NCBI GenBank assembly: GCA_044892505.1
Contig: CM097882.1
Coordinates: 363,320,001-363,384,000 of the forward strand
Direction: 5' to 3'
Length of the DNA stretch: 64,000 nt
Source of the DNA: Schmidtea nova
Taxonomy: Eukaryota
Part shown: piece after piece, positions 1 to 64,000 of the stretch
How positions within the stretch are numbered: position 1 is the stretch's first letter
Layout of the letters: every line of letters starts with the position of its first letter
Notes under the pieces: generated by a model
The model's input: the letters and a program-made list of their open reading frames with translations, nothing else
Database searches by the model: none
What the model was told of the DNA's origin: nothing
Program-made: the position numbers and the translations under genes

Positions 1-284
1 GGAAGGATAATTTGTTTGGATGTAGAGATAATTGTAGAAATAATTTGGTTTGATTTTGTAGGAATTAACTGATAAAACTTCCTTTGGATGAGTTGTCCTC
101 TTTTAACTCTTAATTCGTTTCTCTCTCCTTAGTCTTCTTTTATTTTCAACCACCAATTCTCTTATTCTCTCTATTGTCCTTATACTTCGGTTTCTATTTT
201 TCAGTTTATTTCTTCAGCCACTTTTTGATCTCCAATTTATATTTTTAAATTTCTATCCAAGCTTTCTTTTGTCTTATTTATAAA

Positions 285-490
285 TTTTTTTATCGATTAT
301 TTTTATTTGTCATTTGGCTTACTATAGCATTTGCCATAGTAAGCCAAATTCAAATTTTGAATTAAAATTATTATAAAAATGATAATTTTCCTGCACGCAA
401 ATAACAGGGGGTCCTCGGTGACCACGAAGGCACCGACCATAATAATGACGGCGCTAACAACATAATATAAAAATAATAAAAATGACAATT
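285..490 (-). repeat. Dispersed repeat family, copy 1 (17-bp-arm palindrome at 312-349)
   Basis: Reverse complement matches about 21020-21200 and 10960-11290, including ATTTGGCTTACTATAGC-N4-GCYATAGTAAGCCAAAT and a GC-rich GGTCACCGAGGACCCC block. Confidence 0.8.
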
Positions 491-1576
491 GTTATCCACC
501 ATTTTTGTGCATTACACGTGTTATTTATTAAAATTCTTATTTTAATATTGTCACATTTTCTCATAAACTAATATCATAACATTGTTATTTGTTATCATAA
601 TTATCTTTTTGTTTATCTTTTTTGATCTTTCTTTAATATTAATATCAATAATTCCCATAATGGATAACTATAGATCAAAATTTCTTTAAATAGGTACACG
701 ATATTTCTGCACAGCATTTATATTTCTTATTTAAACCACTTCCATAAATTTTGAAGTCAGTCCAACTCATGAGCTGTGATGATGGAAGTAGCCTGAGTAG
801 ATCGCTGTCCAGTTGAGACCCGTCAACGAGCCAGCCAATATTTCTATCAAAGGTGAAGCCCACTCATCCATGGTCACTTCATTTCATACGTAAGTGTTGT
901 ATTTTATGTTATCAAACAATAGTATGATAATAATATTTCATGCATGGGATAATCTGTTGTGTAATGATATTTCTTAAATGCTATATTTTATATGTGTGAT
1001 GAATCTCTATATATTTTCTATTTTATTAAACTATAGTAAGATGGAATTTTATGTATCTATGTATGTTTGTATTTTTGATATTTTGTGTGTATATTTTTCA
1101 CTATAGTATGGTGATATTTTGTATGTGTGTGATGAATTTAAATGTATTTTGTGTGTACTTTTGATAATATTTCCTATACGTGATTTTTTTGTCTGTGAAT
1201 TTCTATGCAATTTTGATATTTTGTGTGTATTTTTGATGAACTTCTATGTTATCAAGCTATAGTATTTATCATAGTGACAGAACCTTGCTAACAGAACATC
1301 TTTTGTGATGGTTTTTATAGCCAAAGCTTCATACTCGAATATATTTCTAATAACAAATATACTGATACCTAATTTTTTAATGTCCTTATCATCATTTCAA
1401 TGTAACAATTTAGCAACACTTTCAATCATTGATTGGACACTAAAATGTTTGGTTATTAAAATGGTTGATTTGTGCAATATAAATACAACTTGTAAATAGT
1501 ATTGATTGACGTAAATGAATAATGAAACAAATAAAGTTTGCTTTAAATATATTTAAATTAATTATTTTAACCTAGG

Positions 1577-2009
1577 TTACAGATAATTTCATTACTTTGG
1601 AAAATTGGAGCCAATTATTTTCAATAATTGATGACCTTTTAAATAGATTAAGAAATGCTTTAATAATAGATTAATTATTGGTTTCACAGACTCTTTCGAA
1701 TATGATAAATCTATGATGAAATTATCCAGTTTTATTATGATTCGTAATGATAGCTATTCTACAGAATTCAATATGAATACCATTTTCTGGTCATGCATGG
1801 AATTTCGACTTGGAAAATACCGTACTCTTATTCGAACTTTCATGCTGAATGTGGATATTTTAGAGGTAAATGTCAACAATTAATTGGAAGAAACCAAACA
1901 AAGATTTCTCACATGTTCAATATGTAATATCAATAGAATATCCATTTGTTCAAAATGTTTAAAAAACATTAGTAAGTGTGAATCTTGTGGTATAAATAGT
2001 GATTTCTAA
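1577..2009 (+). pseudogene. Decayed ORF ending in a Cys-rich zinc-finger-like motif
   Basis: One frame reads ..FLTCSICNINRISICSKCLKNISKCESCGINSDF*; upstream part interrupted by a stop and a frameshift; possible CCTAG acceptor at the start. Confidence 0.3.
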
Positions 2010-2109
2010 AAAATCCAGATTTCAAAATGATGTGTCGTGCTTAATATATTTGATATTTTCAGAAAATAATAGAAATAAATAGAAAATTACACCTAAAATA
2101 ATATTTAGA

Positions 2110-4030
2110 ATTTATATTATGGTTTAATCAGGTGAAATAAATGAAATTACGAGGAATGCTATTGAAGTCCTTCAATGTGAGAAAATCTGACAGAAATCTG
2201 TAATCAACTTAAAATACCAAAGGCTGTACATGATACATTAACATAATTAAAAATTCATACGACATTAACAAGTTTGCCACGAATAGGTCAACTTAGAAAG
2301 ACAACTAAACGAATTGACACCAAAATTTTACTTTATATGAAATTGTTTAATGTTCAATAGCCACGAATATTTTAAAACAGTTAGCTAAAATAGCGATACA
2401 TGCTGAAATTAATGGATTTAAAATAAATTAATGGATTTAAAAAATTTAAAAATTAAATCGCGTTTGAATCCCGTTTACCATTATCAGCACTCGACAAATT
2501 ATTCTATAAGCTTAGTTTCAATTTGGAGATGCTTAACATTAGTAATGACTTAACTATTGATCTTAATTGTGTGAGTAAGTGGACATCAATAATACGGGAT
2601 AGTGTGATAGCGTATTTTGAAAAACACAAAGCTAAATTAGGAGGCTTCAACGAGGATGGCTTATGCAAAACAATCGAAATGGATGAGAGTTTATTTTTCA
2701 AGAGGAAATATAATCGAGCATCATTCGGAGTGGGAGATGGTTTGTAGGTGGCGTAGAAAGAGGATCGTCAAAATGCTTCATTGTACCAATAGCTAATCGA
2801 AGCGCTGTGACGATGAGAAATTTATAATGGAAAACGTAAATTGTGGTACACGCATAATCACGGATGAATGGAGAGCTTGTGGAGCTGCCATACGGAATTT
2901 GCAGTATTTTGAACATGAATCAATCAATCACAGCATCCATTTTGTTGATCCGGAAAATCCGGATATTAACACACAGTCGATTGAGAGTTTGTGGTCACAT
3001 GCAAAATATGCATTAAGGAAAAAAACGGAATAAATAAGGAGAAAGAGTTTGATCACTTGATTAAATTCATGTGGGAGCGTGGCGTTGAGAAGTGTAAAAG
3101 ATTCAACGAAATAGTATTGATGTTTTCCTCACTGAAGTATTAGCAAAAAGTTGAATAAATATGTTAAAAATTTGTGTATGAATCTTTTCTGCTGATAAAA
3201 AGATTTTTTTGTATTGCCATATATTATTTATAAACTTAGTGTTTTATTTTTAATTTTTAAATTTTTTAAATACATTAATTTATTTTAAATCCATTAATTT
3301 CAGCATGTACTAAAATAGCTTTAGGAGATATTTCACCAAGAACAGGTTAAGATATAGTAAATGAATATAATTTATAATGTAGATTATTAGTTACAAGACC
3401 TTTTCTTCAAAGAAGACAAATTAAAGCAAAAATAGATTTTGCAAAAAATTTTCAAACTTGGACAGTAAATGATCGAAAAATTATAATATAGTTAGATGAA
3501 ACAAAACTATGCTTGCACGGTAGTGATGGGAAATGTTTTGAGAACCCCTTAAATCTTGAAATAAGAAACAGATTATAAATTATGATAATAGTTTGGGTCC
3601 TTTTCAATAGGCATGGAATTAATGATTTTCACATAATTAATGACGGTCTTACAGCTACTAAGAATATCATGATCCTTTCAGATCATATGATACCATCTAC
3701 AAAACGCTTAATTGAGATGAACTTCATATTTCAACAAGATAACTACCCAAATTCTGCTAAAAATGCCAAAGAATGGTACAAAGTAAAATATAGCTGCTCT
3801 TACGTAGTCAGTTCAAACTCATAACCTGAATCCAATTAAAAACCTATGCTTTCTTCCTTAAAATGAAAGGCATTATTGTATTAAAAATATTAGATTGTAG
3901 TAAAATATTAAAGATTTATTCATTATTAGGATTCAAGAATTCTATTACTCCTGATTATTGTAATAAACTGGTTGAATCAATACCAAAATGAATTTATGAT
4001 ATCATAAGTTCTAAAAACTTATTAATAATG
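2110..4030 (+). mobile_element. Tc1-like transposon remnant, split by a Merlin insertion
   Basis: Fragments HGSDGK, FIFQQDN and NLNPIKNL (degenerate QQDNDPKH and SPDLNPIENLW motifs) with many stops; boundaries approximate. Confidence 0.6.
2395..3310 (+). mobile_element. Merlin (IS1595/ISXO2-like) DNA transposon with frameshifted transposase
   Basis: About 38-bp TIRs (TACATGCTGAAATTAATGGATTT..), flanking 8-9 bp direct repeat (T)AAAATAGC; ORF pieces IEMDESLFFKRKYNR, RIITDEWRA, INHSIHFVDP, NTQSIESLW. Confidence 0.88.
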
Positions 4031-4076
4031 AATAAAACTATTTGTTTTTAATGTGAAAAGTTAAAATAAATGGTAT

Positions 4077-4499
4077 ACATTTATATCCGAGCGCGCACAA
4101 CCGCACAAAAACAAAACCACAAATTTATGAAATATCAATAACATAAAAATATAGAAAATAACTTTACACCGTTAATCTTTTAATTAGGCTAAATACTTTA
4201 TTACTTTTTTTTAATTGACATCAATTTAAATTAGACTAATTTGATTTTAATGCAACGTTATGGTTTATTAATTTTAATTTAATGTCTTGTATAAATTCAG
4301 CTGTCCTTTATAATTAACCTCAGTAAGGGGGCAATAATACCATATAGCCCAGTTTATTTAATATTGTATATTTTTGAAAAAAATCAGTTACGACTATATA
4401 TTTATGGTATTGATATTTCATAAGTTCGCGGTTTTTAACAACGCGGTTATGTTTTCGCCGTTTCTAACGGCACGGTTGTGCGCGCGCGGATATAAATGT
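4077..4499. mobile_element. Non-autonomous inverted-repeat element (MITE-like)
   Basis: ACATTTATATCCGAGCGCGCACAACCG at the left and its near-perfect reverse complement at the right; no clear TSD. Confidence 0.5.
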
Positions 4500-4923
4500 T
4501 TTCGAAATAAATTAATATTTCATAAAGCAGTCATATACTTTTTCCTTGATAAAAATTAGAGTTGTTTTTAAATCTATCGCACACAGAAAAATTATGTAAG
4601 TAATATTGCTTATATCAATAATATTTTGTGTTCTATATAAAGAAATGATAATTGAAATAATTAAACCGCATTACTTCTAAATAATTTTAAAAACTAAGTG
4701 GTTAGACAATTTTTTCTGTGAGCAGTGAAGCTAAGTCACCAAAGAAAAAGTTTAGTCGTTATTCTTTTTCGTGAATTAAATGAAATTTCTTTTTTTTTAA
4801 ATAATTTTTAATTTTTAAACCAAAACATTCAAATCCAATATATAATCTTTCGAAATCTAAAAAAAATATTTATTGTTATTTTCAAACTTAAATATATCAT
4901 TGACAATTGTAAGTATTTGATTT

Positions 4924-5130
4924 TCATCCGCATTCAGTCAAGGCCCATCGCTTTTCTTGTTCTATTTGTTTGCTTGTGATTTCTAATTTCGATCTTGAAA
5001 ATTCATCGACATGCAAATTTTCAACAATGTACCATTTCCCCCTCCTAATCGTGACGGGGAAACTGAAGAATACATCATGTGGGGCATCATATTGACCCTT
5101 ACTATAAACTATCATGTTTATCCAATCAGT
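4924..5130 (-). CDS. MDH1: MDH1-like exon 6 (C-terminus)
   Basis: [39 protein letters not shown]..; TTTACAG acceptor; ends in TGA. Confidence 0.88.
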   Translation of the reverse strand, partial: TDWINMIVYSKGQYDAPHDVFFSFPVTIRRGKWYIVENLHVDEFSRSKLEITSKQIEQEKRWALTECG

Positions 5131-8100
5131 CTGTAAAGAATCAGTTTCAATTTAAATAATTATAAATTTGTATAAACTTTTGTATTTATTTAAATATTTT
5201 AGTTTCTAAATCTTTCATCTTTTTTTAGTATTTCATTTAATTTCATTTTATAGATCAAAATTTGTAAAAAATTCAAAATATTTTGATCATTAGCCGGACA
5301 GAATGAAAATGATATAAATTATGTGCTGTTATTCATTATATTTAAATTTTACTATTTATTTGATTCGTTTAAAATATGATAAATATTTCTATTATTTGTA
5401 TTATCATTATCATTATTAGTTTCTAAAACATTTATATTTTTATTATCCATATATATTTGGTAAAATTTTATTTAAAGAACAATATTAATATAATTTGTTT
5501 GCTAAATACTTTTTTCAAAAGTCTTTACAATAATATTTACTTGAAAATTATATATTCTAAAAGGATTTTAAATAATTTACTATGGAGAAATATTTATTAC
5601 TTAGAATTTAATTAAATACATAACATTCGTTTATCCAACCTGTTAGATGTATTTTTAGATAGTTCTAGATTACGTGGTGCGCCCAATAAGTAGTGAGACT
5701 AAAATAGAAAGACTTAAGATATCAACACAAAACTTTGTATTTAGAACAAGCATGGTAAATAGGCATCATTTCTCAAAATAATTTCCTTCTGCACTGACAC
5801 AATTTTCCCAGCAAATAACGAGGTTTTCGAAGGCGTTTTTGAAGAATTCTGAAGGCTTTTCTCCCAGAAAACTCTCCACGGATGCTCTCAAATCATGTTT
5901 GTTGGCAAACACCTGGCCCCGCAGATGTTTCTTAAGATGGTTAAACAGGAAAAAATCGGAGGGAGCCAAATCAGGGCTGTATGGTGGATGGGGAAGCTAA
6001 TTGAGCCCGCAACGCTCAATTTCGGCCATGGAAACGCTGCTGGTGTGGATGGAAGCATTATCGTGTAAAAAATAGAGATCACACACTCTGCTCTTGCGCC
6101 GTGCCTTCCTTGCTTGCTGCACGATGTTGGAGTAGTAAGAACTTTTGATCTTCACGCCGGATTCAGCAAAGTCAGTCAGAATAATGCCATTGGCGTCCCA
6201 AAACACCGTCAGCATGAAAACCTTTCGGTGGCAAGTTGAGGACCGCATTTTTAGTGAGCTGATTTCTCTCTTTTAGATTTGGGGACATAAAGGGACAACT
6301 GTGTCTCGTCCACAGTGATGATATTATCAATGAAACGGTCTCCAACATTAGTCCTGATCTGCAGATTCTCCAAGCAGCATTCCATGCGTCGTTGTCGCCT
6401 TTCCACCGTTAAGAAGCGTGGCACAAAACGGGAACATAGTTTTCGAATACCACTTTCAGTGAGGAGTATGCACAATGCCTTTGCTCACATTTAGACGGGT
6501 TGTGAGCTCTCTCGTCGTTATTTTTCTCTCGTTTTGCACGATTGTCTGCAGCTTTTGCGTTATTTTTTCATCAATTTCTGAGGGTCTTCCAGATCTTTCT
6601 TCGTCCACCACGGAGGTTCTACCTCTCTGAAAGTAATTGAACCAACGATAAATTGTTGCTGTGGATGGGCACTCTTGTTGGTAAACAGCTTTCAGTTCAC
6701 AAAGAACCTTTTCTCTATTTCTTCCTTTCAGAAAGAGAAAGCGAATAACGCTACGGTATTGAATAGTTTTCAGAGGCATTTTTGAATGTTCGCAAAAATA
6801 TACTTAAACAATAATGGATTATAAAAACAAAATACATTTTCTTTACCTATATATGTTGAAGTTTAAATATGTCTGTATCAATATTTTTACTATTATTATT
6901 TTTATATTAGTCTCACGACTTATTATGCGCACCACGTATGTTGGGTATTTAATCAATTAGTCGGTATTATTTATCTGACTTCTTAATGTTCTTAAGATTG
7001 TTTTTCTTCTTAATGTTCTTTAAGATTAATTTTGTCGGACTGGTAGACGTGAGGTTCAACTTTCTTTTAATACATCCAAATTAAATTAAAAGCAGACGAC
7101 AAAATATAAGAGCCTTAAACAGGAAAATAACACGAAAATATATAGAATATTAAAGCATAAAAAGTAGTAATACGAACCGCATTTCATAAGTCGATCGAGT
7201 TAGGGAGAAAACGATACAAAATAATGCATCTGAAAAGAGAGCAAACGATTTCAGTGCAGATCCAATTTACAAACGAAAGATCGCACGGGAATTGAATGAG
7301 GAAAATCATTGCTTGTATATTGAATACGAAGAAGCATGATCGGAAGATAAAATTAGTATTAAAATAAAGAGAATAATTTATTAAAATTATAAAAGAAATC
7401 CCCATTAAAATATTGTCAAAATAACTGATATAGGATAAAAAAACAGGAAATAAATTATTTAATCAATAGACATGACTAATTTAATAATATTGAATTGAAT
7501 TATATTTGTTTTAACTAAATAATTTAATCGTTGGACAAAGTGAAAATTTAATGACTCAAATAATTTTAGAAGTTTTAGTAGTTTTGGCAGCGAAGCTCAT
7601 CTGCTCACTGGATTCTCGACACCGTATACATTACCAACATAGTTTTCTAAGGAGTAACTATGGGTACATGGGTGAGGTATTAACAATATTCATGATGGTA
7701 TGTGGGTTTCAGTAATCCCTAGAAACACAACTTTTAATAGCCTATATACCAAAAATATTTTATTTTTTTCCTCTGCCAATTTTCTCTTAATTTTATTTTA
7801 CCATTTTTGGATTCGTTTCACAATTCGGCATACACCGATACCGATTTCTCCCGCTAAATCTATATTTTTAATTAATTTCAATGATTTAATTATTACTTTT
7901 AAAATGTTTATACTTTTATTAATTTTCCATCAAGTTTTGTTTTTTTCTTTTTCTTTTAGAGCTTCTTTTATTCAACCCCAACAAATTATATTCATTGAAT
8001 GTCATAATTCAAAAAATGTATTATTTCAAAAATTTATTAATATCATTAGTATACTTAACATTTAAAATTTAAATAATTCCCAATTAGAATTTTCACAATT

Positions 8101-11100
8101 TCTCTTTCTAAATGTTTTATGAAGTTTGACTTTTATTGTCAATTGACATTTTTTTGTTTTTTAAAATTTTCTTAAATCTAGTTTTTTACGATTTGGTAAA
8201 TTTGATTTAATCTTAAAATTTTCAGCTCGACTTGTGTTGTAAAGTTAAAACAAATTTTAGTAAATTTTAAAATTTCTAAATTCCACAATTATAGTCAACA
8301 AAACCAATTTATTGTTAGCATTCAAAGATAATATGAACAAAACATTAAACAATGCAATTGAAAATTATACATATTAAAGCCCATTATTTTAATTGCTATT
8401 AGTTTCGTAAAACCATAAACATTACTGCAACTATCTTTTTAGTATTCATTAAAAATCACACAGCTATAACCCATTTCCAGTCAACATTATCGTACTTAGC
8501 ATTAAAATTATAATTGAAAGATAAATATGACTTAAATAATTATTTACTAACTAAGTTTTAAAATCACATACAACCTGTGACATTCAGGAACCTACCAAAA
8601 GCAGTACTACTAGATAAGATCATAAAACTGATCTACAAATGGGGATCACGAAAGAAAATGGGTTTATAAGAAGCACTGTCGAGACAAGTTAGAACAAGCG
8701 TTTTAGTGTATTGAGCATGTTAATTCTTTAGTTGAACAAAAACTTTATATGCCCGTAGCAGTACTAGGGTTATAAGAGTTACATTCTTTGATAAAGGTTA
8801 TAATTATAATTATTAATTTACATATTAGATTTATGAAATGTATAATAAGAATACTTTCATCAATCTATGTCGTGTACAAAAAACGAATACAAAGAGAGTA
8901 ATGATATGCCATAACAATGGCGTAGCTAGGGTTGGTCTCACCAGGTGCGGTAAGCCCATGGTGTCACCCCTCTCTATAAACTTTGACCATGGAATCTTCA
9001 GAGTGTTTCACTGTTCTTGTATTCTTGTATTTTTTCCATTTTGGTGTCACCCCTGTGATGTGGTTACCCGGTGCGGCCAGCACCCCCGCACCCCCTAGCC
9101 ACGCCTCTGTGTCATAATAAAGAAAAGAAAGTGAAGTTGTAAAAGATTTTATAGACGTCGATATTTTAAATAATAGAAATTAAAGGTTCTGAATTTTTTT
9201 GTAATTTTAAAGTATAAATTTTCATATTTTCAATATTTTCATAAAAAACTCCTTATCACCTATCACAATTGATTGCACCCCATGCTTAATATGCAGTTTA
9301 TTTGTATAATAATAATAAAATTTATGATATGGTGTTTTAGAGATCAGTATTTAGACGTAAGTCTAAAGGGTACCCGAAAAACATGAAATTTTGGTATAGC
9401 TCTCTTAAGAATTTTTTTTGGACCCCACCAAAATTTGTTTCATAAAACTTTATAGGTAAAAAAAATTCAGAGACTCTTCAAAAATTACCCCGAATCCCTT
9501 AATTCCCACCTATACCCCCCTAAATCTTTTATTTTATTGATTTGCTAGTTTCTCTTGACAGATTTCCAATAATTATAGCTTGTTTGATTCCGAAACATGA
9601 ACTCTACAAGTTAGCATCAAATTTTTCAAAAATATTCTAGAAACAAAAATCAAAAAAAGGAGAAAAAAATTACTTTAAAAATTAAAATAAATATTAACTG
9701 ATAAATTTAACATGTATACTTATCAAAAAAAAATAAATAAAAAAATGCAAAAGATCGAAAAACAAAAATTTCGTAATAATCACAAATTCGACAATTTATA
9801 ATAGAAAGATATTTTTTATTACTTTAAAAAGTATTGAAACTATTAGTCGATAAATTTAACATGTATTCTTATCAAATAAAAAAAAGATAAAAAAAACTTT
9901 AAAAAACAAAAAAAGAAAAAACGGAGAAAACGGGGAAAAGGAGAAGAAAAAATATATATAAAAAAGAAAAGAAAAAACTTTATATTCTATTCATAATAAT
10001 CATTATATTAATCAATAAATTATTAATCAATAAATTATTAATCAATAAATTTAATATGTATTTAGCCATGCGGGCTCACATCCCCCTACTGAGATCTAAC
10101 TTTCAAAAGACTGCCACTTTGCTGAGTGAAGGAAGATTTTCGAACAGTTATTTACAGCTCAAATGTAGTGGCATATTATGTTTCATTTGGTAAATATCTA
10201 ACCATGAAAATAAATTACATAGACACATTCTACAATTAGAGGTAAACCATGCGTGTTCATTACATTTAAAACAAAAGAAGATAAAATAAAGACATCCTGA
10301 CATGTAGAACAGAAGGTTGTAGTAACTTTACCCATTCGAATTATTTCTGATTATTAGTTGATATCACATGCTTGGCTATATTATGTAGAATATACATTGG
10401 AAATTAGACAAATAATATTAATAATACACTTACTGTCCCATTCCACATATCATATGAATGATCCATGATGGCTTTCGCTAATGACATATAATAACTAACT
10501 TTTCCAGCTCCACTGAAATTTGGATCGTCTGTTCTCGTTTGTATTGTTTTAATAAAATGATTCTTGATCCAATTATCATTTTTGATTGCGTCCTGTATTG
10601 ACATTTCTTTCGTGTCAGGCAACTTGACCATAGCATAGGAAATATCAGTAAATTTTGTATCGCTGTGATTTCCCCAAATTATAATCCGGCGTATCGTATT
10701 GCAAGGGACTCCAAGCTCAGCTGCCAACTAAGTAGAATTTATTATATTTTATAAAGTAAAAATGTCTTATTAAAATATTGACGGTGATAGATCTTTATAA
10801 ATGTGGTGGGAGTTTTATTTTGTCCGGCGGGCATGACGGAGTGTGTGGGAGGAGTTCAGGATGCAAAGACGATGAACCAATATGTTAATAGTCGTCCATG
10901 TGAATGTCATATTTTATGGTCTAATTTATTTTATGATTAGAGATATTCGTGTATTATGTTGTAAGCGCCGTCATTGGTATGGACGGCGCCCTTGCGGTCA
11001 CCGGGCCCCCCCCCCTNNNNNNNNNNNNNNNNNNNNNNNNNNNNNNNNNNNNNNNNNNNNNNNNNNNNNNNNNNNNNNNNNNNNNNNNNNNNNNNNNNNN

Positions 11101-14100
11101 NNNNNNNNNNNNNNNNNNNNNNNNNNNNNNNNNNNNNNNNNNNNNNNNNNNNNNNNNNNNNNNNNNNNNNNNNNNNNNNNNNNNNNNNNNNNNNNNNNNN
11201 NNNNNNNNNNNNNNNNNNNNNNNNNNNNNATTCGAAATTCGAATTTGGCTTGCTATAGCAAACGCTATAGTAAGCCAAATCGACAGAATTAAAAAAATAG
11301 ATTTTAAAAAAATAGAATAATTATCTGAATAATCTGAAGAATAATCTGAATAATAGAAGAATAATCTTAATAATCTTAATAGAAGAATAATCTGAAGAAT
11401 AATCTGAATAATAGAATAATAATCTGAATAATCTGAATAGAAGAATAATCTGAAGAATTATCTGAACAATAACATTATCGTTCTCAGGTCAAGTTCCCCT
11501 CTATAAAATATAGCGATATCAACCGATAAACAATTCCAGAAAGATCAAGCAACGATTATCAGAATAATAACATTATTGCACTTGAGACAAGTTCACTCTA
11601 TTCTAATATAAGTTATCAGCAGTCCTTTGATTCACCTTCCTTTAGCCAGCCTCAAAATATAGTACAGGTTCAATTTGCCTTTAGTATCGCAAGATAACCG
11701 GAAGGTCCAAGGCCGAACAATCAATATAGAGACAATAGTAAAGTAATATTTTCGTGGTTTTCGGGTTATTTTTCCTTAATAAAACTTGTTTAATTAATTG
11801 AGTTATTCAGTAGTTTTTTATATTTTATATTCAGTATTTATACCTTTTACTCAATGCAATCAATTACTCAGCAAACACCCCGAGTGTCCCAACAATTAAT
11901 AGGTGACTCTCTCGGGCCCTACAACATTTCTCTGCACACACATAAATCGTAAACACGTAAACCTCCTACCCACCGAACCAAAATAACAGTCCAGTATTTT
12001 CCAGAAAATTATGGACATTTCCAATATCAATTATCAACTGAAAACTATGTGCTCATCTATTCGCAATACGCATTTAATAGCCAAAGAAGATGAAGAATTC
12101 AGTAATATTGTCCGCAATATATCTATAAATGTCTGCTCGGTTTTCTTTCCCTAATTTCTTCAAATTTCTCAAAAACATGATTTGGGTGTTGCTATCATAT
12201 CAAAATAAAACTAAAAAAAGAATTTTGATTATTGAAAAGAAAAAAATGAGTTAAATACAACTTGTTAAAAAAACACTTAGTTTATAAAAAAAATATCTTT
12301 TATTGGTACTTATTTGTTGGATTGTTTTAATAATCCAAATTTTGTTGGTGATTGGTTAATTAGTTTAAAAAGAATGCCGATTGTTAATTTAACTGAGTAA
12401 TTTGAAATTATTCAAGCGTAGTTACTAAATAAATTTTACTGGAATACATTTAATAAATATAATTTTTATTAAATAATTTTTATCCTGATTTGGTTTTCCA
12501 ATTCCATTTATCAATTACTATTCGCACTGACTCGATTTGTTTCAACAAAATTTCTAATATTGAATCTTATAAACGGTCACATTTGACTAAAATAAATTAT
12601 CATTACTTTTTTCAAAATTTCATTTATTCTTTATTTCATATTGTTTCAGATAGATTATATCTTTAACCTTTACCTCTATAATTTAATTAACTCATAATGT
12701 GATCAAGTGATAATGGAAATAGATGGAAAATTGTTTTCTTTTTACACGATTTACAATTTGAACGTACAAATTCTAGTTTGTCGAGCAATCCGACTCTTTT
12801 GAGAAATCTATGCGACCGTAGTGGAATTCATAAATTATTAATGTGGTCCGGTACTTTTTTTATAGCTCTTCCGAGTTCTCTTATCGGCAATAAGTAGAAT
12901 TAAATTTTTGACAGCTAAGTTAAGATTCTGTACGTATTTGTGTGATTGAGGTTATTCGCGTGTTAAAGTAGTCACGAATGGTTTCTATCTATTCCATAGA
13001 CACAGATTTAGTTGCAGTATAAGGATTCCTCCAATTTTCTTCACATACGTGAGTATCTTAGAATCTTACTTGTAGTAAACTTCCGTAATTTAACTATATC
13101 AAATGTTGGATGAAAACATAAATAAAGTCACAAATTTGTTTTAATAATGCGATAACTCTAAAATCGAAAAATGCGAAAGAAGTTTATTTAAAGTCCATCA
13201 TAGATATCTAATAAATGTCCCAAAATATCAATATAATAGGCACGTACTTCACATATAAAATAACGTGCAAAACCCTAGAAAAAATATAAGAACAAGAGTA
13301 GAGCAGGAAAATAAATATTTATTAAAAAATAAATGTAAAATTAATTTAAAATATCACATAATGATATTTAAAATGACAAGTTAAAAATTAAATGTTAGGA
13401 TTAAATTGGTAAATTTACGAAATAAATAACAATAAATTGAAAATTAATAAAATTTTAAAATTATAAGAAATATAAATAAAATATTTAGGCCAAATTGAAA
13501 TTTAAAAAAAATATTTAAAATAAAAAATTTATGACCTCATAAGAGTTGTTTTAATCAACCATTTCAAAGCCAGTTCTCATCACCAAAACTGATTTCTCAC
13601 TTGTTGATTTCCACTCTACCGACTCACTTTGGGATTCAAGCAAATACATGCTGAGTGAAGTTTCGTTCTCGGTTATAAACTTTGCAAGGAAATATTCACC
13701 GTGTTGTTCCCATTGGTCTTACAGCTCTCCAATCGTCTCTCAATCATTTCGCCAATCAAGAAGCGAACTACGAACCTGTAACAGAGTTTTGTAAGACTAA
13801 AAGACTTCTGATACTTAGAAGCGTTGAGATTATTATTGCGGTAATTCAACGTTCTTCTTGGATTAATTTCTGAATTTTTCATCAACAGACGACAAATTTT
13901 CTGTTCTCGTTCTTCATTAAAATTTTAAGTTCGCCCTCCTTTGAAATCTCTAGCCCAATATTTAACAGAAGTGCTTGACAAGATATTCTTCTGGTAAGTC
14001 ACTAGCAGCAAGTCTAATTCATTCAATACTTATACCATCTCTTTTAGGTCATGTCTTATTATCTTAAATGATCCTTCATGTTGATCATAGTTTTATTACG

Positions 14101-17100
14101 CATGTCTTACCTTACTAGAACGATGTCTCCAACTTCGAAGTTTTTAATATTTGATTCATTATTATTTAACGTTATTTCCTTTTATACATTTCCTTTATTT
14201 TTCTCTTTAGTCCCATTTTCATGTTTAGAATAATCTGTATTTGAATTTTCGTTCAATATTAGATACCATATTTAACTGATTTGCTTTCCATACACTAATT
14301 CTCCTGGACAACAACAACATCTTTGAATTTTTTATTTTTTTTATTATTTCTTTATTTCCCGCCAAATCTGCTGTATTTTGATATTTTATTTTGGCGTTAA
14401 TGTATTAATTTTCTTCGCACTTTTTTCCCGGGAATGCCAATAAAAAGCGTTCATTAATTATTCCTTTAAACTTCGAAATGAACTCCAGCCTTTAAACTCC
14501 AGCATTCATCTGTCGATAGAACCGGTTTTCAATTACTGCCCCATAACTTTTCTAAATTTTTTGAAAACTTTGTATCATTGTATGAACAATAATTTGCAAT
14601 GAAACAATCGTCAAGTTTTTTCTATTTTTTTTATAAAATTATTAGATTCATTCCATCACTAACGTGAGGAGTTCATCTTGACTGGCTCACCATGCATTAC
14701 CAAACAGTAATACATATTCCGATATGAAATTGGATGCCCAAGATAAGAACTTCACTACCCATAAAGTATCCTAATATTCAATTTCAAAAAAGCACAAAAA
14801 GTATATCATTATAAATTTCCCTAATTTGAATAGAGCGACATACTAAATAACTGATCAAAGTTTAGGAATATAAAAGACATAATAGTAAGGTAACAGTGTT
14901 AAGCGTTGTCCCGCCATTGTTTATTAAATCAAATATTTCGATCTTAAAAAGACCCTGATCAATCCAATGCGAAATTCTTTTAAATAAACTCCCCACTTTT
15001 CCTGAATTCTTAACTATTTCGAAGACGACGTTAATCTGGCTCAGATTGAAAGTATAAATACAAATTGTATTGTCGTTAGTAGAGTTTATTAAAATATAAT
15101 AATAAGGTAACAATAGCAAGCCTTCTCCGCAATGTTTATTTAAATAAAATATTCCGATCTTAAAAAGATCCTGATCACTCCAATACGAAATTCTTTCCAA
15201 TAGACTTCCTAGTTCTTGCTGGATATTTTCTTTCTAATATAAAAGATGTTAATGATAAAAGTGAATAAAATAAAATAGAGAAAAAATTCAAAATAATGCA
15301 TAACTAACATAAAAATTAATAAAGTTATTACAATTCAATTAATTAATTAAACCTGAGCCTGAGCTCTATTGACATCTAATCTAATTATCCCAGTTATATT
15401 TTCCACTGGAATGTTAGGAGCATATTTCGACATGACCAAACAATTTGTATTTATGGGCCTACTGCACATTATGATTTTGACTCGTTTATCTGCATGATCA
15501 TTAATAATTTCTGCATGTCGTTTGAAATGTTTCAAATTATATCTAAAAACATCGACTTTAAACATTTCCTTTTGATCTTTTTTTTCTGATAACATGAATA
15601 TGATATTCACATTTGTGTAGGCCTCTATTTTATTTGATGTCACCAACAATTCTAGTTTGATATAATAAATTAATAGCGGATTCTATTTCTAAATGTAATT
15701 ACATTTATTTTCGTTAATTAATATTTTTCAGAAAATTAAAATTAATATTTAACTAAACAATGAAATTTGTCAAGAATATTAAAATATTGTTGCTAAAATA
15801 AAATTAATTTAAAATTACAATTATTATTATTTTTTTTATTTTTTTAAAAAATTATAAAAAAAGTAACATTCATGCAGACGTAAATTTTATGAGGTGGTAT
15901 AAATTTTGAAAAAATAAAAATATTCATAACCAATATGTATGTATAGCTAATTCAGATTTATTCATTAGTTAATACTTTTATAGTCTTTATCTTATAATTA
16001 GCAAATTTCTGTAAATATATTCATAAAAATATCAACAAATTTCTCCATTTCATTATTGAATAGATATTTTTTTGTAAATTGGTTATTACTATAAAACAGA
16101 TTTAATATTTGCACTAATGATAATTAAATAATCATTTATCCTAAAAATTATTTCAAATTCAATTTTATTATTATTAACGCATTTTTCTTTCCGAATAAAA
16201 TGAAAAGTAAAGAAAATCTTTTTTTTGTAAAATTGAAACTTTAAATTTGAAAAACATTTTTTTTAATTCAATGAGTTAAAAAATTTAGACAACTGTTTGA
16301 AAAAACATGAAAAAGATTTAATAATTGAAAAACGCCACTAAAAACATTCGTACTAAATATTTCGACAGACTCTCTCTATGCAGTGAACAAACGTACTTTG
16401 AAAGTTTTTAAATAATTTGGAAGTTAGCATGTGTGTGTTGTTTCATTAATTGAATTAAATAATAAAATTTGCTTTATTAAAATTAAATAAATAATTTTTA
16501 AAAATTAAAAAATTTATTAATATTTAAAATTTTGTAAATTATTTTAAAAAATAACTTAGATTTATGTATAATAAATTAAAAATCTACATTTATTAAAATA
16601 ATATTTAAAATTTATGTATTTATTTTATAATTTGCTTTAATAAATTGAATTAAACGGTCGAATTATTTAGTACGAAGGTTATATGAGTGTTGTTTTTCAT
16701 TAATTTATACAATTATTTATGATTTTAAATTCATACACACAAAGACATTCAAAGTATTAAAAAATTAACGTGCTTTAATTTTATTTTGATAAAAATATTT
16801 TTAAAATATAAATTAATCAGTTTAATTTTCAAAATTTTCTCTTTGATAATTATTTTAAGTTTACTAAGTTTACTAACCACAACTAAAAATAATAAATAAT
16901 TACTTCTTTTGAAAATATTTAAAATTTAGAAAGTCAATCTTCTATTATTTTGATATTTTGAACTTAAAAATATCATTAAAATTATAAAAAACATACTCCG
17001 GGTAAAGAAAATGAATGACATAAAAGATAAATGAGATCCGTGTAAGGTCAGAATAAAGTAAGTCAATAACAAAAAATGTCATAATCTGTAGTCCATAATT

Positions 17101-18305
17101 TCTAATTTTTAGACAAATAATATTTCCATTTCCAGCTCAATAGTTTATAAAAGAATACCACAACGCCTGGTCAAACACTAATTGTAACTAGTGTAATACG
17201 ATGTTATTTATCCTGAATAATAGGCATATGCATCATCCAAAAGTATGCGATAAAGTGTCTGACATCGTCTTTGAATCCAATATTAATGCTACATAATATT
17301 TAGGTTTCAGGTGTAATGCTCTCGTTTCTAATGATGACCCTTTTAGATGATAAACTGTCAAAATGATTAAGGTTATAAAATATAAATACTGAAATAAAAA
17401 AAACCTTACAGAGACCTTATTAGTTATTAAAAAAATAAAGGAAATAATAATCATTTAAAATCTTAATACCGCCAATTCAGCCTGGCACCAAATCACTTGT
17501 CCGGTATCCTCTAAAACAGGAGTGGGCAAACCTTTTAGTAAAAGGGCCGCATACATAGTTTCAAAACTTTGAAGGGCCGCATAGTATAAAAGTGAAATAA
17601 TTAATATTGATAATAACTATAAAATAGAAGGTTTTTGAAGAAAAAACAATGTTCCCCCATTTATTATTTTAATGTTGAAAGGTACATTAAACATGAAATA
17701 AAAAACTCTATTAAAACTTTATTTTTTAATTTTTTAAAAGAAATCTAACTTGGTCTTAGTGGGCCGCATAAAAATATTATTCGGGCCGTAGTTTGCCCAT
17801 CCCTGCTCTAAAAGCATTGTTTATTTTATGAAGAATTAATTTACGAGTATGATGCTATTTTTGATTCCCCTACAAAGTCTTAAAACGAGGATAAACTTAA
17901 GAAGAATTTTATAAATTTAGATTTATCATTAAAATATGTTGTAAATCAGCATATAAATGATGACGAAATTAAGACATTATGTACTGTTGGTTGCTATGAT
18001 AAAACTAATGTGACCCATTAAAATGTATGAATATACTGTCTGAACTGTACAATTCATTCTTGAATCTAACAATTAGTTTACAAATTTTACTAACCATCGC
18101 CGTTGCTACAGCAGAGGTTGAATGATGTTTTTTCTAAATTAAATATAATTAAGATTTATCTACTCTCGCCTGTCACAATGGAGATTAATTAATTTAGCGT
18201 TATTGTCAAAAGAACACGATATGTAAAAGACTAAGTTTTGCCTATGTAATTAAGAGTTTTCTTACGTACATCGAATACTGTTTATTAATACTATTTATTT
18301 AATTT

Positions 18306-18357
<52 letters not shown>

Positions 18358-21300
18358 TAATAAATAAGTATTCGATTTCAGTAGTTTTGATATACATAAC
18401 AATTTATAGAAACGGAACTAAACGTTAAGCAAAAGATGGAGGAATAAATTTCATTTTTATATGGTACTTAAACATAAAATAATTCAAGAAATCCAAACTC
18501 AATTTTTATTTTGGATATTAAAATGATTAACATAAATTATAGTTTAGTATTTTCTATTAATTTAATTTAATTTTAAAATCTTACTTTCCAATAAAAAAAA
18601 TGCACAATCTTGTAATTCCATTTCTAATGCCCTCACCAATGGAAATTTAGATGATCCTTCCAGTAAATGTAAAATAATAGGCTAAAAAATAAAAAAAATA
18701 ATAATAAAATTTTAATTTATAAATAAAAACGCTTTAAATAAGTAATTAATTTGTATATATTTTAAGTCACCAGAAAGAGAATTTAATATGAAATTAAAAA
18801 TTTATAAATTTGTCAAATGTATTTTATAAAGTTTGATATTTTTCTTTTTACAGACAAAATATTAGTGATTTTATTTTCAAAAAATAAACTTTCGACAGAG
18901 CCATTTTCAACACTAAAATATTGATCAAAATTAATTTATATTTGGATTTTATCATTAATATATGGTTGATATATGAAAATCCATTGTTAATGGTACAGTA
19001 TATTTTGTAGACAAAACTATTTTTATTGTATTTTCAATAAAAAAATTATTTTACGAAAGCAATAACCAAAATATTAAGTGATAAACAAGAAATGATTATA
19101 GGGGTCATTGCATGATTACGTCCCGCTCAAGGGTGGGTGAGTGTTTTCCTTGAAAACGTGACGTCACCTCTAGTTGTATTTTATAATGGACCGGTTAGAC
19201 CAAAAGAGTTCTAATTGCAACAATCTTCCTCTGCTACAGTGATGCTGATATTTTGAATGGACAACTATGACTAACAAAGCTGCTACATCAAGCTCCCTGC
19301 ATAGCAGGCTAGAGGACAGATTAATACAATGTATCATATTTTTAAACATTTTAAAACTGATCTTGCTTAAGCATTTTAAATGAAGTGCTCGAAATAATTT
19401 TAAAATACATAAGTTCATTATACTTGTTGTTTGAATCATTAAATTTTTTTAATCTGTTTCAACTGTCCGTAAATTTCTATTTTGAATGGATTATGGTACC
19501 ACTAGGCTATCCCCATTTCATGAAAAATAAAATGACGTCAAGATTGGGGGGTGCGTGGGTCTAGGGAAATGTGACCAAGAGTGACAGGGCGGGTGGGTGG
19601 GTCAAAATGGTCATTTTTGGCGTGACGTAATTATGTAATGACCCCATGTAAGTAATAAAAATTATTTTATAAATCAATGAAATCTTGATAAGGTTGAAAT
19701 AAAGTTATATCAAGACAGTAGGGGAAGTTAACCCCCAAAGTTTACATAATAACTTCATGTATTATGCAATATCTATAATTACTTATTGATTACGTAATCA
19801 ATCACATAGCATTTTATAACGTAACTGACAATGTAATTAACTTGTTATTAAATATTATGTGATGTAATAATTAGGATGCATTGATGGAAAACCTTCTGTA
19901 ATTAGTTTTTTTCGATGAGGTAAACTGTCTTTAGTGGAACTATTGATTCACAATTCTTTTTAAATACTTTTCTGAGTTTTGACGACTTAAGATGTTTAGC
20001 AGTAAAATTTAATAGCATGATTGATGTCAAACATGTCAAGCATGATTTCAACTTTGTTTACAAACATAGCTCTTTTTTGTTGAAAACATCAGTTTAAACT
20101 CTTAAGTTATGAGGACATTTCTGAGTAAAAAAGTAAAGAAAAATATACCCATGTGAAATTTGAGATGCGTTGATTAGGAAATGGTGATTATAGGGATATG
20201 CTTATACAACAAGAATATTAATAACTGTGGCATCTCTAGGATTTTTGAAAACAACTAGAAATTGAACAATCAGGTTACGAGTTCGATGGAATCCGCTTTG
20301 ATGAAACAAATTTTGAGTTATAAAAATAACTGTAACACCTTTATGCCTAACTATTTTCGTAAATAAATTATTAAAGTCTTTTTCTATGATCACTTCCTGT
20401 TATAAATCATCAATAATGGTTATATTCCATTGTTGTAATCTAGATGACCAATTTTTATCAAAACCCTTTATCGTTTTCATTTTAATCTTACAAAATTGAT
20501 TTTGAGTCATTTCATACTCATCATCAGCTACACTATGCCAACAAATCTTGTTAAATTTTGACTTGAACATTTTTGAAAAATATTAATTATAAATAACACT
20601 ATAAAAAGAATTATAAAAAAATAATATTAAATAAAATAATAGGATATTATCGGTTTTAAAATAGCGCTTAAAATTTAAATATTTTCTTTATTTAAACAAA
20701 TTTCAAAATGGCTGTAAAATTTAAAAACATTTGGTGCCAAAAATTTTAAAATTAAAACAAAATAGCCTTGAAATTGATTATGTAAAAACTTTATCATCAA
20801 TTACACAATAATGTCATAATTATATTCGTGAAAAAAGGCCAAGAAATGTTACATATTAATTCGAAAATTGTTAGTTTTATGTGAAATGTGATTATTACAT
20901 AACGGTTTGCGAGACCACGTGTGCTATGTAAAATCAGAGTGATCACGTAACATATATACGGGAGTGTAATGTACAGAAAAGTTGGGCAATTTTGTTAACA
21001 ATTTTGTTATTTTTATATTTTGTTGTCAACGCCGTCGTTATTATGGTCGGTACCCTCGCGGTCACCGAGGACCCCCCTTTTGTGTTTTGCTTGCAAGCAA
21101 ATAATTATTTTTTATAATTTTAATTCGAAATTTGAATTTGGCTTACTATGGCAAATGCTATAGTAAGCCAAATTGACAAAGAAATAAAAATCGATATTTT
21201 AAATGGTATAAAAAATTGTATGCAAACCAAAGAAAACTGCATCTTTCACTTATTTTCGAGGCTATTCTAATTAAGCAAATAAATCAAACGATTTCGAATT

Positions 21301-24300
21301 ATTTAATTGAGGAATTCAAACCAAAGAAAACTTATTCACATAACTGTACCTATCACTTATTTTCGAGGATAATTTAATTCAATAAATAAGTCAAAATAAA
21401 ATCTTGAGCATCAATTCCTTGCCCAAGTAAATACACCAAACGATTCCGAATTATTTAATTTTCCACAATTGCGACAACTCATAAGCATATCCTATTTTTG
21501 GTTGAACTCTGAATGTTAGTGAGTCACATTTTTATTGTCTTTAAAATATAGTTTTATAGTTCTGAATTATTGTTGGTTTTTTGTGTTTTTTTTATCAATT
21601 GTAATTACGACATAATATATACAGGCACCCCAAGTGTCCCCACAAGATTTAGTTTTCGGGCAGACTCTCTCGGGCTCTTAAATAACTTCCTATCCTACAT
21701 AAACACAAAATAAATAAAAACAAGTGCAACCAACTAAAAAAGACTTATAACAGGGAGTATTGAGGTTGACTCCTTATAGCATCCTATATATGTATATAGC
21801 ACCTTGTTAGAATTCCAAATAAATGTAATTTATCAAAATAAAGAGATTCAAGAAATATAATCCTTTAACTAGAGAACTATTAAAAAATTATTCAAAATTA
21901 TTCAAAATCTATTCAAAAAATTCTTTATTTTCTTGTTCATCTTATATCAGTATTTTTCCATTTTAATTTGATCTATCTGCTTTTAGTTTTGGTTTATTGC
22001 TTTCTATAAAACAATATTTTCCGACATTGCCATTTTTTCTTTTATTTTTGAAGTGTAAGAAACATTTGGTGAAAAGTGTCAAAATGTGTTAAACCAAAAT
22101 TAATTTATTTGAATTAGAAAACTTAATAATTTAAATAATAATATATAATAATAAATATTTAAAGCAATAATAGCGTTTTTGATCATAAGTATTTAAAATT
22201 GATCTGAAAGTACTTTGGAAAGCTGAGAAAGTTGAACCATTTAATAGAAAGAGTACTAATCTTTGCTCAAAATAAAAGTCTAACAAATCATAAATTACCG
22301 AAGTTCTTCAAAGATGTAAATAATTTTTATAATAAATATTTGCAATATAAAAAATAACTCTTTGTCTTTGAATATTTTTCTTTTGTAATGAAAATATGAT
22401 TATACTCGTGTTAAAAATATTATAAATTTTTTTAAAAAGAACACTTCAATCGTTTGCTGTGAAAAATTTGATTAACATATTAAAAGTAACATAATATGAA
22501 AAAATAAACAAATAATGACAAAAAATATTTTTTCTTTCTCAAAAGTGAAAAAATTTTAAATTATTATATTAACTATCCTGCAAAAAATATTCGTAAGTAA
22601 TTATTTTGAAAAGAATTTCCCCTCCCGCAGTCTATTCTGTTTCCAGTTTTAACGATACATTAAGTTAAATATACCTTTTTCTAGCAGACAAAAAGATAAC
22701 ATTCAGTACAAATCTAAAAAAAATAATTTGAATAATTTTTGAAATTAATTTGAATAATTTTTGAAATTAATTTTAAGATAGAAATTAATTCAGATTTAAT
22801 TTCATAATTGATGTTTGTTTGGAGTTTATTGGGAATTAGCGATAATTATAATAGCATTCATGTAGTAGATTTTATTATAAAATCCATTTTTATTTATTAT
22901 TTTTATTATTAAAATGGTTATTAATTATTGTTATTAATTATTAATTATTGGTAAATCCAGAAAAAAAATATTTAAATTTTATTGTTATTTTATAATTTTC
23001 AAACTTAATTAGTTAATTAAGTTGTTTGTTTGTCTGTCTACATTGGATTTTATGGTGTTTTAGTTTTGAGCGTGGAATTGGAAAAATGAATTGAATTGAG
23101 TTGTTTTTATTTGATTTAGAATTTTTGAGATTTATGCAAATCTTTTGCTTTTAAATTTAAGGAAGTAAAAGTTTTTTGATTATTATCTCCTTTTGCATTT
23201 AAAAAGTATTTTGTGATCAATTTTAACGATGATCACGAAGATGAAGGAGAGTCTGAAAGATTTCCGACAGTTTTAAAACATTTTAAAGCAACCAAATGAA
23301 TTATATTGATTGCAAATCAACGAGATAGTTTCTTTAGGAATTATATCAAGAAACTGCCGAAAACAGAAGTGATTAAAGACCAAGAAAGAAAAGATGTTAA
23401 TTTCAAGTTCAATCCTCGTGGAATAATGAATACCTATAGGTAATATATGATGGCATTGGGGGATTTCGACGAAAGAATGATTCTGAATCCAGATGCGCTA
23501 AGAAATCGAATCGGTAAATAGTCGGACTAATGAAATGATGCGAAGTTGTCGGCAATGCGGTACTTGTTGCAAGGGATTAATTGTGTTGCCTTACCAGACA
23601 GTGTTGATACCCGAAAGGCAGCGGCATCTCAATTGTATGGTGGTAAGCATAACACTGTTACCAATAGCATTGGCAGTCTTTTGAATGGAGGAGTCAATGT
23701 CAATAATTACGATTAGAGAGTTATCAATTCGAATTATCTAACTACACTATTATCAAAGCAAAAGACTTATGCCAGTGAAGATCTAACAGATATCTTACAA
23801 ACTCATTGTTTTCATAGTCCGGTGGAAAATATAATAACTCTATTGAATAAATTAAGTCTCCTTTTTTCAATGCATACAACGGAAAATTTCCGAATTATAT
23901 TCCAGAAAAAGCAAACTGACCCATCATTACAACACTGTTAAACTACTCATAAAATCTATTACTACGCTCTCTAAATGATTCCAAAATCTGAGATAGAAAG
24001 ATGTTCAAGATCAAACAATTATTAAACTATTAAATAAAAATGGCAATTTATTCAAATAAAATAACACCATTTTTAAAATATATTTTTGCATTATATTTCG
24101 ACAGCTCAGCTGTCATAATAATTTCTTCAATTCCAAAATTCTCCATAAAGTTCGTCGATAAATACGAAGATTCATTTTAACGCCATCATTGAGTAGGCAC
24201 TCATTCAATTTCATTTTAAAAGTAAATGCTAGAATCATATGATCTTCCAAACATGTTTCTAAAAATGAAATATCTACTTTTCCTTTCTTAACAGATACGT

Positions 24301-27300
24301 AAAGTTTTAAATATCTGTTGAATATTCGAACTAAAGTACAATCTAATTTAAATAAACTATTGAATAAATGTGTCAATTTATTTAAATAAATAAAAGAACA
24401 CCATTTTTTAAAATATATTTATTATTATAGTATAAAATGGTGATTCTTTGGTAGCAGTATTAAGAATTAAATAATTATTTTAAAATATTTATATAAACAC
24501 CTCACATCCCCTTTTTTGAAAATCTTTCATCTTTTCTATATTTCTTATTATGATTTTGTCTTCTTGATTTTCTAACAAATAGCCTCTTTCGTCAATTTTC
24601 TTTATTATTCTATATGGACCTTCAAATCTTTCTTAGTCTTTATTTCGAATCTCACGCTTTCTTAATACAGTATCTCCTATATTACATTTTCTTATTGTCT
24701 TGATCTCTGCCGCGTTTGTTACTTCCGTCTCTTTGCTCTTTATCTTTCTTTCTTATATGTATTGAAGTACTGCTATACCATTTTGATCTGTTAATTCTCC
24801 TTCCAAAAACGAATTCTGCCGGACTTACCCCAATTGTTTTCTGTATTGTCGCATTTAAGGTATATTCAATTTCCAGTAATATCTCTGCCATACTTTCCTT
24901 GCTTTGTTCTTCTAATGACGCGTTAATATAATCTCTTTGATTGTTCCAAACTTTTTTTCTATTAATCAATTGGTGTTATTTTGATATGGGCTTGAAAACA
25001 CTATTTCGATTCCTGTTGACTTTGCCAATTCTTTTAAACCGTTTGATTCAAAACATTTCCCAGTCTACTGCAGTTTTTTTGGTGCTCCAAATCTTAATAT
25101 CCATTTGTTTAGAAAATTTTTCAATATTGTTTTTTCATCTTGTTTAGCTATTGCAGACAGAGAAATGTATTTACTGTAATGGTCAATGATTCAACATATG
25201 CATCTTTCTCTATTGATTGTTTCTTTCATTGGTTCACGTATATCCATATAGATCAGCGGTCTCAAACACGCGGACCGCGACGTTGTCTTTTGCGGCCCGA
25301 AACGAAGCAAATGGATTTTGTAATTTAACCAAACTTATATAACAATTAAATTTTAATTTTAAATTTTAATTTTTCTAATAACATTAATTTAGAATTTTAA
25401 TGTAAGGCGGCAGCATAATGATTTCTAGAATGTTAAAATAAAATCTAAAAATTCATAACTTTAGAAGAAAAGCGTTAAAAAAAATTTTAAGTTTTCCTTT
25501 CTTTACTACTAGATTTATGTGTTTTAATCATTGTAAAAAGATTTTAAGTAGTAAGGCCCCTGAGGTTATGCTTAGTAACATTTCCATTATTAGTCATAAT
25601 ATAAGACGTTATTTCCAAAATTATATTCTATTTAAAACTGTAATATTTAAACAAATATTAATCTAAATATTGTCACTTGCTTTTAGTCACACACGGCCCG
25701 CGTTATACTTTGAGTTTAAGATCCCTGATATAGATCATCTCAAATGGTTCCGTTCTTATGGTTGTTTTAGTTTCTTCTTTTGTCTTTATTGTTAGTGTCT
25801 TCGTTTTCTGATACGCAATACAGTTTTCAATTACTGATATTACTTCTTTTACCAAATCTTCCATGTAAAAATTTCGTTGGATATAGTTTTTTATTTTTTG
25901 TGTTCTTGAATGCGTCTCCTTGATCATATTTCGCCTTTTCGATTTTGGTATTCATATTTTTCATCTCTTTTATGATGAATCTTCCGTTCTTGAACTTTTC
26001 TATTTCATTCTTTATATCTTTTCTATCATCATTATTGTTTTGCCACTTATTAACGCTATCTTCCGTTGTTACTGTTAATAACCTTGTTTTTACTCTTCCG
26101 CTTTCCTGTTCATCATGTTCCATCATGTATTGCATGCATGTTGCGCACGTTTTCTTTGACAGGATATCCACATTTCCATGATTAATGCCTTTCCTATATT
26201 CCATCTTTATATCCAGGCTGTTTAAATGATTGATCCAAGTTTGAAATTGTGATGTAATTGGCTTCGTCTTTGTCAACATAAAGGTAATAACCTTATAATC
26301 TGTTCGCAATAAAATCATTTTCATATAAATAATGATTAAAATGTTTTCAGAAGTAATATATTTCCAGTAATTCTTTTCTTGTTATGGGGTAGCTTTTTTC
26401 ATGGCTACTCATTGCATGAGATCCGTAAGCAATAACGCGTTCATGTCCAAAATCATCCTTTTGATAATTGTCGGTGATTTATATATTCCTCTATTGAAAT
26501 ATGTTTGGATTAATAAATATGAACCGGATAAAATAGTACAAATAGTAGCGGATAATCATATGTATTTACCTATTTCAACCTAATGTATAAACAATATACA
26601 AATTAAAATTCGTGACGGTAATGGAAAATTTATGAATTTTTCAAAATATTAAAAATCACCTTTGACACTACATTCCCATATTTTGTATGGAAGCAGTATT
26701 GTTGAGTTTTGTCTAAACAAGCATGAAATATAATAAAAAGCACAAAAACAAGGAGCAAATCAATAAAAATACGAAGATTCAAAAATTAATAATTAGAGTA
26801 CAAATTTAATAAAAAATTTAATATTTAAAATTTGGCGGGAGAAACTAGTATAGGTGAATGATAAGTCAAATCCAAATATAATAATATAATATAATAATAT
26901 AATAATCTATTAATAATCTAAATAATTAATCTAATTTTATTTCAAAAATTTTAAGAAATAAAATTAATTAAAATATTAATTATTTAATATAAAACCTGAG
27001 CTATTGGGAAACCCGAGCCAATGGAAAACCTGAGTAGTATAGAAACCCGAGTCATCAACAAAGTTGTCTAATAACCATGGAAAATTTGATGATTTAAAAG
27101 AAGCGCGGGTGAAAAACAAGTAACCTATTTACTCCAACAAAATTAATTATTAAAAAACCCGGGGGAAAAAGGAAACTCCGAGTGATAAGGTAAACCTGAA
27201 TCTAAGATGACTTAATTAGTTTTATTTAGATAAGATACCGAAGACTGTGAAATATCATCAGTCAATTTATTCAATTTTGCGTACAAGAAAGAGCATTTCC

Positions 27301-29829
27301 CATTAGGACATTTACTACAGCGCAGTGATAATGCAGACGAAAAGTGTAAATTATTGTGCAAGATCAAATAAAAGTTATTGTGTTGGGTGATCTGATTAAT
27401 TTTAAATAAAAAGAACAAGGAGTAGGATATTATTACTGACTTATTACTGATATTAAACCCAATAGTATAATATCAAAATTGAGAGAAGAAACAATACATA
27501 TATATACAAGGAAAATATTAAAACTATTTTTAAATTATGATACTAAATTAATGATACTAAATTCACATGTTTTAATTAAATTTGATATGAAACTTCTGAA
27601 GAGAATAAAACCTCAATTAAAGGGTAAAATCTTTAACCGTGTGTTCATTATTACAGCTCGATTTCAAGGATCAACCGAAATTTACTCCCATCATTATTTT
27701 CTAAAGTTGCAATACTAAAATAACAATTAGAAGATGCAAAATTAATGATCAATCGAGTTTGTGTTGAAACATCGGTATTAACTGGATATGAAATCGGACT
27801 TTATATGAAACATGCAATTTATCCTATGAAAACCAAGGAAATTGAACAGTTACTGTTTGGTCAGGAAGTATCATCATTCTACAAAAACAAATATCTAGAG
27901 ATAGAATAATGCCTTAATTTATTCTTGTACTTTTTCAAAGTGAAAAACCTTACAGTGGTTCATATACAACTTCGTGTTCAAAATTAAATCATTTTAATGC
28001 TATTTCATTATCTTTATCAAAACATACTATGTATACTCATGATTTCAAAAATAATAATTTCTGTGCTACACATATGCAAAGTATAGTAAGGAATATGGGG
28101 TATTGAGATCGAAACCTGAATTATTGTATAACTCTTGCAAAACGTCAGATTTCGATTTGAATCAAACTAAATTACTACAGAACGATTATCAAGTTTTTTA
28201 AAACTGTTGAAAATCCAGCGCATAGAATAATATATTGAGCTTTTGAAAATAAAATACGGATAACTTCTATTATCCAGCTCTATTAGTTAGTAAACTGCAA
28301 ACAATATTATTGATCCTGTACATTATTATTCTAAAAAATGTAGAAACCGTTTATTGCATTTTAAGCTCAAATTTAGGGATGAAATATGATAATTTTTCTT
28401 TAATATCTCGGACAAATTCTTTCTCGGCTGTAGTAATAATAACTGTGTCCCTTTTCCGTCATACTTTTCATTAGAGAATCAGTTAAGTCTCTTCCTGCTA
28501 AATCAATTTTATCAATAACATAAGGAAAAGTAATTCCTTCATATATAAGAACTGTATAAGTTACATCGGAATCTACAAAATATCAGTTGTTCTTCAGAAA
28601 CATTGAAAGACAACACAGCTTGAATAGAAACATAGATAGTTGACGCATTGACCGTTAGAAACATAATTCGAGTCATTTTTTCTGTTGGAATTTAGACTGA
28701 TTGGAGTTTCAGTCAATGACATTGTGTGTTCTTCAAGAACGACTCTCAATTCACTGTAGAAAGAATTGTGCCATATCCTTTCTATATCATCCCAAATGGT
28801 AACGATTACGTGTTCTATTGAATATTTCAAAATAAAAATACCACTCGTCAATTGAGCTTAATTAATGGCATTGTTGACTTTCTGTCACGTACCAACTTTA
28901 ACACATTGATGACGAAGTCAATAAACGATAGAAAGGAACATGACCCATAGAGCATCATCTCCAGTAAAACCAGCTTTGCATTTCCAATAAGTAAAGCGGA
29001 AACATCTTCATCTGCCAATTTATTCAAAATCTTGAGAGGTCAATAAAACCCGACGTTCACATGTAACCTTCATATGTGCAAATCAAAAATACACAAATGC
29101 GAATTGACCACAATAACTAAACCAATTGTATATAATAAACATTTAATTATTTAAAATGTCAAGACTAATTATTATGTCACACTAGGGGTTCTTTATCTGA
29201 CGTGACATCCTACTACTGTTAACAATAAAAAAAATTACATGGGAACATCAGATGTGCTCAAATGCCCAAACTTGTCCTGGAACTTTCCGGTCTCAACAGC
29301 TCTCTTAGTTTAAATTATATTCATTAAATTATTATTCACATATTTTATCACTAACGAGTTTTATGAGTCTCAAGACATTAATATAACTACTATTTAAAAC
29401 TTTTTATTAATTTTAATAACTTTTCTTATAAATCTTGGTCAATTATTTGCTTACATGATAAAATAAAATAGATGTAATATAATTTATAAGTACAAATTAA
29501 ATATGAAAAGAATTTTTAATTAAAAATATAATTAGTAAATTTTTTTAAATTGAGGCTAAAGATATCGAAAATAACAATATTTGTATAAAATTTACAAAAA
29601 ATTCAGTAAAATATTATTAATAACAATATTTCTAATCAGCTTATTACCTGGTCTTTACCATATATCTCGCCATTTAAAATATATCTTATCAAAAATATTG
29701 ATGCTGGATGCGCGGCTCCTGATAATACGATTTTCAGCGGCTAAATAAATCTCCATTAGTAACTTTTTATCTCCATAATGATAATATGCAATAAATTACC
29801 CTTTTAGGATCAGCTACAAAATTGTTCAT
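4924..29829 (-). CDS. MDH1: Cytosolic malate dehydrogenase (MDH1)-like protein, divergent; 6 exons: 29800-29829, 29648-29740, 18585-18681, 15353-15651, 10434-10727, 4924-5130; 339 aa
   Basis: Exons found by eye translate to [10 protein letters not shown] / [18 protein letters not shown] / [15 protein letters not shown] / ..[14 protein letters not shown] / LAAELGV..IIWGNHS..WNGT / TDWINM..FFSFPV..; all five introns are GT..AG and phases match (0,0,1,0,0); no internal stops. Confidence 0.88.
5673..6936 (-). mobile_element. Mariner (DD34D) transposon in MDH1-like intron 5
   Basis: About 30-bp TIRs CGTGGTGCGC..AATAAGT.GTGAGACTAA, TA target duplication at 5671-72 and 6937-38. Confidence 0.93.
5766..6779 (-). 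pseudogene. Mariner transposase, frameshifted
   Basis: [11 protein letters not shown] start, FVPRFL (WVPHEL-like), [23 protein letters not shown]; split over several frames. Confidence 0.9.
8915..9109. mobile_element. hAT-type MITE
   Basis: TIRs CAATGGCGTAGCTAGGG / CCCTAGCCACGCCTCTG; 8-bp flanks TGCCATAA / TGTCATAA (7 of 8 match). Confidence 0.75.
10434..10727 (-). CDS. MDH1: MDH1-like exon 5 (catalytic His motif WGNHS)
   Basis: [29 protein letters not shown]; TAG acceptor, GTAAGT donor. Confidence 0.9.
10960..11960 (+). repeat. Dispersed repeat family, copy 2, with internal GAATAATCTGAA minisatellite
   Basis: Palindrome at 11243-11280; distal block CACCCCGAGTGTCCC..GACTCTCTCGGG shared with about 21625-21680; contains an N gap. 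Confidence 0.75.
13590..13890 (-). mobile_element. Degraded mariner transposase fragment
   Basis: [24 protein letters not shown] resembles [23 protein letters not shown] of the 5.7-6.9 kb element. Confidence 0.55.
13950..14760 (-). mobile_element. Possible Gypsy integrase remnant
   Basis: Weak degenerate matches (EYVLLFG, LLAFREK, GPY/F-like KDHLR..RWYKY) amid many stops. Confidence 0.3.
14880..15240. repeat. Two-copy tandem duplication, period about 217 bp
   Basis: GATCTTAAAAAGA(C/T)CCTGATCA(A/C)TCCAAT(G/A)CGAAATTCTTT occurs near 14939 and 15156. Confidence 0.7.
15353..15651 (-). CDS. MDH1: MDH1-like exon 4
   Basis: Contains [31 protein letters not shown]; CTAG acceptor, CAG|GTTTAA donor. 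Confidence 0.9.
17517..17805. mobile_element. hAT (Charlie-like) MITE in MDH1-like intron 3
   Basis: TIRs CAGGAGTGGGCAAAC / GTTTGCCCATCCCTG; perfect 8-bp TSD CTCTAAAA. Confidence 0.9.
18308..18355. repeat. (TA)n microsatellite
   Basis: Pure TA run. Confidence 0.95.
18585..18681 (-). CDS. MDH1: MDH1-like exon 3
   Basis: [32 protein letters not shown]; TAG acceptor, GTAAGA donor, phase 1. Confidence 0.88.
19101..19645. mobile_element. Non-autonomous TIR element (PIF/Harbinger-like)
   Basis: 22-bp TIRs GGGGTCATTGCATGATTACGTC / GACGTAATTATGTAATGACCCC; TSD not clean. Confidence 0.65.
20190..20580 (-). pseudogene. Maverick packaging ATPase fragment in MDH1-like intron 2
   Basis: [36 protein letters not shown], homologous to 43.9-44.25 kb. 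Confidence 0.85.
21020..21720 (+). repeat. Dispersed repeat family, copy 3
   Basis: Palindrome 21136-21173 is the exact reverse complement of 312-349; distal block shared with copy 2. Confidence 0.8.
23190..23970 (+). pseudogene. Decayed ORF of unknown origin (about 260 codons)
   Basis: Less AT-rich than its flanks; one frame reads as protein-like with scattered stops (..[34 protein letters not shown]..). Confidence 0.3.
24113..24376 (-). mobile_element. Possible Penelope-like retroelement ORF N-terminal remnant
   Basis: [31 protein letters not shown] resembles the PLE N-terminal FL..C..P.F..K pattern; flanked by short direct repeats. Confidence 0.4.
24540..26465 (-). mobile_element. Gypsy LTR-retrotransposon remnant (RNase H to integrase)
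   Basis: [68 protein letters not shown]. Confidence 0.85.
25254..25727. mobile_element. hAT MITE nested in the Gypsy integrase remnant
   Basis: TIRs CAGCGGTCTCAAAC / GTTTAAGATCCCTG; perfect 8-bp TSD ATATAGAT. Confidence 0.88.
26466..28305 (+). mobile_element. Heavily deleted Maverick remnant (penton, major capsid and protease fragments)
   Basis: 26466-26680 [26 protein letters not shown] (penton); 27722-28190 [21 protein letters not shown] (MCP); about 28265-28305 [13 protein letters not shown] (protease); same order as in the intact copy. Confidence 0.8.
28310..29018 (-). pseudogene. Actin pseudogene (about the N-terminal 240 codons, no introns seen)
   Basis: (L)[68 protein letters not shown]; frameshifts, stops and ATG changed to TTG. 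Confidence 0.9.
29648..29740 (-). CDS. MDH1: MDH1-like exon 2 (Rossmann beta-A/alpha-B)
   Basis: [31 protein letters not shown] resembles MDH1 [31 protein letters not shown]; TAG acceptor, CAG|GT donor. Confidence 0.85.
29800..29829 (-). CDS. MDH1: MDH1-like exon 1 ([10 protein letters not shown])
   Basis: ATG, 10 codons, then GTAATT donor and a 59-nt intron ending TTTAG in phase 0 with exon 2; short exon, so less certain. Confidence 0.6.
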
Positions 29830-29949
29830 TATTAAATAAATTTTATCAATTATCGACCTATTTAAACACAAAATATTAAAATTTTGAAAATAATTTAGGA
29901 ATATATTATTTTTGAATATATTTGATGGCAAATAAATTTATATCATAGA

Positions 29950-32430
29950 ATTATATCATAGCTACTAAGAAGATTTATCCATGTCTGGAATTGAGCAGTT
30001 ATCGGTTTCTTTGTTCTTAGCATAAATGTGATAACTTTGTGGTGTGCTCTTAATGTAAATCTTTTTCTATATAGGTAGTGGTTGAAGTGTTGGCATAAAT
30101 ATTAGATCGCTAGTAATTCTTTCCTCGTTATGCAGTATCCCTTTTCTTGGTTATTCATTGCGTGTGAACCATATGCTATTACTTTTTCGGCATAATCCTA
30201 TTATAGTACGTTTTAAAAAAATAGTACGTTTTTAAAAAAATAGTACGTTTTAAGAAAATAGTACGTTTTAAGAAAATAGTACGTTTTAAAACTTAAAATG
30301 TTGTAACGTAAAAATAACTAGGAAACGTATATTTTATAATTATAAATATTCAAACACAATTGTTATTTTGTTGAGTTAGTATTTTTAAAAATTAATCCAT
30401 ATGTCAAAACACACCAACACAACTACAATCACGCCTGTTGTTTATGATTTGAACTTTATACGAACAACCAGAATAACAACATCTACCATTCATGAAGTTT
30501 TTAAACGAACACAGCTCGAAATTCTAGAATGAATGTCAAGTTATGGTCTTATATTCAATACCCAGACGTGTCAAACATGCAGGGGACAAATGAAATTGGT
30601 TATTTATGGAGTTGTACTTTACCATGTCGGAAGACAGTTTCAGTACGTAAAGAATCATATTTTGATGAAGTAAACTAAGTTTTAAAGAGCAACTATTGAT
30701 TGTCTTTTTGTGGACAAATAATTTGACACAAGACGAAATTTATGAAGATGTCAGAGTCAACAAGAATACATTAGTGGAAAAATGTAAGGGTTTGAGAGAG
30801 ATCTGTTGTTTGGCAAGTGAGAGATACAACGATTTATTGGGTGGACTTGATGAAAACCGGGTAGCCATCGAAGTCGAAATCGATGAATCTTGTTTCTTCA
30901 AGAGGAAGTACAATCAAGGAAGGTTTCGTGGGGAAAATTGGGTATTCAGTGCTTATGAACGAATAAGTAAGAAATGTTTTCTAGTACAGATTCCTAATCG
31001 AAATTCGGAAACATTGATGGGAATAATAAATACCCGTATTAGACCAGGAACGAGAATAATATCTGACGGCTGGGCTGCTTACCGCCAAATCAGAATTCAA
31101 ATGACTATTCACATGCGGTCGTAATTCATTCAGTCAATTTTGTATCACCTGATGACCCATAAGTGCATACACAGAATATTGAATCGACATGGGCCCATGC
31201 AAAAAGGAAGCTAAGGATGTAGTATGGTTCACGAGAATGTTATTTTGCGGGCTATTTGGGCGAGGTTCTATTTCGAAGAAGTTGAGAAAGATTTCGTGTA
31301 TTTAATGAGATATTAGTATGTTTTAGAACACTATTCGTGAATTAAAATTACTGTATTTGAATATTTATAATTATAAAATATACGTTTCCTAGTTATTTTT
31401 ACGTTACAACATTTTAAGTTTTAAAACGTACTATTTTTTTAAAACGTACTATAATAGGATTATGCAACTTTTTCGTTTCCTTTGTCATCCAATTTGAGAT
31501 AGAACTGCACCGATAGTATCGAAACTGGCATCAGTATCCAGAATGAATTCTTTTCTGAAATCTGGGTACCTTAGTATTGGGGATGATGGTACCGCGCTTT
31601 TCATATCCTCGGATGCACTCTCGCATCTTTCCGTCCATCTTTTATTCTTGTTTTTACCATAAAGTTCTTCCACTGCATATCCTTATCTCTGCATATCCTT
31701 TTATGAACCTCCTGTAATAATTACATATTCCCAAAAAACATCTCAAGTATTTTACACATTTTGGTGTGATGAATGATTTTATTGCTTCCATCTCAGAACG
31801 ATCGGTCTGGATACCATCTCTGTTAATGATGTACCCAAGAAAGTTACCATCCTTTTCAATATATGGCATTTCTCTGGAATAATTCTCAACCCTACACTCA
31901 TTATCCTTTGTAGAACTTCTTCTAATACCTCGTAGTGAATATCAAAATATCCTCTAGGTACACTGCTGTGCACTACATATTCTGTAATACTTTCAACATA
32001 AGTTCCTGAGACGTTCCTGGTGCTGCTGCGATATTGAAACAATACTGTCCCATCTTTGTTGAAAACGCAGTCTTCTGTTTTGATTCTTTTTCTAGTTTCA
32101 CTCGGTAGTACGCATTAACTAAGTCAATTGAGTGGAAGTGCTTTGCTCCGTTCAACGTGTCTAACATCTATGCTATATTTGGCATTGGTTTAATTGCCTG
32201 AAATCTAGACAAAATTTAGTGTCCTGTTTCTCTTTCTTTCATACCCAAATTAATGGAGTGTTCCATGGAGAGTTACACTTTTGGATGATATTGTTCCTTC
32301 ATAAATTATGGATTGCCTCGTCTATCATAGCTTTTCAGATTAACTGACTGTCTTCGTGGTTTAATATTTATAGGACTTCCTTGTTTTACGATTTTGTGTC
32401 TCAGCAGCTTTGCGCATACAATATCCCAAT
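29950..32430 (-). mobile_element. Gypsy remnant (RT-RNase H), split by a Merlin insertion
   Basis: SPWNTP, FCLDFRQLN, KTAFST, VYLEDIL, FLGICNYYRRFI, FILDTDAS..GAVLSQ, EKV|IAYGSH, TRKELLAI. Confidence 0.9.
30189..31466 (+). mobile_element. Merlin DNA transposon with long TIRs
   Basis: TIRs of roughly 190 bp beginning GGCATAATCC with internal TAGTACGTTTTAA repeats (5 left, 2 right); perfect 8-bp TSD ACTTTTTC; ORF has VEIDESCFFKRKYNQGR and IISDGWAAY. Confidence 0.92.
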
Positions 32431-33491
32431 CACAATATTCTGTGTCTCGGAACACTCTCCTTCTAAATTTGATATGTATCTTCCATTCGTATTGTGATGT
32501 GGTTGTTGTTCGGCGAGCATGTCAGAGTGTGTGTGTGGCTTTCTGGGATAAAACTTGCGGTCAAATAAAAGATTAGATTATCAATAATATTTTAATTATC
32601 AGAGATTTAAAGGATCGATATTTATGTGGGCAATTAAATAAGTTTCAATCGAATACATTTCCCAGACTGAAAACTTACGAAATTGAAGTAGCGAAATTAG
32701 AAACCTTTGACTAAGAAGTGTTCTATGAGAAAGAGAGTGAAAATAATGAAATTAATCAATCTATATGTCAAAGTCTAAACGAATTATTTGGAAAGAAATT
32801 CATGCTTAACTCAAATGATTCTTAGTCAAGAAAAAGCGAGGAAGTAACAAATTTTAATCAAACAATCATTTATCAAACCATTCCAAAATCTTTTGTCGAG
32901 GAAATTCGAAAAATGGATAATTTTGTATCAACTTCGAAAAAGAAAAAAATGTTATAGAACTTCTGATGAAATTTCTATATTACTTCCCCGATCAAAGTTA
33001 TCGTCCTTATTATCAAACAACTTCAACAATACATCACCAATGTTAATATTAAATAATGAAGTAGAAACTATTCAAAAAGCGAATCAAAATATTTACGTAA
33101 AACAAATTATCAATCCGAATATTTTTCATTAATTTCAAAAAATCAAAATTTATCAAATATTCCTCTAGCTTCATTTCAAAGTCTTTCTGATAATGAAAGT
33201 TACATGGATGATAATTACGGACAAAAGTGTCAATAATCTCAGTCATACCCCGGCCTACCAAAAGTCTCCAGTTAGGCAGTTATTTACGTATTGCAGTTTA
33301 TAATGAACGTCTGCAGTGCAAATATGAACAGCAAGGGAAACAAAGGTCACAAACACCTTCAACATTCTGCATGCACACATGTACACACACGCACGCACTC
33401 ACACACGTACAGACACACACAGAATATGACTACTCACACCAGACACACAACAGTGAGTCGTGTTAATGAAGGATTGTCATTTTCTTAGAAT

Positions 33492-33945
33492 ATGGCTACT
33501 CGTAGAGATCTTACAGACTTTCAGAAAGACATTATTTACGTATGTTTCCTTTGCGGAAAAAGTCAGAGTGAAACTGCTGCATTGACTGGCCATTCCAAAG
33601 GAACTACTAACTATTTCCTGAGGAAGTACCGACAGGAGCAGACACATGTCAACAAGCAACGTTCAAGCCGCCCTAAACTTCTGAGCATCCATACACAATG
33701 GCAGCTGAAACGACTGTGGTTAGTGTCCATATTTAACACTGGCCCTGTACATGCCAACATTTCCACCATTCGTTGCGCATTACATTTTCATGGTTCATAT
33801 GTCAGATACTGCGCAAGGAAGCCTTTGATTACAGAAAAAATTCGTCGTCGTCTCTTGAAGTGGTGCCAAGAGAGAAGGAGTTGGACAGCAGAACAATGGT
33901 GCTAAGTCATTTGAGTAGGAGGATGTGTGCACACTGGAGACAAAG
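33492..33945 (+). pseudogene. Tc1-like transposase 5' fragment (paired/HTH region)
   Basis: MATRRDLTDFQK..SQSETAALTG..RPKLLS..RKPLIT..RRLLKWCQERRSWTAEQW; truncated before the DDE core. Confidence 0.8.
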
Positions 33946-33949
33946 AAAA

Positions 33950-34640
33950 TGAGTCATAACAAATTTTTATGACTCATCACGATGACTCATCGATGACGTC
34001 ATCGATGACTTATTTCAAATTTGAATTTTATGATGTCATCGATGACTCATTTCAAATTCAAATTTTAAATTTGAATTTCCAAAGGTCAAAAAAGATCAAA
34101 CCTTCAAACAAGGGTACCATTCAAAAGGTCTTAGAGAGGTCTATACAATGATCATAACCTCGAAGGTTTATGGAGGGTCCTGAACCTTCAAGGGGTCTAA
34201 AACCTTAAAAAATATTTAAACCTTACAAGTTATATATCATTCGAAAGGTAATTGAAAGGTGAGTATGACGGTTAAACCCTCAAAGGTCCATGGTGGTTGG
34301 TCGACCCTCAAAGAGTTCAAAACCTTCAAAAATATTTAAACCTTACAAATTATATATCATTCGAAAGATAATCGAAAGGTAAGTACTATAGTTAAACCCT
34401 CGAAGGTTTATGGTGTGTTATTGACCTTCAAGGGGTGTCCAAACTTAAATGTTTTTAAAACCTTACAAGTTATATATCATTCAAAAGGACTTTTGATAGT
34501 GAGTTTGAAGGTCATACCCTTAAAGAATTCAAGTTTCAAAAATTTTAAAACTTCATAATATACATATCAAACAAAAGGTATTTGAGATGTAAGTATCTTG
34601 GTCATACTTTCAAATGTTAAAGGTGGGTGCTAAACCTTCA
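33950..34640. repeat. Maverick subterminal repeat block (TGASTCA cluster plus about 120-bp units)
   Basis: Units containing TCATTCGAAAGGT..AACCTTC recur near 34099, 34237, 34357 and 34477; one homologous unit at 53510-53680. Confidence 0.75.
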
Positions 34641-34806
34641 AATGGTCAAAACCATCAANNNNNNNNNNNNNNNNNNNNNNNNNNNNNNNNNNNNNNNNNN
34701 NNNNNNNNNNNNNNNNNNNNNNNNNNNNNNNNNNNNNNNNNNNNNNNNNNNNNNNNNNNNNNNNNNNNNNNNNNNNNNNNNNNNNNNNNNNNNNNNNNNN
34801 NNNNNN

Positions 34807-34957
34807 ATGATGACTATAAATCAAAATTTATTTTAAACAATAACACAATATTTCGGCACAGCCTTTATCAAGTGTGTATTTAAAATACACACTTGATAAA
34901 GGCTGTGCCGAAATATTGTGTTATTGTTTAAAAAAAATTTTGATCTATAGTCATCAT
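34807..34957. ncRNA. 151-bp palindrome with a minimal type I hammerhead-like motif on each strand
   Basis: 75-bp arms with 2 mismatches, centre 34882; plus strand ACAC-TTGATAA-A-GGC TGT GCC-GAAA-TA-TT-GTGT at about 34889-34921. Confidence 0.6.
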
Positions 34958-35017
34958 TATGAGAATTATTGATAATAATAATAAAAAAATATCAAAGGTG
35001 AAAAAAGATAATTATGA

Positions 35018-35020
<3 letters not shown>

Positions 35021-35073
<53 letters not shown>
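35021..35073. repeat. (TA)n microsatellite
   Basis: Pure TA run. Confidence 0.95.
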
Positions 35074-35075
<2 letters not shown>

Positions 35076-35559
35076 CAAAAGGTAATTGAGAGTTGAGTAT
35101 GATAGTCATATCCTTGTGTGTGTAAGCCAGGTTCCAGTACACATTCAAAGCTCGTTTCACGCGCGCTGTGTTTCCCTTGTGTGTTTATACACCCCGCATG
35201 CNNNNNNNNNNNNNNNNNNNNNNNNNNNNNNNNNNNNNNNNNNNNNNNNNNNNNNNNNNNNNNNNNNNNNNNNNNNNNNNNNNNNNNNNNNNNNNNNNNN
35301 NNNNNNNNNNNNNNNNNNNNNNNNNNNNNNNNNNNNNNNNNNNNNNNNNNNNNNNNNNNNNNNNNNNNNNNNNNNNNNNNNNNNNNNNNNNNNTAATAAT
35401 AATAAAACATATTAAAAACATATTAAAAACAATAATTATTTCACAAATAACTTTTAAATAACAACACAATAAAAATCAAAATGTTAAAAAAGCCGTTTTC
35501 AAAAATTATATTCAATTAATGAAAATAATAAATGTTCACAACTCTGGAAAATGTGGATG

Positions 35560-36869
35560 CACAAATTAATCATTGAAATCTGCATCGTTGAGCTCCGGCA
35601 GCATTTCTTCTAGAGTATCGGTGTCGTCAAGATCTACAACTGGTGTCATGTCCTCTAAAATGGCCATATGCGTAACTTTTATTTTTACCTACCCAATTCC
35701 GTTTATCGTCTGCATTAGTTAACGCTCTTTTGTTATGTCTATGCTCTACAGTTGATGATTTTTATTAGCTATACGAAAAGGGCACTGTGTATATTTTATT
35801 TGTGCTAAAACAATCTAGGTGAGATTCATGCGTTAAACCACTATCTGGCAATGTGATACCTTTAGCTTTTAATATGTCATCTTTGCCTTTCATACTGTAG
35901 CATTTAGGTCTTAAAAATATCCACTTATCATAACCAAATCCTTTGCTCTCGTCCTTAAACTTTCCTATCACAGAGTCAAGGTTCCTATTGTAAAATGGGT
36001 CTGTTGGTTCATAATTTGATGTGTCTAGCAAATTATCTCGAATCATAGCTGGTAATAGATTGACCAATTTACAATTTTTGATTTCCAAGAAAAAGGAATC
36101 GGTGTCCCCAGCAATAATATTGATTTGGCAATCAAATTCGTCTCGATATTTTTGCAAATCAATATATTGCGGCTGATACATTCGTAGTTTGGACAGATCT
36201 AGTACTGTTTGACCAATGTAACTAGGTCTGTCCAAACACACCTAGTCCTTTCTAAGCAAAACAGAAATTAAATCGTCATCTATTTTTGTGCTCCGTCTGA
36301 ATGATGCCAACAACCAATTTGATTAATTAAATTTGAATTATTTAAAGTTTGGCTTTTTGAATTTTGATTAATTAAATTTTGATTAATAGAATTATCTTTT
36401 ATCGAAAAAGAATTAATTATTAGAGGCATTAATTCCTCTTCGTCATCAAAAATTGTAATAATTTCTGTTTTAATAATTTTAGGTGAATTAATATTAATAT
36501 TGTTATTACTTTTTCTTTTATTAGATGATTTATTATTATTAGATGTGTTATTTGGTATATAAGATGAGTTATTATTATTAGATGAACTATTAGTTATTAT
36601 GGTATTATTTAGTTTATTAATAACTGTGTTTTTATTTTGTAATGTTGATTGTTGTATTATTTTAAAAAGATTATTTTTCGATGTCATGAATTGTGTTAAG
36701 TGATTATAATGTTTATCATAAAACTCTTTATATGTTGTTGTCTCAGCTATTTTACATGTGGGACAAATAAAAAACATCACACGGTTGTAGATATTTTTTT
36801 AGTATGTTTCCATAACTACGCGGCAGTCGTTATGTAACGTACTAATGCAGTAATTTGTTTACAAATTAC
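35560..36869 (-). pseudogene. pPolB copy A, internally deleted
   Basis: N-terminal HNDC..CPTC/Asn-rich part joins directly to the C-terminal DRPSY..AGDTDS..FLRPKCY..KAKG part near 36310. Confidence 0.9.
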
Positions 36870-37409
36870 CTATAATAATTAAAAATGCATAAATAATTTT
36901 CAAAATCATATATTAATTATTTATAAAAAATATGACTATTAAATATCAAAATAATCAATATTTATATTAATCAAATATTAAATTAATAAAAACTATCATT
37001 TAACCTATTAAGTAATATTTTAATAAGCGTAACATATTAAATTATTAAGTAATATATTAAAATATTAACAAAAGAATAATAAAAACCTATAAGAACATAT
37101 TAATTACCTATAAAAAATATTAGATACTTATAATAANNNNNNNNNNNNNNNNNNNNNNNNNNNNNNNNNNNNNNNNNNNNNNNNNNNNNNNNNNNNNNNN
37201 NNNNNNNNNNNNNNNNNNNNNNNNNNNNNNNNNNNNNNNNNNNNNNNNNNNNNNNNNNNNNNNNNNNNNNNNNNNNNNNNNNNNNTTATTATTAACTATA
37301 ATATATTTATTACTTATATTCAAAATAAATATTATTATACAAAGCATGATTATTATTATATAAAAGAATACGATAAATTAAAAACTTTAAAAATAAAATA
37401 AAAACATAC

Positions 37410-37990
37410 ATTCGCTTCCTTTAGAAACATTAATCATATCATTCGGAGCAAAATTTGCAGCTTTATAATTTGAAGCGGCAGCTTTATAATTTGAAGAGGT
37501 AGCTTTAAAATTGGAAATCTGCAGCAAAATATGCCGCAAAATCATTAAAAAGTCCTGCTGCAAAACAGGTATTATTGAAAGCTACGGCATTATTTACATC
37601 AAAATTGGAAGCTGTATCAGAATAATTATTTCTTGCTAAAATCATAAATTTAAATAACAATAAATAAATAAATAATTTTACCGTTGATTTCAGAGATATT
37701 TGCGACATTAAAGTTATTGAAATTAATTGGATCGACATTTAATCTTGCTAAACCAATAAATAAATAAAGTTACTTAAATAAATTAATTTACCATTTATTT
37801 CCGATTCATTAAATTTTCTTTGGCCTGCATTATTTTTATTATTATTTGCAATATTATTATTATTATTTGCAATATTAATTCCTAAATTCAAAATAAATAA
37901 AAAATATGAATAAAAATTAATAATAAATTTACTATTTACTCCATAGAATTTTCCAGCGACACGTCGTTGATTATTAATATTTGTATTCAT
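37410..37990 (-). CDS. Four-exon Asn-rich micro-exon unit, copy A (37933-37990, 37792-37881, 37682-37747, and 37635 to either 37505 or 37410)
   Basis: Three GT-AG introns of 51, 44 and 46 nt, all phase 1, give a continuous frame; TAA at 37505, or continuation to a T|GTATGT donor at 37410 with a 1-nt frameshift. Confidence 0.65.
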
Positions 37991-38109
37991 ATTTGAAAAT
38001 TGATTTAAAATTGATTTAAAATTTCTGTTGAATTATTGAGATTAAAAGTGACGAAAACATGAAAGTATAGTGTATATAAAGTAAAATAATTTCAAGTTTT
38101 ATTAACCAT

Positions 38110-38121
38110 CCAATCAGATTC
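38110..38121 (-). promoter_or_regulatory. CCAAT-box motif CCAATCAGATTC
   Basis: Identical 12-mer also at 50075-50086 (reversed), 54302-54313 and 60720-60731, each about 60-130 bp upstream of an ATG. Confidence 0.6.
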
Positions 38122-38494
38122 GAGATATGATAGGGAAATGTATGCACACATCCTACATGATTGTTTATGTCACGATAGTTGTTATGCGACTACATAAAGA
38201 CATGCAAGTTCACGACCTCAAGTATCTTTATGTCATGGCTTTATCAATAGAGGCTTTGTTGATGTCATCATGCTTTGTCAATTACATGTGACGAATAATT
38301 TAACAATATTTATAAAATAATAATAATTTAATAATATTTATAAAATAATAATAATAATTTATAAAATAATAATAATTTAATAATAATAATAATAATAATA
38401 ATATTAATAATAATATTAATAATAATTGTAAAATAATAAAAGGAAAAAAAAACAATAATATCCATAAATAAAATTTATTAAAATAACACTACAT

Positions 38495-38914
38495 TTATTG
38501 TTTTAAATAATCAATAACTGCACTCAAACATCCTTTATAGGCACACATACTATGATACCTGTATGGACATGATATATTATCTGGAACATCTTCAATTTCT
38601 TTAAAATTATATTTAATTAATCTCAATATCGGGAAATATTTCTTCAACGCTTGGAGTTTATCAACATCAGTGACATAGAAAATAGCACTATTATCTTCAA
38701 TATCATTATCCATAATGCACGTTGGGCAATAGTAATCTTGACCTTCTTACCATTCTAATCGATCGGGTATTCCAATTCCAGCCCAGAACGGTAAATCATT
38801 GTATATATAATACTTTGGTTTATAAATATTGTTAACGTTCATAATACATAATTCTTTAATAATTAATCCTCCCATATCATTATAACCCTAAATATCAATA
38901 AAATAACAAGTCAT
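38495..38914 (-). pseudogene. Maelstrom/DEDD-like accessory gene, copy A (in-frame stops)
   Basis: Homologous to 60892-61368 (FIDI.GY..IIKELCI..CPY..H..CAYKGC); two stops. Confidence 0.75.
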
Positions 38915-38947
38915 TTTTTCACAATAAAATTTATTAAACTAAATTGT

Positions 38948-39324
38948 TTATAACATAGATTTAAGCCATGCAAGGCAATGTTGACCACAAGTAGTCGAGA
39001 ACGGATGTTGATAACGAATTCTATTATATACAATCGGTTTACCGATAGTCTACAATTTACTGACTAATAAATTTGGATAATATTATCCAAATGGATAAAA
39101 TACATGTATTCGATCCGGTTTCATGAAAACAGCAATCCAATGTTCACCGCCCAAAGAAGATATCTGAGTATTTACAATGATGGCTTGATTAATATCCAAA
39201 TACGGAATTTTATCTAGTGGATAAACTCCAATAAATTGATTTCCCAATAGTTTTTTACCAAGTCTATATACCTGAACAGAACTAATTTAATTAATTATTT
39301 TAAATAGTATAAAACTTACTCCAT
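38948..39324 (-). pseudogene. Adenain-like cysteine protease, copy A (intron 39282-39319)
   Basis: ATGGA|GTAAGT..TAG|T; GEHWIA and CGQHC motifs; two stops and FDP changed to FYP. Confidence 0.88.
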
Positions 39325-39360
39325 GACAATTTGAGTAGTTTTCCTAATTCATTTATAACA

Positions 39361-39487
39361 GAGCTCTGCTCAAACTAATAATGCTTGAGCTCTGATCAAA
39401 CCAGTAATGTTTGAGCTCTGCTCAAACCAGTAATGTTTGAGCTCTGCTCAAACCAGTAATGTTTGAGCTCTGCTCAAACTAATACTG
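39361..39487. repeat. 26-bp tandem repeat (4 full units plus a partial) overlapping the MCP stop
   Basis: GAGCTCTGCTCAAACCAGTAATGTTT units at 39361, 39387, 39413, 39439, 39465. Confidence 0.9.
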
Positions 39488-40685
39488 TTCGATTGGCAGT
39501 AATTTGTACTTCATTTTCAAAGACTCCAAATATTATTACATGAACCGGTTCCTCAATAGTTTTACCAAATTTGATATCTAATCGTAAATTCCCATTTTGA
39601 GGTATTTGACTTTGATTCAAATCAAAATCGGGAGCCAATACAAATGTAAAGAATGGATAACTTGATTTAAATTCATCGAGACTTATACCACAATTCAAGT
39701 TTTTATCCAAATATCCTAGATTTCGTAAAAGACTTTGCATATATGTAGCACTAAAATTATCATTTTCAAAATCCTGAGTATATGTTTCTCGGTAATCGGT
39801 ATTTTTCGACAATGATAATGAAGTTACATTGAAATGTTTGAATGCAGATGAAGTTTCAGCATAAGATCCATATATAGGTTTTCAGTTTGAAAAGCTACAA
39901 GAATGAAATTAGGCATTCTTCTATCACCAAATATTTGCTCCTTGTAAAATGATGATGCCCCTTTATCGATAGCAAACGATACGATTTCTTTGGATTTTAT
40001 CGGATAAATTGCATGTTTGTTATTTAAACCGATTTGATGTCCTGCTAATACTGAAGATTCACACCGAACTCTTCGAACCATTAATTTTACATCTACTAAT
40101 TGGTTAACCAGTTGCCGATTTCAATGATAATGCAGAATCAGATCTCTTTAGTCTAATATGTACATTAACTCCGGGTAGTAAGTATTTAGGTTGATCCATA
40201 AAATCAAGTTGTAATGATGAACACATTTTGAAAAATTTCGATCCCTTGATCCACTTTTTTCTATCGTCAGATGAACCATATCCGATTGGAGTAAGACATG
40301 TTTCTTTTGTATCGTTAGTATAATTTAAAACAGTTTCGATTATTGCCTTGTGTGCATATGTATTGTTTCCACCTTCAATTTTTATATTATTAGATCCAAG
40401 AATCGCATCTTTGAAAAGTGTGTGAAACAAGTAATTATTAGGCACTACATCACTCGCATCAACTAATTTATTTTTATCCTTATCTACAACTTTAACAGTA
40501 ACGCATAATTAAGTATCGTTCAAATCTAAATATTCGGTTGCCGATCCGTTAATGTAAAATTCAACATCATTTCTACTATCTGTAAAAGAATTAATTGGAA
40601 ACACATCTTCAAACGCCCCATATTCAATAACTGATTGGGGTAATGGTCGATCAAAAATACATAATTCAGATTTACCGCAAATCAT
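39474..40685 (-). pseudogene. Major capsid protein (double jelly-roll), copy A, frameshifted
   Basis: MICGKSELC.. through ..ANRTVLV, collinear with intact 61851-63071 but split over several frames. Confidence 0.92.
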
Positions 40686-41032
40686 CATTCACCTTTCATT
40701 CGACTGTTTATACGCTTTCTACCCTTTTTACGTCTTGGTCCTAACGGTTCAGGTTCCGGTTCATTTTTTGTAAACATATTTGTAATTGAAGGAATCGCCT
40801 TTGATACAGCATCCATAGCATTCGTTTTCAATGAAGGTAATATTTTCTGATCTTTCATGATAAAATCTCTAGCAGTTTTCATTCCAAAACTACCTAGTCG
40901 CTTAAAGATTGGAAGGGCAAATCTTCCACTAGTTTTCAACCAACCTGATCCATACTGTTTACCTACAAAAAACGGTAATTCGCCACCAGTTTGGCTATTA
41001 CTGTACAAAGAAACTATATCGGGATTACTCAT
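40685..41032 (-). CDS. Small basic amphipathic protein (putative membrane-lytic/core), copy A
   Basis: Intact 115 aa; QTGGE and QYGSGW motifs, amphipathic GWLKTSGRFALPIFKRLG, basic tail. Confidence 0.75.
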   Translation of the reverse strand: MSNPDIVSLYSNSQTGGELPFFVGKQYGSGWLKTSGRFALPIFKRLGSFGMKTARDFIMKDQKILPSLKTNAMDAVSKAIPSITNMFTKNEPEPEPLGPRRKKGRKRINSRMKGE

Positions 41033-42051
41033 CGCTTTTTCGAAAATGTAGAGTCAAATGAGTTTTTGAATCTTTTGGAAAGTTTATTAAATTTCCTCTA
41101 TCGTCTCTGATATTAATTTCTATATTGTTTAGAAAAGACGTTGAAACAGTTAAATACATTGGATTTCTACTTGTATTTGAACAACTTCATCCTGTTTATG
41201 TTTTTCAATCTATACCGATTTTACCATGGGAACTAATGAATCGCCAACAATTAGAGGATTGCCTATATTACTGTAAATGAACATTTGTTGATGAAGTTTA
41301 ATTATTTTCGGTTTATTTATTCCTACATTTAAATATCCATCTTGAGCGTATGTTGCTTTTGCTAGTCCTAACGTTTTTACGAGGTTACTGTCAAATGTAA
41401 TTTCACTAATATCATGATTCAAACTGAATTTGAAGTAAATATCATCTATCAATTCCAATGATTTAAAGATACTTGCACAATTTTGAATCATATATGATCG
41501 CATTTCATCTAATGTCGATATGTATAAGTTATCTTTAAATGTATATACAAAATCAGTATCAGCCTTGTACTCCATCTTGAATCTAATTTTTTAAAATCTT
41601 TCGCCAACTTTGTTATACGTATTTAGGTAACGGTATCTTGTATGTATCCGTAAGACTTTCAGAACTCTGTTTCGGTAATCCTAATCTTTTCGCCATTGCC
41701 AAAGTATCAAATGTTATAGTGAATGAATACTGATCACAGGTGAAATAAATAGAATTCTTATCGCTAGACATTTGAGCAATATCATCGGCAGGATTAGATA
41801 TATCAACTTCATTTTTAGATTGTCAATTACTAAATTTTTATATTTTGAGTGCAAAGTTTTTATTTTGTACCGAATTTCAGCTTTACTATAAAATAAAAAT
41901 GATTATACACAAATGTAAAGTCTAAGAGAGCGTCTTCCCAAATACCGTCTAAATAAATCGGATTTTGTAGATTGACCATGAATTTACTGGCACTGTTTTC
42001 TGGATGTATATTAGGACAACTGTTGCTTAGTAAAATAATGTAAAAATTCAT
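41025..42051 (-). pseudogene. Minor capsid (penton) protein, copy A
   Basis: MNFYIILLSNS..PENSASKF..L.G.WE start and YSNI..IVGDSLVP..TLHFRK end; frameshifts. Confidence 0.88.
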
Positions 42052-43092
42052 TGTATAAGGTTTTTTGATGATATCCATGATGGTTCTTTATATCCATGCC
42101 ACTTGACATAGTATTGTTTATCTTTACCCACCATTTTGGTTTTCAATATTTTTTGAATTATAAATATTGTCGGAGGGGGAATAACATGTAATTCTTGTTC
42201 ATAGAATTTCCCACTGACTATATTGTTATCAGAGTCAGAAATAGTATACATGACAGGACTCTGGACTGTGTTGACTTTCAATATTTTAAATACCTCATCG
42301 CTCCAATTACTATCAAAATTTTTAATGAATGGTGATGCACTAACTTTACTAATTTGAACATGATCACCAATTTTACATTTTGGTTTCTTTATTTTTGTAT
42401 CACTCAAGATATTTTCAGTATCAACTACTTCAACAGGTTTCTTTCCATTTATACCTCGAGCAGAATGATTATAACTGTGAATCATTTGTGATAAAACAAT
42501 AATCCATGTTTTGTTCCCTTGATGCACAAAATACATTTTGAGACGATCCCTCAAGGTACGATTAAATCTTTCAACATGGGCTGCTTTGAATTGAGAGAAT
42601 AACGAGTAATGATTGATTCCCTTAATAATTTCCTTGACTTTACTGTTGTAAAATTCTTTCCCTAGATAAATAATTAATATTTTATAAAATATTTATTAGC
42701 TCACCCAAATCAGTTTGTAAATTATTCGGACGACCAGTTTTGAACATTGTTTTGATTGCAATTGCCATATCATTAGCAGATTTAGATTTTACTGGAATAG
42801 CTCGAGCAAATCCACTGTAAACATCAATACATGTTAAAATATACTTGTATCCCTTGTTAATCTTTGAATTCGGAATCATTTCCATCAAATCCATTTGCCA
42901 CAAATCATTAATTCTATATGTTTTGTATGCTCGTGTCGGAAATCGTTTCTGTATCCGTTTGTTTAGACTGTATGCAAGTTGCCCCGATAACCAACTTTGT
43001 GTCTGTTGTTTCGTATTCGATACTTTTTTGTCTAGCTTTTCGACTCCACCAAAACCGGCTAAGTCTTTTGGGTTCGTCCATATCTTCTTCAT
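42048..43092 (-). CDS. Maverick retroviral-like integrase with C-terminal chromodomain-like region; exons 42705-43092 and 42048-42661; 333 aa
   Basis: 43-nt GTGAG..CTAG phase-1 intron restores LQTDLGKEFYN; D (WQMD), D (QTD), E (VERFN); YYVKWHGY. Confidence 0.9.
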
Positions 43093-43147
43093 TACAACAA
43101 GAAGATTTAAAGTTTAAATTAAGATTAGGCAATGATTGGCCCATTGT

Positions 43148-43690
43148 TTATGACCGTTTTCCTAATAAACCAGCACCTCCCAATAATGATAAAGCTAGTG
43201 GTAACAGAGATGCGATGAATCCTCCTTGTTGTTTATATATTAATTTACGCATTAGTTTTCTATTTTTCGTTTTTACGAGTGATAACAATGGTTTCTTGTG
43301 TTTGTTCAAAACTCTTCTATTAAATTCACTTATATTGATTTTACCTCTAACAACTTTAATTAAAATCATTAATAAATCATCAATAACGTAATTAGGAAAT
43401 GATTGTAAAATACTCATTCTTCTAATACTTGGGGCTTTAAGTAATGCATTGAAAAATGGGAAACTACGATGATGTATTTGTTTTGGATTTGGGTTGTAAG
43501 TATTTTGAATACGATTACTCTTTGGAATATTATCAATAAGTAATTTTTTAGATGGTGTATAACTGGTTTTTGCAATTGGTTTCTTTGTTTTCTTTGTAAA
43601 TGCTTTCTTTGAAACTAGTTTCTTTCCCGGTTTCTTTCTTTTTCTAGCCTTTATCAAACGAGAAAGCTTTACTCTAGATTTCATTACCAT
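43148..43690 (-). CDS. Basic core-like protein ending in QQGGF plus a hydrophobic tail (180 aa)
   Basis: MVMKSRVKLS..; Lys/Arg-rich N-terminus; KQQGGFIASLLPLALSLLGG. Confidence 0.7.
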   Translation of the reverse strand: MVMKSRVKLSRLIKARKRKKPGKKLVSKKAFTKKTKKPIAKTSYTPSKKLLIDNIPKSNRIQNTYNPNPKQIHHRSFPFFNALLKAPSIRRMSILQSFPNYVIDDLLMILIKVVRGKINISEFNRRVLNKHKKPLLSLVKTKNRKLMRKLIYKQQGGFIASLLPLALSLLGGAGLLGKRS

Positions 43691-43711
43691 GATTGATAAT
43701 ATACATTTAAT

Positions 43712-44335
43712 TAACTTTTTTTTATAAACCATGGCTCCTTCCTTGTTGAAAATATCTGTTCTAACTCTTACATCATAACTACATTGTTGTATGAAATCAA
43801 GAAAAAGATATCCATGAGGGGCTTTTGTGGCATCTTGAAACGCATCAATCAAGAAATTCCGATTAGAAGGGTATGCTTGTCTTGCAAGAAAATCAATAAC
43901 TGTTGCATCTCGAGGATTTTTAAAAACAACAAGATATTGAACATTCAAATTCCGAGTTCAATGACTGCCGCCTGATGAAATAAATTCTGAGTAATAAAAG
44001 TAACTGTAACATCTTTGTGTCTAGCGATTTTTGTAAATAATTTATTAAAATAACCTTTCTTTATTTGCTTCTTGATACAAGTCACCAAAAATAATCACAC
44101 CTCCTTGACGTAATCTAGATGACCAATTTTTATCGAAACCTTTTATGATTGTCATTATTATTTAAAAAAATTGATCTTGAGTCATTCCATGTTCATCATT
44201 TGCACCCCTATGCCAATAAATTTTATTAAACTTTGATTTGAATAATTTTGATTGTAATAATTTACAAACAAATAAAGTTTTTCCATTCCCGCTCGGGCTT
44301 ACAATTTGAAACACTGCATTATTTCTTAATTCCAT
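43712..44335 (-). pseudogene. FtsK/A32-like packaging ATPase, copy A
   Basis: Walker A-like SPSGNGKT, RH..VT..ITQNLF, FKNPRD, PHGYLFLD; several frameshifts. Confidence 0.88.
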
Positions 44336-45366
44336 TTTTCAAATTTTATTAATTTATTATTATTGTTTATATTTGTTTTAAATAATAGTAGTTTTTATTA
44401 TTGTCATATTTAAAAATCTTTCATTAATGATTAGCAATATAAATTATAAGGGTAAGACTGACGTATCTCACAATAATTTTCAATAATAAACTTATACTAT
44501 TTCAATAATAATATTAATAATAATATTAATAATATTAACTTATAATATTAACTTATANNNNNNNNNNNNNNNNNNNNNNNNNNNNNNNNNNNNNNNNNNN
44601 NNNNNNNNNNNNNNNNNNNNNNNNNNNNNNNNNNNNNNNNNNNNNNNNNNNNNNNNNNNNNNNNNNNNNNNNNNNNNNNNNNNNNNNNNNNNNNNNNNNN
44701 NNNNNNNNNNNNNNNNNNNNNNNNNNNNNNNNNNNNNNNNNNNNNNNNNNNNNNNNNNNNNNNNNNNNNNNNNNNNNNNNNNNNNNTTTATAAAAAACTT
44801 TTAAACTTTAAACTTTTAAACTTTAAACTTTAAAAAAAAATAACCATCACAAAAAATAAACAAGTCAAAATTAATTTGATAGTTTTAATTGATTTCACAA
44901 TTTATTATAAAATCAAAATATAAGGCCCTAAAGAGGACCGATTGTTCTTTCTCATATCTTTTTCCTTTCGGTTTTCATAATCTCTTTTCTCAATCAGTAT
45001 TCTTTTCGGTTTCGGTTTCGGTTTCGAGTTCGGTTTCNNNNNNNNNNNNNNNNNNNNNNNNNNNNNNNNNNNNNNNNNNNNNNNNNNNNNNNNNNNNNNN
45101 NNNNNNNNNNNNNNNNNNNNNNNNNNNNNNNNNNNNNNNNNNNNNNNNNNNNNNNNNNNNNNNNNNNNNNNNNTTTTGTTTTCAGTTTTGTTTTCTGTTT
45201 TCAGTTTTTTGTAATCTAAATTTTCTAAAATACTTTTTTATTTTTTACACAATAATAAATTGTGGCCCTGAAGAGGGCCGATTGTTCTTTCTCATATCTT
45301 TTTTCTTTTTTTTGGTTTTTTTTGATATTTTTTGGTTTTTGAAATTTTTTCCTATCATCATTCTCA

Positions 45367-48300
45367 TCATCCAAAGTAGTCCCGAGCCATAGGATCATAG
45401 AAATTGTACAGATCATCTTGTTGTTGTTGTTGTTGTTGCTGTTGCTGGTCATCATCTTCATCGTCATCATCACCTACAAATATAGTGGTGTCACCCCCCA
45501 TATAATGTCCATACGCCAAACTTTTATTTTTCCCTACCCAATTGCGCTTATCATCCCTACAGCTTAATGCCCTCTTTTGACTTTTTACACCAAAAAGTTG
45601 GTGGTTTTTAGATGTTATTCTAAACTGGGGACCATATAGATCTTATTATTTTTATAACAATCCAGATACGACTGGTGTGTTAGTCCAGTATCTTTCATGC
45701 AAATCCCCTTAGCTTTCATACCAGCCTCATCACCCATTAAGCTGTAGCATTTCGGTCGAAGAAACACCCACTCTTTATACAGCATCCCTTTACTCTCGTC
45801 TTTGAACTTGCCAATGACAGAATCAAGGTTTCTGCTGTATAAAGGATCCATAAGGTCATAATTGGAAGTGTCCAGCAAGCAATCATTAATCATAGCCGGT
45901 AAAAGAATGTCAAGGCTACAGTTTTTTACCTCAAGAAAAAAGGAATCAGTTTCCCAAGCAACGATGTTAATCTTACAGTTGAAGTCGTCACGATATTTTT
46001 GTAACTCTTTATACTGTAGCTGGTACATACGAAGTTTGGATAAATCCAGTATGGTTTGTCCGATGTAGCTGGGTCTATCTAAACATACTGATACCTTCTG
46101 CAGCAATACGGAGATCAGGCCATTGTCGATTTTATTGGTCTTTTTAGAAGTAGGCTTTGATGTGTAAGTCAGCAGTTTTTGTGCTGAATTACACAATCTT
46201 AAATTTATTCTTTTTTTTGCCGTAGAGACTATTATTTAATAATTTATAAAAATTCTTATCGAGCTTATTTGTAGATGCTGCTCGTAAGTCCGTGTTAATT
46301 TTAATATAATTATAAAAAATTTTGTTTTGATTAAATTTAATAGCCCTGTGGACTTTTGTTATAATAAAGCCTAATTTGATAAATAGTTGCAGAAGCCGCC
46401 AAAGTTCTTCTTTGGAAGATGCGTAAGCAACAGCTTCTCAGCCTTGGATCCCGGTGCACACATCTTTTCAGCGGCAACTGGAAGATCATCCAGTTTGTCG
46501 TGAATTGATGCCTGAATTTCCAAATCCACTTCTATAGTGTAACCATAATGAAGTGTATCTAGATTTTCCGATGTACACTGCAGCACGATTTAATTTAATA
46601 AGTGGTCATCTGTGACCCATTCGAAATTTGAACATGGCAAGGGTTGGCTTAAGGCCCACCCATAAAAATTATTTATGTCAATATATAGTAAAGCGGTATC
46701 CGGGCTCGTTTTGACATAATGTTTATGGACAAACGTTAGTCCGCCACGTTAGTCCGACATGCCGGGAATTCCGAGAAAATTTAAAGGCTCAAGCTTGTTG
46801 TGATTTATGGATTTAATTCGGAATTGCTGAAAATAGTCAGCTAAGAGAAAAACGTCCAGTTTTAAGTAAACCATCATGTAATCGTAAAGTGATTTACATG
46901 ATGTTTCTATCCATATTTTATGGGCAGCAGCATATTCAACTGGAGTTACATCTTTCCATTTTGGAGGTAAAGATTGCGTGGATTTTAATACTTCTAAAAA
47001 GGTGGCAACATCATAAGGAAAAATACCCTTGACTGTTACTATAGTGCCGCGAAATTCAGACTGTGTTAAGGGTAAAGATGTTAGTGTTTTTACCGCATGG
47101 CTCAAAGACTCCCTCACAAATTGGTACGAGTCAATAAACTTAACTGTAAGACTATCTATATAAGCAAAAAGGCTCAAGAACTTTTCGCTAGTCAAAGAAA
47201 TACAACTAATATTCCAGGTGTTATATTTGGAAAGACCGTATTTTAATATATGGTGGAGGTCATACCCTTTTAAATTGTGAAAAATAACAGGCAAAATGTG
47301 TCTTATTTGCAGCGACTTGTTACATTCTGAGCAGGCAGCTCCAAGAAATAGACCGGTAAAATGGTCATGGTCCCTAACTGGTGAAACTAAAAGTTTTTTA
47401 CATAAATAACAATTAGTACTATTATCAAAAGCTCGTTGTTGAGTGGCTGTGATAATCATTTTCTTTCTATAGTTTTTAAAATAATACGGAGTCACTATAT
47501 ATTTACTTATAGACTCAATTGGTCAACACAGTCTAAACCTACGAACGATTTGTAAATACGAACTCCAGTAAAATTATTTATCAGAAGGAGACCGGCAGCA
47601 ATGGGAAGATGCTTTTGAAAAAAAATTATGTCTTTGGGTAATATTGCTTCAAAGTCAGCATATATTACAAAAGGAGGAGTCACTGTTTTTTTCCAGTCAG
47701 TAAACTCTAGATATTTATTTTTGGGTAATGTATACAGGGTGGTACCCAACTGATTTTTAGTACAGAGACCCTTATGACGATTAAAAGCCTCATCGTTCCT
47801 AAAGCCATTCAAACAACGAGGGCACCATTGACTACAAATACGAACTGAGGTAATGGTGCTATTGCGGCAATTTAAAAAACGATTCAAATCGGTTATTGCC
47901 AGATAATGGTAATTATCTTTACTTTCTAAAAGGAGTAAATTTATTGGTATTGCCCCAACTATTTTGCTGCGATAAACTATATCGATAAAGGGATGTTTCA
48001 GCACTACATTTTCGTCATTATCACTATCACTAACATCTATTTGGGCCTTTTCATCATAAGTAAGTACATTTATACTGTAGCCGGGGTTTTGTCTTTCGAA
48101 TTTATTTATATTAGCCAGTTTCATCGGCATATCATTAGGGTCAAATTTAATTTGTGAAAGATCGTAGGAAGTAGACTGGTGTCGATATTGGCGTTCTATA
48201 CTGTCATATTTAACAATGGCCAGGAAACTATACAGAAAGCAAAGGTTGTCGTTGTTGTTGACATTGACTAAACAACTTAGGTTTTTCAAAGTTGAAGGAG

Positions 48301-49671
48301 TATCTATATAACTACTGCCGCTTAGCCTACTTATCTCAGAAAATTTTGTAAGGACAAAACTTATATATTCTATTTTGGAGATTGTCCAGTTGCTCCCCTT
48401 TTCATTAATTTGTATAATTTTCTCATTTAAATTAGTGATACCTTCTTCAATAAAGGTATCACTCCACTCTCTGGCAGAATTTGAGATTACAAAAGATTGT
48501 AATTCATCATCCTTCTCAAATTCCACCTTGAGACAAAATTGAATTTTGCATGATTTTAATTTATATATATATATGAATTTAATTTTTCTAATAATATATC
48601 CGGTACAGAGACCGTTTTAATATTAAATTTAATACATCCATTTTAATGATTACATGGGTATCGTTCAAGTCGGAATTAACTTCAACAATACCCATACCAA
48701 TTTGATTATTATTTATAATATTATTAATTTGAGAAAATTCATCATCATTGACGATGGTTATTTCATCATCATCATCAATGATGGATATAATATCTATATT
48801 GCTACTTTTATTATAAATATTAACATCTTCATNNNNNNNNNNNNNNNNNNNNNNNNNNNNNNNNNNNNNNNNNNNNNNNNNNNNNNNNNNNNNNNNNNNN
48901 NNNNNNNNNNNNNNNNNNNNNNNNNNNNNNNNNNNNNNNNNNNNNNNNNNNNNNNNNNNNNNNNNNNNNNNNNNNNNNNNNNNNNNNNNNNNNNNNNNNN
49001 NNNNNNNNNNNNNNNNNNNNNNNNNNNNNNNNNNNNNNNNNNNNNNNNNNNNNNNNNNNNNNNNNNNNNNNNNNNNNNNNNNNNNNNNNNNNNNNNNNNN
49101 NNNNNNNNNNNNNNNNNNACTGATGTCGATTATGATTATTTTTTTAGGAACTGAATCCATTATTGTAGTGTTTTTTCGTTTATTATTTTGTAAATTATTA
49201 TTTAGATTAGTTGTAGTATTTTGTAAATTATTATTATTAATATTTAGATTAGTTGTATTATTTTGTAAATTATTATTTAGATTAGTTGTATTATTTTGTA
49301 AATTATTATTATTATTATTTAGATTAGTTTTATTATTTTGAAAATTATTATTTAGATTATTTGTATTAGGAATATTTGATAAATTATTATTTAGATTATT
49401 TGTATTATTATTATTATTATTATTATTATTGTTGGTATTAGAAATATAATTTTTATATAAAGAATTAAAAAGTGATTTTTTCGACGGCATATACTGTGAA
49501 AGATGTGACCTATGAAAGATAAAAAATTCCTTATACGATTTCACCTCAATAACTTTACATTTTGGGCAGAGGAGGTGGGTGACACCATTATATTTATAGG
49601 AATAGTACTTTTCCATAATGACATGACAATCATTATGAAAACTACTATAAAAAAAATTTGATAAATTGAGC
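45367..49671 (-). pseudogene. pPolB copy B, full length but frameshifted
   Basis: CPKC, NQIGMG, VIYADFE, DHDH..CSECN, KGIFPY, DINNFYGWAL, WETDS (dead motif C), FLRPKCY; contains an N gap. Confidence 0.92.
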
Positions 49672-49869
49672 CTGAATGTAATGAAAAAAATTAAAATCAA
49701 AGGCTACAATTAAAAAAAAAATAAAAAATTAATCTTTAACTTAATAGATAATTTCATAAAAAATAACCTTTTTTTAATTGAAGTATTTATATTTAAAATA
49801 ATAGGTAATTGTTTAAAAAAAACATTTACATATTATATTAAATATAAACTTTTAATATTTATTCATAAT

Positions 49870-50150
49870 AATCAAAGTTCTGGGGGGAGGGGGTCTTTGT
49901 TCTTTTTTCCACCTACGCAATGAGTCATAATGTCTTTGTTCCCGGCTCCACACATCTACCTACTTAAGCCTTTGTTGATTTCATATTATTGTGTGACTCA
50001 TGATTGCAACAAAGATGCAAAAGAAATGCATGATTCTGATTGGTTCAGTGAATAAAGACATGTTATGCATACTTGAATCTGATTGGTTGATTGTGTGTTT
50101 CATTTTCTTGGTATATATACAATGAACATTTCACAATAATTTATAATTTA
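49870..50150 (+). promoter_or_regulatory. Putative promoter with TGASTCA sites, reverse CCAAT boxes and TATA
   Basis: TGAGTCA near 49921, TGACTCA near 49994, CTGATTGG near 50036 and 50079, TATATATAC near 50112, ATG at 50153. Confidence 0.5.
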
Positions 50151-50152
50151 CA

Positions 50153-50810
50153 ATGTGTCTTAAAGCAACGTTAGTGAAATATGGTAAAGTTTCAAATTTT
50201 TTCATTTTTCATTTTTATACAATTTATTTTTAGATAAATTGATGGCCGTACTGTTCGGCAAAATGGAGGAGATGTTTCCAAGCCTGATGTCAAAATTGAT
50301 ATATGCTGCTACAGAGATGCTCGTAATCAAAATACTATCAATCACCGGGATTGATATCAATAAAATATTGTTGGACCACCTGGCCAACTTGGACATGAAT
50401 CTTCCATACATGGCGGAACACATCATTTGTGCCTACCAATGCGGGCCGGGCACTGTACAGAAAAAATTGAAAAATACCGCATTTGGGTATTGAGAAAGGT
50501 TCTCAAAAATTTCGTGATGGAGTCTCGTAAAGAAAAAGAAGAAACCGAAGAGAAAGAAGAATGGCCAAACTGCATTCCCGATGAATCGATGGATTGCATC
50601 AAGCCAAATACTACAGATTCTCCGGCTCATTCTCCTTCAGAATGCTCAACTCTCGATGGGCCATATCTGCTGGAAGGCGATCAGTTGCAACATTGTGATC
50701 AATCGCCAGAATGCAATTAATCGCCAGAATGCAATCAATTTCCAGAATTCAATCAATTGCCAGAATCGCCAGAATCTCCCAATTGCGATGCATGTCATCG
50801 TAAAGTTGAT
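50153..50810 (+). CDS. Unknown spliced accessory gene (exon 50153-50183, 50-nt intron, ORF to 50493; possible frameshifted continuation to about 50810)
   Basis: TATG|GTAAAG..TTTAG|AT phase-1 intron joins in frame to ORF 50239-50493; an overlapping frame has an acidic/Pro region and 18-bp CAATCGCCAGAATGCAAT-type repeats. Confidence 0.45.
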
Positions 50811-51372
50811 GATGATATGGACATGGCAGAATAAATATTTTTATGTTATTATTATTATTTTAGTATTGTAAATGTTGTCATTTTTATATATATTGTCATT
50901 TTTTTTGTTATTATTTAATAAATGTATATTAATATATGTCTTCGTTTTTATTTTATATGGTAAAATAAGATATACAAGTAAATAAATTTTAATTAAATTT
51001 TTATGCAATTAAGTATTTAAGTTATAAAGTATTTTTAAGTAAAATAAGATATTAAATTAAATTTGTATATAAGTTTTAAAGTAAATAAGTCCACAAGTTT
51101 TAAAGTAATTAAGTCTTAAAGTAAATATGTTTCTGAGCTATGTTTTAAATTATTTACATAACTAAAATATGATAAAAAACACGATAAATAAAAATGATAA
51201 ATTAATAAATAAATTAATTAAACACATATGCATACAACAAAGAAACTTATGTAACAAAGACATACATGTATGCATGCACGTTACAAAGATATGCTTATCA
51301 TGTGCAGTTTGAATACATTACTCACCACTATAAATACAAATACATGTTTTAGATATTGTCACAATTTCAAAA

Positions 51373-51789
51373 ATGCCAGCACGTAAATCAACTTATGATA
51401 TCAGTGAAGAAAGTAAAATCAATAATGAAGTCAAACCAGTTCAAATGTATTACGATTACAAAATTAAATTCTTGGTACATGAAATACCGTTTCGATTGTC
51501 GTATCCAGTGAAATTAACAAAGTCATTGTATGACAATTTAGCTGCAAATCAAAGTAAAAGAGATGATGTTGCACTAAATAAAATTTTATTTAAAATCAAT
51601 AACAATTTAAGTTGCAACGAAACTATATGAATCAATAACCGAAAAACACGTTTCCATGATGCTCTCCAATCTATCGAATACAAGGATCAAGAAAATTGGT
51701 TTATTACCAAAATCATTCAGGCATATAAAATCGATACAAAGGATGTTATAACTCCAATTTGGAGAATTGACAGTGCGCGATATGCATAA
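51373..51789 (+). pseudogene. Homolog of the 53801-54244 protein (putative SSB-like), one in-frame stop
   Basis: PVQMYYDY..LSCNETI*INN..FHDA.QS.EY..ENWFI..QAYKID..PIWRI.SAR; TATAAATA upstream. Confidence 0.75.
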
Positions 51790-53800
51790 ATGTTATTTTA
51801 TAAAGGTTATTTAATAAATGTTAGTAATATACATATTAGTTTTTGATTGTTCTATTTTTTATAAGGTTTTTATAAAATTTTCATAAGTTATATAAGTTNN
51901 NNNNNNNNNNNNNNNNNNNNNNNNNNNNNNNNNNNNNNNNNNNNNNNNNNNNNNNNNNNNNNNNNNNNNNNNNNNNNNNNNNNNNNNNNNNNNNNNNNNN
52001 NNNNNNNNNNNNNNNNNNNNNNNNNNNNNNNNNNNNNNNNNNNNNNCAATAAGAAACTTTGCGATTTCTTAGGAATTAAGTGTAGACAATAGATTTCATT
52101 CTAAATCTTGTTTTAAAGAAACCGGATTTTCGAGGCTAAAGGGAATTCTAATTGATTACTGATTGTTTTTCATAAAATTTACTTTAAAATTAAAAACTTC
52201 TTGATGATTTTCTTAATTTGAGCACTTGGATATTTTCGTCAAAAGCTGAAATTTTGTTATCTGTTTTAATTAAAAATTTCAAAATTATTTAATAACTGAT
52301 AATGTTGCATTCATTTTTTAAAAAAAATAAAATTTAATATATAAATAAGTCTATATCATTTTTTTGAATTTCAACTTGAACTTCGTTGATAATTAATATG
52401 AATTAATAATTTAATTAATAATTTTTAATATTTGAAAAAATTATTTCATTTAATTATACTGAATATTTTGCATTCTTTTTGTTTAAACATATTTTTAAAT
52501 ATTTATCATTTCAATGTTATTTTTTTATAATTATNNNNNNNNNNNNNNNNNNNNNNNNNNNNNNNNNNNNNNNNNNNNNNNNNNNNNNNNNNNNNNNNNN
52601 NNNNNNNNNNNNNNNNNNNNNNNNNNNNNNNNNNNNNNNNNNNNNNNNNNNNNNNNNNNNNNNNNNNNNNNNNNNNNNNNNNNNNNNNNNNNNNNNNNNN
52701 NNNNNNNNNNNNNNNNNNNNNNNNNNNNNNNNNNNNNNNNNNNNNNNNNNNNNNNNNNNNNNNNNNNNNNNNNNNNNNNNNNNNNNNNNNNNNNNNNNNN
52801 NNNNNNNNNNNNNNNNNNNNNNNNNNNNNNNNNNNNNNNNNNNNNNNNNNNNNNNNNNNNNNNNNNNNNNNNNNNNNNNNNNNNNNNNNNNNNNNNNNNN
52901 NNNNNNNNNNNNNNNNNNNNNNNNNNNNNNNNNNNNNNNNNNNNNNNNNNNNNNNNNNNNNNNNNNNNNNNNNNNNNNNNNTAATTGCTCTTAAAGAGAA
53001 AATAATAAAAAAAATTAATCAATGCTCCCTGAGAGCAGTAAATTAATAATAACAATAATAAATTGATATTCAATTATTAACATAAATAAATTCACAAAAA
53101 ATTGACAATAACAACATTCCACAAATTAAATCAGATTTCTACATAATTTTCACAAAATAAATGTAATAAAATAATAATTAAGTTATCAAAATAAATATCA
53201 AAATCTTATTTTTCATTTTTTACATCAGATAAAGATCGTTATGGTTAAATATTCCCATAAGTTAAACAAATGAATAAAAACAAAAAAAATAAAATATACA
53301 ATTATTGTAATTTAACACAGAAAAAATTTCTTAATCGATACACAGACATCAACCCTTGATGTATAAGGATCAACCCTTAGTAGGCAGTTATGTGCCCTCT
53401 GACTCATCGTTATTACGTAATTATTACGTAATTTATTACATAACAAAGGAATATTAGGTAATCGATGCCCCCCCACCCCCACCCCCCCCTTTTTTTTTTA
53501 CACACAGACGATGAGTCATAAAAATTTAAATTTGAATTTTCAAAGGTCAAATAAGGTCAAACCTTCAAACAAGGGTATCATTCGAAAGGTCTTGGAGAGG
53601 TCTATCCAATGGTCATACCTTCGAAGGTGTATGGAGGGTCCTTAACCTTGAAAGGGTCAAAAACCTTTTCAAAAATTCAAAAACATAAAAAACATAAAAT
53701 TTTAAAAACATTTTTTTTTTTTTCAAAAACACAAAGTGAGAATTAATCAACATTTATTAATAAATACACATATATATATATGACAACAATGTTATTCCAA

Positions 53801-54244
53801 CTATGCAATTCTTGCGCTTTTTATCTTCCAAATTGGAGACATTGATTCTTTTTGATCGATTTTATATCCTTGGATGGATATATCAATAAACCAATTTTCA
53901 TTATCCGTATATTCAACTGATTGAAATGCATCATGAAATTCAGTGTTCCTGTTGTTGATGAATATAGTTTCATTGCAAGATAATTTCTTGTTGATTTTCG
54001 TCAACACTTTATTGATTGCAACAACATCTTCTTTATAAATCTGACCAATCAAGTTGGAATATTGCGAAGTCGAAAGCTTTACCGGATTTGGGACCTTGAA
54101 AGAGATTTCGTTTACCAAGAAAAACATTTGGTAATCGTGAAACATCTGAACCGGTCGTAAATCAAATTTGTTTTGAGTTGATTTGTTATCGTTCCTAACT
54201 GGTTTCATTTTAATTGGACTCAATTTACTGAAAAGATTTTGCAT
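53801..54244 (-). CDS. Conserved 147-aa accessory protein, possibly an OB-fold ssDNA-binding protein
   Basis: Intact ORF with CCAAT and TATAAATA upstream and a homolog at 51373; the SSB call is inference from the C-terminal FIDISIQGYK..SPIWKI pattern. Confidence 0.7.
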   Translation of the reverse strand: MQNLFSKLSPIKMKPVRNDNKSTQNKFDLRPVQMFHDYQMFFLVNEISFKVPNPVKLSTSQYSNLIGQIYKEDVVAINKVLTKINKKLSCNETIFINNRNTEFHDAFQSVEYTDNENWFIDISIQGYKIDQKESMSPIWKIKSARIA

Positions 54245-54301
54245 TTTATGAACAATTCTATTTTTGTTTTCTTATTTATACTCGTCATCGTCTGTGTGCA
54301 G

Positions 54302-54313
54302 CCAATCAGATTC
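54302..54313 (-). promoter_or_regulatory. CCAAT-box motif CCAATCAGATTC
   Basis: 58 bp upstream of ATG 54244, followed on the sense strand by TATAAATA. Confidence 0.6.
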
Positions 54314-54471
54314 TTGCACATGTCTTGTAAATCAATTGCACATGTCTTGCTAATCAATTGGCTATGTATTAATAATTGACTTTGTATACATGTTGATGAT
54401 TATCTACTGCAATTTCTTTCTATATATGTTGTAAGTTATTTACATATCTATCGCAATTTTATTGTCTATCC

Positions 54472-54513
<42 letters not shown>

Positions 54514-54700
54514 TACTAAAATTATTTTCTATTATAATTTTCAATAAATATTCAACATCAACATTTTATAAAAATTAATTTTAACTACAAAACATCTTTC
54601 ATAACTCGTTTTAAGAAAATAAATACTTTATAAAATTTTGTACACAGATATCTTGCATGTGTGTGTGTGTGTGTGTTTGATACAAATAAAAGTACGCATT

Positions 54701-54723
54701 GAACGCGCGTGAAACGCGCGTTC
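54701..54723. other. Perfect GC-rich hairpin, 10-bp stem with GAA triloop
   Basis: GAACGCGCGT-GAA-ACGCGCGTTC. Confidence 0.75.
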
Positions 54724-55427
54724 TTCTTCCCTTGTTGTTTAAGACAAATAACAAAAATTATAAAAATTCCAACAATCAAAAACTAAAATTTAAATTAATA
54801 ACATTTGTAAAATAACATTTATGTATATCGTGCGCTGTCAATAATAATAATAATTTATAATAATAAAGATGTTATTAATAATAAAAACTAAGACAAAATA
54901 ATTAAAACTGAGAATAAGTTATAACTTATATTCAAATATTTTACAAATACAAATATTAACACAAAATTTATTCACAATTTGCATTGATTAATATGTGGAT
55001 TGATTGATTGATTGAAATGTGGATTGAGCTTCTAAATAATTTTACGAATTGTGTATGTTGTAAGGTTTCTGTTTTATTGATTACTGTTTTGATTTCTGTT
55101 TTATTGATTGAATGATTGTTTGATNNNNNNNNNNNNNNNNNNNNNNNNNNNNNNNNNNNNNNNNNNNNNNNNNNNNNNNNNNNNNNNNNNNNNNNNNNNN
55201 NNNNNNNNNNNNNNNNNNNNNNNNNNNNNNNNNNNNNNNNNNNNNNNNNNNNNNNNNNNNNNNNNNNNNNNNNNNNNNNNNNNNNNNNNNNNNNNNNNNN
55301 NNNNNNNNNNNNNNNNNNNNNNNNNGTTGACGGCTCATTTTGCAATTGTCTTGCTCGCCGTTCCAGGTATTCGGTTATTCTCCTGGACTCTTGGTCTGGA
55401 TCAATCGGAGGATCATCTATAAAAGTG

Positions 55428-58400
55428 TCACCCCCCCCGATAGTGCCCATATGCCAAAGATTTATTTTTAGCAACCCAGTTGCGTTTGTCATCGTTACAT
55501 GTCAGTGCTGTTTTGTGATTATTTATGCTGTATAGTTGATGATTTTTGCTGATGATCCTAAACTGTGGGACTGTATATATTTTATTATTCTTATAACAGT
55601 CAAAGTAATTCGCATGATGAAGCCCCGCATCTTTCAATATTATTCCCTTTGCTTTTATACATTCCTCATCACCCAGCAAGCTATAACATTTTGGTCGTAA
55701 AAATACCCACTCATCGTATTTGAGTCCTTTATTCTCGTCTTTGAATTTTCCAATGACAGAATCAAGGCTCCTCGAATACAATGGATGATTAGGGTCATAA
55801 TTGGATGTATCTAATAATTCATCCCTAATCATCGCGGGCAAAAGAATATTAAGTTTGCAGTTTTTGATTTCCAAAAAGAAGGAATCAGTGTCTCCAGCTA
55901 CAATATTTATTACACAGTTAAATTGTTCGCGATATTTTTGCAGCTCATTATATTGTAGCTGGTACATTCTCAGTTTAGATAGATCTAGTACAGTCTGACC
56001 GATGTAACTAGGTCTATCTATACACACTGATTGCTTCCTTAGCAAGACTGAAATCAAATTATGATCAATTTTGGTAGTACTACGGAAATATGGACTACTA
56101 CAATATGTCATTAATTTTGTTGTAGAATTGCACAAACGCAAATTAATGCGTTTCTTTAAATTTTCAACAGTCTTGCCGTAAAGACTGTTGTTTAATAATT
56201 TATAAAAGTCTTTATCTATCTTTGTGGTGGATGAAGCTCTTAAATTTGTGTTGGTGTCCACATAATCTTTGAACAATTTACTTTGTGAGAAACGAATTGC
56301 TCTGTGTGTTTTTGTGACTATAACACCTAATTGTAAAAATATTTGTAAAAGTCTCCAATGGAGAACATAATTTGTTTTTGAATAATGTGTTAACATCAAT
56401 TTTTCAACCTTTGAGCCAGGAGCACACATCTTTTCAGCGGCTAGTGGAAGATCATCCACGTAGTCGTGAATAGATGCCGGTATTTCTAAGTCTACTTCTA
56501 TGGTATAACCATAGCTAAGCAGACTTAGATCTACCGTAGTGCATTCAATTAATATATTATTTAATAATTGGTCATCCGTGACCCAAACAAAGTCTCCGTC
56601 CGGTAAATTTTGAGATAAAGCCCAGCCATACAGGTTGTTGATATCTATATACAACAGCTCTGTATCTGAACTTGATTGAACAAAATGTTTATTTACGAAA
56701 GTTAACCCTCCTCTGATACCACCCTCAAAGAAGTTATACATCTCCATGTCAGTTAACAGTGTAATGGGATGTTCCAAAGTCATAAGAGCCGAACTCCAAC
56801 TCATACCTGGAATTCCCAGAAAATTTAGTGGCTCGAGTTTATTGTGTGCGATACTCCTAGCACGAAATTGTTGGAAATAATCTGCCAAAAGAAATACGTC
56901 GAGTTTCAAATAGACCATCATGTAATCGAAAAGCGAATTACAATTGGTCTCTCTCCATATTCTTTTAGCCATTTCATATTCAGAATCGGTCACACCACTC
57001 CAAATTGGTGGTAATTCAGAAGTTGACCTCAAAACTTGCAACGATGTAGCAGCATCATATGGGAAAACTCCCTTAGATGTTATTATTGAACCCGTGAATT
57101 CAGATGAAGTCAAAGGAAATGATATTAATGTTTTCACAGCTGTATCGAGAGATTTATTGACAAACTGATAAGAATCAATGAATTTTACAGTCAGTGAACC
57201 AATTCTCGCGTAAAGACTGAGAAATTTCTCACTAGTTACTGGGACACAGCTTATATTCCATTTCTCATATTTAGACAAGCCAAATTTGAGGATATGATGG
57301 AGATCATACCCTCTCAAATTGTGAAACACAACTGGCAGATTGTGACGAATTTGTCGCGAAAGATTGCATTTTGAGCAAGCTGCTCCAAGATACTTCCCGT
57401 TATAATGATCATGATCCATAACAGGTTTCTCAATTAATTTTTTACATAAATAGCAATGAGTGGAGGTACAAAAATTTTCAATGACCTCGTCGGTTAAAAT
57501 AATAGGTTTATTAAAATTATTATAGTAAAAAGGTGTTACAATATTTTTACTAATTTTCTCAATTTCATGGAGAAATTGATCTACACATTCCGATCCGTAA
57601 AAAGATTTATAAAATTTATCTCCAGTGAGATTATTAATACACAAAAGCCCAGCTGAAATGGGTAAGTGTTTCTGAAAATATTTGGCGTCCTTAGGTAAGA
57701 TTGCTTCGAAATCAGCATAGATTACAAAGGGAGGAGTGACAGTTTTCTTCCAGTCATCAAATTCGAGAAGGGGATTTTCGGGTAAGGTATACAAGGTTGT
57801 ACCTAATTGGTTTTTATCGCAAAGACTACGATGACGAAGAAAAGTATCATTATTTCGAAAGCCGTTAAGACATCTAGGACACCATTTACAAGAAATTCTC
57901 ACTTGGGTAATTGAAGCATTTTTACAATTTAAAAATTTGTTTATATCATTTATACCAGTGTAATGAAATTTATCTTTCTTTTCCAATAATAATAAATTTA
58001 TAGGTGTGGGAGAAACAATCTTACTTTTATAAATTATATCGATGAATGGATGTTTCAACACCTCGTCTTTATTTGTTAAATCAATTAATGCTTTTTCATT
58101 ATACGACAAAACATTAATTGATAACCCAGGATTTTGCAGTTCAAATTTAGCAATGTTCTGAAGTTTCAAGGGCATATCTTGTGGGTCAAAACGAAGAGAA
58201 GAAAGATTATAAGAAGAAGGTTGATTGCGTAAATCATCATCATCAATTTCGTCATATTTTAAGACTGATAAAACACTATATAGGAAACATAGTTCATCGG
58301 TGTTAATAACATTAACTATGCAGTTTTTACGTTTAAGTGAAGTCGGCGTATCAATAAATTGTCGGCCGCTTAATCGTGAAATTTGTGAAAATTTAGTTAA

Positions 58401-58873
58401 TACAAAACTAATATATTCAATTTTGTTAATTACCCAATTTGAACCCTTTTCATTCATTTGGGTTATTTTTTCATTAAGAAGTGTAATACCTTCATCAATG
58501 AAAGTATTACTCCAAAGCCGGGCAGAATTTGAGATGACGAATGATTGATATTCATTATCCTTCTCAAATTCTACCTTTATACAAAATTGAATTTTAACTG
58601 ATTGCATTTTTATAACAACATCATTTAATTTATTTAAAAGGATAGTCGGAACAGATAAAGATTTAAAGTTGAAACGCGAGACATCCATCTTTATAATTAT
58701 ATGCGATTTATTTAAATCAGATTCAATCTCTACAAGACCAGATCCAACCTGATTAATACAAGGTATTATTTCTTCATCAGACGAAATGACAATTTCCTCA
58801 TCACTGATGACAATAACTTCTTCGTCATCACTGATTTCAACTATTTCAATTAATTTGTTGGGAACGCAGTCCA

Positions 58874-58940
<67 letters not shown>

Positions 58941-58969
58941 TAATAATTTGGGAACGCAGTCCACATTAA

Positions 58970-59000
<31 letters not shown>

Positions 59001-59533
59001 TAATAATTTGGGAACGCAGTCCACATTAATATTATTATTATTATTATTATTATTTAATAATTTGGGAACGCAGTCCACATTAATATTATTATTATTATTA
59101 TTACTTAATAATTTGGGAACGCAGTCCACATTATCGGTCATTGTTTCCTTATTGTTTGTGGTTATAATTAATTTTGTGGGAACACAATCCACATTATCAT
59201 TTAGTTTTCTTTTATTTATTTTGATGGGATCGCAGTCCACATTAGTTTTTGATGAAATATATTCTTTTGGTAAATTTTGTTGTATATTAGTTTGTAAAAC
59301 ATTTTTTGTGATATTAATTGAGTTAAAAAGATTCTTTTTTGATGGTTTAAATTGAGATAGATGATTTTTATGATTATTGTAAAATTCTGTATAACCTATT
59401 GATTCTTCAGTTTTACATGTGGGACATATTAGGTGGGTGACACTGTTATATTTTAGCGAATAGTACTTTTCCATAACTACATGACAGTTATTATTATGAA
59501 AAGTACTATTGCAATATGCAGTATAAAGACGGC
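55428..59533 (-). CDS. Protein-primed DNA polymerase B (pPolB) with endonuclease VII-like insert, intact; 5' exon(s) upstream of the acceptor at 59534
   Basis: 1373-codon open frame: VIYADFE, HCYLC..DHDH..CSKCN, FHNLRGYD, KGVFPY, YLKLDV, DINNLYGWAL, KLLNNSLYGK, AGDTDS, FLRPKCY, KAKG. Confidence 0.96.
58850..59250 (-). repeat. Coding repeat in pPolB: NVDCVP-type units separated by poly-Asn (AAT)n
   Basis: Six NVDC(V/D)P units with Asn runs lengthening toward the C-terminal side. Confidence 0.9.
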
Positions 59534-60123
59534 CTGAATTAAAATACAATAATAAAAATATTTATCAAAATATTTTAAAATAACAATTATTTTATTCTAT
59601 TACTAAACTAATATTGAATTNNNNNNNNNNNNNNNNNNNNNNNNNNNNNNNNNNNNNNNNNNNNNNNNNNNNNNNNNNNNNNNNNNNNNNNNNNNNNNNN
59701 NNNNNNNNNNNNNNNNNNNNNNNNNNNNNNNNNNNNNNNNNNNNNNNNNNNNNNNNNNNNNNNNNNNNNNNNNNNNNNNNNNNNNNNNNNNNNNNNNNNN
59801 NNNNNNNNNNNNNNNNNNNNNNNNNNNNNNNNNNNNNNNNNNNNNNNNNNNNNNNNNNNNNNNNNNNNNNNNNNNNNNNNNNNNNNNNNNNNNNNNNNNN
59901 NNNNNNNNNNNNNNNNNNNNNNNNNNNNNNNNNNNNNNNNNNNNNNNNNNNNNNNNNNNNNNNNNNNNNNNNNNNNNNNNNNNNNNNNNNNNNNNNNNNN
60001 NNNNNNNNNNNNNNNNNNNNNNNNNNNNNNTTACTAATAAGATATCTTAAATTTAAATTATAAAAACATTAACACTTAATAAAAACTTAAAATTTAATAA
60101 AAATTTATATAAATAAATAAAAA

Positions 60124-60592
60124 TTACTTACATTTTTGTCTACCATTAAATCGCTCATCAAACACATCATTGATTTCTGCTCCATTTTCATATTTATTTT
60201 CTACATTTTCTTGCTTATTTACAAGATTATTTTCTTCATTTTGGTGATTATTTTCTGCTATAAAATTAATTGTAAATTAATAAAGAAAATATCAAATATG
60301 AAATTATTACCATCTATATCCACATTTAGTTTCTCATTTCGACTTGCAGCATAGAACTGATTTGAGAATTCGACATTTCTAACTAAATTGTAAATAATAA
60401 TAATTTATTATTTTTAATAATTTAAAATTTTTTACCATTTGCATTTTTATTTTCGATCATAGGGACGTTGACGACATTCATTGTAGAATTAAAGTTAACT
60501 GAAAAATTATATATTAATCTAATTAATAAAATAGATTAAAAATTACCATTTTTCTTCATCATATTTTTGATATCTCTTGAAAGGTTCTCCAT
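60124..60592 (-). CDS. Four-exon Asn-rich micro-exon unit, copy C (60547-60592, 60436-60498, 60311-60382, and 60257 to either 60124 or 60132)
   Basis: Three phase-1 GT-AG introns of 48, 53 and 53 nt; continuous frame MENLSRDIK..FNGRQK; ends at TAA 60124 or at a T|GTAAGT donor at 60132. Confidence 0.7.
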
Positions 60593-60719
60593 TTTTCTTT
60601 GTAAAATAATAATTTTAAAATGTTTTTAAATGATTTGTTTTAATTGTGATGAAATAATGAAAACATATAGTATATATATCACGTTTATTACAAACTTTAT
60701 TACAAACTTTATTCAAGAG

Positions 60720-60731
60720 CCAATCAGATTC
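60720..60731 (-). promoter_or_regulatory. CCAAT-box motif CCAATCAGATTC
   Basis: 128 bp upstream of ATG 60592, with TATATATA in between. Confidence 0.6.
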
Positions 60732-60891
60732 GATATAGGGTAGAAAAAGTATGTTACGCTCACACACATAGTATTTGTATTAACATACACACACATGTTA
60801 TACACTATGTAACGTTATATATATATTATTTACTAACACATGATTAATCATGCACGATGAATGCAAGGGTCATGCACGATAACTGCAGGGG

Positions 60892-61368
60892 TCATGCATC
60901 TTTTATTGCAAAACAATTATTTTTAATTAAAAAAAAAAAAAAAAAAATTAAAATTTTCAAATAATCTAATACCCCCACCAAGCAACCTTTATAAGCACAG
61001 TTTGTGTGATCCCGATATGGACATGAGATATTTTCTGGAAAAACTTCTACTTCCTTAACATTATACTTAATTAATTTTAGGGACGGAAAATATCTTTTTA
61101 AAACAGTAAGTTTATCTTGATCAGTGACATAGAAAATCGCATCAACATCTTCAATTTCTTTCAAAATACATGTTGGACAAAAGTGGTCTTCCCCTTCATA
61201 CCATTCTAATCTGTCATGTTCACCAATTCCAGCCCAAAAAGGAACATCATTATATATCCAATATCTTGGTCGAAAAATATTATTAACATTCATAATACAT
61301 AATTCTTTAATAATAATCCCTCCGCAATTATCATTATAACCATAAATATCAATAAAATAACAAGTCAT
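60892..61368 (-). CDS. Maelstrom/DEDD-like nuclease-fold accessory protein, copy C
   Basis: Open ORF; FIDIYGY..IIKEL..LEW..G..IFYV..DK..C-x3-H-x2-C; C-terminus probably extended through a T-run compared with copy A. Confidence 0.7.
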   Translation of the reverse strand: MTCYFIDIYGYNDNCGGIIIKELCIMNVNNIFRPRYWIYNDVPFWAGIGEHDRLEWYEGEDHFCPTCILKEIEDVDAIFYVTDQDKLTVLKRYFPSLKLIKYNVKEVEVFPENISCPYRDHTNCAYKGCLVGVLDYLKILIFFFFFLIKNNCFAIKDA

Positions 61369-61399
61369 TTTTCTAATAATATTTATTAAACTAAATTGT

Positions 61400-61783
61400 T
61401 TATACTTTTAACATAGAATTAAGCCATGCAAGGCAATATTGTCCACATGTAATTGTTAATGGATGCTGATACCGAATTTTATTATATACAATCGGTTTAC
61501 CTAATGTTTGCAGTTTACTAACTAATAAACCGGGATAATAACATCCGAAGGGATCGAATGCATATACATTGCTTGGTTTCACATATACAGCAATCCAATG
61601 TTCTCCGCCTAGAGTAGATGATTGAGTATTGACGACTATGGCTTGGTTGACATCTAAATAAGGGATTTTATCTAATGGATAGACTCCAATAAATTGATTT
61701 CCTAACAACTGTTTTCTAATTCGATTAACCTGAATAGAACTATATAAATAAATATATTTGATAAATAATAAAACTTACTCCAT
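61400..61783 (-). CDS. Adenain-like cysteine protease, intact; exons 61779-61783 and 61400-61739; 114 aa
   Basis: 39-nt intron ATGGA|GTAAGT..TAG|T; His (GEHW), Asp (FDPFG), Gln/Cys (YQH..TCGQYC). Confidence 0.92.
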
Positions 61784-61850
61784 GACAAATTGTTAATTTT
61801 AACTTGTACATTTATAATGATAGTTTAAACCAGTAATGTCTGAGCTCTGC

Positions 61851-63071
61851 TCAAACTAATACTGTCCGATTAGCAGTAATTTGAATTTCATTTTCAAAAA
61901 CTCCATATATTATTACATGTACTGGTTCTTCAATGGCTTTAGCAAACTTGATATCCAATCTCAAATTTCCATTTTGAGGTAATTGACTTTGATTTAAATC
62001 GAAATCCGGAGCCAAAACAAATGTAAAGAATGGATATTTGTTTTTAAAATCAGCAAGATTTATACCACAATTTAAATTCTTATCTAAATATCCCATATTT
62101 CTGACCATCGATTGCATATATGTAGTACAATAATTATCATTTTCGAAATCTTGAGTATATGTTTCTCGATAATCAGTGTTTTTCGATAAAGATAGAGAAG
62201 TTACATTGAAATGTTTGAATTTCGAACTTGATGCAGTATATGATCCATTGTATTGAGTTTCACTTTGAAATGCGACCAGAATAAAATTTGGCATTCTTCG
62301 ATCTCCAAATATTTGTTCCTTGTAGAAAGATGATGCACCTTTACCAATAGCAAATTGTACTATTTCTTTGGTTTTCATTGGATAAATAGCGTGTTTTGAG
62401 TTAAGTCCAACTTGATGTCCAGCTAATACAGAGGGTTCAACGCGAACGCGACGAATCATTAACTTTGCATCAACTAATTGACATTTTGGTGCACCGTTTT
62501 TTGAATAAAGTGATAGTGAAGAATCAGATCGCTTCAGTCTGATGTGAACATTGACACCTGGTAATAAATATTTCGGTTGATCCATGAAATCCAGTTGTAG
62601 AGATGAACACATTGTAAATAGCTTTGAGCCTTTGATCCACGCTTTTCTCTCGTCAGAATCTCCATATCCCATTGGAGTAAGACAAGTTTCTTTAGTATCA
62701 CCATTATAATTTAAAATAGTTTCGATTATTGCCTTGTGTGCATATGTATTGTTTCCACCTTCAATTTTGATATTATTAAAACCAAGAATCGCATCCTTGA
62801 ATAGAGTATGAAACATAAAATTGTTTGGTATAACATCATCAGTTGCAGACAAATCTTTTTTATCGGCATTTACAACTTTTATTTGAACTGTTAGTAAAGT
62901 ATCATTCAAATCCAAATATTCAGATTGAGATACGTTAATGTAAAATTCCACATCATTTCTACCGTCTGTAATAGAATTCATGGGAAATACTTCTTCAAAT
63001 GCACCATATTCAATGACTGCTTGAGGAGATGGTCGGTCGAAAAGACATAATTCAGATTTACCACAAATCAT
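61851..63071 (-). CDS. Major capsid protein (double jelly-roll), intact, 406 aa
   Basis: Polinton MCP-type motifs EFYI..YLDL.DT.L, QPKYLLPGV..HIRL, P.FILVAF, LRLDIKF; size and position between the protease and penton. Confidence 0.93.
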   Translation of the reverse strand: MICGKSELCLFDRPSPQAVIEYGAFEEVFPMNSITDGRNDVEFYINVSQSEYLDLNDTLLTVQIKVVNADKKDLSATDDVIPNNFMFHTLFKDAILGFNNIKIEGGNNTYAHKAIIETILNYNGDTKETCLTPMGYGDSDERKAWIKGSKLFTMCSSLQLDFMDQPKYLLPGVNVHIRLKRSDSSLSLYSKNGAPKCQLVDAKLMIRRVRVEPSVLAGHQVGLNSKHAIYPMKTKEIVQFAIGKGASSFYKEQIFGDRRMPNFILVAFQSETQYNGSYTASSSKFKHFNVTSLSLSKNTDYRETYTQDFENDNYCTTYMQSMVRNMGYLDKNLNCGINLADFKNKYPFFTFVLAPDFDLNQSQLPQNGNLRLDIKFAKAIEEPVHVIIYGVFENEIQITANRTVLV

Positions 63072-63460
63072 TTTGCAAATATAGTTCCATGTCCTTTCAT
63101 TCGATTGTTTATATACCTTCGATGCTTTTTACGTCTAGGCCCCACTTGTTCCGGTTCAGGTTCAGGCTCATCTTTATTAATCATACTTGCAACATTAGGA
63201 ATCATACTAGTCACAGTAGGCAGTACTTTGCCAATAGCAGACAAGGCATTTGTTTTCAATGATGGTAGTATTTTCTGATCATTCATGATCACATCTTTGG
63301 CAGTTTTCAAACCAAAACTACCTATTCGCTTTAGAATTGGGAGTGCAAATCGCCCTATAGTTTTTAACCAACCTGATCCATACTGTTTACCTGCAAAATA
63401 AGGTAATTCACCACCAGTTTGGCTATTACTATACAATGAAATTATATCTGGATTAATCAT
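63068..63460 (-). CDS. Small basic amphipathic protein (putative membrane-lytic/core), 130 aa
   Basis: QTGGE, QYGSGW, amphipathic GWLKTIGRFALPILKRIG, basic tail RRKKHRR..MKGHG. Confidence 0.78.
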   Translation of the reverse strand: MINPDIISLYSNSQTGGELPYFAGKQYGSGWLKTIGRFALPILKRIGSFGLKTAKDVIMNDQKILPSLKTNALSAIGKVLPTVTSMIPNVASMINKDEPEPEPEQVGPRRKKHRRYINNRMKGHGTIFAK

Positions 63461-64000
63461 TTAATTTACGAAAATGTAATGTCAAATGTGTTTTTGAATC
63501 TTTTGGAAAATTTATTAATTTACCATTATCGTCACGGATATTTATTTCTATATTGTTTATACATGAGGTAGAAATAGGTAAATACATTGGATTATCCATT
63601 ACTATTTGTACAACTTCATCCTGTTCATATTTGTCGATCCATACAGATTTCAGTAGAGGAACCAGAGAATCACCGACAATTATTGGTTCGATAATGTTAC
63701 TGTAAATGAACATTTGTTGATGATGATTAAATAATTTGGCTTTGCGAATTCCTTTAAATTCTCTATCTTGATATTTTTCATATTTTAATCCAAGTGTATT
63801 GATTAGTTTTTGATCAAATATAACTTCTTTAACTTCATCTTTCAGTTTAAATTTGAATACATTGTCAATAATTTCAACACCTTTAAATATATGAGTACAG
63901 AAAAATGTCAAATAATTATATAAATCTTCAACTTTTGTCATGTATATTTCGTCTTGGAATTCATAAAGTAAATCTGTTTCTAAATCATAACTTATTGATA
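63453..64000 (-). CDS. Minor capsid (penton) protein, 5'-partial
   Basis: Frame is open to the window edge; FIYSNII..IVGDS..PLL..MYLPI..IEINIRDDNG..TLHFRK. Confidence 0.9.
   Translation of the reverse strand, partial: SISYDLETDLLYEFQDEIYMTKVEDLYNYLTFFCTHIFKGVEIIDNVFKFKLKDEVKEVIFDQKLINTLGLKYEKYQDREFKGIRKAKLFNHHQQMFIYSNIIEPIIVGDSLVPLLKSVWIDKYEQDEVVQIVMDNPMYLPISTSCINNIEINIRDDNGKLINFPKDSKTHLTLHFRKLND

Follow-up and report, generated by a model that had tools for sequence, protein, structure and literature searches.

Adenovirus E2B, with its polymerase and preterminal protein, is a relative of pPolB, the large family-B polymerase of Polinton/Maverick elements, and it starts from a spliced upstream exon. 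That exon codes for about three residues and serves two genes. The E2 region, which encodes both proteins, is described in the accessible part of one source as giving rare E2B mRNAs (PMC7851563). Polinton/Maverick pPolB is itself said, in the accessible text of two studies, to carry extra domains at its N-terminus (PMC8502044; 10.1101/2024.03.18.585575), while excerpts of a third describe the core genes of a nematode Maverick as intronless (10.1101/2022.07.12.499685). Introns in Polinton-like elements are known already in two forms, introners and group I introns. As far as the available passages go, the former are transposon-derived insertions in dinoflagellate Maverick/Polinton-like proviruses, mostly gained after integration (PMC11957031), and the latter are self-splicing introns of 309-376 bp upstream of the capsid gene in cryptophyte PLVs (PMC12220804). 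No spliced pPolB leader is described in the portions of the literature covered by our search, including the accessible portions of PMC6431247, PMC8363768, 10.1101/2024.01.15.575659, 10.1101/2023.08.22.554363 and 10.64898/2026.10.13.758929; the Polinton/Maverick papers of 2006-2007 and Repbase, which stood outside its scope, may annotate exons. Judged from its sequence, what appears new at the locus described here is a pPolB leader of the spliced type, an unusual feature for genes described as intronless. This leader, upstream of a polymerase remnant that we name copy A, is very probably the beginning of a Polinton/Maverick pPolB gene that has decayed; a CCAAT/TATA-like promoter likely drives it, and the host spliceosome likely removes its introns.

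A Polinton/Maverick cluster

The window, that is the whole stretch of 64 kb analysed here, belongs to an AT-rich eukaryotic assembly of 1.25 Gb, presumably from an invertebrate animal. Between about 35.6 and 64 kb it holds a Polinton/Maverick cluster: three related polymerase copies on the minus strand, A, B and C, are accompanied there by integrase, protease, capsid-like and ATPase-like frames (we assume the last two labels from gene order and sequence motifs), and nested as well as truncated Polinton copies are found in the window. The polymerase frame of copy C has 1367 aa. Its homologs, up to 62% identical, contain PF03175 (E 7e-28 in P0021), and the copy C polymerase itself gave no polymerase Pfam match; the remnants of the copy A polymerase are 58-68% identical to it. 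The integrase at 42051-43113 matches Pfam rve (E 1e-7) and has a chromodomain, and the adenovirus-type protease of copy C matches Peptidase_C5 (E 9e-6), with a 76% identical counterpart in copy A at 38951-39283. The candidate packaging ATPase and the major and minor capsid frames had no Pfam match.

The copy C polymerase further displays a weak match to Endonuclease_7 (HNH-type) over residues 691-724 and a variable linker with an NVDCVP/poly-Asn repeat, and family C is a recent large burst, 150 of 150 scored matches being 99-100% identical over 70 aa. Repeats of 120 nt past the 3' end of the polymerase, at 34086-34525 for copy A and 53547-53746 for copy C, are perhaps subterminal repeats. Two stretches outside the main cluster, 19995-20282 and 26446-28268, hold Polinton fragments that are older and decayed, with resemblance to the ATPase and to the minor and major capsid frames. 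On the plus strand, a 138-aa frame at 33489-33905 presumably resembles, by its motifs, the N-terminus of a Tc1/mariner transposase, and 50035-50800 holds a decayed frame behind the same CCAAT/TATA-like promoter with a candidate GT-AG intron of 50 nt (50184-50233); this second accessory gene may be spliced. In the region 49600-50030, copy B has kept the polymerase acceptor at 49672, with no leader exons upstream, and shows a frame change in a T run just past the acceptor, likewise seen in L147, L148 and L150.

The copy A leader and its damage

A preliminary description of this DNA had read, upstream of the copy A polymerase, three phase-1 introns of 51, 44 and 46 nt between an ATG at 37990 and an acceptor at 36870, and all these features are present (Table 1). 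So are the ends SEIN plus G|GTAAA of exons 2 and 3, the starts TTTAG|CAAGA of exons 3 and 4, and the TAA of exon 4 (37507-37505), with the NYKAAAS repeat in another frame, ending T|GTATGT. The mini-introns are GT-AG and 86-92% AT. Upstream of the ATG stand a CCAAT-like box at 130 nt and a TATA-like box at 88 nt, and copy C is alike. Two defects were absent from that description: two TAA stops fall within the first 22 codons of the copy A polymerase exon, and about 2.65 kb are missing near 36309 by comparison with a 96%-identical sibling. Copy A cannot make the protein itself.

Table 1. Positions in the window of the copy A leader, of the copy C leader used for comparison and of the three pPolB copies
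Feature	Position	Strand	Remarks
CCAAT-box-like motif AATCTGATTGG, inferred promoter	38110..38120	-	same motif and distance in copy C and in siblings
TATA-like motif	38071..38078	-	sequence motif
Leader exon 1 from ATG 37990	37933..37990	-	58 nt (64 nt in 28/29 siblings)
Mini-intron 1 (predicted)	37882..37932	-	51 nt, phase 1
Leader exon 2	37792..37881	-	90 nt, Asn-rich, ends SEIN
Mini-intron 2 (predicted)	37748..37791	-	44 nt, phase 1
Leader exon 3	37682..37747	-	66 nt, ends SEIN; possibly from duplication across an intron
Mini-intron 3 (predicted)	37636..37681	-	46 nt, phase 1
Leader exon 4	37410..37635	-	226 nt, frameshifted, stop 37507-37505, NYKAAAS repeats
Long intron (predicted)	36870..37409	-	540 nt, splits Cys codon T|GT; N stretch inside
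pPolB exon, 5' part	36310..36869	-	Cys/His domain and Asn-rich linker
pPolB 3' remnant past internal deletion	35651..36308	-	by sequence comparison
Copy C leader (comparison)	59534..60592	-	exons 60592-60547, 60498-60436, 60382-60311, 60257-60132
Copy C leader introns	within 59534..60592	-	48/53/53/598 nt, all phase 1, T|GC junction
pPolB copy A	36869-35651	-	remnant
pPolB copy B	49670-45493	-	
pPolB copy C	59531-55431	-	

A DNA search gave 43 matches, and 29 sibling loci were examined, across which all four leader introns align. Exon 4 has 225 nt in 26 of the 29 against 226 nt in the window, so that the frameshift, already noted in the preliminary description, is damage of the window copy. 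Exon 2 spans 66-105 nt among siblings, always a multiple of 3, which is partly an effect of AAT repeats. The GT/AG dinucleotides are intact at 237 of 240 places in 30 family-A copies. We rejected this within-family conservation as a proof of selection: splice sites are no less variable than intron interiors (0.65% and 0.51%) and the three codon positions vary alike (1.6, 1.6 and 2.0%), so that conservation here comes from recent copying. Contigs from four runs of a single study, of unlisted kind, cover mini-intron 1 at L003:200-605 without a joint; two of their loose ends resemble what we take to be a tagmentation adapter, and these runs therefore look like DNA libraries and speak neither for nor against splicing.

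Open leaders across the families of the genome

To gather loci, the N-terminal domain of each of the three copies served as a query and the flanks of the matches were taken in; 121 candidates were left once the window's own places and duplicates had been dropped. The promoter motif and a CPxC motif were found in 95 of the 121, the 26 without one being left unscored, and 90 copies were scored with an intron caller that ignores frame; its donor rule for the long intron was refined once after the first pass, so that the resulting count is not blind. In 76 of the 90 copies, spread over 14 leader groups, the leader is all phase 1 and stop-free, and in the remaining 14 it is not clean; the leader families being related, these counts are not independent. 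The intron phase read in copy A thus recurs in other genomic copies, with frames that are open in sister copies. Of 62 distinct internal exon lengths, 54 are divisible by 3, whereas mini-intron lengths spread over the three remainders (19/25/19).

This asymmetry speaks against another view, in which the leader is not spliced to pPolB, its exon chain arises by chance from AT-rich DNA, and a nearby Met is the start of the polymerase. To be sure, GT and AG sites are common in very AT-rich sequence, and an in-frame ATG lies within the long intron in 28 of 28 family-A copies. However, when the leaders of eight family representatives were dinucleotide-shuffled (sibling L042 standing for family A, since the window copy is frameshifted), an open spliced chain was obtained in 0 of 1000 shuffles for each of them, under loose and strict splice rules alike; shuffled AT-rich sequence, which the preliminary description had named as a possible source of phase-consistent chains, did not yield them. 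With exon letters shuffled and splice sites fixed, stop-free chains came in 0/5000 trials for A, C and D, and in 2-9/5000 for three G families.

A cysteine codon split by the predicted long intron

The codon at the long-intron junction reads Cys in 88 of 90 copies when spliced, and Gly in 88 of 90 when read unspliced. The junction that had been noticed in copy A as forming a Cys codon, and that would join the leader to pPolB, is therefore common to the family, and relatives keep the Cys. Among the first 70 of at least 120 polymerase homologs listed, the column supplied by the junction is occupied by Cys in five that begin with the Cys/His domain and in one where the domain is repeated; it comes just after Met in P0021, P0017, P0016, P0018 and P0030, and in six of six metagenome relatives placed in the domain alignment. 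Relatives from other assemblies encode this Cys directly, 2-7 residues past Met and without any tail, which provides independent support for splicing. A start at the long-intron ATG, an unspliced alternative that is possible in family A, would put Gly where the spliced reading has Cys, and an in-frame ATG upstream of the acceptor is absent in 62 of 62 non-A copies. A chance exon chain with a nearby start would thus lose a Cys that all six relatives keep, and we consider it highly improbable. The predicted introns run from GT to AG with a pyrimidine-rich 3' end, and their removal restores the conserved frame, as for introns of the U2 type.

In an alignment of 13 domains, C10, H15, C21, C38, H56 and H59 are invariant and all six metagenome rows have the first Cys. 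The pattern is that of a C-C-H-C set with a C2H2-like one behind it, and we predict that this N-terminal domain binds zinc. A model of its 73 residues, built from the 13-row alignment, reached pLDDT 78. Foldseek found no match to it at E<=0.001, with two C2H2 fingers at E 7-9, and VIA-align gave no clear structural match (best Z 3.0, rmsd 3.2, 61 aligned). A single-sequence fold of the first 310 residues of copy C was unusable (pLDDT 34). When the 70-aa N-terminal domain was searched in longer proteins none of seven candidates scored, and a scan of viral contigs found no relative.

Mini-introns and the leader peptide

Leaders have three mini-introns in families A, C and D, two in families E and F and in the G group, and four in family H. 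The latter, traced from a decayed capsid-like fragment of the window (27.4-28.3 kb), branches more deeply in the polymerase tree than any other family of this genome (pPolB 65% identical). In five of five H copies GT directly follows the ATG, and four phase-0 introns of 42-48 nt lie around three 60-nt exons, two of which are near-identical; the leader then closes with an exon of 112 nt, whose end is T|GTAAG, and an intron of 335 nt before AG|GC, giving Cys, the long T|GC intron being kept. As a consequence only the long intron is universal, and neither the number nor the phase of the mini-introns is. An H element also has, on the minus strand at L198:5401-5868, a frame that resembles TATA-binding protein (Pfam TBP, E 2e-18) and stands head to head with the ATPase-like gene; no match to this frame was found within the 64-kb window.

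The idea that splice geometry is conserved without a conserved peptide is not supported in that wording by this comparison, with two, three or four mini-introns, phase 0 in family H and a peptide that is partly conserved. Exon 1 of families A, E, F and G has a shared R-[VI]-A-G-G-x-N-like ending, present in part in D, and in the families inspected exon 2 begins [IV]N[IL][AS]NN and Lys closes the last exon, directly ahead of the split Cys. No exon-1 motif is recognisable in C or H. The lack of peptide similarity noticed between copies A and C is therefore true of copy C, an outlier, and wrong for most families. Pooled pairwise dN/dS for seven G-type representatives (ungapped, the pairs not being independent) is 0.33 in exon 1 and 0.48 in exon 2, as compared with 0.25 in the Cys/His domain, which together with the shared exon-1 motif places the leader tail under moderate constraint. 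It might then be asked whether the peptide has a function of its own, for instance in localisation or turnover or as a partner-binding motif in exon 1, the introns being mere passengers. The motif and the ratios point that way, but families C and H have no recognisable motif, the relatives lack a tail, their Met standing 2-7 residues ahead of the Cys, and the exon-4 peptides tested had no Pfam match; such a function seems unlikely to be the explanation.

Phase 1 in itself was also rejected as a proof of selection, as 41-62% of the G-/ATG-ending sites of the polymerase are in phase 1 anyway and family H uses phase 0; base composition, together with duplication that copies phase, makes special selection unnecessary. 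Leader and polymerase look mosaic in places (L119/L121 and L120 as compared with L042 and L151), family E combining an A-like promoter with a G-like Cys/His domain, and family F has a D-like promoter variant, yet its polymerase groups with G2.

Exon duplication

The preliminary description had suggested tandem exon duplication in copy A from the common ends and starts of its exons. What speaks for it is that, of 160 pairs of exon ends, the SEIN pair alone has 4 residues in common, all others sharing at most 2, and that the last 15 nt of the two SEIN exons match at 10 positions, which 7 of 262 background pairs reach. By contrast, the 36-nt flank score of the junction pair (-5 in the sibling, -9 in the window) lies within background (mean -13, sd 7, 95th percentile 0, n=262). 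In family H duplications are clear, with scores of 27 and 24 where the background reaches no more than 8. Exon duplication is plain in family H and in a metagenome relative, L216, and only suggestive in copy A. Similarity between introns inside elements is high only beside duplicated exons or through AT composition.

A more specific version, compatible with the spliced-leader reading that we prefer, is that exon 3 of family A arose from a tandem duplication spanning an intron, from the end of exon 2 through the intron to the start of the last exon, and is chimeric. It would account for an exon whose end is common with exon 2 and whose start is common with exon 4, and apart from the SEIN match and the clear duplications in H and L216 it is favoured by the position of family E, with two introns, as nearest to A in the leader tree (support 88/94), in a leader-only tree that is mostly unresolved. 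However, the flank score does not stand out from background, the pair was picked in hindsight, and A, C and D, neighbours in polymerase trees, share three mini-introns, so that the third may be inherited and older; its independent gain in A, C and D would be another possibility. On balance a chimeric origin of exon 3 has a slight edge.

Introns elsewhere in pPolB

A metagenome scan kept 75 loci, 41 of which were read for the upstream frame and 26 scanned for short introns. TATA, ATG and Cys follow within a few codons in L206, L207 and L214, with no intron, and the coding part of L211 has none. Three short introns lie past the Cys/His domain in L225 (with its near twin L209) and in L245. L216, whose 5' end is missing, has four in the linker, with two near-identical 66-nt exons, while L213 carries one pair at the start and another in the conserved core; L219 shares both core positions, where GT-AG inserts of 43-48 nt interrupt the polymerase alignment at the same two places. 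All 16 metagenome introns, which were hand-picked from candidates and are thus not a blind sample, are in phase 1, and their exons are free of stops. It thus appears that intron clusters were gained elsewhere in pPolB by related elements. The polymerase tree places the intron-bearing metagenome groups, the intron-free group and the families of this genome on branches of their own, each supported, an arrangement that fits repeated gain and would also be compatible with loss from an intron-rich ancestor.

Such a distribution invites the proposal that 5' intron clusters were selected for themselves, as a mimicry of host genes in which introns close to the transcript start boost expression or let the element escape the silencing of foreign DNA that lacks introns, and were gained independently several times in the clade. 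The position of the clusters, each of two to four short introns, does vary: they lie upstream of the Cys/His domain in this genome, downstream of it in L225/L209, L245 and probably L216, and both at the start and within the core in L213/L219. These groups are on separate branches, and L206, L207 and L214 have no such cluster. According to the available parts of two studies, introns work against the repression of transgenes by HUSH in human cells (PMC8770142) and Polintons are PIWI targets in a planarian (PMC8532177). Against this, some relatives within the clade have no introns, copy C has long, uninterrupted frames for the major capsid-like protein and the protease, and the tree would also be compatible with intron loss; we hold the proposal to be doubtful. 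Extended to the whole Polinton clade, with same-phase 5' clusters repeatedly gained, multiplied by duplication and kept as host mimicry, and with splicing obligatory for the metal-ligand Cys, it is equally speculative.

A probable spliced pPolB leader and its known counterparts

In the spliced-leader reading, host RNA polymerase II would start downstream of the TATA-like box and the spliceosome would take out the long intron along with the three mini-introns. This would yield a pPolB that carries, at its N-terminus, a low-complexity tail of about 150 residues, drawn from four short exons, ahead of a predicted zinc-binding domain whose first Cys ligand would be supplied by the last junction. 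The long phase-1 intron at K|C would be old, and obligatory since the conserved Cys is lost without it. The mini-introns, for their part, would lie in a weakly constrained tail, where exons of equal phase can be duplicated or lost without frame shift, and their number would therefore drift between 2, 3 and 4. They would persist as a long-resident element uses host-type gene architecture, and a benefit for expression is possible.

With Polinton core genes annotated as plain ORFs, the true start of pPolB would have been missed in this clade. The elements also offer a compact natural record of intron gain, with 0, 2, 3 or 4 mini-introns, three places in one gene and duplications of different ages, so that a single locus makes testable both the origin of introns by tandem duplication and the benefit that mobile DNA may draw from resembling a host gene. 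Dependence on splicing could further allow replication to be switched tissue by tissue, whether by the host or by the element.

By its gene content the cluster resembles Polinton/Maverick (adintovirus-like) elements, with a large family-B polymerase, an rve integrase with chromodomain, an adenovirus-type protease, and candidate capsid-like and ATPase-like frames in one block. It differs from the nematode Maverick, whose core genes are described as intronless, in that pPolB here has a predicted four-exon leader. Like the dinoflagellate proviruses with their introners, it would place spliceosomal introns inside a Polinton-like element, but its introns are short, AT-rich and of host type, clustered at the 5' end and carried by whole amplified families. 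The cryptophyte introns also reside in a Polinton-like element, whereas those described here are GT-AG, 40-55 nt long and in pPolB. Finally, in contrast with the minute upstream exon of adenovirus E2B, shared between two genes, the leaders of this genome would contribute 60-150 low-complexity residues, in 3-5 exons, to a single gene.

Follow-up and report, generated by a model that had tools for sequence, protein, structure and literature searches.

The core genes of Mavericks have been treated as intronless and annotated by calling open reading frames (ORFs). According to the available text of a study of vertebrate elements, intact Mavericks carry no introns, a result said there to agree with Kapitonov and Jurka 2006 (PMC8097293), and the accessible part of a report on nematode Mavericks describes intronless core genes, with introns in cargo genes only (10.1101/2022.07.12.499685). 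Intronless core genes are a property described for the group rather than a formal criterion for it, and the element analysed here, copy C, is predicted to lack that property. As the accessible texts present them (PMC8097293, 10.1101/2022.07.12.499685, 10.1101/2023.08.22.554363), vertebrate and nematode Mavericks have in common with copy C (15.9 kb) the TIRs, a 6-bp TSD, pPolB, an rve integrase, a packaging ATPase, an adenovirus-like protease and a double jelly-roll capsid. Unlike them, copy C has conserved predicted GT-AG introns in its pPolB, integrase and protease genes, and this well-supported gene structure, in a true Maverick, departs from the published intronless picture.

The polymerase itself resembles the pPolB plan TP-vOTU-EXO-PALM, in that a long N-terminal region precedes the exonuclease and palm and an endonuclease insert is present; the portion of that paper open to us mentions neither an N-terminal Cys/His domain nor a spliced leader (PMC11161782), whereas copy C is predicted to have both. 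In adenovirus, a related virus, the polymerase takes its first residues from a tiny exon upstream. The available text on E2B describes a polymerase and terminal protein made from spliced transcripts, with one promoter serving several genes by alternative splicing (PMC9499273); the copy C leader, in contrast, is dedicated, comprises 102 codons in several exons and splits a conserved Cys. Maverick-Polinton-like elements of dinoflagellates harbour introners, intron-forming sequences that, in the part of the report available, are mobile and mostly acquired after integration (10.1101/2025.03.18.643946). The introns of copy C are instead plain and AT-rich, stand at fixed sites across families and are shared by whole bursts of copies; those seen differ in sequence between sites. 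In the literature that we searched, no Maverick core gene is described as carrying conserved spliceosomal introns, although Repbase, Dfam, subscription journals and supplements lay outside the scope of the search and may hold such annotations. No such case appears in the accessible texts of 10.1101/2023.08.22.554363, PMC8502044, PMC11296320, PMC12220804, PMC5718144, PMC6431247, PMC5803895, 10.64898/2026.07.28.741278 and 10.64898/2025.12.11.693146.

We analysed a window of 64,000 nucleotides from Schmidtea nova (contig CM097882.1), a host with a genome of 1.25 Gb that is ~73% AT. Here, very probably, four small exons are spliced by the host spliceosome onto the pPolB exon of a young Maverick/Polinton family, adding a 102-residue leader and the first Cys of a predicted zinc site. 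The element concerned, copy C, is a complete Maverick, and its 15,855 bp extend from 53379 to 5,233 nt past the window end; decayed copies A and B also lie in the window. Its TIRs pair over 1057 bp at 98% and a further 296 bp at 96% between the ends. The features that place it in the window are the following.

53373..53378, plus strand: 6-bp TSD, with an identical hexamer at the right end
53379..54635, no strand: left TIR of copy C, holding a 147-aa gene
61851..63071, minus strand: double jelly-roll capsid protein gene, from its model and Foldseek

The frames of copy C are open, those of the capsid and ATPase being uninterrupted. In Foldseek the capsid model (pLDDT 92.8) matched capsids of iridovirus, PBCV-1 and mavirus, with E 1e-16 for the best of them, and a candidate frame for the minor capsid protein extends from beyond the window to 63453. 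The right end, also beyond the window, carries an intron-split integrase and the packaging ATPase (Pox_A32, E 1.4e-6). The copy C pPolB gave no DNA_pol_B_2 match; it is 70% identical over 255 aa to a piece of copy B that passes the DNA_pol_B_2 cut-off. Exonuclease and palm motifs can be read in it by eye. Sequence searches of the PDB with pPolB and the capsid returned nothing meaningful. Matches to the leader were 99-100% identical in 40/40 cases scored, and integrase exon 1 was identical at all 150 places scored, which amounts to at least 150 near-identical copies of the element; judged by this identity, the copy C family is young. Since integrase exon 1 is identical in 150/150, the intron-bearing form is what spreads.

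Other content of the element and the window may be recorded here. The 147-aa gene stands behind an ATTGG box in each copy C TIR (window 53801-54330 and L101:4170-4680) and is therefore present twice. A TBP-like gene lies in the element (L101:2854-3222; PF00352, E 1.1e-9), its end apparently frameshifted in this copy. Fragments of more distant Mavericks occupy window 19869-20576 and 26464-28268 (ATPase 71%, capsid ~40% identical), host lactate/malate dehydrogenase exons (Ldh_1_N, Ldh_1_C) lie within 10400-15700, and mariner/Tc1, IS1595-like and reverse-transcriptase fragments occur elsewhere.

The initial annotation had described four tiny exons upstream of pPolB, separated by short GT-AG introns of phase 1, with a donor CAAAAAT|GTAAGT and a TTCAG acceptor at 59534 joining the last of them to the polymerase. 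This anatomy was borne out except for exon 4. On the minus strand the exons, each of them open, measure 46, 63, 72 and 126 nt; the introns have lengths of 48, 53, 53 and 598 nt, and every one is GT-AG and of phase 1.

60547..60592, minus strand: leader exon 1, coding part from the ATG, 46 nt
60499..60546, minus strand: intron 1, 48 nt, GT-AG, phase 1
60436..60498, minus strand: leader exon 2, 63 nt
60383..60435, minus strand: intron 2, 53 nt, phase 1
60311..60382, minus strand: leader exon 3, 72 nt
60258..60310, minus strand: intron 3, 53 nt, phase 1
60132..60257, minus strand: leader exon 4, 126 nt, with AAA T before the donor
59534..60131, minus strand: intron 4, 598 nt, phase 1, splitting the first Cys codon
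55428..59533, minus strand: main pPolB exon, 1367 codons open, with an HNH/Endonuclease VII-like insert
59322..59533, minus strand: pPolB N-terminal Cys/His domain, comprising a predicted CCHC site, whose first Cys would come from the junction, and after it C-x2-C...H-x2-H

The acceptor TTCAG ends at 59534 and the polymerase exon begins at 59533. The leader exons have a GC content of 26-33% and its short introns 6-11%; the 102 codons encode a low-complexity, Asn/Asp-rich sequence. A parser left free in phase, the last phase alone being forced, returned the exact copy C chain with a score of 55.9, a value reached by none of 500 dinucleotide shuffles (maximum 36.7). Among the 10 shuffles with at least four exons, 0/10 were all phase 1. 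In describing the exons the first reading was partly right: those of 63 and 72 nt are symmetric, but so is exon 4, and lengths of 46-126 nt make them small exons rather than true micro-exons.

Part of intron 4 (window 59621-60030) reads N, and the initial annotation had proposed a search for further exons there. Copy L001 has a TTA microsatellite in this intron and an AATAAA, and no further exon was found in it. Both exact motifs could be located in 18 of 20 fetched copies, where the last intron measured 466-866 nt. Extra exons reported by the parser in L016, L055, L080 and L095 were spurious artefacts and were dropped.

The same layout, with 3-5 leader exons, is kept by six families in the S. 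nova genome, although copies and families are related and counts of them overstate independence. Of the parsed family C copies, 15/17 show exactly 46/63/72/126, and a four-exon phase-1 chain was recovered in 16/19 copies of family A. The B-like group has three phase-1 exons in 26/34 loci, 25 of which end AAAT|GT; the other 8 comprise four with the promoter box out of range, two with a 1-nt offset, one without a chain and one with a spurious first exon. Family E has four leader exons, G three and D five (fully parsed in 2/5 D loci), and decayed family F has the same last donor. AAAT precedes that donor throughout families A-G. Copy A keeps the equivalent leader in decayed form:

37408..37991 (approximate), minus strand: four-exon leader of copy A, with a stop in exon 4 and another in the Cys/His domain

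In copy B (window 49650-51900) the pPolB acceptor is kept and rearranged element sequence replaces the leader, which other B-like copies retain. The last leader intron of a family F copy (L087:640-1330) contains a nested gene on the opposite strand, with an ATTGG box of its own and two apparent introns.

These data bear on a further reading, in which the GT-AG segments arose by chance as AT-rich insertions or reflect the decay of dead copies. It could draw on the composition of the genome (~73% AT) and on the decayed copies A and B in the window. It is opposed by the 0/500 shuffles, by the same positions recurring in six families, by 150 identical integrase exons and by the completeness of copy C, with its open frames, TIRs and TSD. 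The conservation data already exclude such an explanation, and we give it almost no chance of being right.

Splicing of exon 4 to pPolB had been proposed to create a Cys codon that extends a Cys-rich N-terminus, and on this point the comparison agrees: the Cys starts the Cys-rich domain. The last acceptor AG stood at the same place in 90/99 loci; of the nine without it, four look like 1-nt offsets and the others are mutated, truncated or divergent. The two bases after the acceptor were GC in 67, GT in 22 and AC in 1 of the 90 loci, and never GA or GG, so that 89/90 fit a Cys codon with its wobble base. Among 1.84 billion proteins searched with a profile, 48 outside relatives of the Cys/His domain were identified. 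Where the domain matches the motif and the protein reaches far enough upstream, it bears Cys at the junction position in 35/35 cases; many of these homologues begin Met-x0-5-Cys. The domain thus appears, from sequence comparison, to start at a Cys that only splicing provides.

The ligand pattern predicted is C-x4-6-C-x4-H-x2-5-C, then C-x2-C...H-x2-H, and C7, H12, C16, C36, C39, H54 and H57 are invariant in 17 sequences. From this spacing we predict zinc binding, with the junction Cys as first ligand of the first site. A model of the domain built without the junction Cys (pLDDT 79.9) found in Foldseek only C2H2 finger matches that are not significant (best E 1.1, Kaiso fingers); its best VIA match, ARS2 (Z 3.3, rmsd 2.5 over 45 residues), is not significant either. 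The linker that follows the domain (window 58753-59240) contains a tandem VDCVP repeat, and its poly-Asn tracts differ from copy to copy. At L081:1455-1935 the Cys/His domain occurs once more, as a solitary exon-like copy with a different acceptor, no polymerase behind it and surroundings that do not look like a Maverick; it may be a fragment or a host-captured exon.

We considered whether the leader is instead a separate small gene, while a promoter within the long intron drives pPolB, whose first codon would be the VVMEKYY Met; the initial annotation had itself named such an independent start as the alternative. Reading through the exon 4 donor gives Cys-Lys-stop and closes a frame of 104 aa; an AATAAA is present in intron 4; and the Met at codon 19-20 of the main exon is invariant in 12 aligned copies, some database proteins being called from it. 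In family D the main exon has, in addition, a Met in frame as its codon 9. A start at the VVMEKYY Met would, however, skip the predicted first zinc site and drop a coding stretch that is conserved as protein: over the 18-19 codons from the acceptor to the first Met, pN/pS is 0.45 among 10 family representatives, and C7, N8, S9, C16 and H17 are invariant. The fixed acceptor with its GC/GT, the Cys upstream of the Met in 35/35 outside homologues and the donor AAAT|GT of families A-G argue against it too, and we judge two separate genes to be quite improbable.

Flatworm spliced leaders may end in a terminal AUG. The 59534 acceptor might be a trans-splice site at which such a leader supplies the start codon; in the text available, an AUG is noted in some spliced leaders (PMC9851317). 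Yet an AUG placed directly at the acceptor opens a different frame, which stops after 18 codons and lacks the Cys, and the conserved donor and upstream exons would be left unexplained. Trans-splicing at this site is very improbable.

Searches of the genome returned no intron-free copy of the last junction, and for intron 2 the one match to an intron-free form was a single copy with an 18-nt remnant of the intron. No transcript-derived protein uniting leader and domain occurred among the 1 and 48 protein matches.

Two other core genes, integrase and protease, have conserved predicted introns that are not in the initial annotation. The integrase is split by a 44-nt phase-1 intron inside its TDxG-KEF motif, with PF00665 (E 1.3e-7) on exon 1 and a chromo domain on exon 2, and has 674 homologues. 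Among the 120 homologues listed, 111 aligned to both halves, and exactly one residue lay between the halves in 111/111; at that junction the residue is Gly in all 115 sequences with the motif. Every element with an integrase match has the intron at the same site (11/11). The acceptor is followed there by GT in 6, GA in 4 and GG in 1, all of them Gly codons, whereas the pPolB junction has GC or GT alone and one AC. The integrase intron serves as an internal control, in which removal of the same style of intron is predicted to restore a well-known protein. The integrases that Pfam rve picked out in the genome were long-frame ones belonging to other elements and did not help here.

61779..61783, minus strand: protease exon 1, 5 coding nt, ATG GA
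61740..61778, minus strand: protease intron, 39 nt, phase 2, with GT-AG ends; a stop lies in the read-through frame
61400..61739, minus strand: protease exon 2, Peptidase_C5, E 7e-6

The protease layout, in which a first exon of 5 nt precedes a short intron, recurs in 13/14 elements. In families B, C and D, a small accessory gene on the plus strand (L101:3450-3809, window 50170-50870) likewise begins with a short exon that is followed by a phase-1 intron.

With GT...AG ends, conserved positions and a predicted restoration of frame on removal, the introns of the leader, integrase and protease fit U2-type spliceosomal introns. In this lineage, ORF calling misses the polymerase start, breaks off the integrase within its catalytic core and overlooks where the protease begins, and intact, actively spreading elements would consequently score as broken. 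If the predicted splicing is right, an integrating, capsid-encoding element can rely on the spliceosome of its host, in the manner of its adenovirus relatives.

How freely the leader itself varies can be judged from indels and substitutions. In 30 B-like copies, exonic indels were multiples of three in 25/34 cases vs 9/32 for intronic ones (Fisher p 0.0005), a statistic that is indicative, as the copies are related and AAT/TTA repeats favour 3-nt indels. Family A (7/9 exonic indels multiples of three) and family C (a single indel, not a multiple) add little; exon 2 of family A has eight lengths, every one a multiple of three. Uncorrected pN/pS in the B leader is 0.47, 0.67 and 0.71 for exons 1, 2 and 3. 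Comparison of families C and E gave identities of 5/18 in exon 2 and 13/40 in exon 4, against 14/23 residues in exon 3, where synonymous sites are near-saturated. Most leader residues thus appear weakly constrained, apart from a single patch of exon 3 that families C and E conserve, and the leader is probably a loosely constrained, disordered extension. With constraint so loose, the peptide may be less important than the introns.

The modular leader proposed at the outset holds over evolutionary time: exon number is three, four or five by family, and in family D exons 3 and 4, with the introns that precede them, form a tandem duplicate. As the leader introns are all phase 1, duplication or loss of an entire exon leaves the frame intact, and exon number drifted between 3 and 5 in this way. 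Outside relatives begin right before the Cys, so the leader looks added in this lineage; it may have originated as a tiny first exon like that of the protease, later extended by phase-1 block duplication. The compact, many-copy series in S. nova allows intron gain by tandem duplication to be followed.

Modularity as alternative splicing is a different matter, for exon skipping rests on frame arithmetic. It is conceivable, though we think it doubtful, that the gene is spliced as described and that, in addition, skipping of the symmetric exons or retention of the last intron serves as a switch that regulates replication. All internal leader exons are multiples of 3, and intron 4, which is long and full of repeats, varies in length; its retention would remove the polymerase. 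But exon symmetry follows automatically from the duplication of phase-1 blocks and needs no regulatory explanation. Under the reading that we prefer, one transcript from the putative ATTGG/TATA promoter would most likely be spliced constitutively, giving a product composed of the 102-residue leader, the two-site Cys/His domain, the low-complexity linker and the polymerase. A full polymerase with its predicted first zinc site intact would depend on the last splice; retention of intron 4 would yield a leader-only peptide of 104 residues, and could act as a switch.

60720..60731, minus strand: ATTGG (reverse CCAAT) box, a predicted promoter element, from the conserved motif
60671..60678, minus strand: TATA-like run, from sequence

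The ATTGG box lies 99-129 nt upstream of the leader ATG in families A, B, C, E and G, a variant box precedes it in family D, and the same box stands before other genes of the copy C element. Four sequencing runs of unrecorded type, kept as contigs and with transposase-adaptor tails, contained no splice joints and look like DNA libraries; their lack of joints is consequently uninformative about splicing, and the higher summed depth across the promoter is no sign of its activity. Of the expression scheme first proposed, then, the spliced leader is supported by the junction Cys, the conserved donor and acceptor and the comparison of six families, but neither exon skipping nor activity of the CCAAT/TATA promoter is, the latter having the conserved motif as its basis.

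Protein ends hint that such introns may be spread more widely. In 11/48 outside homologues the Cys/His domain ends with Gly, a run rich in F/I/L/Y and a stop, which resembles the signature of read-through into a phase-1 intron. We searched viral contigs and metagenome contigs and found no DNA of the outside homologues in them, so introns in other hosts are deduced from the protein ends. A larger picture is one that we hold only tentatively and consider unlikely to be right as a whole: an animal polintovirus lineage reaching beyond S. nova, with intron-rich core genes, in which host splicing would gate replication (a polymerase with the zinc site vs a leader-only peptide), introns would make viral transcripts resemble host mRNA and the leader would grow by duplication of phase-1 blocks. 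The case also raises the question of whether introns protect such elements from host silencing. In the available texts, HUSH targets intronless elements in human cells (PMC8770142) and planarian Polintons are piRNA targets (PMC8532177).

Ends of the read-through kind follow the Cys/His domain in P0019, P0020, P0021, P0026, P0028, P0029, P0031, P0033, P0038, P0039, P0046 and P0307, which belong to related elements; in P0307 two such runs flank a segment of 24 residues. A similar protein end lies in the exonuclease region of P0047.
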